The translations under genes and the position numbers were made by a program. The notes below the pieces were generated by a model that saw nothing but the letters and a program-made list of their open reading frames with translations, made no database searches and was not told the origin of the DNA. Shown here in pieces: positions 1 through 34,785 of a DNA stretch of 34,785 nucleotides. The DNA is taken from contig JBAZRT010000003.1 of assembly GCA_041662765.1 (NCBI GenBank), positions 3,995-38,779 of the forward strand, given 5' to 3'. How positions within the stretch are numbered: position 1 is the stretch's first letter; each line of letters begins with the position of its first letter. This stretch comes from Parcubacteria group bacterium (GTDB lineage Bacteria; Patescibacteriota; Minisyncoccia; Moranbacterales; UBA11712).

Positions 1-1
1 T

Positions 2-232
2 AGCGAACTGGGAATAGTTGGTATGATTTTTCTTGCTCTTCTGGCATTCTTTTTCTTTCTAAAAAGCAGGGGAGCGCAAAAAGACCTCAGATTGACATAT
101 TTATTATTTTATTGTATAGTGTTTTCTTTTCTTTCCGTTTCTTTTTTCGATCATTACTTCTTGGATATCAAGCTTGGTACAATTATTTTTATCTTGCCAT
201 TTGTCTTCATATTTGCTCTTGTTACGAATTAA
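2..232 (+). CDS. C-terminal fragment of a polytopic membrane protein (tentatively O-antigen-ligase-like); the 5' end lies outside the window
   Basis: The frame is open from the window edge (SELGIVG precedes the tracked Met at 23). The sequence is uniformly hydrophobic helices and ends at TAA 230-232. Confidence 0.5.
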   Translation, partial: SELGIVGMIFLALLAFFFFLKSRGAQKDLRLTYLLFYCIVFSFLSVSFFDHYFLDIKLGTIIFILPFVFIFALVTN

Positions 233-241
233 AAAAGATGC

Positions 242-269
242 TCGACAGATTTTTTCGGTCTGTTATAAT
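242..269 (+). promoter_or_regulatory. sigma70-like promoter (TCGACA-16 nt-TATAAT)
   Basis: Read directly: tcgaca at 242-247 and tataat at 264-269, upstream of the 299-2938 ORF. Confidence 0.45.
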
Positions 270-298
270 CAAAAGGTAATTAACTTAACTGTGCCTGA

Positions 299-2938
299 TT
301 GCCAACCCACAAAAACAGAAAAATTGGCATGGAGGCGACAAACAGAAAAATGAAAATTGATATGCGAAGGGGGAATATCCCAGCCTCGGCAGGACCGACA
401 AGGGAAGTGCCCATGAAGGAAATGCCCGAAAAATATTCAATGGAAACCAATTCTTACTCGACAGAAAACAAACAAAAAAGCGTGGTTGCGCCGAAAATCA
501 TAGACTGGATCATCACAGGTGCGGTATATCTCCTCACTTTCCTCATTCCCCTGTTTTTTCTCCCGAATGTCCCCAGTATCTTGGAGCTCAATAAGCAAAT
601 ATTGCTCGTTTTCCTCGGAGGAATCGCTTTTCTCGCCTGGATTGGAAAATTGGCCTGGGAAGGGCGCATCCGCATCAAGAAAAATTTTCTTCTTGTCCCA
701 ATTTTGCTTCTTCTCGTCATCTTGTCCTTGAGCACCGTCTTTTCTGTTTATCGCGATCAAAGCATGTGGGGAGCGTTCGGAACAGAAAGCTTGTCTCTGA
801 CCACATTTATCGCGCTTATCGCCGTGTTTTTGGTGGTCAACAACAATTTCGGTACCCGCAAAAAAATTACCGGATTGATTCTCGCATTGATAGCGTCCTC
901 TTTCCTGGCATCTCTTTTCGCAATTTTCCAGATCTTCGGAAAATTCATCTTCAAAAATCCGCTCATGACGCACAACTCGTTTAACACCGTTGGATCTGTT
1001 TATGCCTTTTCCTTTTTCATTGGCGCGATTTTGATCCTCACTACCGCCACTATTTTGGAAAAACGACCGACTTGGCTGAAAATCGCCCTCATTTTGATCG
1101 CCATGGTTTTTGTCTTCACATTGATTGTGATCAACTTCCGGACTTCTTTGATCATCTTCCTCGTGGGAATGGCAATTTTCTTGGGACTCTCTATCATCGT
1201 GAGTGGAAATGAAGAAAAAAACAAAACGCTCATTCTCCCAATGGTTATCCTGGCTCTCATTTTGATCAGCACACTGATTGGGAAATCAGGTTCCATCGTA
1301 TCAGCGCAGCTTCCCGTTGAAGTCGGTCTATCTCAAGGCGCTTCCTATGATGTGGCTAAGGTTGCATTGAAAGACAAAGCTCTCCTCGGTCTCGGTTTAT
1401 CAAACTACGATCTTGGCTACCTTCAGGGAAAACCAGCCGAAATAAATCTCACAGATTTTTGGTCCGTGAAGTTCAATGAGGCTTCGAGTCGCTTTTTCAC
1501 TCTCGCGACATCCACCGGAATTCTCGGCATCGCAGCCTTCCTTTTTTTGATCGGATCAATGGCAGTGTATATTTTCTCAATGCTCGTCAAAATTTTCGGA
1601 AAAAAGGAGGATGGCATATATACTCTTTTGGGTATTACTGCTGCCTGGATATATCTCACTCTGGCAATGTTCTTCTACGCCTCCAATATTACACTTGATT
1701 TTTCCTGGTGGATTCTCACTGCCGCATTCGCAACCCTCGCCGCAATTGTTTTCCAGAAAAAAGATGACATTATCAGCGAAACTTCTTCGCCTCGAGTTTC
1801 TCTCATTCTTTCCTTCGTTTTTGTAATAATCATCGTCGGATTCATTTCCCTTATTTTTCTCGAGGGACAGAAGTATGCTGCGGCGGCCGTCTATAACAAA
1901 GCTCTCGAAAGTGATGCCAAGGGCGCAAATCTCGAAGGGCTGATTGGACAGTTGAACCGCGTTGCAACTCTTGATCCAAGCCGGGATCTTTTCCACCGCA
2001 ACCTGTCTGTAGCGCTTTTCGCTTTCCTCAACCAAAAAGTTTCCGAAAAAGGCATTCAAAATCTTTCCGACGACGACCGGGCGAATGTCAGCAATTTGTA
2101 TTTCGCCGCCGAAGAACAAGCTAACGCTGCCATAAATATCAACCCGAGCAATCCAGACAACCTTGTCCAGCTCGCTCAAATCAATCAAAATGTTATCGGA
2201 TCCAAAGACGGCGCTGCAGAGGCGGCTCTCGATAATTACAAAAAAGCGCTCAAAAACAGTCCTCAAGATCCGTCCGTTTATTATCAAATCGGACAAGTTT
2301 ATCTATCAATGACTGATTTGGAAACCATGAAAGCCAGCCAGCAGCAAGGAAAACAAGTTACCACTTTGCCTGACAAAGCGAAAGAGGATCTGGTACTTGC
2401 CAAACAGAACTTCGAAAAAGCAGTTGGACTCAAGAACAATTATATCCCTGCTCAGTTCATGATCGCGGTCGTCCTCCAAAGGCAGGGTGAAATCGATCAG
2501 GCTATTGCAAAACTCGAAGAAAGCCAAAAAATGAATCCTCGTGATACCGGCATATCTTTCCAGCTCGGAGTACTTTATTTCCAAACCGGAAAATATGAAC
2601 AAGCTCGCACTACTTTGGAGAGCACTGTGAAGCTTGCCGAGAATTATTCCAACGCTATGTATTTCCTCGGCCTCACCTACGACAAATTGGGCGACAAGCA
2701 AAAAGCCCTGGAACAATTCCAGAAAGTTTCCAATCTCAATCCGGATAATGCGGACTTAAAGAAAATAGTTTCAAATCTGCAAGCGGGAAAGAAAGCGCTG
2801 GATGGCCTGGATCAATCTCCCGCTGGCCAAAATCCCAGCGGCCAATCTCCTTCTAATGAGCCTTCCGTCCAACGCGACCAACAGCCCATCCCGCCGAATA
2901 CACCAATCAACAACAATCAGCCAAGCCCAGCTCCATAA
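299..2938 (+). CDS. Large membrane protein: O-antigen-ligase (Wzy_C)-like polytopic N-terminal part plus C-terminal TPR repeats and a P/Q/N-rich tail
   Basis: About 12 hydrophobic helices with an ALLGLGLSNYDLGYL loop typical of the O-antigen ligase family. Several 34-aa TPR-like repeats follow (for example YYQIGQVYL, AMYFLGLTYDKLGDKQKALEQFQKV). The tracked start is TTG at 299; ATG at 329 or 413 is equally possible. Confidence 0.75.
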   Translation: MPTHKNRKIGMEATNRKMKIDMRRGNIPASAGPTREVPMKEMPEKYSMETNSYSTENKQKSVVAPKIIDWIITGAVYLLTFLIPLFFLPNVPSILELNKQILLVFLGGIAFLAWIGKLAWEGRIRIKKNFLLVPILLLLVILSLSTVFSVYRDQSMWGAFGTESLSLTTFIALIAVFLVVNNNFGTRKKITGLILALIASSFLASLFAIFQIFGKFIFKNPLMTHNSFNTVGSVYAFSFFIGAILILTTATILEKRPTWLKIALILIAMVFVFTLIVINFRTSLIIFLVGMAIFLGLSIIVSGNEEKNKTLILPMVILALILISTLIGKSGSIVSAQLPVEVGLSQGASYDVAKVALKDKALLGLGLSNYDLGYLQGKPAEINLTDFWSVKFNEASSRFFTLATSTGILGIAAFLFLIGSMAVYIFSMLVKIFGKKEDGIYTLLGITAAWIYLTLAMFFYASNITLDFSWWILTAAFATLAAIVFQKKDDIISETSSPRVSLILSFVFVIIIVGFISLIFLEGQKYAAAAVYNKALESDAKGANLEGLIGQLNRVATLDPSRDLFHRNLSVALFAFLNQKVSEKGIQNLSDDDRANVSNLYFAAEEQANAAININPSNPDNLVQLAQINQNVIGSKDGAAEAALDNYKKALKNSPQDPSVYYQIGQVYLSMTDLETMKASQQQGKQVTTLPDKAKEDLVLAKQNFEKAVGLKNNYIPAQFMIAVVLQRQGEIDQAIAKLEESQKMNPRDTGISFQLGVLYFQTGKYEQARTTLESTVKLAENYSNAMYFLGLTYDKLGDKQKALEQFQKVSNLNPDNADLKKIVSNLQAGKKALDGLDQSPAGQNPSGQSPSNEPSVQRDQQPIPPNTPINNNQPSPAP

Positions 2939-2950
2939 GAGCTTAGGTCA

Positions 2951-2984
2951 AAAAATCCCTCGCCAAAAAAGCGGGGGATTTTTT
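2951..2984 (+). terminator. Rho-independent terminator
   Basis: The stem aaatccctcgc / gcgggggattt (one G.U pair) with loop caaaaaa is followed by a T-run. Confidence 0.7.
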
Positions 2985-2986
2985 AT

Positions 2987-3015
2987 TTGACAAAAAAATA
3001 ATTGTTTGTTAAATT
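2987..3015 (+). promoter_or_regulatory. sigma70-like promoter for nusA (TTGACA-17 nt-TAAATT)
   Basis: ttgaca at 2987-2992 and taaatt at 3010-3015, with a 17-nt spacer. Confidence 0.6.
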
Positions 3016-3040
3016 GTACTTACCTGAAGTGATTCCCTGA

Positions 3041-3062
3041 TGTCCGTGCGAACGGGCATTTT
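3041..3062 (+). promoter_or_regulatory. Leader hairpin plus U-tract (candidate attenuator) in the nusA 5' UTR
   Basis: tgtccgt-GCGA-acgggca forms 7 bp (one G.U) with a GNRA-type loop and is followed by tttt. It lies between the promoter and the nusA ATG at 3088. Confidence 0.45.
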
Positions 3063-3087
3063 AATTTCTAAATTTTAAATTATCATT

Positions 3088-4458
3088 ATGGCTAAACAAA
3101 AAAAACTGAAAAAAACTGACCAAACCGATGAATCCCAGACCGGACGGCTTGGACAATTTGGAAGCGCGATCGCGCAGATCGCCGAAGAAAAAGGGATAGA
3201 CAAAAAAAAGGTAATTGAAGCAATTGAGTCGGCACTCGCGGCTGCCTACAAAAAAGACTACGGACGGCGGGGACAGCATATTCGCGCTCAGTTCGATGAA
3301 ATAACAGGCGGAGCCGACTTTTTTCTCGTAAAAGAAGTCGTCGATGAAACAACCCGTGTTTTCGAACCGGAAGAAGAGGAAATGGATGCGGAAGAACAAG
3401 CCAAAAAGACTATGCCTGCTGAAACACACAAGGACCAAGCTGAAGATGAAGAAAAAATTCCGCGATACAATCCCGAAAGAGATTTGACCTTCGAGGAAGC
3501 AAAAAAAACGAAATCTGACGTGAAAGTAGGAGACATCATTGAAGAAAAAATGGAATCAAAAAGCGACTACGGCCGAGTGGCAGCTCAAACCGCCAAGCAA
3601 GTGATCGTCCAAAAGATCCGTGAGGCAGAAAGAGACTCAATGTATGATGAGTATAAGCAGAAGGAAGGCGAAATTTTGAGCGGCGTCATTCAGCGAATCG
3701 AGGGCCGGAATATTTTCATTGACCTTGGGAAATCAACCGGAATATTGTTTCCATCGGAACAGGTTGAAGGTGAGAGATACCGGCTCGGTCAGCGTCTCAA
3801 AATATATTTGATGAAAGTCGAGTCAGATCCAAAAGGGCCCGGCATAATTCTTTCGAGATCCCACCCGGCGCTTGTCCAAAAACTTTTTGAAATCGAAGTT
3901 CCCGAAATTTTCGCGGGAACAGTAGAAATAAAGGCGATGGCTCGCGAAGCCGGATCCAGAACAAAGATCGCTGTCTCATCGAATGAAGACGGAATCGATC
4001 CGATCGGATCCTGCGTTGGCCAAAAAGGAACACGCGTGCAGGCGGTGATTGACGAATTGGGCGGAGAAAAAATAGATATCATCGAATGGAATGAAGACTT
4101 GGCAAAGTTTATTTCAAACGCTCTTTCGCCGGCAAAAGTTTTGCATGTGGAACTCGAAGAAGCCCGACAGGAGGCTCGCGTGATGGTTCCCGCCGATCAG
4201 CTTTCTCTTGCAATCGGAAAACAAGGGCAGAACGTGCGTTTGGCGGCGAAGCTGACCGGATGGAGAATTGACGTTGTCACGGGAGATGAAAAAGATGAAG
4301 AGGCAGAAAAGGAAAAGCCTGTCGAAGAAGATCCTTCCGCTGAAAAAACAACAAGTGAAGAAAAGCCGGCAAAGAAAAACGAAGCAAAAAAGGAAAAGAA
4401 AAAAACCGATAAGAAAAAATCCAAAGAAGTAAAAGAAGTAAAAGAAAAATCGGAATAA
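3088..4458 (+). CDS. nusA: Transcription termination/antitermination factor NusA, with an acidic insertion after the N-terminal domain and a K/E-rich tail
   Basis: S1 domain (GVIQRIEGRNIFIDLGK) and KH1/KH2 motifs (DPIGSCVGQKGTRVQAVIDELGGEKIDII, LSLAIGKQGQNVRLAAKLTGWRIDV). Confidence 0.95.
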   Translation: MAKQKKLKKTDQTDESQTGRLGQFGSAIAQIAEEKGIDKKKVIEAIESALAAAYKKDYGRRGQHIRAQFDEITGGADFFLVKEVVDETTRVFEPEEEEMDAEEQAKKTMPAETHKDQAEDEEKIPRYNPERDLTFEEAKKTKSDVKVGDIIEEKMESKSDYGRVAAQTAKQVIVQKIREAERDSMYDEYKQKEGEILSGVIQRIEGRNIFIDLGKSTGILFPSEQVEGERYRLGQRLKIYLMKVESDPKGPGIILSRSHPALVQKLFEIEVPEIFAGTVEIKAMAREAGSRTKIAVSSNEDGIDPIGSCVGQKGTRVQAVIDELGGEKIDIIEWNEDLAKFISNALSPAKVLHVELEEARQEARVMVPADQLSLAIGKQGQNVRLAAKLTGWRIDVVTGDEKDEEAEKEKPVEEDPSAEKTTSEEKPAKKNEAKKEKKKTDKKKSKEVKEVKEKSE

Positions 4459-4491
4459 AAATACTAAATAATAAACACTAACGACAAAAAT

Positions 4492-5022
4492 ATGAACCTA
4501 TGGCATGATGTCTCCCTTGGAGAAAAAGCTCCCGAAGAATTTCATGTGATAATCGAGATTCCAAAGGGATCAAAGAACAAATATGAAATAGACAAAGAAA
4601 CAGGGCTGATAAAGCTTGATCGCGCCATGAAATCTTCTCAAGATTACCCATTTGATTATGGCTTTGCTCCGCAAACAATCTGGGAAGACAACGACGCATT
4701 GGATGTTGTGGTTTTGACAACCTATCCTTTAAGCACCGGCATACTCGTAAAAGTGAGACCTGTGGCTGTGATGCATATGACAGACGGCGGTGAATCAGAC
4801 GACAAAATTATTGCAGTTCCTCTGGAAGATCCCCGTTGGGAAAATGTAAAAGATCTTGCCGATATCAATCCGCACTCAATCAAAGAATTCCAGCATTTCT
4901 TTGAAACATACAAATCCATCGAAGGAAAAATTGTGACGATTGACGGCGTAGAAGGAAAAGCTAAGGCGATCGAAGCTGTCAAAAAGAGCGTTGAATTGTA
5001 TAAAGATAAATTTAAAAAGTAA
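4492..5022 (+). CDS. ppa: Family I inorganic pyrophosphatase
   Basis: IEIPKGSKNKYEIDKETG, YPFDYGFAPQT and DALDVVVL motifs; 176 aa. Confidence 0.93.
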   Translation: MNLWHDVSLGEKAPEEFHVIIEIPKGSKNKYEIDKETGLIKLDRAMKSSQDYPFDYGFAPQTIWEDNDALDVVVLTTYPLSTGILVKVRPVAVMHMTDGGESDDKIIAVPLEDPRWENVKDLADINPHSIKEFQHFFETYKSIEGKIVTIDGVEGKAKAIEAVKKSVELYKDKFKK

Positions 5023-5043
5023 TATTGCATACAGCGTAGCATT

Positions 5044-6318
5044 ATGGAAATCAAGAAACTACCCAAATCCCAAATTGAAATTGAAATTTCGGTTCCGAAA
5101 GCCGAATTTGAAAAATTCATCGACGCCGCAGCTGAAGAATTTTCAAAAGATATCAAGATAGACGGATTCCGTCCCGGAAAAGCGCCACGTTCGATTGTGG
5201 AGCAAAAAGTCGGAGCGGAAAAAATTTTGGCACACGGAGCGGAAAAAGCCATCAAGAAAACCTACGTCGATGCGATCGTCAAAAACAAGATCGAGGTGAT
5301 CGGCGAACCGAAGATCACAATTACCAAGATCGCAAAGGGAAACGACCTTGAATACAAAGCTGTTGCAGCAGTGATGCCCGCAATTGTACTTTCCAACTAT
5401 CGAAAGGACGCAAAGTCCATTAAAAAATCCGAACCGGAAAAAGTAACCGAGGAGCAAATTCAAAAAGAACTCGAGGCCCTTCAAAAGAGCCGGGCAAAAA
5501 TCATCACAGTGGCGCGAAAAGCAAAGGAAGGGGATCGCGTAGAGATCGATTTTGAAGTGCTGATTGAGGGAAAACCAATCGAAGGCGGAACAGCCAAAAA
5601 TCACCCACTCACAATCGGTGAAAACTATTTTATCCCAGGTTTTGAGGAACAACTTGTTGAAATGAAGGAAAATGACGAAAAAGATTTTGAGCTCGCCTTC
5701 CCGAAAGAGTATCATCAAAAAAGCTTGTCCGGAAAGCCTGCTCGCTTCAAAGTGAAAATGAATTTGGTCCAAGAGAAAGAATTGCCAAAATTGAATGATG
5801 AATTTGCCAAAGGCCTCGGAAATTTCGAAACCATCGAAGCCCTCAAAAAAAGCATCTCCGAAGGAATCGACATGGAACACAAAAAAAAGAATGAAGAAAA
5901 ATGGCGTACGCTTGCAATCGAAAAAATCACCGCTGAAAGCCGGATTGACCTTCCTGAGATTCTCATTGATCAGGAGCTCGAAAAAATGATGGCGGAGCTC
6001 GAACAAAACATCGCCGGAATGGGGCTCTCAATTGACGCATATCTCGAAAATATCAAAAAATCCAAGAGCGAGCTCACAAAAAGCTGGAAGGAAACAGCCG
6101 AAAAACGGGTGCGGGCGGCACTCGTACTGCGTGAAATCGCCGCCTCGGAGGAAATCAATATCCCGGCTGGGGAAATCGAGGAAGAAATGAACCGGGTTAT
6201 GGCGTACTACAAGAATGCAGGGGATATGGAAAAAAATGTTGATATGGAAAGACTGTACAATTATACAAAGGGAGTCCTGACAAATGAAAAAGTATTCAAG
6301 TTTTTGGAAAACCTTTAA
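5044..6318 (+). CDS. tig: Trigger factor
   Basis: N-terminal GFRPGKAP ribosome-binding signature, a PPIase-like middle part ([30 protein letters not shown]), 424 aa, and position upstream of clpP. Confidence 0.93.
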
Positions 6319-6319
6319 C

Positions 6320-6358
6320 AACATTCAATGTTAGGGCGACCCCAACATTGAATGTTTT
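6320..6358 (+). terminator. Long hairpin between tig and clpP (terminator or processing signal)
   Basis: aacattcaatgtt (6320-6332) pairs perfectly with aacattgaatgtt (6344-6356). An inner GGG/CCC extension lengthens the stem, and tt follows. Confidence 0.45.
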
Positions 6359-6365
6359 GAAAATT

Positions 6366-6953
6366 ATGCTAACAAACCAATTTCTCATCCCAACTGTCAT
6401 TGAAAAAACCGCTTATGGCGAGCGGGCATATGATATATATTCGCGGCTTCTCAAAGAGCGGATCGTTTTTCTTGGCGGTCCGATTGACGACCATACGGCA
6501 AGCGCCATCATTGCCCAGCTTCTTTTCCTCGACAGCCAAGATAGCAAGGCCGATATTCGGATCTATATCAACTCTCCAGGCGGAAGCGTGAGCTCGGCGC
6601 TCGCAATATATGACACAATGCAGTACGCAAAAGCAGATGTTTCGACGATTTGCGTGGGTCTTGCCGCTTCAGCGGGAGCCTTGCTACTCGCCGCCGGGAA
6701 AAAAGGGAAAAGATTCTGCCTTCCAAATAGTGAGATACTCATTCATCAAGTAATGGGTGGAGCCTCGGGACAGGCTACCGATGTCGCAATCCACGCCAAG
6801 CATATTGTAAAGATGAAAGAAAAGCTCAATGAAATTTTGGCCAAGCATACCGGACAAAAAATCAAAAAGGTGCAGGAAGACACCGAGCGCGACTATTTCA
6901 TGAGCGCCCAAGAGGCGATGGAGTACGGAATTGTGGACAAGATCATAAAATAA
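6366..6953 (+). CDS. clpP: ATP-dependent Clp protease proteolytic subunit
   Basis: The [10 protein letters not shown] and [11 protein letters not shown] (catalytic Ser) motifs are present, and the IHQ segment contains the presumed catalytic His. The tracked ATG at 6348 lies inside the hairpin arm, so ATG 6366 (MLTNQF) is preferred. Confidence 0.93.
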
Positions 6954-6970
6954 ATTTCAAAATAACAAAA

Positions 6971-7000
6971 CACCCCCGGCAATAAGCCAGGGGTGTTTTT
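6971..7000. terminator. Bidirectional Rho-independent terminator between clpP and the convergent 3D-domain gene
   Basis: cacccccgg / ccaggggtg stem flanked by an A-run and a T-run. Confidence 0.7.
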
Positions 7001-7008
7001 ATTTGTTC

Positions 7009-7530
7009 TTATTCAACCACCATCGCTATGAGATTTCTGCGTCCGAAGGCGAAGGCTTCCGCTTTGGTTGGCATATAGATGTCAAAGTGGTTGGCTTTGA
7101 TCGCACCGCCACGGTCTTCACAGACATAGGTTCCCATTCCGTCAATTTCTATTTTCGTTCCCATCTGATACTGCTTGGGACAAGCAAGAGTGTGATTTGC
7201 CTGGACCTTTTTGCCACTAGCTGTGATCCCGTCGCTCTTTCCGCATTCGTCGGCCGCCGCGGTATAAGCCGAGGCATTCACAACGAAACTTCCTTTTGGC
7301 AATATGAAGTTTTCCGAGAGCAGCTTGTTTTTGTACATTTTTGAATATTGCACATTGCCAACTTTCGGAACATAGAGGGCGACAAGAAAGTTGTCACTGA
7401 GAGTACTTATCTTTTTGTTTTCCAATATTTGTTTGGCATTTTGGTTTGAATCGGCATCCGCTCCGACAGCCGCCGCCGGAATGGCCAGAGCGACAATTGC
7501 AGCAAGAATCAGCGAGGCCAATTTGCGCAT
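7009..7530 (-). CDS. Secreted 3D-domain protein (MltA/RlpA-like double-psi beta-barrel, putative cell-wall glycosidase)
   Basis: Signal peptide MRKLASLILAAIVALAIPAAA. The C-terminal ASAYTAAADECGKSDGITASG...CEDRGGAIKANHFDIYM matches the 3D-domain pattern. Confidence 0.8.
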   Translation of the reverse strand: MRKLASLILAAIVALAIPAAAVGADADSNQNAKQILENKKISTLSDNFLVALYVPKVGNVQYSKMYKNKLLSENFILPKGSFVVNASAYTAAADECGKSDGITASGKKVQANHTLACPKQYQMGTKIEIDGMGTYVCEDRGGAIKANHFDIYMPTKAEAFAFGRRNLIAMVVE

Positions 7531-7605
7531 TGTATTGGATAAATTGTTAATGTCGGGTCTTTACTTCAGGCATACAAAAAAGCCCTTTTCAGGACCTAAC
7601 AAACT

Positions 7606-7634
7606 AGTGTAGCATTTTTTTGCAAGAAAGTCAA
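7606..7634 (-). promoter_or_regulatory. sigma70-like promoter for the 3D-domain gene (TTGACT-17 nt-TACACT, with TG at the extended -10 position)
   Basis: The reverse complement reads ttgact (7634-7629), a 17-nt spacer ending in tgc, then tacact (7611-7606). Confidence 0.55.
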
Positions 7635-7640
7635 GAGCAC

Positions 7641-7672
7641 GTGAAACAATCGTTTTCCTCTGTGAAACAATG
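7641..7672. repeat. Two 10-bp direct repeats gtgaaacaat, spaced 22 bp start to start, just upstream of the -35 of the 3D-domain gene promoter
   Basis: Exact copies at 7641-7650 and 7663-7672. Confidence 0.6.
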
Positions 7673-7676
7673 AATT

Positions 7677-7844
7677 TTAGGCAGTATTTGGCATGTTGCT
7701 TTCCTGCCAGGTAATAATCATTTTTTCCAGCTTTTTTATTTCGTCTTCTGTCTTGTCAAAGCTCTCCCAGTCTCCGTTTGAGAGGCAGCCGGCTTGAAAG
7801 GCAGTTAGGTATTCAAGTTGTTTGATGATCTCCAGCTTTGTCAT
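7677..7844 (-). CDS. Small hypothetical protein (55 aa)
   Basis: Hand translation gives MTKLEIIKQLEYLTAFQAGCLSNGDWESFDKTEDEIKKLEKMIITWQESNMPNTA followed by TAA. It falls below the ORF-track length cutoff, has no clear SD, and I recognise no homology. Confidence 0.3.
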   Translation of the reverse strand: MTKLEIIKQLEYLTAFQAGCLSNGDWESFDKTEDEIKKLEKMIITWQESNMPNTA

Positions 7845-8060
7845 AGTAAGCGATTTTAAGAAAAATTAAAAAAATAAGGGAAACCTTGCTGTCATCGCTT
7901 GCTCGGAAATCAAAACAAGCTTTGATTTCTCTCGCTTCGCTTGGCAATAAAAAAATACTTCGCGAAAAAGTAGTTTTGATTCCTTCCTTGGCCCCTTCTG
8001 ATTTTGGGCACTATAGTAGTATAATCCATAAAAACATTTTTGTCAATTCCCTGCGCATCC

Positions 8061-8089
8061 TTGACGCTTTGGGAAAATAATTATAAGAT
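8061..8089 (+). promoter_or_regulatory. Possible rplS promoter (TTGACG-15 nt-TATAAG, or 17 nt-TAAGAT)
   Basis: ttgacg at 8061-8066, with an A/T-rich -10 candidate 15-17 nt downstream. Confidence 0.35.
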
Positions 8090-8118
8090 GAATTAGCTTT
8101 AAAAAGTTATTTTTTGTT

Positions 8119-8577
8119 ATGGAAAAAGTTCAGAAATTCAACGCAAAGGTTCGCGCATCCCAAAAGAGGCCGGATCTCAAAGCGGGAGACATTGTCAAAG
8201 TCCACCGAAAAATCAAAGAAGGAGAGAAAGAAAGAGTTCAGGTGTTCGAGGGAATCGTGGTTTCCGTTAAGGGAAAGCAAAGCTCTTCGCCTATGGCCAC
8301 TATCCGGCGGGTCACTCTTGGAACAGGCGTAGAGATAACAGTTCCGATCCTTTCGCCGGCCATTGCCAAAATAGAGATCGTGAAAAAAGCCAAGGTGCGT
8401 CGGGCGAAACTATATTATCTCCGCAGCAAAGGCGTCCGCATCTCGAAATTGAAAACAAAAGAATTGGCAAATTTTGTGGTGGAAGAAAAAGAGAAAGAAC
8501 AGGAACCAGAAGAAAAAATAGCAGAGCCGAAAGCTGAAGAAATCGTTTCTCCGGAAAAAGAGGTCGAGGAAAAATAG
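8119..8577 (+). CDS. rplS: 50S ribosomal protein L19 with an E/K-rich C-terminal extension
   Basis: GDIVKVHRKIKEGEKERVQVFEGIVVSVKG ... RRAKLYYLR. Confidence 0.95.
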   Translation: MEKVQKFNAKVRASQKRPDLKAGDIVKVHRKIKEGEKERVQVFEGIVVSVKGKQSSSPMATIRRVTLGTGVEITVPILSPAIAKIEIVKKAKVRRAKLYYLRSKGVRISKLKTKELANFVVEEKEKEQEPEEKIAEPKAEEIVSPEKEVEEK

Positions 8578-8582
8578 ATTCC

Positions 8583-8666
<84 letters not shown>

Positions 8667-8673
8667 CCGGGAC

Positions 8674-8746
8674 GGACGATTAGCTCAGCTGGTAGAGCGC
8701 TTGCTTTACAAGCAAGATGTCGCAGGTTCGAGCCCTGCATCGTCCA
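8674..8746 (+). tRNA. tRNA-Val(UAC)
   Basis: Acceptor GGACGAT/ATCGTCC, anticodon stem CTTGC/GCAAG with loop TTTACAA, T-arm GCAGG-TTCGAGC-CCTGC. Confidence 0.9.
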
Positions 8747-8832
8747 CAGGAAGGGAAAGGGGTCGGGAAAACAGGAGTTTTCCCGGGGTGGAAGTATTGA
8801 AACCGCAAGGTTTCAAGGAGCGAAGCGACGAA

Positions 8833-9204
8833 GCCGGGTTAGCTCAGTGGTAGAGCAGAGGACTGATTTTCGGTCCATCTCGCAGTAATGCGGGATTGAA
8901 AATTGGGTGAATTCGAGGAAACCTAAATCGCCGATGAGGCGATATGGCAATCTCGAGCCAATCCTCCGCCGGGAGGCTACGGATTGCAAGCAAGCCGATT
9001 TTAGAAGGCTTGCCTGCCATAGCTTTAGCGGAGGCAGGTGTAGAGACTAGCAAGTGAGTCCCAACAATAATCTTGCGCCAGCGCCCAATATCCCAATCCG
9101 CCAACTGGCGGAAGGATAATGAAATAGTCCGATCCTTGAGGAAACTCAAGTAACCGACAAGGAAAATCCTTGTGTGCCCAGTTCGATTCTGGGACCCGGC
9201 ACCA
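8833..9204 (+). tRNA. tRNA-Phe(GAA) interrupted by a 297-nt group I intron; exons 8833-8864 and 9162-9204 (CCA encoded)
   Basis: The joined exons give GCCGGGTTAGCTCAGTGGTAGAGCAGAGGACTGAAAATCCTTGTGTGCCCAGTTCGATTCTGGGACCCGGCACCA. This is a canonical cloverleaf, very close to E. coli tRNA-Phe as I remember it. Confidence 0.88.
8865..9161 (+). ncRNA. Group I (IC3-like) self-splicing intron in the tRNA-Phe anticodon loop; no internal ORF
   Basis: P1: exon GGACU pairs with intron GGUCC (8872-8876), placing a U.G pair at the 5' splice site. The core strings UUCGAGGAAACCUAAAUCGCC, GGCAAUCUCGAGCCAAUCC, AGGUGUAGAGACUAGCAAG and AUAGUCC resemble the Azoarcus/Anabaena tRNA intron core (from memory). The last intron nucleotide is G. 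Confidence 0.85.
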
Positions 9205-9209
9205 CACAG

Positions 9210-9238
9210 TTGAAACATAATTGAACCTATGGTATAAT
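9210..9238 (+). promoter_or_regulatory. Near-consensus sigma70 promoter (TTGAAA-17 nt-TATAAT, extended -10 TGg) for the endonuclease-like gene
   Basis: ttgaaa at 9210-9215, a 17-nt spacer ending tgg, tataat at 9233-9238. Confidence 0.65.
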
Positions 9239-9266
9239 TAGTCTATATATCGTGGGTTCAATTTAT

Positions 9267-9950
9267 ATGAGAAAAGACAAAGCACGCGCAATAGAGTTGC
9301 GAAAGCAAGGCTTTAGCTACAATGAAATAAGCGGGAAATTGAAGATTCCCAAAAGCACTTTGAGTCTCTGGCTTTCGAACATTGAGCTGTCCCAAAAAGC
9401 AAAAAATAGAATATCAGCAAGAGTCCATAAAGGCAGCATCGCCGGCCTTTTGAAAAGAAACAAAAATCAGACTATCCTGGCCAAAAAAAGAGCGGATGAA
9501 ATTCGCAGTCTTGCGAAAATTGAGACATCAGGTTTATTGAAAAACAGACTTTTTTTAACCGGCGTCTCTTTATACTGGGCGGAAGGCTACAAGAAAGGCG
9601 CTCATGGAAGCAAATGGAAAGCAGTTGATTTCGCAAATTCTGATCCGGATTTGATAAAGATAATGATGAAATTTTTCAGAAAAATATGCAAGGTTGAAAA
9701 CAGCAAGATAAAGATACAGCTCATTGCTCACAAAAATGTGGACATAAAAAAAGCTCTTCAGTTTTGGTCGATCTTAACAAAAATACCCGAAAACCAATTT
9801 ATCAAAACTTGCTGTTCGGTTAGTATATACAGCAAAGGCAAACGAAACAAAAATAGTTTGACCCAAGGAACGGTTCATATTAGGATAAATAATGTAAAGT
9901 TATTTTTCAGAATAATCGGCTGGATTGACGGCTTGAAATCGAAAATATAA
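9267..9950 (+). CDS. Free-standing LAGLIDADG-like homing endonuclease with an N-terminal helix-turn-helix
   Basis: HTH-like FSYNEISGKLKIPKSTLSLWLSN. Single LAGLIDADG-type motif FLTGVSLYWAEGYK followed by VDFANSDPDLIKIMMKFF, the usual core pattern. An alternative GTG start lies at 9252. Assignment is by motif memory only. Confidence 0.6.
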   Translation: MRKDKARAIELRKQGFSYNEISGKLKIPKSTLSLWLSNIELSQKAKNRISARVHKGSIAGLLKRNKNQTILAKKRADEIRSLAKIETSGLLKNRLFLTGVSLYWAEGYKKGAHGSKWKAVDFANSDPDLIKIMMKFFRKICKVENSKIKIQLIAHKNVDIKKALQFWSILTKIPENQFIKTCCSVSIYSKGKRNKNSLTQGTVHIRINNVKLFFRIIGWIDGLKSKI

Positions 9951-9953
9951 CAA

Positions 9954-10025
9954 GCGGGTATCGTATAGCGGCTATTATATTACCTTGCCAAGGTAGAGAT
10001 ACGGGTTCGACTCCCGTTACCCGCT
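9954..10025 (+). tRNA. tRNA-Gly(GCC)
   Basis: Acceptor GCGGGTA/TACCCGC, anticodon stem TTACC/GGTAG with loop TTGCCAA, T-arm ACGGG-TTCGACT-CCCGT. It starts 3 nt after the upstream stop codon. Confidence 0.85.
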
Positions 10026-10031
10026 CATTGA

Positions 10032-10060
10032 AAATAAGGCTTTATTTAGCCTTATTTTTA
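10032..10060 (+). terminator. Rho-independent terminator after the tRNA cluster
   Basis: aaataaggct / agccttattt stem with loop ttattt, then a T-run. Confidence 0.65.
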
Positions 10061-10118
10061 TATCCAAATGATTTAAATGTGGTAGAATATCTAAAATGAA
10101 TAATCTCAGAAAATTCCA

Positions 10119-11027
10119 ATGTCAACATTAGCTGTAGTATTATCAATGTGCGGTGCTTTATTCCAAGCCCTCGGTGCTGCTATTAATAAAAAATCATTGC
10201 AAAGGCCAGGCATAAATAATCTTGTCGGCTTTGTTACATTTACGGTCGCAGGCTTGATGTTTTTATTCCTATATTTTTTCTCAACCAAAACGTTCGGCTA
10301 TGAGAATCTTTCCGCGCGTTTCTGGGAAACGATGGCTTTGTATGCCGGACTCAATATTGTGGCATATTGGTTCATGTATCGTGCTCTGAATTTGGCGGAA
10401 TTCAATCACCTCATGCCTTTTATGGCGCTGGTCAGCATCTCTGTAATAATTCCGCCCATATTTGTGCTCGGTGAGATTCCCACAGCTGCCAGTTTTTTCG
10501 GGATTATCCTTATAGTTATCGGTGCTATAACGATGAATTACAAAAAAAATACACATAAGAATTCCAGTAATCAACAGCATAGAAGTAATCGAAAAGGGGC
10601 GCTTTATTTTTTAGTAACAGCAATTTGTTTTACCTTCACAACCACTTTGGCAAAAGTAACCATCATAGAGTCTTCGGTGCTTTTTTCATCTCTTGTAGTG
10701 CACTTATTAATAGGAGCGGGTTTTCTTGTAATGCTGATCGTATTTAAAGAATTTGGGAAAATAAAAGAAGCTGTTATAAAACCTGAGCTGCGTCCATTAT
10801 TGTTTGGTATGACTATTGTCGGAGTTATTGTCTTTGCAGAAAATGGAACTGTGAATACTGCGCTTGGGGTAGCACCTGTTGCAAGCGTGATGGCAATAAA
10901 AAGAATCATGCCGCTCTTTGCCTTTTTGATTGGCCTGTTTTATTTCAAGGAACGAAGCGACTTGAAGAAAAAAATTATTGCCACTGCGCTTATGGTTGCG
11001 GGAGCCATATTTGTAACTATTTTTTGA
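10119..11027 (+). CDS. EamA/DMT-superfamily transporter
   Basis: Ten predicted TM helices in two halves. EamA-like segments are YRALNLAEFNHLMPF and PVASVMAIKRIMPLFAFLIGLFYFKE. Ends in TGA. Confidence 0.75.
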   Translation: MSTLAVVLSMCGALFQALGAAINKKSLQRPGINNLVGFVTFTVAGLMFLFLYFFSTKTFGYENLSARFWETMALYAGLNIVAYWFMYRALNLAEFNHLMPFMALVSISVIIPPIFVLGEIPTAASFFGIILIVIGAITMNYKKNTHKNSSNQQHRSNRKGALYFLVTAICFTFTTTLAKVTIIESSVLFSSLVVHLLIGAGFLVMLIVFKEFGKIKEAVIKPELRPLLFGMTIVGVIVFAENGTVNTALGVAPVASVMAIKRIMPLFAFLIGLFYFKERSDLKKKIIATALMVAGAIFVTIF

Positions 11028-11049
11028 TTAAGTTGTCTTTAAAGAAGTT

Positions 11050-11742
11050 CTAACTGTATAAACTAGCCAGCTCAAACTCTTCCGGCGGTTTGCTTTCGAA
11101 AAAGTATTTTTCTTTGTTTGGGCCGATGAAGCTGATTGAAGCGGCGTGAAGAAACATTCTTGGCGCATCGATATTTTTGAATTCCTTGAAAGTATATTTT
11201 TTGTCCCCGACAATCGGATGTCCGATGGAGTGAAGATGAACTCGGATTTGATGCATCCGGCCGGTCTTGGGAGAAACTTCAAGAAGAGAGCATTTTTCAA
11301 ATTCTTTTTTGACCTTATAAAATGTCAGGGAATATCTTTCTTTTCTCACGGATATTTTTCCCCGTACCAAAGCTTGTTTTCGAAAATCTTTTTTCGATCT
11401 TCCCATTTCGCCTTCGACCCGGCCTTCTTTTTCTTTCAGTTTGCCGTGAACAACCGCCAGATATTTTTTTTCGATCTTTCGGTTTTTGAACAAGTCTTTC
11501 AGATACTCAAAAGCTTTTTGATTTCTCGCAACAACCATCACTCCAGATGTATCTTTATCAAGCCGGTGAACAATTCCTGGACGCACTCGGGGATCATCGC
11601 CAACATTTTCGATCTCGGGAAATTTTTCCAGCAAAAAATCAACAAGCGTTCTTTCGCTTGTGTTCACCCCCGGATGCACAGACAGTCCGGCAGGTTTGTC
11701 CACGGCAATCAGATCTTTGTTTTGAAAAATGATTTTTGGCAT
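11050..11742 (-). CDS. RluA-family pseudouridine synthase (no S4 domain)
   Basis: Catalytic motif GIVHRLDKDTSGVMVVA, plus KKYLAVVHG and GRMHQIRVHL. Confidence 0.9.
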   Translation of the reverse strand: MPKIIFQNKDLIAVDKPAGLSVHPGVNTSERTLVDFLLEKFPEIENVGDDPRVRPGIVHRLDKDTSGVMVVARNQKAFEYLKDLFKNRKIEKKYLAVVHGKLKEKEGRVEGEMGRSKKDFRKQALVRGKISVRKERYSLTFYKVKKEFEKCSLLEVSPKTGRMHQIRVHLHSIGHPIVGDKKYTFKEFKNIDAPRMFLHAASISFIGPNKEKYFFESKPPEEFELASLYS

Positions 11743-11744
11743 TG

Positions 11745-11827
11745 TGCCGGGGAGAGGACTTGAACCTCCATGGGATTGCTCCCGCTAGCTCCTAAGGCTA
11801 GTGCGTCTGCCATTTCGCCACCCCGGC
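11745..11827 (-). tRNA. tRNA-Leu(UAG), long variable arm
   Basis: Reverse complement GCCGGGGTGGCGAAATGGCAGACGCACTAGCCTTAGGAGCTAGCGGGAGCAATCCCATGGAGGTTCAAGTCCTCTCCCCGGCA. The anticodon loop is CTTAGGA. Confidence 0.9.
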
Positions 11828-11967
11828 ATATCAATATAGTAGCAATTTGAGTGAATTAGCGCATATCGGTCCCGTCAGAAATATGCTTACTAATACTAAT
11901 GAAAATATTGAAAAAAAACAAGGCTAAACGGATCTTTTTCCGACCAATACTCCAATTTCTGCTGGGA

Positions 11968-11996
11968 TTGACAAAGTTGTAAAATGGTGATATAAT
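11968..11996 (+). promoter_or_regulatory. Perfect consensus sigma70 promoter (TTGACA-17 nt-TATAAT with extended -10 TGa)
   Basis: ttgaca at 11968-11973, a 17-nt spacer ending tga, tataat at 11991-11996. It lies 84 nt upstream of the 12080 ATG, which has a GGGAG SD. Confidence 0.75.
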
Positions 11997-12079
11997 CCAT
12001 TGATGCTCTTGGAGCGTCAAAATAGGCAAAAAAGCCTTTTTTAAAGGCTCTTTCAAAATTTGAGAAAAGGGAGTGCAAA

Positions 12080-12721
12080 ATGATCGGACCTATCTGGAAA
12101 AAAATATTTGGCTTCACTGGCGAAGTGGCGACTGACGCAGTCGTTATCGGCACCCTGGGCAGAATCTGGAAATCTTTGAAGACTCCTGAATTCAAGGAAG
12201 TCAGACAGGGATTGATAAGTCACGGCGCTTGGCCATTCGGGCTGGGCCTTGCTGACGAGGCCGATTTTCTGGCTAGAGTCGGAAAAGGTTTGAAGCCGGA
12301 AGAAGTTATCAGATTAACTAATTTCCTGGTAACTTTAACCGACCAAGAAAGGACGAAGGTTCGTTGCACTATTGCGGCGATAAAGGAATTTCCGGACCGC
12401 CAAACTTTCAGTGCTGAAAAAGGCGGGCGCAAAACCACGAAGGAGTATACCGCCCGCATAGACGACGCTTTGGCCTTTCTTCAAATCTTGGCCTCTGACA
12501 AACTTTCTAACGCCCAGCGGAAGAAACTTTGCAAAGGTCTTGGACTTCTTGATTTTCCGGACATTCAACTTTCTGCCAGATTGGCAACTGCGGCAAAGAA
12601 AGTCAGGAAAACAAGAAAGAGCCTTGAAAAGAAATATGGCCCACTGAAGGCCGCGACGCCTGCAAGCTCTGGTCATATCGACACGTTTTTCAATTGGCTC
12701 AACCGGGTTTTCCCTGTTTGA
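12080..12721 (+). CDS. Hypothetical soluble, mostly helical protein (213 aa); no recognisable family
   Basis: Long ORF with a good SD (aagggag, 7 nt upstream). The local GC is visibly higher than the surroundings. It ends in a TGA that is in frame with the next ORF. Confidence 0.7.
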   Translation: MIGPIWKKIFGFTGEVATDAVVIGTLGRIWKSLKTPEFKEVRQGLISHGAWPFGLGLADEADFLARVGKGLKPEEVIRLTNFLVTLTDQERTKVRCTIAAIKEFPDRQTFSAEKGGRKTTKEYTARIDDALAFLQILASDKLSNAQRKKLCKGLGLLDFPDIQLSARLATAAKKVRKTRKSLEKKYGPLKAATPASSGHIDTFFNWLNRVFPV

Positions 12722-12739
12722 GCCGGCCAAGGAGACGAC

Positions 12740-13996
12740 ATGAACAGCCTATCACAGATGATCAATGATATCGTAGTGATCTTTCGGATTGCCTTCCGTC
12801 AAACCGGTCTGGATGATACCCAGAGGCTGAGGAATACTCTGATCTCCATAATCGTTCCTCTCGCGGCTTTGTACATCTGCCAGCTAATGCTTAGCGAGTT
12901 GAATGGTATAACCGGTTGGGATCTCTCCTGGATCACAATGGTCTTGTCCATGGCGGCAACATTCTTCATCTTTCGCGCCCTTTTCAACCTCAGGAGATTA
13001 CTCTCCCTGGGTTTTATCGGCGAAGGACTGGAGGCGCTTGGACTTTCTCCGGCAGAATATCCAACTTCCCGTTTATTTCGAGCCTACTGGAATCTCGTGA
13101 AAACGATCTTCTTTTGGGAGCTGGTAATCATCTTCTTTCTGCCATACTTTGATCTAACCCAAAATCCACTTGTTGGATGGTCTCTCTTGGTGGGATCCAT
13201 CGCTTATCTCATTGTGTACCCAGACGGGAAGTTCTTTCAAAAATTCTCCGCCTGGGCGATAGTGGCGATATTGATTTTGATGGTCACGCAAGTGATTATT
13301 TCTCCAGCCGCTTGGATAAAGCTTATTGGAGTGGATCCCTTTGGAGCCATGAGAACTTCAGGGACTGACCGGGTCCTGGCGGAAACACTCTCCGATCAAA
13401 AAGAGGCCGAGGACGCGAAAACCGTAATCCGCCTCAAAGAGATCAAAAAGAAAATCAAGCAGCGCAAGGAACTCTCCCCCGATGACAAGAAATTCATCGA
13501 GGAGCGGAAGAAAGGCCTCGTGCAAGAGACCTTCGGAAAGATCTTTTCTTCGTCCGCCGATGCTAAAAGTTCACCCAAAAAGAAGGAGATGAAACAGTAC
13601 ACGATAATTCGACCGCTTGAATTTCTGGGAGGAGAAAAGATAATTCACGGATCGGGTTGTGTGGGCGTACGGAAAGGTGGAAAGGCCGAGTTTCGAGCCA
13701 CAAACCTTCCGATCGTGAAAGATGGCAAGTACAAAGTAATCTTTCACGCAACCCGTAAAACAACCGGCAGGGATTATCTCTTGGTCAACGCTGGCAAAGG
13801 ACACGGCGGACCGTTCTACTATGATAACCACCCAGCCTCTGACAGCCCCATCGAAATAACCTTTTTTAAGGAGGGTATGCCAGGGGACTCGAAGTACTTC
13901 TATCCGACCGACAACTTTATTCAGCTGTCGGCGGATGACGACTTACTTGTCCAACTGGACAACCCGCCATATGTGGAAATCACATACTGGCAATAA
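12740..13996 (+). CDS. Hypothetical membrane protein: about 6 TM helices, a charged coiled-coil-like linker and a C-terminal ~150-aa beta-rich domain
   Basis: Strong SD aaggag 5 nt before the ATG. Hydrophobic helices span aa 30-200, followed by a KEAEDAKTVIRLKEIKKKIKQRKE linker. I recognise no family. Confidence 0.75.
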   Translation: MNSLSQMINDIVVIFRIAFRQTGLDDTQRLRNTLISIIVPLAALYICQLMLSELNGITGWDLSWITMVLSMAATFFIFRALFNLRRLLSLGFIGEGLEALGLSPAEYPTSRLFRAYWNLVKTIFFWELVIIFFLPYFDLTQNPLVGWSLLVGSIAYLIVYPDGKFFQKFSAWAIVAILILMVTQVIISPAAWIKLIGVDPFGAMRTSGTDRVLAETLSDQKEAEDAKTVIRLKEIKKKIKQRKELSPDDKKFIEERKKGLVQETFGKIFSSSADAKSSPKKKEMKQYTIIRPLEFLGGEKIIHGSGCVGVRKGGKAEFRATNLPIVKDGKYKVIFHATRKTTGRDYLLVNAGKGHGGPFYYDNHPASDSPIEITFFKEGMPGDSKYFYPTDNFIQLSADDDLLVQLDNPPYVEITYWQ

Positions 13997-14041
13997 AAAA
14001 ATCCCCGCGCCTTGAGCATCGCTCTCGGCCGCGGGGATTTT
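13997..14041. terminator. Bidirectional terminator between the convergent 12740 gene and the pilin-like gene
   Basis: atccccgcg (14001-14009) pairs with cgcggggat (14030-14038), flanked by an A-run and a T-run. Confidence 0.7.
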
Positions 14042-14074
14042 AATTTGCAAAAAAAAGTTCGCGAATCCTCTATA

Positions 14075-14416
14075 TCATGATCCGCCCAGAAGAAGATCCA
14101 CCGCAGTGATGACCACCAGTCCAATAAGTCCAATAACGACTCCCATGATCGACCAGGTCATCTGCTTTTTGGCTTTTTCCTGAGCCTTGTCATCGCCCGC
14201 GGAAAGAAAATACATTATTCCACTCACAACAAAACTGATAATCGCCAGAAACCCGAAGATTCCCAAAATCCAATTTGTGAGATTTGAGATTACAGTGGTT
14301 AAGTCTTTGTTGGAAAGACCTGTGCCCGTCGGCAACGTAACTTCCGCGCTTGCCGAACAAACGACAAAAAACAATGCGATAGAAAAAGAAGTTAGGCGAA
14401 ATAAATATTTTTTCAT
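14075..14416 (-). CDS. VirB2/TrbC-like 'pilin' family small membrane protein (CPR type), paralog 1
   Basis: Signal peptide (..CSASA/EV), TM1 ILGIFGFLAIISFVVSGIMYFLSAGDD, loop KAQEKAKKQM, TM2 WSIMGVVIGLIGLVVITAV. Confidence 0.8.
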   Translation of the reverse strand: MKKYLFRLTSFSIALFFVVCSASAEVTLPTGTGLSNKDLTTVISNLTNWILGIFGFLAIISFVVSGIMYFLSAGDDKAQEKAKKQMTWSIMGVVIGLIGLVVITAVDLLLGGS

Positions 14417-14439
14417 ATGCTTAAAAATAATTCCAAGAA

Positions 14440-14820
14440 CTAAGTGCCCGTCGCGGTAGCACTCAAGAAGTAATCAATAGCAGTGATCACTACAAGACCG
14501 GCAAGGCCGACGAGCACCCCCGTAATGGAATATATCATCGCCCGCTTGGCTCTTGCCTGCGCGTCTTCGTCACCAGCTGAAATTAAGTAGAGTATTCCGG
14601 AGATCACAAACCCGATCACAGCAATAAAGCCAAAAATAGCCAATAGCCAAAGAGCAAGGTTTGAAATTATGTCGTTCAGCGGTTTTTTGGAAAGTTTCGT
14701 CACATCAAGTTTTGTCTTGTCCCACTGGCCTAGTGCCATCTGCGAATTTGTGAGTGCGACAAAAAATGCCATTGACACCACTGAAAAAAATTTTGTCCAA
14801 TATTTTTTTTGTTTTTCCAT
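14440..14820 (-). CDS. VirB2/TrbC-like 'pilin' family small membrane protein, paralog 2
   Basis: WLLAIFGFIAVIGFVISGILYLISAGDEDAQARAKRAMIYSITGVLVGLAGLVVITAI. It has its own promoter. Confidence 0.8.
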   Translation of the reverse strand: MEKQKKYWTKFFSVVSMAFFVALTNSQMALGQWDKTKLDVTKLSKKPLNDIISNLALWLLAIFGFIAVIGFVISGILYLISAGDEDAQARAKRAMIYSITGVLVGLAGLVVITAIDYFLSATATGT

Positions 14821-14850
14821 TATTTTTTGTTAAGTTTTTAGGTTGATTGG

Positions 14851-14878
14851 ATTATACCATATTTTTTTTGATAAGCAA
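14851..14878 (-). promoter_or_regulatory. Promoter for paralog 2 (TTGCTT-16 nt-TATAAT, TGg extended -10)
   Basis: The reverse complement reads ttgctt atcaaaaaaaatatgg tataat. Confidence 0.5.
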
Positions 14879-14907
14879 AACCCCGTTTCTTGCAAGAGAC
14901 GGGGTTT
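14878..14907 (-). terminator. Rho-independent terminator after paralog 3
   Basis: aaaccccgt / acggggttt stem, with a U-tract on the minus strand. Confidence 0.6.
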
Positions 14908-14930
14908 AAAACTCGAGTTTCAATTGATGA

Positions 14931-15287
14931 CTAGATTTGTTGAGCGCCCAAAAGTTGTTGAGCGGCATAAAGGATGACAAGACCCACAAGACCCACAACA
15001 ACACCCGTAATGGAATATATCATCGCCCGCTTGGCTCTTGCCTGCGCGTCTTCGTCACCAGCCGCGACAAGATACAAAATACCGCTGATAACGAAACCAA
15101 TAACAGCCACAAAACCGAGGATTCCCAAAAGCCAAAGCATTACATTCTGAATAATACTAAATATACTCGATTGCTGAAGACCTGTATTGCCCCCTGCAGT
15201 AAGATCTATTTGAGCCAGTGCTATCGCTGGGACCAGAAAAATGGCAGATGTCAGATACGCTACGGCTATTTTTATTTTTTCCTTCAT
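14931..15287 (-). CDS. VirB2/TrbC-like 'pilin' family small membrane protein, paralog 3
   Basis: WLLGILGFVAVIGFVISGILYLVAAGDEDAQARAKRAMIYSITGVVVGLVGLVILYAA. The start is moved to ATG 15287 because GGGAGGTGA (a strong SD) sits 4 nt upstream of it and lies inside the tracked 15305 start region. Confidence 0.8.
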   Translation of the reverse strand: MKEKIKIAVAYLTSAIFLVPAIALAQIDLTAGGNTGLQQSSIFSIIQNVMLWLLGILGFVAVIGFVISGILYLVAAGDEDAQARAKRAMIYSITGVVVGLVGLVILYAAQQLLGAQQI

Positions 15288-15321
15288 TAATTCACCTCCC
15301 TTCAAAATAAATATTTTTAAA

Positions 15322-15915
15322 TTATCCTCCGATAATATTCTTTACTTGAGTTGCGATTACAAGAGCTGAAAGAGCAACTACGAGACCCAAGATGGAATAA
15401 GTGGCCGTTTTCTTTCCAAGCTCGTATCTTTCATCGTCGCCAACAGCTGTAAGCATCCAAATCGCACCGACTACCATTGATATTATAGCAAGAAAACCGA
15501 CGATTGACAAAAGGAGCTTCAAAATGTTGGCCAGAATTGTCTGGAAGGTCGAACCGGGAGAGTTCCCGCTCAAAATAGCTTTTACTTCCGTATAGATATA
15601 CGGAGCAGCAAGCACGATGGCAAGTCCCGCAATCGCGAAGATGAGTGTTTTTTTTGCCCGCTCGGCTGCTTCTTTTGATCCACCTGAAACCATATACATT
15701 ATACCTCCAAGGATGATGAAAATCACGGCAATTGTTCCGGCAATCTTTTGAAGATAGCTCATAATGCTTGAAAGCACACCTTCGAACGTATCGGTGGGAG
15801 CGAGAGGATTGCCGAAGGTTCCTCCGCTGGTGGTCGTCTGAGCCAAGACAAATGAACCGACGCCAAAGAAAAGAATAGCAGCAAGGAGAAGTAAAACTAA
15901 AGATCTTTTTTTCAT
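15322..15915 (-). CDS. Tandem double VirB2/TrbC-like 'pilin' module protein (197 aa)
   Basis: Two consecutive copies of the TM-loop-TM module: IAVIFIILGGIMYMVSGGSKEAAERAKKTLIFAIAGLAIVLA and IVGFLAIISMVVGAIWMLTAVGDDERYELGKKTATYSILGLVVALSALVIA. Confidence 0.8.
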   Translation of the reverse strand: MKKRSLVLLLLAAILFFGVGSFVLAQTTTSGGTFGNPLAPTDTFEGVLSSIMSYLQKIAGTIAVIFIILGGIMYMVSGGSKEAAERAKKTLIFAIAGLAIVLAAPYIYTEVKAILSGNSPGSTFQTILANILKLLLSIVGFLAIISMVVGAIWMLTAVGDDERYELGKKTATYSILGLVVALSALVIATQVKNIIGG

Positions 15916-15948
15916 TTTGGTTAGTGTTAAAACAATTAGAAATATTGT

Positions 15949-16674
15949 TTATGGCTCGAGTGGCTCGTATATTTCAATCAATTTATCCAGGCAGGAGGGA
16001 GAGGTCGAAATGATAACGCCATTGAGGGAAACATGATAGTTTATCGAGCTTATTTTTCCTCCCGGCAAACGGACTTCGGCATATCTGAACTTGCCATCCT
16101 TGAATTCCAGTTTTTGATCCAATTCTTCTTTGCTAAAATTCACCTCCGGAAACAATACCGCATGAAGATCGGAAAGCATCGTTTTTTCCCAATTCCCCAT
16201 CCAAGTCAGAGTACCGGAATATAGATTACCCTGGCCCTTACTGACATCATATCCAAAGTATATCGCATATTTTTTTTCATTGCCATCCGCAGGGCAATAA
16301 TACATGTCATAGTCCTTGTTGTCCAAATAAGTTCTTAACTGCCCGATAATCGAGATCTTTGTGGCTTTTCCAAAGTCAGTCAACGGAATTTTATTGCCCT
16401 GCGCGTCCTTGAAGCTTATTGATTCAATTCCTTTATCAACAGCTTGCTGAGAAACTGGAGATTCGGAAATATTCTTGATATTTGTTTGAACACTTTGGAT
16501 GTTTTGTTTGCTATTTTCTGTCTCGGTTGGAAGCACTGTCGGATTCGATACCGACGGTTGTTCGGCATTTTGAATGTTGGTCTTATTTCCGGATTTTGTA
16601 ACAATTAAAAAAGCAAGAGTGATCAGCACCAATATTCCTGTTCCTACTAATATAAATAATGTCTTTTTTTTCAT
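15949..16674 (-). CDS. Hypothetical N-terminally membrane-anchored extracytoplasmic protein
   Basis: Signal anchor LFILVGTGILVLITLAFLIV, a low-complexity S/T/N/Q linker, then a globular ~150-aa domain. I recognise no family. Confidence 0.7.
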   Translation of the reverse strand: MKKKTLFILVGTGILVLITLAFLIVTKSGNKTNIQNAEQPSVSNPTVLPTETENSKQNIQSVQTNIKNISESPVSQQAVDKGIESISFKDAQGNKIPLTDFGKATKISIIGQLRTYLDNKDYDMYYCPADGNEKKYAIYFGYDVSKGQGNLYSGTLTWMGNWEKTMLSDLHAVLFPEVNFSKEELDQKLEFKDGKFRYAEVRLPGGKISSINYHVSLNGVIISTSPSCLDKLIEIYEPLEP

Positions 16675-16695
16675 CCTCTTGATCTTTTAAAAATT

Positions 16696-17625
16696 TTAGC
16701 AGCTTGAGGCGGGACAATGATCGGAAGCTTTTATCACTTTCAAAGTTGATCCGTTCTTCGCCGCTTGAGCGCTGATGGATGCCGAACCGCCTCCGCTAGC
16801 ATGAATTCCGTATTTTGTGCTCGCGCCCATAATCTGCGTGCAACCGTCGTTGAGACAAATACCCACATGACCCTTGCTATCTTTACCTGGCAGGCCGTTG
16901 TTCCAAACCAACGCATCCCCAGCTTTGAGACTGCTCGCGCCTGTGAACGCGCTAGCACCTGCAGCCATTGCGCTTGTTGATCCGCCCGGGCTGCTGCATC
17001 CGGCTCTTGTAAAAGCGCGTTCGGTTGTAGATGAACAATCGCCATATCCATCCTTCATTCGAAGACTTGTGTCTGTTGTATATGTCCATCCCTCCATTGC
17101 TTTGACATGTGAAGCAACTGCAGCGCATCCGGTACTCGTCCCCGTATTCGTATTTGTGTTCGTATTTGTGCCTGTCCCAGTGCCCGTACTCGTGCTTGTC
17201 GTTTGTGTCGTGTCGCAAGTGAACTCATACCATTTTCCGCTGAACGGATGTTTGAATCCAAGAGCCGAAAGCGTTGCGTTGATGATAAGCCACGCAACGA
17301 GCGCGAGAACCATCGCAGTAAGAGCATAGGAGAGGGCAGATTTCGCCTTTTCTATCATCCCTTTGTTTCCACTCGAAACCATATACATCACTCCCGCAAC
17401 AACAACCACGAGAGTCGTGGCTGACAAAATAAGCGCCAACAAATAATTGTAAATATTTTGGAATCCAAGGATAAGATGACAGAGCGTGCAGTCCGCATTT
17501 CCTTCCCCAATACCGCAGGGCACCAAAGCTTCGGCAAAAGCACTCGAGACAATACTGAACGAAAAAACAAGCAGGCATGACAAAAATAATGTTTTTAGAA
17601 AAATTTTATTTTTTGCTTTTGTCAT
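16696..17625 (-). CDS. Fusion protein: Cys-containing VirB2/TrbC-like pilin module, T/N/G-rich linker and C-terminal NlpC/P60-like cysteine peptidase
   Basis: N-terminus LVPCGIGEGNADCTLCHL then TM-loop-TM (VVVAGVMYMVSSGNKGMIEKAKSALSYALTAMVLALVAWLI). Linker TSTSTGTGTGTNTNTNTNTGTSTG. C-terminal part has GDCSSTTERAF (Cys197) and GDALVW...KGHVGIC (His253), spaced as in NlpC/P60. Confidence 0.8.
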   Translation of the reverse strand: MTKAKNKIFLKTLFLSCLLVFSFSIVSSAFAEALVPCGIGEGNADCTLCHLILGFQNIYNYLLALILSATTLVVVVAGVMYMVSSGNKGMIEKAKSALSYALTAMVLALVAWLIINATLSALGFKHPFSGKWYEFTCDTTQTTSTSTGTGTGTNTNTNTNTGTSTGCAAVASHVKAMEGWTYTTDTSLRMKDGYGDCSSTTERAFTRAGCSSPGGSTSAMAAGASAFTGASSLKAGDALVWNNGLPGKDSKGHVGICLNDGCTQIMGASTKYGIHASGGGSASISAQAAKNGSTLKVIKASDHCPASSC

Positions 17626-17664
17626 CGGTTTGTATATTCGTGCTAAATTCGTAGTTTGTAGAAA

Positions 17665-19137
17665 TTATTTCCTCAAAAGCACGTTCACTGCGTTTTGTGC
17701 TTGATCAAGTGTGTCATGAAGCGAATTGTTTTTGAGCACCACATTGTCGATCATTCCGTCAAAAATTTTCTCGACCGCGAGATTGTCGGGTTGCGCCCAG
17801 CTTTTGGCGATGAGATTGCCCTGAGCAAAAGGGGAGAGAAGAATATCTGATTTTTGTTTTTCGATAAGATCCCGCCGCGCCGCAGGTTTGGATTGGTTTT
17901 TGATATATTCCGCTGCCGGATCGAAATTAGCACTTTCCGTTCCTGCTGCCGCAACCGGCAAGTTCGCACTGAAGGATTGCGGCATTGTGAGAAAGCGGAT
18001 AAATTTCCAACTTTCGGCAATTCTTTGGTTGTCTGTTGCATAGGTATGCTTGTTTTGCTGGGCCACTTTGATAAATTCCTGATTTTGAGCCTTATTCTTG
18101 GAAACCGCATATCCCCAATAATTGGCAAAATCAACATCCAAACCAGCGCCGTTCGCATCTTTGTTTTGCGGAATTCTGGCAATTCCAAGGGACAGCTTTG
18201 GCGCCCGTTCCCCGATTTGCGGAATAAGCCAGGAATAATTGAGCATCATCGCCGTTTTTCCTTCGATAAAGCTGTCTTTCGAGTTATGTTGGAGAGAATT
18301 CCACGTATAAACATCATTTGCTTGATTTGAAAACTTCGTGTAATAAGCCAACGCCGATTCTCCCGGCGACATTTCGCTTCCATAGGTCGTATTTGTAAAA
18401 TCAGCAAAACTGGCTTGATTGTTTTTCGGGTCCATCATACTCGCACCCGACTGCATCATAAGAAGAGTCAAAATGTCTGTCGCCCGATTTATTTTTCCTG
18501 TACCGGCACTCATATCGCTCGACATTCCCATCGCCGCACCGGAGAGAGTAATGTTTCCAAAAGTGTCGACGCGGGTTATTTTTTTCACCGCGCTGTCAAA
18601 ATCAACCCAGGTCGCCGGAGGTGTTGTTATCCCGGCTTGGTTCAACAAATCTTTGTTGTAGTAAAGCGCAAGAGAATCTACGGAGAGAGGAAGCGCATAT
18701 ATCTTTCCATCAGCAACAAAATCCGAAGAGACAACGCCTGCAAATTGATCTTGGACCTGCTTGGGCGTCACAATATCCGCCTGGCTGGATGAAAGATCAT
18801 CTTTCGGCGCCGATGCCAGCTTGTCTTTATGCTTCGTGAGCCAGGTATTGTGAATAAGAAAGACATCCGGTCCGTTTCCCGTTGCAAGCGCGTCCATCAA
18901 ATCATTTTCGTATGAATCGACAGTGAGTTTTTTGTAGACGATATCTTTCACTCGCGGATTTCTTTTCTGATATTCGCTGATAGCTTTTACCATCACATCC
19001 GAATCATCAAAAAGTCCCCAAACCTCAAGGCGAACTTCATAATTTATCGTTGAATTGTTCGAACATCCACAACCAGAAAGAACGACCATCGAGAGGATAA
19101 GAGCGAAAGAGAAAATAACTGATAATTTTTTCTTCAT
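17665..19137 (-). CDS. Lipoprotein, extracellular solute-binding protein (ABC-type, family 1-like); no cognate permease or ATPase nearby
   Basis: Lipobox LSGC at aa 20-23. LEVWGLFDD...GNGPDVFLIHNTW...YALPLSVDSLALYYNKDLL is typical of sugar-type SBPs. Confidence 0.8.
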   Translation of the reverse strand: MKKKLSVIFSFALILSMVVLSGCGCSNNSTINYEVRLEVWGLFDDSDVMVKAISEYQKRNPRVKDIVYKKLTVDSYENDLMDALATGNGPDVFLIHNTWLTKHKDKLASAPKDDLSSSQADIVTPKQVQDQFAGVVSSDFVADGKIYALPLSVDSLALYYNKDLLNQAGITTPPATWVDFDSAVKKITRVDTFGNITLSGAAMGMSSDMSAGTGKINRATDILTLLMMQSGASMMDPKNNQASFADFTNTTYGSEMSPGESALAYYTKFSNQANDVYTWNSLQHNSKDSFIEGKTAMMLNYSWLIPQIGERAPKLSLGIARIPQNKDANGAGLDVDFANYWGYAVSKNKAQNQEFIKVAQQNKHTYATDNQRIAESWKFIRFLTMPQSFSANLPVAAAGTESANFDPAAEYIKNQSKPAARRDLIEKQKSDILLSPFAQGNLIAKSWAQPDNLAVEKIFDGMIDNVVLKNNSLHDTLDQAQNAVNVLLRK

Positions 19138-19170
19138 TGGTTTTTTGTTTTGAAGTTTATCTATGCTTGA

Positions 19171-19199
19171 ATTTTACAACAGGTTGTAAAATTGTACAA
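19171..19199 (-). promoter_or_regulatory. Promoter (TTGTAC-17 nt-TAAAAT) overlapped by a 10+2+10 bp perfect palindrome (candidate operator, 19171-19192)
   Basis: attttacaac-ag-gttgtaaaat read directly. The -10 and the spacer lie inside the palindrome. Confidence 0.55.
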
Positions 19200-19203
19200 A
19201 TAC

Positions 19204-19242
19204 AAAAAAGACCCCGCTCTTCGCGAAGGGCGGGGTCTTTTG
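19204..19242. terminator. Bidirectional terminator after gyrA
   Basis: agaccccgc / gcggggtct stem flanked by A- and T-runs. Confidence 0.7.
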
Positions 19243-19263
19243 AAATATATTTTAATAAATAAT

Positions 19264-21696
19264 CTACAGAACCGCCGTGGCAGCGATCTTGTCGTCACCG
19301 TTGAGGCGCATCACGCGCACACCTTGCGTCGCACGGCCGAGAATCGAAATACTCCCCATTGGAACACGAATAATCTGTCCTTTTGCGCTGCTTGCAATGA
19401 GATCTGTTTCAATATTGTCGAGATTGATCATATGCGCGCACACAAGTTTTCAGGTTTTTGGAGTAATCTTCGCCGTTTTGATCCCTGACCCCCCTCGACG
19501 CTGAATTTTGTAGGCTTTCATATCTGTTCTCTTCCCAAATCCGTTTTCGGTGAGGATCAAAAGCTGATTGCCTTTCTGATTTTTGAGTACCACATCCATT
19601 CCAACGACTTGATCATTCTTTTTCAAATTGATCCCGCGCACGCCGGCGGCCGTCCGCCCCATGCCGCGCACGTCCGTTTCCTTGAAATGAATAGCCTGGC
19701 CGGCTGAAGTCGTAATGATGATCTCATCCTTTCCGGTCGTCGGAGCAATCCAGCGCAATTCATCACCTTTGGCCAGATTCAAAGCGATAAGACCCGATCG
19801 GCGAACTTTGGCAAAATCTTCAATGGCTGTTTTTTTCACTGTCCCGAATTTCGTCGCCATAAAAAGATATTTTGCTTGAGAATCTTTACCAATAGTGATA
19901 ATCGCCGTTATTTTTTCGTCCGGAGAAATCTGCAAGAAGTTCACAATCGCCTGACCCTTGGCTGTTCGCGAAGAAACCGGAATTTCATAGGCCTTAGTTT
20001 GGAAAACCTTTCCCGTATTTGTGAAAAAGAAAAGATCGTCGTGCGTCATCGCGCTCACTACCATATCAATCGTATCTCCTTCCTTGGTCGTCGCACCGAT
20101 CACGCCCTTTCCGCCGCGCCTCTGCACGCGATAGAGAGAGGGATTCATTCTTTTAACATAGTTGTCCTCGGTAAAAACGATGATTGCTTCCTCGTTTGGA
20201 ATAAGATCCTCTTGTTTGAATTCGCCCACAGCTGATCTCACCACCCGCGTCCGCCGTTCGTCGGCATACTTATCTTTCAACTCTTTGAGTTCGTCCTTGA
20301 TGACGCCCAATATTTTTTTCGGACTCTTGAGAAGATCTTCAAGCTCTTTGATCAATTTCATTTTTTCTTTGAGTTCATCCTCGATTTTCTGGCGCTCAAG
20401 ACCCGCAAGAGTCTGAAGACGCATTTCGAGGATCGCCGTCGACTGCTTGTCAGACAATTTGAACTTTTTCATCAAATTGTCATGGGCGATCTCTTTCGTG
20501 GCTGATTTTCGAATGGTAGCGATAACCGCATCGATGTGATCAAGCGCTTTTTTGAGACCCTCAAGAATATGCGCCCGCTCTTTCGCGATTCGAAGATCAT
20601 ATTGTGTCCGGCGCGTAACAACAACCTGTCGATGCGCTACGAAATACTCGAGCATCGCCTTGAGATTCAGCACTTTTGGCTCAATTCCATCGACAAGCGC
20701 AAGCATATTCACATGGAACGACTTTTGAAGATCAGTAAGGGTGAAGAGCTTGTTGAGAACTTTTTTCGGGAAAGCTTCTTTTTTGAGTTCTATTACGATC
20801 CGCACTCCGTCCTTGTCTGATTCATCGCGAAGATCTCGGATACCCTCGATTTTTCCGGTTTTCACAAGGTCCGCCATCTTCTCTATCATCGCCGCCTTGT
20901 TTGAAGAATAGGTCATCTCCGTCACAATGATCTGAAATTGTCCGCTTTTTGTTTCGACGATCTCAGTCTCAGCCCGGCAGACAATACTTCCACGGCCAGT
21001 GAGATAGGTCTGCACGATATCCGCTTGGTTGTATATCGATCCGCCCGTCGGAAAATCAGGACCCTTCACAAATTGAGTCAGATCTTTCACATCGCAATCG
21101 GGATTTTCAATGAGATAGGCTATGCCGTCGACCAATTCTCCAAGATTGTGCGGGGGAATACTCGTCGCCATCCCGACCGCAATTCCCATTGTGCCGTTGA
21201 GAAGAAGCTGGGGAACTTTGGCCGGCAGAACGGACGGCTCCTGGCGGGATGAATCATAATTGGGAATAAAATCAACCGTTTCCTTTTCGATATCCGCCAT
21301 CATTTCTTCCGCGAGGCTCGTCATTTTGGCTTCGGTATATCGCATTGCCGCCGCATTGTCGCCATCCATCGAACCGAAGTTTCCCTGACCGTCCACAAGG
21401 GGATAGCGCATGGAAAAATCCTGTGCAAGACGCACCATCGTGTTGTATACTGCCAAATCGCCGTGAGGATGATATTTCCCAAGCACATCTCCGACAACAA
21501 GTGCTGACTTTCGATATTTCGCGCTGTGCGTAAGCCCGAGACCGCGCATGGCAAAAAGGATCCGGCGATGCACCGGCTTCATTCCGTCCCGCACGTCAGG
21601 AAGAGCGCGCGAAACAATCACGCTCATTGCATAGGCGAGATATGATTCCTTCATTTCTGAAGTTATTTCTCTGGGTTTTATATAACCTATTTCCAT
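19264..21696 (-). CDS. gyrA: DNA gyrase subunit A, full length (810 codons) only if the in-frame TGA at 19450-19452 is read through; otherwise truncated at 748 aa
   Basis: N-terminus ..[38 protein letters not shown] (catalytic Tyr). The C-terminal pinwheel repeats continue in the same frame after the TGA ([10 protein letters not shown]...[26 protein letters not shown], then TAG at 19264-19266). Confidence 0.9.
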
Positions 21697-21701
21697 AGTT
21701 T

Positions 21702-22124
21702 TTATGGTAGCTGTGGCACGCTATCTTTGCTTTGAATATTATTTTCCACTGAATTGTCGCTTGTTTTTTCGCTCGGATTGTTTATGGCATTGCCATTGTC
21801 CGTATTTTGGTTTGAACCCGTGCTCGGAGCAGATACTTCATCCTGCATGCTCTTGTCCGTTTCTGTCGTTCCCGTTTGGCTTGGCGCTTCTTGCATCATG
21901 TTCTGGATCGAATCCTTTCCCGTTTGAAAATTCGTCTTGAGATCGTCGAGGCTCGCTGAAGTTCCGCCTGGCTGCGAATCGTTCGATTTGTTCATCTCAT
22001 TAAAGGAAACAACCCAGATCACAAGAATGATCAAAAACCCGGCTGCCGTCGCAATGACTGCAATTCTTTTCCGTTCATGGACGGGCTTCTGCTGAAGCTT
22101 GTAAATGTAATCTTTGAGATTCAT
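21702..22124 (-). CDS. Hypothetical single-pass membrane protein with a low-complexity S/T/N/Q-rich tail
   Basis: Start moved to ATG 22124 (MNLKDYIYK), which has AGGAG 9 nt upstream. The tracked 22250 start would overlap the upstream gene by more than 100 nt. TM segment [19 protein letters not shown]. Confidence 0.6.
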
Positions 22125-22135
22125 TGATTTAACTC

Positions 22136-22807
22136 CTAACTGCTCAATGCTTCCATTATCACTACTTTCATCTCCGCGTTTTCGAGATCTTTTTTCTTGA
22201 TAATCAGCTTTACTGTTTTTTCTCTCGGGCAAGTCCCGATCTCTTTGCAAAAGCTCTTTTCATCATCTATTTTTACTTTCGATCCTGCGATTTTATAATG
22301 CACGGGTATAACAATTTTTGGTTCGATCTGATCCACCACGGCCTTTGCTTCCTTTCCATCCAGGGTGAAACCGTTTCCGCCCACCGGCACAGCCAATATA
22401 TCCACGCCATTCACTTCTTCCAGTTGTTTTTTATCAAGGTTGGTCGCCAAATCGCCCAAATGACAAAATCGTATCCCTTCGCTTTCTATGGCGAAGATTG
22501 TATTTAACCCCCTTTGGGCTCCTTGAACCTTGTCATGGTATGAATTTATTCCTGTGATCGAAACACCCTTGATCGAATATTCTCCCGGCAGGTCAAGAAT
22601 TTGCGGTTCACCCTTGAGCGCACCCGAGTTGTTGTGATCATGATGGTCGTGGCTCACAGTGACTATATCAGCCCGTCCCTGGGGAGGACGGAGACCGATC
22701 TCTTTGTCGAATGGGTCCAAAAAAATCACCACGTCTTCACCCGAACCGCGCCCATCAGGCTTGGTAGATATTTTGAAACATGAATGTCCGTACCATTGAA
22801 TGGTCAT
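22136..22807 (-). CDS. Metallo-beta-lactamase-fold hydrolase (UPF0173-like)
   Basis: MTIQWYGHSCFKI and VTVSHDHHDHNN motifs; 223 aa. Confidence 0.85.
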   Translation of the reverse strand: MTIQWYGHSCFKISTKPDGRGSGEDVVIFLDPFDKEIGLRPPQGRADIVTVSHDHHDHNNSGALKGEPQILDLPGEYSIKGVSITGINSYHDKVQGAQRGLNTIFAIESEGIRFCHLGDLATNLDKKQLEEVNGVDILAVPVGGNGFTLDGKEAKAVVDQIEPKIVIPVHYKIAGSKVKIDDEKSFCKEIGTCPREKTVKLIIKKKDLENAEMKVVIMEALSS

Positions 22808-22889
22808 AATTGAGAGTTTTTAGATTTTCTTAACAATAGAATGATAGCATATGAGACAAAAAATTTCAATGGCCTAAATATCCCAACCC

Positions 22890-22918
22890 TTGCCAAAATT
22901 ATCAATATATATTATACT
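22890..22918 (+). promoter_or_regulatory. sigma70-like promoter for rpsA (TTGCCA-17 nt-TATACT)
   Basis: ttgcca at 22890-22895 and tatact at 22913-22918. Confidence 0.55.
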
Positions 22919-22954
22919 TTTTTAGTATTAATCATTAACCTAAGCATTAATCCA

Positions 22955-24187
22955 ATGATGGACAACATTTACGACACTCTAGCTAAAGAGGTCGACAAGG
23001 TTTCAGAAGAGAAAAGAGAAGAAGATGTAGCTAAAAATGAAATTGAGATCGAAGATTCTTCGGCTGTGGCCGAAGAAATGAGCGAACCCGCATCCACGAT
23101 GGCGGATTTTTTGAACCAAACAAAAATATCTTTTCCAAAAGAGGGCGATGTTATCGACGGTAAAGTGCTTGAAATCGGATCAAACGCCGTCTATCTCGAC
23201 CTCGGCGTTTTTGGAACGGGAATCGTTCTCGGAAAAGAGATCAAAGACGGCCTTGGAACAACGGATAAATTGAAGATTGGCGACACGGTCACCGCGACGG
23301 TCACCGATCTTGAAAACGACGACGGATACATCGAACTTTCCGTTCGAGAGGCCTCGATTGAAAAAGCCTGGCTTGATCTGGAAGAAAAACAAGCCGAAGA
23401 AGTTGTATTTTCTACCAAAATTTTGGACGCGAACAAGGGCGGTCTCATTGTTGAAGTGAACGGCATCACCGGATTTTTGCCCGTTTCCCAACTTTCCAAC
23501 GAACACTATCCCCGCGTCGAAGAAGGAGAAAAGGGGAAAATTCTTGAAAAACTGCGCTTATACATCGGCACCGAAATGCAAGTGAAGGTTATTGACATCG
23601 ACCGGGAAGGCGAAAAATTGATCGTAAGTGAAAAAGCGGCCTATAGCGCCGAAGAAAAGAAGGCGATTTCCGAGCTCAAACTTGGCGATGTGATTGAAGG
23701 AGAAGTGAGCGGCGTCGTTGACTTTGGAGCATTCATCAAATTTTTCCCACCGAGCAAAACTGAATCCGTTCGCGAAGAAGACAAGCTTGAAGGATTGGTG
23801 CATATATCCGAACTTGCCTGGCAGCTCATCGACAATCCGCGCGATATCATCAAAACCGGCGATCGGGTGAAAGCCAAAATCATCGGCATCGACAACACGC
23901 GCGTTTCACTTTCCATCAAAGCACTCGCAAAAGATCCTTGGGTCAGCGCCGAAGAAAAATATCAAGCCGGAAAAACATATGACGGACAAGTGCGAAAGAT
24001 CAACCACTTCGGCGCGTTCGTATATCTCGACGACGACATCCACGGCCTCGCCCACGTCAGCGAACTTCTTGAAGCCAACCCCGGAAAAAATATTGAGGAG
24101 ATCATTCAAGTCGAGAACACTTACAAATGGAAAATTCTTTCCATCGATCCCAAAGAACATCGAATGGGATTGGCGTTGGTGAAATAA
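22955..24187 (+). CDS. rpsA: 30S ribosomal protein S1 (four S1 domains, acidic N-terminal segment)
   Basis: Four S1/OB repeats, for example GDVIDGKVLEIGSNAVYLDLG and GDVIEGEVSGVVDFGAFIKF..GLVHISELAW. The tracked start at 22841 would translate the promoter, so ATG 22955 is preferred. Confidence 0.85.
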   Translation: MMDNIYDTLAKEVDKVSEEKREEDVAKNEIEIEDSSAVAEEMSEPASTMADFLNQTKISFPKEGDVIDGKVLEIGSNAVYLDLGVFGTGIVLGKEIKDGLGTTDKLKIGDTVTATVTDLENDDGYIELSVREASIEKAWLDLEEKQAEEVVFSTKILDANKGGLIVEVNGITGFLPVSQLSNEHYPRVEEGEKGKILEKLRLYIGTEMQVKVIDIDREGEKLIVSEKAAYSAEEKKAISELKLGDVIEGEVSGVVDFGAFIKFFPPSKTESVREEDKLEGLVHISELAWQLIDNPRDIIKTGDRVKAKIIGIDNTRVSLSIKALAKDPWVSAEEKYQAGKTYDGQVRKINHFGAFVYLDDDIHGLAHVSELLEANPGKNIEEIIQVENTYKWKILSIDPKEHRMGLALVK

Positions 24188-24218
24188 GCAATAAGATAAA
24201 AGAAATAAAAATTCTTTT

Positions 24219-24797
24219 ATGAAAAAAGTTCTTGTTATAGGCGGACCTACAGGAAGCGGGGAAAGTACAATCACAAATGCAATTATCAAACGCTTTCCGG
24301 TTTTCACACGGCTCGTGACCGCCACTTCAAGAAAACCACGGAACGGCGAAAAAAATAAAATTGATTATTATTTTTTCTCAAAAGAAGAATTTGAGAAAAA
24401 TATTGCCAATGGGAATATCATTGAATATACCTACATAGAGAACAGGGACGATTATTACGGCACTTATAAGCCCGATCTGGATGAAAAAATAGCCAAGGGT
24501 TTCAATGTGATCGTTAATGTGGATATTGTCGGCGCAAAATATTACAAGGAAAATTATAATGCAACGACAATTTTTATTAAACCTGAATCTATTGAGGAAT
24601 TAAGAGAAAGATTGACCAATCGGGATAAGAATATCGATTCGGAAGAATTGAATAAAAGAATAGAAAACGCTGAAAATGAAATAAAGAACGAAATGGATTT
24701 CTATGATTATGTTGTCGTGAACGCCAACGGAAAACTCGAGGAAGCTGTTGAAAAAACCTTTGATATTTTGAAAAAGGAAAACTATTCTCTTGTATAA
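24219..24797 (+). CDS. gmk: Guanylate kinase
   Basis: P-loop GGPTGSGEST and ATSRKPRNGEKNKIDYYFFSKEEF. Confidence 0.85.
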   Translation: MKKVLVIGGPTGSGESTITNAIIKRFPVFTRLVTATSRKPRNGEKNKIDYYFFSKEEFEKNIANGNIIEYTYIENRDDYYGTYKPDLDEKIAKGFNVIVNVDIVGAKYYKENYNATTIFIKPESIEELRERLTNRDKNIDSEELNKRIENAENEIKNEMDFYDYVVVNANGKLEEAVEKTFDILKKENYSLV

Positions 24798-24811
24798 TTT
24801 ATATTATCCCA

Positions 24812-25765
24812 TTGAATATCATCAAAAAAATCCAGGAAAATATTTTTCGCTACGAATTGTTCGAGCGGGAAACCAAAATTGTGATCGGTGTTTCCGGCGG
24901 TCCAGATTCAGTTTGTCTTTTGGACGCGCTATATAAGCTGAAAGAGAAATATAATTTGCATCTTGTCATCGCGCATGTGAATTATGGCCTGCGCGGAAAA
25001 GATTCAAACTTGGACGAAAAATTAGTAAAAAAATTATCTGAAAAATATTCTCTGCCGATTGAAGTTTTGAAGGTCAAAAAGTCAGAAATTACAAGATCTG
25101 GAAAGTCTGAAGATAAATTGAGAACGGTTCGATACGATTTTTTTGAAAAAGTCTCGAAAAAATACAAAGCCAACGCGATTGCTGTCGGCCACAACCTCAA
25201 CGATCAGGCTGAAACGGTCTTGATGCGAATTCTGCGAGGCACGGGCCTCAGAGGATTGGGCGCGATCAAATTTCGAAACAACAATATCATCCGACCGCTC
25301 TTAAATATTCCCCGAAAAGAAATTATTGCTTATTTGCGTAGCAACAAGACTCCATACCGCATCGACAAATCCAATCTCTCCGCGGTTTTCATGCGAAACA
25401 AAATCCGGAACAAGCTTCTGCCTGAGCTCGAAAAGGACTTCAACCCGAATATCCAGGAATTGCTCTGCAAATTTTCCGAGTCCGCCTCGGCGGACTATGA
25501 TTTTATCAGCCGATTTACAAAAGAATGGCTTTCGGCCAACAAGAAACTGCAAATTTCAGCACTCAGCAAGTTGCACCCTTCCATTTGCCGGGAAGTTCTC
25601 CGCCAATCTCTTGAAAAACATGCTCCCCATCTGCGGGAAATCGAATCCGCGCATATCGAAGAAATTGTTAAGATTATAAAAAGCGGCAAAGGCAAAAGGC
25701 AGAAGATCGCCTTCAAAGGCTTGAAAGTCGGGCGAATTGGTGATAAGTTGAGTATAGGAAAATAA
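24812..25765 (+). CDS. tilS: tRNA(Ile)-lysidine synthase (short form)
   Basis: PP-loop VSGGPDSVCLL and HNLNDQAETVLMRILRGTG. TTG start. Confidence 0.88.
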   Translation: MNIIKKIQENIFRYELFERETKIVIGVSGGPDSVCLLDALYKLKEKYNLHLVIAHVNYGLRGKDSNLDEKLVKKLSEKYSLPIEVLKVKKSEITRSGKSEDKLRTVRYDFFEKVSKKYKANAIAVGHNLNDQAETVLMRILRGTGLRGLGAIKFRNNNIIRPLLNIPRKEIIAYLRSNKTPYRIDKSNLSAVFMRNKIRNKLLPELEKDFNPNIQELLCKFSESASADYDFISRFTKEWLSANKKLQISALSKLHPSICREVLRQSLEKHAPHLREIESAHIEEIVKIIKSGKGKRQKIAFKGLKVGRIGDKLSIGK

Positions 25766-25797
25766 GCTGAAAAAATTTCTAATTCATAAATAACTCC

Positions 25798-27624
25798 ATG
25801 AAAAACTTTATAAAAAATCTGGCAATCATCCTCCTTGTATTCTTCGTCATATCCGGAATTGTGATGCTTTTCAATACCCCGGCGCAGCAGGTGCAAAACA
25901 TCACTCTCAATGAACTCGCCACTCGGATCAACGACGGGAAAGTGAAGGATGTTTTGGTGAACGGAGAAAGTCTCGATATCACGCTTACCGACGGCACCAA
26001 GGAAAAATCAAGAAAAGAAGCGGATGCAGCCCTCACGGAATCACTGAAAAACTACGGAGTTTCTCCTGAACAACTGCGCTCTGTCAATATCAGCGTCAAA
26101 GACACGACCTCAAACGCCTTTTGGATCAATATTGTTCTTCCGTTTCTTTTGCCGTTTATCATAATCGGCGCGTTTTTGTGGTATATGATGCGCTCGGCCC
26201 AGCGCGGAAACAATCAAGCGCTCTCTTTTGGAATGTCGCGGGCGCGCCTCATCTCTCCTCAGAAAAATGGAAAGAAAAAAATCACCTTCGCGGATGTCGC
26301 CGGAGCTCAGGAAGCTAAAGAAGAATTGAAAGAAATCGTTGATTTTTTGAAACACCCGAAAAAATTTCTGGATCTTGGCGCGCGCATTCCCAAAGGAGTC
26401 CTTCTTCTTGGCGCTCCCGGAACAGGAAAGACTTTGATCGCCAAGGCCGTCGCCGGAGAAGCTAATGTTCCATTCTTTAGCATCTCCGGTTCGGAATTCG
26501 TGGAAATGTTTGTCGGAGTCGGCGCCAGCCGCGTTCGCGATCTCTTCAAGACAGCCAAGAAAAGCGCGCCGGCTATCGTTTTCATCGATGAAATCGACGC
26601 AGTCGGCCGTCATCGCGGAGCGGGACTTGGCGGAGGACATGATGAAAGAGAACAAACGCTGAACCAGATCCTCGTGGAAATGGACGGTTTCGACACAGAC
26701 ACAAATGTGATCGTGATCGCGGCGACGAACAGGCCCGATGTTCTTGATCCGGCGCTTTTGCGTCCAGGAAGATTTGACCGAAGGGTCGTCATGGACTTGC
26801 CGGACATCAAGGAGCGCGAAGCTATCCTCAATATACATTCAAAAAACAAACCACTTGAAAAAAATATTGATTTCAAGGTCATTGCCTCGAGAACCCCGGG
26901 ATTTTCGGGAGCTGATCTGTCCAACCTGGTCAATGAAGCGGCGATTCTGGCAGCCGGGAAAGGCAGAAAAAATATCTCTATGGAGGAAATGACCGTCTCG
27001 ATTGAAAAAGTCATTTTGGGACCGGAAAGAAAAAGCAAGGTTCTCAACGTCAAAGAAAAAGAAATCACGGCCTATCATGAATCGGGACACGCACTCGTGG
27101 CTTCGAATCTCGAGAACGCCGATCCGGTGCAAAAAGTGTCCGTTCTTTCCCGCGGCCAAGCCGCCGGATATACCTTGAGCGCTCCTATGGAAGACAAGAG
27201 GCTCTATACCCGTGCTTACTTCATCGATGAACTGGCCGTGTTCTTGGGAGGCTATGTCAGTGAAAAGATTATTTTCAAAGACGTTACTACCGGCGCCTCG
27301 AATGATCTTGAGAGAGCGACCGACATGGCGCGAAAAATGGTGACAAGATATGGAATGAGCACTCTTGGTCCGCGCACTTTCGGCCACAAAGAAGAGCTTG
27401 TTTTCCTTGGAAAAGAAATGAGCGAAGAAAGAAATTATTCCGAAGCGACCGCCAAAGAAATCGACATGGAAGTTTCGCGCTTCATTTCGGACGCGTACAA
27501 AACCGCGGAAAAGATCATCAACGAGAAAAAAGAAACACTTGAGCGAATCGCCCAGACTCTTCTTGAAAAAGAAACAATTGAACAAGAAGAGTTTGATAAG
27601 TTGCTAGAAAATAAAGAAAGCTAA
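25798..27624 (+). CDS. ftsH: ATP-dependent zinc metalloprotease FtsH
   Basis: Walker A GAPGTGKT, Walker [31 protein letters not shown], and the zinc motif HESGHA. Confidence 0.97.
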
Positions 27625-27656
27625 GAATCTGAATTTTTGCAGAAAATTTTGTTTGA

Positions 27657-27730
27657 GAATATGATTTTTGTCGAAAAAATGCGTGATAGATTCGCTTATG
27701 GAGCGTCTTTTCGCAACAAAAATCATATTC
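27657..27730. repeat. 74-nt imperfect inverted repeat (15 + 6 bp stem) downstream of ftsH
   Basis: gaatatgatttttgt (27657-27671) pairs with acaaaaatcatattc (27716-27730). cgaaaa/ttttcg extends the stem across a 2-nt bulge. Confidence 0.6.
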
Positions 27731-27773
27731 GAGTTAATTTTCAAAAAAATTAGATTCTTAGCGATATAAAATA

Positions 27774-28745
27774 ATGAACGAAAATACCAAGCCCACAAAA
27801 AAACAAATTCCCTATATTGAAATTCTGAAGCAGGCCGGGCGCATCGTCTGGCAGAACCGCTTTTTGCTTTGGTTCGGACTTCTGATGGCGCTTGGGTCTC
27901 CCGGAAGTTTCAACGTGGGGGGCAACAATAAAGACTTTGGAAAACAAGGCGAAGCAGCTAAGAGCTTTTTCGAAAATCATTGGCAGATCGTTTTCGCAAT
28001 AGCCGCGGTTCTTTTCATAGTCGGAATAATTTTGTTTCTCATATCACTCATCTCAAAAGCCGGACTTGTGAAATCAGTCGATCTCGTATCCCAAAACAAA
28101 AGTACGAATTTCAAAGTTGGCTGGCGATCGGGAAAAAAATATCTCGGAAAACTTTTCAAGCTTTTCATATTATTTTTTCTGGCAACCTTCGTAGTCATGA
28201 TAATTTTGGCTGTTCCCATCGTCTATCTGATCGTTGCAAAATCGTGGGTAAGCGCCGTTTTGGTCGGACTTCTCGCGATTGCGATCTTTGTCCCTCTCAT
28301 GTTCATCTTTTGTCTCACCAAAATCTTCGCTGAATTTTATATCGTCCTTTCTGACCTTCATGTGCGAAGCGCCATTGAAGCAGGCTACAGTCTGCTCCTC
28401 AAAAATATCGGCAACTCGATCATTTTCGGCCTTTTGCTTTTTGTTGTGAGCCTCGCCGCCGGAATTGTTCTTCTTCCGATCGCCGGAATTGCTCTCGTCG
28501 TTCTCTTCCCCGCAGGAGCTATTTTCTATTATCTCAGCAAGATCGCTTTTGCAATCTTCCTCTGCCTTGCTATTTTGCTTTTCCTCGCTGCCATTTTGTT
28601 TGTTTCTGCTATTTTCCAAACATACAAAACCGCTGCCTGGACCTTGTTCTTCCGAGAAATCGCCAAAGTTGAAAAACCGGAAACCGAAAAAGTTGTTGAA
28701 GCAGCGCTCGCAAAACCAATCGTCACCGCGCCGGAAGAAATGTAA
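27774..28745 (+). CDS. Hypothetical polytopic membrane protein (about 6-7 TM)
   Basis: Long hydrophobic helices throughout. I cannot firmly assign a family. Confidence 0.7.
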   Translation: MNENTKPTKKQIPYIEILKQAGRIVWQNRFLLWFGLLMALGSPGSFNVGGNNKDFGKQGEAAKSFFENHWQIVFAIAAVLFIVGIILFLISLISKAGLVKSVDLVSQNKSTNFKVGWRSGKKYLGKLFKLFILFFLATFVVMIILAVPIVYLIVAKSWVSAVLVGLLAIAIFVPLMFIFCLTKIFAEFYIVLSDLHVRSAIEAGYSLLLKNIGNSIIFGLLLFVVSLAAGIVLLPIAGIALVVLFPAGAIFYYLSKIAFAIFLCLAILLFLAAILFVSAIFQTYKTAAWTLFFREIAKVEKPETEKVVEAALAKPIVTAPEEM

Positions 28746-28782
28746 AAATATTTTATTGAAACTAAAAGACTTTTAGCTCTGG

Positions 28783-28944
28783 CTAGAATAAACTAGAACT
28801 TGCATGGTATTCAATATCGGATTGCCGTAAAAAACTTGGTGACTTTACTTTATACTCAACCTGTGCAATAATTTCCTGAACTCTGACAGATTTTAAAGTA
28901 TGTTCTTTATATATCCGAACCAACCAAGAGTATAGATCTTTCAT
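28783..28944 (-). CDS. Doubtful small ORF (53 aa from MKDLYSW)
   Basis: There is only an open frame: no SD and no recognised family. The longer tracked version overlaps the strong SD and start of the 28970 gene. Confidence 0.2.
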   Translation of the reverse strand: MKDLYSWLVRIYKEHTLKSVRVQEIIAQVEYKVKSPSFLRQSDIEYHASSSLF

Positions 28945-28969
28945 GATCCAATGGAAAGGAGGATAAATC

Positions 28970-29704
28970 ATGGCCGCAAAAAACGTCGTTTGCACTACTA
29001 CGTTTCGTCAGGGCAACCCTGAAAATCCTATCGAAAGAGTACGAACCGAAGTATTTATCGACACAGTTAAAAAAATGGCCGGTTTCGGTTTGCCTCTTGT
29101 GGTTGTATACATCGAGACGCAAAATCAAATTCTGGATGAAGTGAAAGAACTCGGCGCAATCCTAGTTTCGCAACAATCAAGCGGAATGGGAAATATCCGA
29201 AAAGAAGCCTTACGTGCGGCACTTGATAAGTTTCCGAATGCCAAACATCTTTGCTGGCTGGAACCGGAAAAGCCCGACATGGTCCAATTCATAGAACCTA
29301 TGCATTCCAGAATGATTCAAGAGCAATCCTCACTGGGGATGTTCAATAGGGTGGATATGTCCAGCTATCCGCCAGAGCAAGCCCACTACTACTTATTTTG
29401 CCGCGCAGTAGCCTCCCAACTCATTGGTTTTGATTTGGATTATGCGTTTACTCGCCCAGCGACTGCGTATTTTTTGGAGTATCAGGGGGAATATGGCAAC
29501 AAATGGGACTCCATTCTCATACCTCGTCTTCGTGTCATTAAGGCCGGAGCTGGCATATCAACATTGCTGATATGTTTCCGAAACGACCCAAGAATGACGC
29601 AGGCTGAATTGGGAAATGAAAAGATCATCCTGAAAAGGATTGAGCAGCTGAACAATGTTATTCCCTCGTTAATCGCCGAGTGGCAAAAGTTAAAGACGGC
29701 ATAA
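28970..29704 (+). CDS. Hypothetical protein, possibly a GT-A-like nucleotide-sugar transferase fold (very tentative)
   Basis: Strong SD aaggagg 7 nt upstream. Alternating beta/alpha pattern with an acidic CWLEPEKPD segment where GT-A enzymes carry DxD. I recognise no firm family. Confidence 0.7.
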   Translation: MAAKNVVCTTTFRQGNPENPIERVRTEVFIDTVKKMAGFGLPLVVVYIETQNQILDEVKELGAILVSQQSSGMGNIRKEALRAALDKFPNAKHLCWLEPEKPDMVQFIEPMHSRMIQEQSSLGMFNRVDMSSYPPEQAHYYLFCRAVASQLIGFDLDYAFTRPATAYFLEYQGEYGNKWDSILIPRLRVIKAGAGISTLLICFRNDPRMTQAELGNEKIILKRIEQLNNVIPSLIAEWQKLKTA

Positions 29705-29725
29705 AAGCTGTCGAAAAAATCTCCT

Positions 29726-29764
29726 GGCCATCGTTGAAACGTTTCCGACGATGGCCTTTCATTT
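29726..29764 (+). terminator. Rho-independent terminator
   Basis: ggccatcgt / acgatggcc stem followed by tttcattt. Confidence 0.6.
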
Positions 29765-29787
29765 GCAAATCATTTATAATTTAAAAT

Positions 29788-30387
29788 ATGCGTATACCAA
29801 AAAACATTTCTCTCAATAAAGAAGGACAGTACTGTATTGAATGTTTCTCGGAAAAGGTTGAAAGAGTATACAAAAATAACTTAACCTATTATCATTGCGC
29901 CACATGCGGCAAAACTTCGGAACGTAGCCTTGTGATTGACAATAAAATAGTGTGGTGGATAGATGAAGCTACAAGAGAGTATTGGCATGAAAGCGTCGGG
30001 ATTTTTGTGTTTAACTCGGAAAATAAAGTTCTTTTTTTTGAACGCACCATTTATCCATTTGCTTTTGCTATTCCCGCAGGACATCTTGATATTGGAGAGG
30101 ATGCGAAAATGGCAACAAGGCGAGAATTACAAGAAGAAGCGGGCATTGAGACCAACAAGATTACACTTTTTTCCGAAGAAGATGTCCTTGGAGACAAATG
30201 TCGCCGAGGAGCAGACAATCACCGATGGCACCTCTATACAACTTCAATAAAAAACAACGCTGAGATAAAAATTAATGATGAGGGCATAAAGCCTATTTGG
30301 CTTTCTCTCAAAGAAGCTTTGCAAAAAAAACTTGTTTATCCAGTCAGATACTTCATCGAAAAATATGGCGATAAACTTTTAGCATAA
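29788..30387 (+). CDS. Nudix hydrolase with an N-terminal C4 zinc ribbon
   Basis: CIEC-x17-CATC ribbon. Perfect Nudix box GHLDIGEDAKMATRRELQEEAGI (Gx5Ex7REUxEExGU). Confidence 0.88.
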   Translation: MRIPKNISLNKEGQYCIECFSEKVERVYKNNLTYYHCATCGKTSERSLVIDNKIVWWIDEATREYWHESVGIFVFNSENKVLFFERTIYPFAFAIPAGHLDIGEDAKMATRRELQEEAGIETNKITLFSEEDVLGDKCRRGADNHRWHLYTTSIKNNAEIKINDEGIKPIWLSLKEALQKKLVYPVRYFIEKYGDKLLA

Positions 30388-30389
30388 CC

Positions 30390-30411
30390 AGTTCGAATCC
30401 CGCCCGGGATA
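30390..30411 (+). other. Orphan tRNA 3'-end-like fragment (T-loop, T-stem 3' strand, acceptor 3' strand)
   Basis: GTTCGAATCCCGCCCGGGATAA has the T-loop consensus GTTCGAATC. The upstream sequence does not fold into the rest of a tRNA. Confidence 0.35.
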
Positions 30412-30412
30412 A

Positions 30413-30441
30413 CAAAAATCAGGCTTTTCATATAAGCCTGA
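30413..30441 (-). terminator. Terminator of the minus-strand tRNA pair
   Basis: tcaggctt / aagcctga stem; a U-tract follows on the minus strand. Confidence 0.6.
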
Positions 30442-30447
30442 AACTCG

Positions 30448-30520
30448 TGGGCAATACAGGAATCGAACCTGTGACCTCTTCCATGTCAAGGAAGCGCTCT
30501 AACCACTGAGCCAATTGCCC
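30448..30520 (-). tRNA. tRNA-Val(GAC)
   Basis: Reverse complement GGGCAATTGGCTCAGTGGTTAGAGCGCTTCCTTGACATGGAAGAGGTCACAGGTTCGATTCCTGTATTGCCCA. Confidence 0.9.
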
Positions 30521-30538
30521 TTTTGTTAATGATTTTTT

Positions 30539-30832
30539 TGGGACCAGTTGGGATCGAACCAACGACCCTTCGGTTATGCTTCTCACTATTGCTTTCGCAA
30601 CTTCTTTTGAATTTGTGAGCTGGACTATCCCTTCATCCATTTAACCTACAAATGGATGTCTGCCGTCTAGTCTCTACACCTTCCTCGCAATGGGCGAGGC
30701 TTGGCTCGGGATTATCATAGCTTGCAAAAAGCCTAAGATTTCCCCGAATTTGACAGAGTTCACTTGAAAATTACTTTCCAAGCAGCCCATTTTTTTCTCG
30801 AGCCGAGTGCTCTACCACTGAGCTATGGTCCC
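30539..30832 (-). tRNA. tRNA with CAU anticodon (elongator Met or lysidine-dependent Ile2) interrupted by a 222-nt group I intron; exons 30801-30832 and 30539-30578
   Basis: The joined exons give GGGACCATAGCTCAGTGGTAGAGCACTCGGCTCATAACCGAAGGGTCGTTGGTTCGATCCCAACTGGTCCCA. G1-C72 is paired, so it is not an initiator tRNA. Confidence 0.85.
30579..30800 (-). ncRNA. Group I (IC3-like) intron in the anticodon loop of tRNA(CAU); no ORF
   Basis: P1: exon CGGCU pairs with intron GGCUG (30787-30783), with U.G at the splice site. The core strings GUCAAAUUCGGGGAAAUCUUAGGC, CCCGAGCCAAGCC, GAAGGUGUAGAGACUAGACGGCA and GAUAGUCC are almost identical to the Azoarcus tRNA-Ile intron core as I recall it. The intron ends in G. 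Confidence 0.85.
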
Positions 30833-30972
30833 ATGATTCATTAACATTATAATCCTAAAGAAATATCTCCATATCGTCAATGACAGCTTTGGGTTTTGAA
30901 AAACGTATAGAAGAAATGGACATAAATGCTGTTAAATGATAAATTAACAATATAATGCATCTAATCATCCCT

Positions 30973-31266
30973 ATGGCCGAAGAAAAAAAAGACGATAAAA
31001 AACTCACCAAGTCCGAGGAGCAAAAACTCCACGTATATTTTGTCGAAAAGGTCGTCACTTTGATGACCGGCGCAATGGGACTCGTTGCAGCGTTGGCTTG
31101 GAATGACGCGATGCGCAAATTGTTTGAACGCGTTTTCGGAACGCAAGGTTCGGGCGATGTCACGGCTATGTTCATTTATGCCGCCATCGTCACTGCCACG
31201 GTCGTCATCGTCACCTATCGCCTCACCCGATTTTCGGAAAGAATAAAAAAGAAGAACGAGAAATAA
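30973..31266 (+). CDS. Small two-TM membrane protein, function unknown
   Basis: MAEEKKDD.. is followed by two hydrophobic helices and a basic tail. The tracked ATG at 30955 overlaps a TATAAT at 30951-30956, so ATG 30973 is preferred. Confidence 0.6.
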   Translation: MAEEKKDDKKLTKSEEQKLHVYFVEKVVTLMTGAMGLVAALAWNDAMRKLFERVFGTQGSGDVTAMFIYAAIVTATVVIVTYRLTRFSERIKKKNEK

Positions 31267-31308
31267 AAATTGTCTTTGCAGAAAAAAGACCGTCGTTGAT
31301 GATCTTTT

Positions 31309-32244
31309 TTATTTCCTTCTTTTTCCGTGAAACGCTTTGTGAACTTCCTTGAGTTGTTTGTTCGTCACATGAGTGTATATTTGCGTTGTGGTGACTGAGG
31401 AGTGCCCGAGCATCTCTTGAACCGAGCGGATGTCAGCCCCGTTTTGGATGAGATCGGTCGCAAAAGAATGGCGCAGAGTGTGCGGATGGACATCTTTCAC
31501 GATTCCCGCCTTCAGGGCATAATATTTCACAATGCGCTGAATTGAGCGGGGAGTGAGACGCAAATTATCAGAACTATTTTTCTTTTCCAGACGCTTGATT
31601 CCAATTCTTGCAAATACCGCCGGATCGATATCGGGCCTTTTTTCGAAATATCTCTCAAGCGCGCCTTTCGCCCGATCGGAAATAAAAACCACCCGGATCT
31701 TTCCGCCTTTCCCCCGCACGCTGAATTCCTGCGTTTTGAGATTCACTTGATCCCGGCTGAGATTCGTGAGTTCTGAAACGCGAAGACCGGAGCTATAGAG
31801 CAATTCAAGAATCGCACGATCGCGCAAAGATTTGAGATCCGTGCTCTCTGCAGCTTCAAAAATTCGATCAACCTCATCGCTTTCCAGAAATTCCACTTCC
31901 ATCCGCAAAGTTTTTCCCAGTTCGATTTTGTCAGCCGAAAGCGTTTTCACATCGTGCCTGGCCAGATATTTCAAAAAATTTCGAATGGCGATTACGTGGT
32001 AGTTTTGCGTGATCTTTTTGAGCGGACGCCCTTTCTCATTCGCTTGGCGATTCAAATGCAGCCGAAAACTTCTCACCAAATCATCCGTAATATCACTAGG
32101 TGAACCAATGCGCGCCCAAGCCAAAAAACGTTCGAGATAATGATCATAGTTCTCGATAGTCTTTTGAGAACGGTCCTTCTCGATCTCGAGATATTCCAAA
32201 TATTGAGTTTTGAGCTTCTTTATATCCATTGAAATTTCTGGCAT
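31309..32244 (-). CDS. Tyrosine recombinase, XerC/XerD-like
   Basis: The R...HxxR...Y catalytic pattern is present: RDRAILELLYSSGLRVSEL, HPHTLRHSFATDL and LGHSSVTTTQIYTHV. Confidence 0.9.
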   Translation of the reverse strand: MPEISMDIKKLKTQYLEYLEIEKDRSQKTIENYDHYLERFLAWARIGSPSDITDDLVRSFRLHLNRQANEKGRPLKKITQNYHVIAIRNFLKYLARHDVKTLSADKIELGKTLRMEVEFLESDEVDRIFEAAESTDLKSLRDRAILELLYSSGLRVSELTNLSRDQVNLKTQEFSVRGKGGKIRVVFISDRAKGALERYFEKRPDIDPAVFARIGIKRLEKKNSSDNLRLTPRSIQRIVKYYALKAGIVKDVHPHTLRHSFATDLIQNGADIRSVQEMLGHSSVTTTQIYTHVTNKQLKEVHKAFHGKRRK

Positions 32245-32615
32245 TGCCTGCCGGCGGGCGGATAAGCCTGCCTATTAGATTGTACCAAAAATCGCAAGAA
32301 TTGCCCAATGGGATATTTTACCTTATATAAGCCTTGTCTTATCATTTTTCGTGATTTTTTCACCCCAGGGCGCTTGACACCACCCAGCGATGTGCTAACC
32401 TAGTAGCCGTGTAATAAATTAGGGATCAGAAGGAAATCGCTTCAGTCATTCAGTTTTTCCGCGCCGGCTCGAGCCTCTGATCCAAGAGAGAGGACAAACC
32501 TATTAGTAACCATTTCAACGATTTTCCTCAAGGAAAGCGGGGGAAACTGCGAACTTTGCTAAAAGGCGAGAACTTTCATTCGATCGCTCAAAAAATTCAT
32601 TCCTACCAGATCCGG

Positions 32616-33752
32616 ATGGCGCTGTGCTTAAGACGAAAGTCCTATGCATGTTTCATCGCCGGATGGATCCGGAAATATGCGGCTACCTTTGTGGTAGCTC
32701 TTTGTGTTTTGCTGGTTGCGCTCATCAACATTTCCTCTGGAAAGAACGGGAACGGATCTATTCTTGATACTTTGGCCGGAAAGGACAGCAACCCAAATCC
32801 CATGAAAACAAGAACGAGCCTGGCAACGGAAACCTCCCGGAAAAACAACCTTGCCGTCGCTCCTCTCTCGGATACCAGCTATTCGATTGATTCTGCCAAT
32901 CCTTCAAATGAGGCAGATTATTATTCCGCCGATGATTATGCTTCCATGTATCAGCCCGAACCGACTCTCGATAATCAAATAGTCTTCGCTTCGATTGGAC
33001 CGCAAACACCCGTCGCAAAAGAAAAACGAGGAGCGAAAGTATATGAAGTGAAGAACGGGGATACCGCCGGATCCATCGCCGCCGCTTTTGGAGTTTCAAC
33101 AAGCACTGTTTTGTCGGCCAACAATCTTTCTGATACCTCTCTCCTGAAGTTGGGCGACAAGCTGACGATCCTTCCGATAACGGGCGCGAGCTACAAAATT
33201 CAAAAGGGTGACTCTCTTGAAGCAATCGCGAAAAAATACAATGTTGATTCTAAAAAAATAATTGCTTTCAATGAGTTGTCTGCTGACGGAAAATTGAAGG
33301 AGGGACAAACCCTTGTTCTTCCTGACGGATATCTTTCTCCGGCTGCTCCCGCGGCCGGAGCAGCCGGAACTCAACTGGCTCTTGCTGGTGGCCAGGCTCA
33401 AACCACTGCATCCTCTTATGCTCCTATCAGACTTGGAGGAGGCGGAGGAGGCCATCGCTTCCCGTATGGATATTGCACTTGGTATGTCGCTCAAAAACGT
33501 TATGTTCCCTGGGGCGGAAACGCTTCCTCTTGGCTCGTAAACGCCCGCGCGTCCGGCAAGCCGACCGGAAGAACACCGCGGCCGGGAGCGATTATGGTTT
33601 CAGGTGAATCCCGCTGGGGACATGTGGCACTTGTGGAATCGGTGAGCGGATCGAGTTTCACGGTATCCGAAATGAATTATGTCGGCTTTGGCAGAAAATC
33701 CACCCGTACGATATCCACGAACAGCGGAGTGGTGAGAGGGTTTATATATTAG
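32616..33752 (+). CDS. Peptidoglycan hydrolase: signal anchor, two LysM domains and a C-terminal CHAP domain
   Basis: LysM domains YEVKNGDTAGSIAAAFGVSTSTVLSANNL and YKIQKGDSLEAIAKKYNVDSKKIIAFNEL. CHAP motifs YGYCTWYVAQKR (Cys) and WGHVALVESV (His). The start is uncertain: TTG 32556 was tracked, ATG 32616 is preferred. Confidence 0.88.
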   Translation: MALCLRRKSYACFIAGWIRKYAATFVVALCVLLVALINISSGKNGNGSILDTLAGKDSNPNPMKTRTSLATETSRKNNLAVAPLSDTSYSIDSANPSNEADYYSADDYASMYQPEPTLDNQIVFASIGPQTPVAKEKRGAKVYEVKNGDTAGSIAAAFGVSTSTVLSANNLSDTSLLKLGDKLTILPITGASYKIQKGDSLEAIAKKYNVDSKKIIAFNELSADGKLKEGQTLVLPDGYLSPAAPAAGAAGTQLALAGGQAQTTASSYAPIRLGGGGGGHRFPYGYCTWYVAQKRYVPWGGNASSWLVNARASGKPTGRTPRPGAIMVSGESRWGHVALVESVSGSSFTVSEMNYVGFGRKSTRTISTNSGVVRGFIY

Positions 33753-33801
33753 AAATATTTTTTCAAATGAAAAAGGGCTCTCCCAATCGAAAGCTCTTTT
33801 T

Positions 33802-34785
33802 TCATTCGCTCAACCAAATCCAAAATTGATTAAGCAATTCTTCTTTTAGCTTGTGCGTATCAGCGTGTGAAAGAACGCCGAGATAGGATTGCAAAGATTG
33901 GTTTAGGGATTTCTTATCAATTTCCCCTGCCTTATGTTGGGCAATCCGCATTTTCAATTTCCTGAATATCCGTTTTTTTGTTTTGTTTCGGATAGCCCTA
34001 TAGTGGGGAAGGACAACATAGCCGAGAAAATCAACGCCTTGGCGGTATTTCCTGATTTTTATTTTCTTGGGATGCAATTCCAAGGCAAGTTTCTCTTTCA
34101 GAAAAGAGCTTATGGACTTCAGGGTATCCAGCAAATAATTTTTATCGCTCGCAACAATTACAAAATCATCGGTATAGCGTGCATAGCTTTTTATTTTCAG
34201 TCTCTGCTTCACGAACTGGTCAAGATCATTAAGGTAAACATTCGCAAAAAGCTGAGAGGTTAGATTTCCAATCGGCAGTCCTCTCGCATAAAAAATATCT
34301 GAATGTTCGGAGGAAAAACTATCAATAATTTCCTTCAAAAGCCAGCGGGCATTTTCGTCCTTTATTCTTTTTTTCAAAATTATCTTCAGTATTGAGTGGT
34401 CGACAGACCCGAAGAATTTTTTGACATCGCACTTCAAAATAAAGCAGGACTTGGAATAATTTTTCGTTTCTTTTCTTATCATACTTTCCAGGGCTGAAAC
34501 TCCTTTATGCGTCCCTTTTCCAATCCGGCACGAATATGAACCAGAAATAAAAGTTTCTTCAAAAATAGGGTTGAGCACCGAAAAAACGGCGTGGTGCAAA
34601 ACTCTGTCCCTGACATCTGCTTTATGGATGTGCCTTTGCTTGGGGTCTTGGATAAAAAATGAAGAATAACAGCCGTGCTTATACGTGCACCCCCGCAATT
34701 CCCGATGAAGCTGGAAAATGTTTTGCTCTAATTCCCATTCAAACTTTCGGACGTCTTTCTTTTTCTGTTTGTCATATTTGAAGTT
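33802..34785 (-). CDS. Diversity-generating-retroelement (DGR)-type reverse transcriptase, 5'-truncated by the window edge
   Basis: The frame stays open from 34698 to the window end (NFKYDKQKKKDVRKFEWELEQNIFQLHRELRGCTY). Motifs are FIQDPKQRHIHKADVRDRVLHHAV, SYSCRIGKGTH, GLPIGNLTSQLFANVYL (the IGxxxSQ signature of DGR RTs) and RYTDDFVIV. Confidence 0.8.
   Translation of the reverse strand, partial: NFKYDKQKKKDVRKFEWELEQNIFQLHRELRGCTYKHGCYSSFFIQDPKQRHIHKADVRDRVLHHAVFSVLNPIFEETFISGSYSCRIGKGTHKGVSALESMIRKETKNYSKSCFILKCDVKKFFGSVDHSILKIILKKRIKDENARWLLKEIIDSFSSEHSDIFYARGLPIGNLTSQLFANVYLNDLDQFVKQRLKIKSYARYTDDFVIVASDKNYLLDTLKSISSFLKEKLALELHPKKIKIRKYRQGVDFLGYVVLPHYRAIRNKTKKRIFRKLKMRIAQHKAGEIDKKSLNQSLQSYLGVLSHADTHKLKEELLNQFWIWLSE

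What the first reader, a model, noticed from the sequence alone, without database searches (positions are those of the whole stretch)
14075..19137. Five VirB2/TrbC-like 'pilin' modules clustered with a peptidase fusion and an orphan SBP, but no secretion machinery
Seen in the sequence:
- Seven co-oriented minus-strand genes run in this order: SBP lipoprotein, pilin-NlpC/P60 fusion, membrane-anchored unknown, double pilin, pilin, then a terminator and promoter, then pilin, pilin.
- Five modules share the architecture variable exposed segment, TM helix, short (S/A)(A/G)G(D/N/S)x..AK(K/R) loop, second TM helix.

Established knowledge: this two-helix hairpin is the fold of T4SS VirB2/TrbC pilins. 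It is also the fold of the small 'pilin' family that is massively expanded in CPR genomes, and to my knowledge no function has been shown experimentally for that family.

Inference:
- No ORF in the whole 34.8-kb window resembles VirB4, VirD4, VirB6, VirB11 or PilB/PilT. These modules are therefore not embedded in a recognisable T4SS or T4P locus.
- They are instead wired to a cell-wall peptidase and a lipoprotein ligand-binding protein.
- That points to an uncharacterised envelope or surface apparatus, possibly for host contact or cell-wall traversal in an episymbiont, rather than a classical conjugation pilus.
Basis: partly seen in the sequence, partly recalled or inferred. Interest (0 to 1): 0.78.

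Follow-up and report, generated by a model that had tools for sequence, protein, structure and literature searches.

The report
Detached pilin array of Patescibacterial T4SS
This is a conserved operon in Moranbacteria (ultrasmall CPR bacteria) that encodes five VirB2-like pilins, one of them fused to a cell-wall peptidase, plus a lipoprotein binding protein; it most likely supplies the pilus and wall-cutting parts of a type IV secretion system whose motor genes lie elsewhere in the genome.

Summary
Seven co-oriented minus-strand genes (14075-19137) encode an SBP lipoprotein, a pilin::NlpC/P60 fusion, a membrane-anchored unknown, a double pilin and three single pilins. All five pilin genes pass the Pfam T4SS_pilin cut-off, giving six hairpin modules rather than five. 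No VirB4, VirD4, VirB6, VirB11 or PilB/T is in the window.

VirB2-like pilin arrays are already described in Patescibacteria: 441 arrays, and pilins near virB4 in only 1135 of 1948 assemblies. One such array is essential by Tn-seq.

The seven-gene order between gyrA and rluA is conserved in 13 related lineages. In three other relatives, orthologues of the SBP, the Cys-motif pilin and the double pilin sit directly upstream of PrgI/VirB3 and VirB4. Paralogous pilin::SLT fusions flank VirB4 in many others. One genome with this exact cluster is listed as VirB4-positive.

So this is most likely the detached pilin and wall-hydrolase module of the known Patescibacterial T4SS, not a separate apparatus.

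I found three features not described in the papers I could search:
- the conserved SBP at the head of the operon;
- the pilin-tethered hydrolases;
- the 240-aa family with no known fold.

The parts
19212..19228 (-). Terminator-like hairpin after gyrA; marks the upstream boundary of the operon
   Evidence: Terminator scan; sequence read.
19171..19198 (-). Promoter-like site (TGTACA-16-TAAAAT) upstream of the SBP gene
   Evidence: This is a consensus match only, 9 of 12 positions.
17665..19137 (-). G7: lipoprotein solute-binding protein of the sugar-SBP family (490 aa), with no transporter partner nearby
   Evidence: SBP_bac_1 84 bits and SBP_bac_8 83 bits. Lipobox LSGC. Closest solved relatives are sugar SBPs. 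Orthologues lie immediately upstream of a Cys-motif pilin in 27 fetched loci, including three linked to VirB4.
16696..17625 (-). G6: signal peptide, Cys-motif VirB2-like hairpin (VPCG..CTLCHL ... FTCDTTQT), Thr/Gly-rich linker, then an NlpC/P60-type peptidase domain
   Evidence: PF18895 30.1 bits and NLPC_P60 22.8 bits. Invariant C37, C46, C49 and C137; H253 is invariant and catalytic C197 nearly invariant. CwlO DL-endopeptidase E=7e-4 and Tn916-like Orf16 hydrolase E=0.024. 90 homologues found, 27 of them with PF00877 precomputed, 23 of those together with PF18895.
15949..16674 (-). G5: N-terminal TM anchor, Q/N/S-rich linker, then an alpha/beta domain of unknown fold; the fastest-evolving gene of the cluster
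   Evidence: No Pfam or NCBIfam hit. AF2 model has mean pLDDT 80, with no PDB Foldseek match (best E=0.12). The family comprises 194 clusters among 1.84 billion representatives. It lies directly after the G6 orthologue in all class-1 loci.
15322..15915 (-). G4: tandem double pilin (signal peptide plus four TM helices)
   Evidence: PF18895 81.3 bits in two stretches; TrbC 54 bits. Hydropathy. G4-like double pilins follow the Cys-motif pilin in the VirB4-linked loci.
14931..15305 (-). G3: single pilin (probable start at the ATG at 15287)
   Evidence: PF18895 46.9 bits. Orthologues are 114-125 aa and 61-92% identical.
14877..14907 (-). Internal intrinsic-terminator-like hairpin plus T-run between G3 and G2
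   Evidence: z-score -2.9. A hairpin with different stem sequences is kept in 12 orthologous loci.
14851..14859 (-). Extended -10 element TGGTATAAT of an internal promoter for G2-G1
   Evidence: Read. Conserved as TGGTATAAT or TTGTATAAT across orthologous loci.
14440..14820 (-). G2: single pilin
   Evidence: PF18895 42.8 bits. 68% identical to G3 in the core; 78% nucleotide identity over 161 nt.
14075..14416 (-). G1: single pilin, last gene of the array
   Evidence: PF18895 49.8 bits. NF045849 (Mbov_0395 pilin-like conjugal transfer protein) 37.6 bits, below its cut-off of 40.
13995..14038 (-). Terminator hairpin (ATCCCCGCG...CGCGGGGAT plus T-run) shared with the convergent gene
   Evidence: Read. 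A plus-strand terminator-like site at 14023-14036 was found.
12740..13996 (+). C1: convergent accessory gene; polytopic N-terminus, charged coiled linker, C-terminal CBM-like beta-sandwich. Membership in the system is uncertain.
   Evidence: No Pfam hit. AF2 C-terminal domain pLDDT about 85-90, matching CBM6/29/4 and Cry toxin domain III at E about 1e-5. Detected in only about 5 of the 13 class-1 lineages.
12080..12721 (+). C2: 213-aa unknown upstream of C1; co-occurs with C1 in some relatives. Membership is uncertain.
   Evidence: No family hit. Present in L001, L002 and L010.

Best explanation
The locus is the chromosomal pilin array of the Patescibacteria-type, Gram-positive-like (MPF-FATA-related) type IV secretion system of a Moranbacterium. 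It is encoded apart from the VirB4 core.

Proposed mechanism:
- Five Sec-exported VirB2-like proteins (six two-helix hairpins) insert into the membrane.
- The VirB4/PrgI machine encoded elsewhere extracts them and assembles them into a pilus or conduit.
- G2 and G1 have their own strong internal promoter and are probably the major subunits.
- G3, the double pilin G4 and the Cys-motif pilin G6 are probably minor or specialised subunits.
- G6 carries an extracellular NlpC/P60 endopeptidase on its C-terminus. This domain plays the VirB1-like role of cutting peptidoglycan peptide stems, in the cell's own wall or the host's, where the structure passes.
- The lipoprotein SBP and the membrane-anchored G5 are conserved extracellular partners. 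The SBP probably binds a glycan or muropeptide ligand at the contact site.

Shown here: family membership of the pilins, retention of the catalytic Cys and His, conserved synteny, physical linkage of orthologous genes to VirB4 in relatives, and the operon signals.

Inferred: assembly by VirB4, filament formation, the hydrolase substrate and the role of the SBP.
For: - All five pilin genes pass the PF18895 cut-off, and G4 also passes TrbC.
- Each module has a signal peptide plus two TM helices, which places the G6 peptidase outside the cell.
- In G6, H253 is invariant and the catalytic C197 is nearly invariant across 24 homologues. The domain matches the CwlO endopeptidase and the Tn916-family conjugation hydrolases.
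- The order gyrA-SBP-G6-G5-G4-G3-G2-G1-rluA recurs in 13 related lineages with one-to-one orthologues.
- Where GyrA is 95% identical, the pilin orthologues are 66-92% identical, while paralogues within the window are only 28-68%. The paralogues are therefore old and individually maintained.
- In L023, L032 and L062 the order is SBP (44-48% identical to G7), Cys-motif pilin, double pilin, PrgI (PF12666), a 229-aa gene, then VirB4, all on one strand with short gaps.
- In most other VirB4 loci a pilin::SLT fusion and a Cys-motif pilin follow VirB4 and B912, a conserved unknown of about 900 aa.
- The VirB4 loci closest in composition to the window carry no pilins next to VirB4.
- The genome of L011, which has this exact cluster, is listed as 'Presence of VirB4: Yes'. 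So are 16 of the 18 Moranbacteria in the first part of that table.
- The literature reports 441 VirB2 arrays, pilins near virB4 in only 1135 of 1948 assemblies, and an essential pilin array in S. epibionticum.
- The internal terminator and promoter are conserved in 12 loci.
Against: - No VirB4, PrgI, VirB6 or VirD4 lies in the 34.8-kb window, or within 10 kb of the cluster in the orthologous loci for which Pfam annotation was returned. The rest of this genome could not be examined.
- No pilus has been seen in any Patescibacterium.
- Pilin-like hairpins are also fused to an esterase, fn3, CARDB and unknown domains. That fits a plain membrane-anchor role as well as a pilus role.
- The NlpC/P60 score is just under the Pfam cut-off, and the third catalytic residue is not evident.
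- The SBP belongs to an ordinary sugar-importer family.
- G5 has no recognisable T4SS counterpart.
Confidence: 0.68

Rival explanations
1. An autonomous envelope apparatus. The pilin-like proteins, the peptidase fusion, G5 and the SBP form a self-sufficient surface structure for host contact. It does not use T4SS ATPases; Sec and YidC insertion and self-assembly would be enough.
For: - No ATPase or channel gene lies in the window or within 10 kb in the orthologous loci with Pfam annotation.
- The cluster has its own promoter and terminators.
- It sits in a stable housekeeping context.
- 2 of the 18 Moranbacteria in part 1 of the published table are VirB4-negative.
Against: - Orthologous SBP, Cys-motif pilin and double pilin genes are co-directional with, and adjacent to, PrgI and VirB4 in three relatives.
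- Paralogous pilin-hydrolase fusions sit inside the VirB4 core locus.
- A genome with this cluster has VirB4.
- All known VirB2-family pilins depend on a VirB4 machine (established knowledge).
Confidence: 0.1
2. Membrane anchors, not filaments. The VirB2-like hairpin is used in Moranbacteria as a general two-helix anchor that tethers extracellular enzymes and binding domains to the cell surface. The small single-module proteins are membrane partners or scaffolds. No extended pilus is built, whether or not VirB4 is involved.
For: - Hairpins are fused to NlpC/P60, SLT, a BD-FAE esterase, fn3, CARDB and large unknown domains, both N- and C-terminal.
- Conserved cysteines on the outer face of G6 (C37, C46, C49, C137) suggest a rigid, disulfide-locked surface stub.
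- No pilus has been observed in Patescibacteria (the literature speaks only of a 'potential').
Against: - Three single-module pilins and the double pilin carry no cargo domain, yet they are conserved at 66-92% identity.
- The separate strong promoter for G2-G1 suggests high-copy structural subunits.
- Scores against the pilin HMMs are strong.
Confidence: 0.15
3. The SBP is only a neighbour. It is the receptor of a carbohydrate ABC importer encoded elsewhere, and its position next to the pilin genes has no functional meaning.
For: - It is a typical SBP_bac_1/8 sugar-binding family member with a lipobox.
- Most VirB4 core loci have no SBP.
Against: - The SBP gene lies immediately upstream of a Cys-motif pilin in different genomic contexts: between gyrA and rluA, before PrgI-VirB4, and several other settings. 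In L005, next to nusA, only bipA is inserted between the SBP gene and the pilin::SLT gene. Gaps are 0-60 bp, at 43-48% identity in the most distant cases.
- No permease or ABC ATPase lies within 10 kb in any annotated locus.
Confidence: 0.2

Closest known systems
Patescibacterial VirB2-like pilin arrays (Quinonero-Coronel et al. 2025, PMC12102498; the essential array in the T4SS cluster SEML1_0006-0019 of Southlakia epibionticum, Wang et al. 2023, PMC10633639)
   Same: Tandem, sequence-divergent PF18895/PF04956 pilin genes in a monoderm CPR bacterium. The array can be interrupted by a non-pilin gene. The pilins are Sec-type. The array is often not next to virB4.
   Different: This array lies in a fixed gyrA-rluA housekeeping slot in Moranbacteria (class Paceibacteria), whereas arrays were reported as most abundant in Microgenomatia and Saccharimonadia. 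Its paralogues are one-to-one orthologous across species. It includes a pilin::NlpC/P60 fusion, a leading SBP lipoprotein and the G5 family, none of which that paper mentions.
VirB2 (Agrobacterium) and TrbC (RP4) conjugative pilins, PF04956
   Same: Signal peptide, two hydrophobic helices and a short charged loop. G4 scores 54 bits against TrbC.
   Different: The organism is a monoderm. The pilin genes are multiple, and fused or doubled. No adjacent VirB3-B11 genes are present. Nothing is known about cyclisation or filament formation.
Peptidoglycan hydrolases of Gram-positive T4SSs (VirB1 analogues): Tn916 Orf14-type NlpC/P60 (PDB 4hpe, 9ubf), PrgK of pCF10, TraG of pIP501
   Same: An NlpC/P60/CHAP-type or SLT-type hydrolase dedicated to a T4SS. 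The G6 C-terminus matches the Tn916-like hydrolases weakly (E=0.024 and 0.65).
   Different: Here the hydrolase is anchored by a VirB2-like hairpin rather than a single TM helix. In relatives the NlpC/P60 domain is exchanged for SLT on the same kind of anchor.
Mbov_0395 family pilin-like conjugal transfer protein of mycoplasma ICEs (NCBIfam NF045849)
   Same: A small two-helix pilin-like protein in wall-less or monoderm bacteria. G1 and G4 score 37-38 bits.
   Different: The scores are below the 40-bit cut-off. The mycoplasma protein belongs to a mobile element, whereas this is a fixed chromosomal operon.
PrgZ, the pheromone-binding SBP encoded on the conjugative plasmid pCF10 (from my own knowledge, not tested here)
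   Same: An SBP lipoprotein genetically associated with a Gram-positive T4SS element and lacking its own permease.
   Different: PrgZ is an OppA-type peptide binder that feeds a regulatory circuit. G7 is a sugar-type SBP placed at the head of the pilin operon, and its role is unknown.
VirB2 paralogue arrays of Bartonella and Anaplasma (cited in PMC12102498)
   Same: Tandem amplification of virB2 genes.
   Different: Those arrays are thought to serve antigenic or host-range variation. Here the paralogues are stable, old and under purifying selection, which points to distinct structural roles.

Membership tests
VirB2/TrbC-type T4SS pilin (PF18895, PF04956) | Profile-HMM match above the curated cut-off | tested here: met
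   PF18895 scores of 30.1-81.3 bits against a cut-off of 26.6 for all five genes. TrbC scores 54 bits against 27.9 for G4.
VirB2/TrbC-type T4SS pilin (PF18895, PF04956) | Signal peptide followed by two hydrophobic helices joined by a short charged loop | tested here: met
   Hydropathy and the loop motif. There are six modules. The loop of module G4b is atypical.
VirB2/TrbC-type T4SS pilin (PF18895, PF04956) | Encoded together with virB4 and other T4SS genes | tested here: not met
   No such gene lies in the window, or within 10 kb in the orthologous loci with Pfam annotation. The feature is met for orthologous SBP-pilin-pilin modules in L023, L032 and L062.
VirB2/TrbC-type T4SS pilin (PF18895, PF04956) | Polymerises into an extracellular pilus in a VirB4-dependent way | not testable with these tools
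   This needs multimer modelling (structure-prediction cap reached) or experiments.
Patescibacterial VirB2 array (PMC12102498) | 2-11 pilin genes in tandem or separated by one non-pilin gene | tested here: met
   Five pilin genes, with G5 as the single interposed non-pilin gene.
Patescibacterial VirB2 array (PMC12102498) | Paralogues strongly divergent (reported mean identity 25%, maximum 54%) | tested here: inconclusive
   Core-module identity is 28-57%, except G2/G3 at 68%. These are local-alignment values, so they are not strictly comparable with the published figures.
Patescibacterial VirB2 array (PMC12102498) | The genome carries a Patescibacteria-clade VirB4 | not testable with these tools
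   Only the 34.8-kb window is available for this genome (its contig is 38.8 kb). The relative L011 (GCA_002790655.1) is listed as VirB4-positive.
NlpC/P60 peptidase (PF00877) | Profile-HMM match above the cut-off | tested here: inconclusive
   22.8 bits against a cut-off of 23. 27 of the 90 homologues have PF00877 precomputed. PDB CwlO matches at E=7e-4.
NlpC/P60 peptidase (PF00877) | Catalytic Cys (D-C-S motif) and His | tested here: met
   H253 is invariant and C197 nearly invariant in 24 homologues. Both align with the CwlO catalytic residues.
NlpC/P60 peptidase (PF00877) | Third polar catalytic residue about 10-12 residues after the His | tested here: inconclusive
   The canonical (I/V)-H-(A/S) position reads I-M-G-A-S in G6 and its closest orthologues. 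More distant homologues have H, E or N there.
ABC-transporter solute-binding protein (SBP_bac_1/8) | Profile match and lipoprotein or signal sequence | tested here: met
   84 and 83 bits. Lipobox LSGC. Sugar SBPs are the closest solved relatives in the PDB.
ABC-transporter solute-binding protein (SBP_bac_1/8) | Adjacent cognate permease and ATPase genes | tested here: not met
   No BPD_transp or ABC_tran hit in the window or in the Pfam-annotated flanks of the orthologous loci.
VirB8/PrgL/TcpC-like bitopic T4SS protein (considered for G5) | N-terminal TM helix plus an NTF2-like extracellular domain | tested here: not met
   The TM helix is present, but the AF2 model (pLDDT 80) has no PDB match at E<=0.001 and no VirB8-family hit among the 50 best matches listed.
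Type IV pilus (T4P) pilins | Class III signal peptide (G|FTLIE-type) and PilB/PilC/PilD neighbours | tested here: not met
   The N-termini are ordinary Sec-type, ending in AxA-like sites. No T4P gene is in the window.

The most novel reading that the evidence does not exclude
The Moranbacterial T4SS is not an exporter with a passive pilus. It is a host-wall-breaching and sensing, or uptake, device. On this reading, VirB2-like pilins serve as carriers that present enzymes (NlpC/P60, SLT, esterase) on or at the base of the structure. A dedicated sugar- or muropeptide-binding SBP lipoprotein is an integral, conserved subunit that couples ligand capture at the host interface to the T4SS. This would be an SBP-dependent T4SS, with the previously unseen G5 fold as a further lineage-specific extracellular subunit.
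Probability: 0.2. Interest if true: 0.8.

Novelty: new variant of a known kind. Interest (0 to 1): 0.45.

Why it matters
The T4SS and its pilin array are among the few machines shown to be essential for the epibiotic life of a cultivated Patescibacterium, and what they transport is unknown.

This locus shows several things for Moranbacteria:
- The pilin array is a stable set of non-redundant paralogues with a major/minor-like transcriptional split.
- Wall hydrolases are tethered directly to pilin hairpins, which may explain why separate VirB1 homologues are reported as rare.
- An SBP lipoprotein is genetically coupled to the pilins, even at the head of a PrgI-VirB4 operon.

These observations give concrete, testable candidates (the SBP ligand, the G6 substrate, the G5 fold) for how ultrasmall bacteria breach or read the host envelope. 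They also warn that T4SS surveys limited to the virB4 neighbourhood miss conserved components.

Tried and rejected
- Alternative genetic code (25 or 4), prompted by an in-frame TGA in gyrA. Rejected: several genes end in TGA, and ORFs do not merge sensibly under those codes.
- G5 as a VirB8-like protein. Rejected: no PDB fold match.
- G5 as a homologue of U384, the 384-aa gene that follows the Cys-motif pilin in VirB4 core loci.
  - hhalign gave 97% probability with my own alignments, but at only 11% identity.
  - With independent alignments the match shrank to the TM helix and linker (93% probability, columns 1-94).
  - A profile search of 1.84 billion representatives found almost only proteins of about 230-270 aa.
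  - I treat this homology as unsupported.
- C1 as a VirB6-like channel. Its membrane part modelled poorly (pLDDT below 50). Only a C-terminal CBM-like beta-sandwich is confident, and C1 is absent from most orthologous loci. I keep it as a possible accessory only.
- Linking a VirB4 contig (L109) to a cluster contig (L041) from the same metagenome by tetranucleotide composition. Not supportive: r=0.90, rank 29.
- Looking up the window's own G6 protein in the contig index. Not on record.
- Searching for DGR-type template/variable repeats near the reverse transcriptase at the window end. None found.
- The automatic terminator and promoter scan missed the G3-G2 signals. They were found by reading and folding the sequence and confirmed by comparison across loci.

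Full report
**1. Observation**

ORF listing confirms seven co-oriented minus-strand genes between 14075 and 19137:

| Gene | Coordinates | Length | Description |
|---|---|---|---|
| G7 | 17665-19137 | 490 aa | SBP lipoprotein |
| G6 | 16696-17625 | 309 aa | pilin fusion |
| G5 | 15949-16674 | 241 aa | unknown |
| G4 | 15322-15915 | 197 aa | double pilin |
| G3 | 14931-15305 | 124 aa | pilin |
| G2 | 14440-14820 | 126 aa | pilin |
| G1 | 14075-14416 | 113 aa | pilin |

Pfam results:
- PF18895 T4SS_pilin is above its curated cut-off (26.6 bits) in all five pilin genes. G1 scores 49.8, G2 42.8, G3 46.9, G4 81.3 in two stretches, and G6 30.1.
- TrbC/VirB2 scores 54 bits in G4.
- SBP_bac_1 scores 84 bits and SBP_bac_8 83 bits in G7.
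- NLPC_P60 scores 22.8 bits in G6, against a cut-off of 23.
- G5 has no hit.

There are therefore six hairpin modules in five genes, not five modules.

Hydropathy gives each module a Sec-type N-terminus plus two TM helices, with four TM helices in G4. G5 has one N-terminal TM helix and G7 has a lipobox (LSGC). With the usual VirB2 topology, the G6 peptidase domain lies outside the cell.

The rest of the window is housekeeping: a TPR protein, NusA, PPase, trigger factor, ClpP, L19, RluA, GyrA, S1, Gmk, TilS and FtsH. It also holds an integrase, a LysM-CHAP protein and a reverse transcriptase. No VirB4, VirD4, VirB6, VirB11, PilB/T, ABC permease or ABC ATPase is present. The genetic code is standard, because TGA ends several genes.

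**2. Operon signals**

- A terminator-like hairpin follows gyrA at 19228-19212. A promoter-like site precedes the SBP gene.
- Between G3 and G2 there is a GC-rich hairpin with a T-run at about 14877-14907. An extended -10 element, TGGTATAAT, lies at 14851-14859.
- In 12 orthologous loci the same gap holds a hairpin with quite different stem sequences. It is followed by a T-run and a conserved TGGTATAAT or TTGTATAAT.
- The array is therefore split into two units, SBP-G6-G5-G4-G3 and G2-G1. The second has its own strong promoter.
- A further hairpin ends the array at about 13995-14038.

**3. What is already known**

- Quinonero-Coronel et al. 2025 (PMC12102498) surveyed 3,035 Patescibacteria genomes.
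  - VirB4 there is of a Gram-positive-like (MPF-FATA-related) clade.
  - VirB2-like pilins (PF04956/PF18895) occur in 1,948 VirB4-positive assemblies but near virB4 in only 1,135.
  - They found 441 'VirB2 arrays' of 2-11 genes.
  - VirB1 homologues are rare, and relaxases are mostly absent.
- Wang et al. 2023 (PMC10633639) and a 2025 review (PMC12857230) report that the six-pilin array in the Southlakia epibionticum T4SS cluster is essential by Tn-seq.
Pilin arrays away from virB4 are a known pattern.
- None of these texts mentions an SBP. No indexed paper combines VirB2, NlpC and Patescibacteria.

**4. Relatives and synteny**

- G6 has 90 homologues; the sources that name them call most Moranbacteria or Parcubacteria. 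27 have PF00877 precomputed, 23 of these together with PF18895. Two have an SLT domain and one a CARDB domain instead.
- Contexts came from contig look-ups, a genome-collection scan and phmmer mapping.
- These show the order MBL-U182 (a conserved unknown of about 150 aa)-gyrA-SBP-G6-G5-G4-G3-G2-G1-(C1, C2)-rluA in L001-L004, L006-L013 and L040-L046. That is 19 loci from 13 distinct lineages.
- Orthologues are one-to-one in the closest relatives, where G1, G2 and G3 each hit their own counterpart best. In more distant loci the G2-position gene is closest to G3.
- Where GyrA is 95% identical, the other genes compare as follows:

| Gene | Identity to the window's gene |
|---|---|
| SBP | 82-83% |
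| G4 | 74-83% |
| G3 | 75-92% |
| G2 | 67-84% |
| G1 | 66-83% |
| G6 | 51-68% |
| G5 | 32-71% |

- Paralogues within the window are only 28-68% identical. They are therefore old and individually maintained. This argues for distinct structural roles rather than antigenic variation.
- The convergent pair C1/C2 is detected in only about 5 of the 13 lineages.

**5. The link to the T4SS**

- A second class of loci found with the Cys-motif pilin has the following order:
  - U370, a conserved unknown of about 370 aa;
  - a VirB4-like ATPase of about 610 aa (P-loop_TraG, AAA_10, DUF87, TraC_F_IV);
  - B912, a conserved unknown of about 900 aa;
  - a pilin::SLT fusion;
  - a Cys-motif pilin;
  - U384, a conserved unknown of about 384 aa.
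- A metagenome scan with a VirB4 alignment returned 80 more VirB4 loci, most with this layout.
- The decisive result comes from three loci, L023, L032 and L062. Each carries, on one strand with short gaps: SBP, Cys-motif pilin, double pilin, a PrgI/VirB3-family protein (PF12666), a gene of about 229 aa, and VirB4.
- The SBPs in these three loci are 44-48% identical to G7 over about 450 residues and have lipoboxes.
- SBP followed by a pilin array also occurs in other contexts: L005 (with a pilin::SLT in place of the pilin::NlpC/P60), L030, L033, L034, L036, L037 and L039.
- The VirB4 core loci closest in composition to the window (L065, L074, L075, L079) have no pilins next to VirB4. In L065 an SBP gene begins about 9.7 kb downstream of VirB4.
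- Table S1 of the 2025 paper lists the genome of L011 (Moranbacteria CG_4_9_14_3_um_filter_44_28), which carries the full gyrA-rluA cluster, as VirB4-positive. It also lists 16 of the 18 Moranbacteria in its first part as VirB4-positive.

**6. The individual proteins**

*G6*
- It has invariant cysteines before TM1 (VPCG..CTLCHL) and after TM2 (FTCDTTQT). All are on the outer face, which suggests disulfide locking (an inference).
- Next come a Thr/Gly-rich linker and a C-terminal domain. In that domain H253 is invariant and the catalytic C197 (D-C-S motif) is nearly invariant.
- The C-terminal domain matches CwlO DL-endopeptidase (E=7e-4) and Tn916-like conjugative-transposon wall hydrolases (E=0.024 and 0.65).
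- The third catalytic residue is not evident.
- Relatives carry SLT, BD-FAE esterase, fn3, CARDB or unknown domains on the same kind of hairpin.

*G5*
- It models confidently (pLDDT 80, domain above 85) but has no PDB fold match.
- Its family has 194 clusters among 1.84 billion representatives, almost all of about 230-270 aa, and no Pfam domain.
- A possible relation to U384 did not survive checking.

*G7*
- It is closest to sugar-binding SBPs such as MBP1 and MalE-like proteins. Partial NCBIfam hits are to GanS, MalE, UgpB and NgcE.

*C1*
- It has a poorly modelled polytopic N-terminus and a confident CBM-like jelly-roll C-terminus.

**7. Mechanism**

The best-supported reading is that this locus encodes the pilin and wall-hydrolase module of the Patescibacterial T4SS. 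The ATPase core is encoded elsewhere and acts in trans.

Steps that are shown:
- pilin family membership;
- an extracellular position for the peptidase domain, given the usual VirB2 topology;
- a retained Cys-His pair;
- conserved synteny and operon signals;
- physical linkage of orthologous SBP-pilin-pilin genes to PrgI-VirB4 in relatives;
- VirB4 present in a genome with this cluster.

Steps that are inferred:
- VirB4-dependent extraction and polymerisation of the pilins;
- G2 and G1 as major subunits;
- G6 acting like VirB1 on the cell's own or the host's peptidoglycan;
- the SBP and G5 as extracellular partners at the host interface.

The rivals are an autonomous apparatus, hairpins as mere anchors, and the SBP as an unrelated neighbour. 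They are scored in the Rival explanations section.

**8. Novelty**

The kind of feature, a VirB2-like pilin array in Patescibacteria that is often detached from virB4, is published. Four features of this variant are not in the accessible literature:
- the SBP-pilin coupling;
- the hairpin-tethered hydrolases, with NlpC/P60 and SLT exchanged on the same anchor;
- the G5 family;
- the conserved internal terminator and promoter.

I rate it a new variant of a known kind, with moderate interest.

Noticed in passing
window 19450-19452 (gyrA, minus strand): gyrA carries an in-frame TGA at codon 749. The 59-aa ORF at 19264-19443 continues the same frame, giving 810 codons in all, the same length as the orthologues. 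In 11 orthologues this position is an invariant Gly (GGA or GGG where the codon was read). The cause is a single G-to-T change, a sequencing error, or a read-through or recoding site. TGA is otherwise a genuine stop in the window.
   Followed up: partly
window 31309-34698: The window ends with a tyrosine recombinase (31309-32244, minus), a LysM-LysM-CHAP wall hydrolase (32556-33752, plus) and an RVT_1 reverse transcriptase (33802-34698, minus). No template/variable-type repeats were found in 27000-34785, so whether the RT belongs to a DGR, a retron or a group II intron is open.
   Followed up: partly
window 12080-13996 (plus strand): A convergent gene pair, C2 (213 aa, no hits) and C1 (418 aa). 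C1 has at least four TM helices, a highly charged coiled linker and a confident CBM6/CBM29-like beta-sandwich. The pair sits at the 3' end of the pilin array in L001-L003, L010 and, partly, L008 and L025, but is absent from the other orthologous loci.
   Followed up: partly
L014-L027 and L047-L126 (VirB4 loci): The VirB4-like ATPase is unusually conserved among Moranbacteria: 83-99% identity among eight genomes whose neighbouring genes are far more divergent. The core locus has a recurrent layout with several unannotated families: a polytopic gene of about 700-800 aa, U370, a PrgI-like gene, a gene of about 229 aa, VirB4, a gene of about 170 aa, a 6-TM gene of about 235 aa, and B912.
   Followed up: partly
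L029:5479-8583, L035:9445-11658, L017, L022, L044:14742-16400: PF18895-like hairpins are embedded in large proteins (440-1034 aa). These carry a BD-FAE/alpha-beta-hydrolase esterase domain, an fn3 domain or unknown domains, sometimes N-terminal to the hairpin. This suggests that pilin hairpins are a general carrier for surface enzymes in this lineage.
   Followed up: partly
L065:21575-21821: A G7-like SBP gene begins about 9.7 kb downstream of VirB4 on the same 97-kb metagenomic contig, at the edge of the fetched locus. Whether a pilin array follows could not be seen.
   Followed up: no
L062:12689-15391: Directly downstream of VirB4 in the SBP-linked T4SS operon lie a ComM-like Mg-chelatase-family AAA+ protein and a G5/DPBB (RpfB-like) lytic transglycosylase. 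This is another wall-remodelling enzyme next to the T4SS.
   Followed up: no
window 14492-14652 vs 14977-15137: The TM-loop-TM cores of G2 and G3 are 78% identical at the DNA level over 161 nt (68% at protein level), much closer than any other paralogue pair. This suggests a more recent duplication or gene conversion across the internal terminator and promoter.
   Followed up: no

Follow-up and report, generated by a model that had tools for sequence, protein, structure and literature searches.

An open reading frame of an ultra-small Moranbacteria-type (Patescibacteria) bacterium encodes a VirB2-like pilin hairpin covalently joined to an NlpC/P60 peptidase. On computational grounds, we consider it reasonably probable that the protein is a pilin-anchored extracytoplasmic wall endopeptidase which, together with a cognate partner, is encoded beside a pilin array and apart from T4SS ATPases. 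The frame occupies exactly positions 16696–17625 on the minus strand of the window, the 34.8 kb stretch of DNA that we analyzed, and runs from an ATG start to a TAA stop over 309 amino acids; the genes and protein features given with coordinates below are on this strand. Its parts follow one another in the order signal peptide, four-cysteine bracket, PF18895 VirB2-like two-helix hairpin, linker, and NlpC/P60 domain. The initial annotation had proposed a three-part protein at this position, and the proposal is borne out by the coordinates of the frame, the PF18895 match, the disordered linker, and the NlpC/P60 fold. Searches returned 90 homologues of the fusion at E ≤ 1e-3, many of them with both PF18895 and PF00877, and eight residues (C37, C46, C49, H50, C137, D138, C197, and H253) do not vary among 28 full-length relatives, which places the architecture far beyond chance. 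Both parts were also matched in about 33 of the best 150 of 5145 clusters (50% identity; all 5145 at E ≤ 1e-3), and in 55 of 71 homologues the catalytic Cys and His are both retained behind the pilin module. No paper among the literature searched describes a VirB2-hydrolase fusion, nor one whose head is exchanged along with the neighboring gene.

The N-terminal module begins with a Sec-type signal peptide (M1–A31, 17533–17625), which consists of a hydrophobic core and the residues AFA followed by E; its cleavage site is assigned by the −3/−1 rule, and the AF2 model contains a helix at residues 5–28. An exposed Cys-rich segment follows (residues 32–50, 17476–17532) with the pattern LVPC37G-x8-C46TLC49H50, which is present in 28 of 28 and in 69 of 71 relatives. 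The end of this segment, C46TLC49H50, is an exact CXXCH string. A heme c reading of it is less likely, as the position at the membrane interface and the invariant C37 and C137 are better suited to disulfides or a metal site. The hairpin itself (17263–17484) is modeled by AF2 at pLDDT 83–92 as two helices, residues 48–83 and 88–121, connected by the short basic loop SSGNKGMIEKAK, and residues 56–116 match PF18895 (T4SS_pilin) with 30.1 bits, which exceeds the gathering score of 26.6. Directly before the variable part of the protein lies a conserved motif, W132-x2-F-T-C137-D-T-T-Q141 (17203–17232), in which C137 is invariant in 71 of 71 relatives and D138 in 70 of 71. The hairpin is therefore flanked by four invariant cysteines, three ahead of helix 1 (C37, C46, and C49) and one past helix 2 (C137). 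The topology predicted from the sequence and the model has the signal peptide cleaved, both hairpin ends outside the membrane, and the basic loop inside.

The fusion is part of a conserved gene order. The gene upstream encodes an SBP_bac_1 lipoprotein with an LSGC lipobox (SBP, 17665–19137) and is found in 14 of 14 syntenic loci. Downstream are g241 (15949–16674), which encodes an N-terminal transmembrane anchor and a predicted extracytoplasmic domain of unknown fold, a double pilin with two PF18895 modules (15322–15915), and, between 14075 and 15305, three single PF18895 pilin genes (14931–15305, 14440–14820, and 14075–14416). This entire order is kept in two relatives, L001 and L002; all 14 Moranbacteria loci contain the core order of SBP, fusion, and g241-type gene, with a further pilin-like gene next in 13. 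The g241 product has no match in Pfam, NCBIfam, or PHROGs. We considered it as a diverged VirB8/PrgL (NTF2-like) protein and rejected this assignment: AF2 models it with confidence (pLDDT 82.7, pTM 0.74), but the best Foldseek match in the PDB has E = 0.13. With respect to a phage origin, neither the fusion nor g241 gave a PHROG match.

A comparison of the 14 syntenic loci (lipoprotein SBP, fusion, anchored g241 of 240–270 amino acids, and double pilin) indicates that the head and g241 change together. Between the window and L002, identity is 95% for gyrA, 82% for SBP, 71% for the N-terminal module, 36% for the head, 32% for g241, and 83% for the double pilin, and identity to L002, L004, L005, and L008 collapses within residues 141–160, i.e., at the linker. 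Head and g241 are strongly correlated (Mantel r = 0.75–0.81, p = 2e-4), also with SBP or the N-terminal module controlled (partial r = 0.79–0.81). SBP follows the N-terminal module (r = 0.89), as does the double pilin (r = 0.66), which tracks this module and not the head; head against N-terminal module gives r = 0.13. At the level of sequence, head and g241 thus co-vary in a way that neither the pilin module nor either flanking gene follows, although part of this co-variation could be simple physical linkage. Judged from the same alignments, the linker appears to be the upstream breakpoint of an exchangeable cassette in which the head is joined by the next gene, a feature that the initial annotation had missed. 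The GC content is 51–52% in the head and 39–41% in g241, a difference that is probably explained by amino acid composition. A foreign-DNA signature for the cassette was rejected, as GC shows no uniform block signal. In relatives, the same module bears other NlpC/P60 types, Hedgehog/LAS-type zinc peptidases, SLT domains, and esterases.

This arrangement resembles polymorphic effector-immunity systems whose effectors are wall hydrolases, such as Xanthomonas T4SS X-Tfe/X-Tfi pairs, T6SS Tae/Tai amidases, and the CdiA-CT/CdiI layout. Common to both are an N-terminal part that stays constant, a conserved junction motif, an enzyme at the C-terminus that varies, and a co-varying neighbor. As in those systems, the C-terminal domain is swapped among close relatives at a fixed junction, and the adjacent downstream gene co-varies with it apart from the flanks. 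Two differences stand out: the constant part is here a pilin hairpin and not a secretion signal or stalk, and the partner families do not change with the effector fold. Homology links all 14 downstream proteins (phmmer E ≤ 2e-15), those beside NlpC/P60 heads as well as those beside LAS heads; a single g241 family whatever the head fold is unlike classical immunity proteins. The resemblance nevertheless admits a bolder reading, in which the fusion would be a minor or decorating subunit in a VirB2-type filament with an exchangeable lytic head directed against the wall of a host or competitor, and g241 would shield the producer. The conserved module, junction motif, variable head, and co-varying gene are in its favor, as are the several classes of wall hydrolase among the heads and the g241 ectodomain, which is predicted to share a compartment with the head. 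In the one cultured Patescibacterium tested, moreover, epibiotic growth on the host cell requires T4SS genes and pilins (PMC10633639, PMC12857230). Set against this are the fn3, CBM, and esterase tails found on the same module, the single g241 family, the absence of orphan head-plus-partner cassettes downstream, and the lack of evidence for a pilus or an epibiotic life in this lineage, and we judge the reading unlikely. Its fullest form would have a Cys-bracketed VirB2-type pilin of Moranbacteria carry swappable NlpC/P60, Hedgehog/LAS, or SLT heads, each with a co-evolving g241 guard or gate. The fusion would either enter a T4SS-type filament or sit at its base or its tip, and the filament would be armed to open the wall of a host bacterium; we regard this version as doubtful.

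The gene content of the window bears on how the pilin module is to be understood. No VirB4, VirD4, VirB6, or VirB3 was recognized in the 34.8 kb or within ±10 kb in the two syntenic relatives L001 and L002, no T4SS ATPase or channel gene lies in these regions, and the locus is not a T4SS locus. The initial annotation had taken a separate VirB1-type lytic transglycosylase to be the norm in T4SS loci, which applies to diderm systems. Monoderm T4SSs rely on multidomain hydrolases that are anchored in the membrane and contain CHAP or NlpC/P60 domains (PMC12857230). Patescibacteria have monoderm-type T4SSs with pilin arrays, and their VirB1 homologues rarely adjoin virB4, with recognizable ones mostly missing from T4SS loci (PMC12102498). 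Published arrays of this phylum, including SEML1_0006–0019 of Southlakia epibionticum (Wang 2023, PMC10633639) and those of Quinonero-Coronel 2025 (PMC12102498), share with our locus PF18895 and tandem divergent pilins in a monoderm CPR genome. Those pilins are described as small and stand-alone, often near virB4, whereas here there are five modules plus the fusion, one member bears a 143-aa enzyme head, and no recognizable T4SS gene is nearby. The fusion also compares well with PrgK (pCF10), TraG (pIP501), Orf14 (Tn916), and CwlT (ICEBs1), which are likewise membrane-anchored with extracellular domains of CHAP or NlpC/P60 type; like these VirB1-like proteins, it combines a predicted anchor with an extracellular hydrolase akin to those of conjugative elements. 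They, in contrast, have a single transmembrane anchor and are encoded inside a T4SS operon, while our protein has a VirB2-type hairpin and no T4SS core genes around it.

The absence of T4SS machinery nearby, together with housekeeping neighbors (gyrA, an S1 RNA-binding domain protein, the guanylate kinase gene gmk, and tilS), would also suit an ordinary autolysin that remodels the cell's own wall during growth or division, with the hairpin as a generic two-helix anchor and no link to a T4SS or pilus. The best sequence relatives of the head, MepS and CwlO, are growth autolysins. D,L-Endopeptidases of this type, MepS/Spr of E. coli and CwlO/LytE/LytF of B. subtilis, share with our head the fold, a DCS motif that contains the catalytic Cys, and an HVGI strand that contains the His; they are anchored by a lipid, LysM, or coiled coil and not by a pilin hairpin, and our head differs further in a Gly in place of Spr His131 and in six extra cysteines. 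We think this explanation rather improbable, however, given that the anchor scores above the PF18895 threshold, that the operon with its five PF18895 modules is conserved, and that head swapping which is not clock-like is unusual among housekeeping autolysins.

The head (residues 167–309, 16699–17127) contains the six additional cysteines and is modeled with AF2 pLDDT > 90. The initial annotation had proposed an NlpC/P60 domain from the spacing of Cys197 and His253 and had recommended HMM and structure searches; the structure search and a profile of the tail bear it out. The top 20 Foldseek matches in the PDB are all NlpC/P60 proteins with a probability of 1.0, and the TM-score, normalized by target length, is 0.33–0.75, or 0.56–0.75 against single-domain targets; together with the confident model, these matches identify a papain-like alpha+beta fold. 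A profile of the tail matched Spr/MepS at 2e-16 and CwlO at 7.5e-12, as well as the Tn916-like conjugative hydrolases CTn7-Orf16 (3.6e-14) and CTn1-Orf17 (1.8e-13). Cys197, the predicted nucleophile at the start of a helix, lies in the GDCSS motif (TGT codon, 17035–17037) and aligns with Spr Cys68, and His253, in GHVGI (CAT codon, 16867–16869), aligns with Spr His119; both are invariant in two alignments (A1 and A3), across tails that are merely 14–30% identical. The third position of the triad deviates. A polar residue (His, Asn, Glu, Asp, or Gln) about 12 residues past the His is absent, and in the profile alignment Gly267 (16825–16827) takes the place of Spr His131; Gly occupies this column in 24 of 71 relatives, and His (15), Ser (7), and Asn (4) also occur there. 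The score for PF00877, the Pfam family that corresponds to MEROPS C40, is 22.8 bits for the single sequence, 0.2 under the cutoff of 23.0, and the L001 orthologue scores 24.1. With Gly at the third catalytic position, the enzyme may be only weakly active or may rely on a different residue. The Gly and the borderline score could also be taken to mean a weak or dead head, a peptidoglycan-binding module that would tether the hairpin or the pilin array to the wall instead of cutting it. This is very unlikely, as the catalytic Cys and His are strictly retained in very divergent tails and papain-fold enzymes keep some activity without a third residue.

The linker (17128–17202, residues 142–166, TTSTSTGTGTGTNTNTNTNTGTSTG) is a 25-aa low-complexity stretch of T, S, G, and N with pLDDT < 50. 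It had been assigned earlier to 17128–17214; the linker is indeed there, but that range also takes in CDTTQ. Its description as microsatellite-like was overstated, for Tandem Repeats Finder reports just one true tandem repeat, the 12-nt unit TTCGTATTTGTG in two copies (17147–17170), which can alternatively be read as a 6-nt period in four copies (77% match). The suggestion that slippage varies the tether length survives in part. When Logan contigs of different strains are compared, indels separate close strains, and contigs from X2 and X6 lack 12 nt at 17168, exactly one repeat unit; the repeat is too short, however, for the linker to be a contingency locus. Contigs from X5 and X7 depart at 17130 into a GTGTGT-type linker, of which 16–20 nt are visible. 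In X1, the likely source run, with a depth of about 5.6, Logan contigs break at 17135/17147 within the linker, as they might if an assembly had wrongly joined a pilin gene to a peptidase gene, but this artefact, which the initial annotation had named as a way to be wrong, is effectively refuted by the contigs of X2 and X6, two independent studies, that run across the junction, and by dozens of homologues with the same architecture from JGI, ENA, NCBI, and Logan. The fusion is one real protein, and the covalent join of hairpin, linker, and peptidase proposed at the outset is genuine and conserved.

Taken together, these data lead us to favor a pilin-anchored wall endopeptidase that operates as follows. 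The protein would be exported by Sec, and cleavage would leave its VirB2-type hairpin embedded in the membrane, both ends facing outward; the disordered tether of about 25 aa would keep the disulfide-rich cysteine peptidase in the wall compartment. With the peptidase predicted outside the membrane on a flexible tether, localized wall cutting, as put forward in the initial annotation, is a fair expectation. The head would cut peptidoglycan stem peptides beside the site where the co-encoded pilins are inserted or assembled and would thereby serve as a VirB1-like wall-opener for pilins whose genes lie away from those of the T4SS ATPases. Head and g241 would be exchanged as a single cassette, bounded upstream by the linker, and g241 would most likely bind its cognate head, as a regulator or as a protector of the immunity type. 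The target may be the wall of the cell itself or of a host cell, and the data favor neither. Counting against this mechanism are the lack of a T4SS ATPase or channel gene nearby, Gly267, the PF00877 score below cutoff, the single g241 family, and the pilin function of PF18895, which is itself mostly inferred.

Patescibacteria account for a large part of the diversity of bacteria. The role of their pilins is unknown despite the essentiality of these proteins in the one cultured member tested (PMC10633639, PMC12857230). The g241 product represents a confidently modeled protein family with no solved structural relative detected by Foldseek in the PDB. A wall-cutting enzyme borne by the pilin itself provides a concrete, testable link between Patescibacteria pilins and the breaching of walls, as does a head swapped among relatives along with the partner gene that co-varies with it. 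If the armed-filament reading were true, a pilin would here be the foundation of a polymorphic effector-partner system, with an enzymatically armed filament directed against the host wall.

The ORF at 16696-17625 on the minus strand (ATG start, TAA stop) encodes a 309-aa product that begins with a Sec-type signal peptide (M1-A31, ending AFA), followed by a Cys-rich segment (E32-H50, LVPC37G-x8-C46TLC49H50), two long helices (aa 48-83 and 88-121) joined by the basic loop SSGNKGMIEKAK, a post-hairpin motif (W132-YEFTC137DTTQ141), a T/S/G/N linker (aa 142-166), and a C-terminal domain, or head, of 143 aa containing GDC197SS and GH253VGI. In Pfam, T4SS_pilin (PF18895) matches aa 56-116 with 30.1 bits against a gathering score of 26.6, and NlpC/P60 (PF00877) matches aa 196-274 with 22.8 bits (cut-off 23.0); CHAP scores 16.6 bits, and the sole NCBIfam match is a weak one to a Mycoplasma ICE pilin-like family. 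The signal peptide and the positive-inside loop suggest that both ends of the hairpin lie outside the membrane, and the cysteines are expected to form disulfides. The invariant C-T-L-C-H at aa 46-50 (17476-17490, minus strand), at the start of helix 1 and outside the membrane, exactly matches the CXXCH string for heme-c attachment; its cysteines probably join C37 and C137 in a disulfide or metal bracket. In the homologues P0014, P0029, P0057-P0059, P0063, P0074, P0080, and P0090, an additional Cys-rich domain and a low-complexity spacer precede the LVPC motif, and the hairpin is decorated at both exposed ends.

As a single sequence, the tail of the fusion matches CwlO at 4e-4, and a profile built from the tails of 25 relatives matches Spr/MepS (2.2e-16), the Tn916-like conjugative hydrolase CTn7-Orf16 (3.6e-14), CwlO (7.5e-12), RipA, and others. 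An AlphaFold2 model of the fusion, with 71 homologues as input, has a mean pLDDT of 82.9, with values >90 over aa 167-309 and <50 in aa 141-162. The best 20 Foldseek matches of this model in the PDB are all NlpC/P60 enzymes (probability 1.0), with TM-scores normalised by target length of up to 0.75. Cys197 and His253 align with Cys68 and His119 of Spr and are invariant, even between tails with 14-30% identity. Foldseek, the tail profile, and the invariant Cys197/His253 corroborate the NlpC/P60 assignment made in the initial annotation; judged by sequence and predicted fold, the head is an NlpC/P60 peptidase domain. It departs from the family at the third triad position, where Gly267 occupies the column of Spr His131 (Gly in 24, His in 15, Ser in 7, and Asn in 4 of the 71 relatives), so that the head would be a Cys-His dyad enzyme at best. 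Its substrate is presumably peptidoglycan.

A word-indexed search returned 90 homologues, mostly labeled Moranbacteria or Parcubacteria where a label is given; many contain both PF18895 and PF00877, and JGI names some of them 'cell wall-associated NlpC family hydrolase'. When 1.84 billion cluster representatives were searched exhaustively, 5145 matched at E<=1e-3, of which 811 reached E<=1e-10, and ∼33 of the best 150 cover hairpin and peptidase within one protein. Scanning a single genome for each GTDB species yielded 68 loci, nearly all labeled Moraniibacteriota, Moranbacteria, or Parcubacteria; deviant labels, such as 'uncultured Bdellovibrionales' and one 'Bathyarchaeia', are taken to be mislabeling. 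Logan contigs of X1, the likely source run, end within the linker at a depth of ∼5.6. Contigs from other studies, X2 (freshwater) and X6, are unbroken from the peptidase domain through to the hairpin. An assembly artefact joining two genes can be eliminated because these contigs cross the junction, and together with the many two-domain homologues they confirm that pilin and peptidase are covalently fused, as first proposed.

In the stretch that they cover, the contigs of X2 and X6 share ∼92-96% identity with the window, and their linkers differ from it by +6 nt at 17130/17131 and -12 nt at 17168, the latter being exactly one copy of a 12-nt repeat; an extra +3 nt is found at 17235. Contigs from two further public runs, X5 and X7, show 98-99% identity in the peptidase domain and switch suddenly to a GTGTGT-type linker at 17130. 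In nearly all of the 71 homologues the linker has a length of 17-40 aa, and its composition is free. Length and sequence of the linker thus vary between strains, the part of the initial proposal of slippage that held, while a rapid switch within a population is unsupported. The description of the linker as microsatellite-like did not hold: Tandem Repeats Finder reports only a 12-nt unit x2 (17147-17170), with an alternative 6-nt period x4 at 77% match, and the linker is low-complexity coding sequence. A G-[GA]-T-L-P-[GA] motif, conserved inside the linker of 43 of the 71 relatives (alignment A2, P0002-P0079) and absent from the window protein, could mark a place of processing or modification.

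The window is a stretch of ordinary chromosome (nusA, ppa, tig, clpP, rplS, gyrA, an S1 RNA-binding domain protein, gmk (guanylate kinase), tilS, and ftsH), and no VirB4, VirD4, or VirB6 was found in it. A gene for an SBP_bac_1 lipoprotein (SBP; 17665-19137, minus strand), without genes for an ABC permease or ATPase in its vicinity, opens a co-oriented minus-strand run that continues with the fusion, g241 (15949-16674), a double pilin (15322-15915), and three single pilins. The run order and housekeeping flanks are repeated on two contigs, L001 (ENA, 185 kb) and L002 (JGI, 128 kb). The order SBP, fusion, g241-type gene is kept in 14/14 syntenic loci (the window and L001-L013), with an additional pilin-like gene next in 13. 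Two genes of unassigned family on the plus strand (12080-13996), encoding a 213-aa soluble and a 418-aa multi-TM protein without family matches, converge on the pilin array and are conserved in L001 and L002. The window also encodes a 3D-domain protein (7009-7530, minus strand), a tyrosine recombinase (31309-32244), a LysM/endolysin-like protein (32556-33752), and a reverse transcriptase (33802-34785) that extends past its end. In gyrA (minus strand), a TGA at 19450-19452 ends the frame after 748 aa; L001 and L002 have a Gly codon (GGA or GGG) at this site and 61 further codons past it, which are also in frame in the window. TGA terminates three other window genes. The gyrA stop seems to stem from one G-to-T change, be it a sequencing error or a genuine nonsense or read-through codon, and not from a change of the genetic code.

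Between the window and L002, identity is 95% for gyrA, 82% for SBP, 71% for the pilin part of the fusion (N-module), and 83% for the double pilin, with 36% for the head and 32% for g241. Head and g241 are each 71% identical between the window and L001, and L003 shows 65% for SBP and 49% for both head and g241. The pattern is not clock-like, since L003, more distant than L002, has the more similar head and g241. In the identity profiles, the breakpoint falls at aa 141-160, in the linker and right after the invariant FTCDTTQ motif. In Mantel comparisons of pairwise identities among the 14 syntenic loci, head and g241 correlate with r = 0.75-0.81 (p = 2e-4), with r = 0.79-0.81 when SBP or the N-module is controlled (p = 2e-4), and with r = 0.81 in the nine NlpC/P60 loci alone (p = 2e-4). 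The correlation of head and N-module is not significant (r = 0.13). The history of SBP follows the pilin module (r = 0.89, p = 2e-4), and the double pilin correlates with the N-module at r = 0.66 (p = 4e-4). The proteins downstream of the fusion belong to one family in 14/14 loci (phmmer E<=2e-15), regardless of head fold. g241 is anchored by an N-terminal TM segment, after which come a disordered spacer and a ∼185-aa ectodomain; its structure model is confident (pLDDT 82.7, pTM 0.74) and has no fold relative in the PDB (best Foldseek match E=0.13), Pfam, NCBIfam, and PHROG give no match, and the word-indexed search found only 20 homologues. We suggest that g241 may represent a new fold family and would bind the head.

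The pilin module also carries other tails. Of 72 C-[TS]-x-C-H module ORFs counted in the 68 GTDB-species loci, 20 stand alone (<170 aa), ∼8 have C-terminal NlpC/P60 domains of several subtypes, and 15 have a C-terminal S-C-H-x-G-G ... H-x-H-[IVL]-S domain (species representatives L005, L007, L010-L012, L014, L018-L020, L022, L023, L026, L032, L045, and L067). Pfam does not recognize this last domain; a profile built from it hits Hedgehog N-domains, of the LAS-type peptidase fold, at their zinc site (1.5e-3). Other tails are SLT or SLT_3 lysozyme-like, fn3, CBM6/CBM35, BD-FAE-type esterase, Peptidase_M64-like, or Cys-rich repeats. In a second subfamily (L014-L030, L042, L044, L045, L051, and L067), a conserved N-anchored protein of ∼380-387 aa (starting MSxLKKIFFxSLF...) replaces the g241 family and is encoded directly after the Cys-bracketed pilin, whether stand-alone or fused.

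Architecture, fold, catalytic dyad, conservation, synteny, and cassette behavior are established by these data, and the best-supported mechanism, which we regard as probable, is a pilin-anchored, tethered wall endopeptidase serving the co-encoded pilin array. A bolder reading, a pilus armed against the wall of a host and paired with an immunity-like protein, fits the polymorphic layout, but a single partner family accompanies unrelated head folds and neither filament nor host is evidenced, which leaves it unlikely. A plain autolysin is less likely still because the operon with five pilin modules is conserved and heads are swapped. Pilin arrays and the shortage of VirB1 homologues are covered in the papers on CPR T4SSs and in a T4SS review from 2025; pilin-hydrolase fusions turned up neither there nor in full-text literature searches. 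Some family members already carry both domain labels in databases, and the fusion is a variation on VirB2-like pilins and anchored T4SS hydrolases. The part most deserving a test is the co-variation of head and g241, as quantified here. As a tethered endopeptidase, the head would cut the wall for the co-encoded pilin array from its pilin hairpin, head and g241 would be swapped as one unit, and a monoderm VirB1-like role would be carried on a VirB2-like module.
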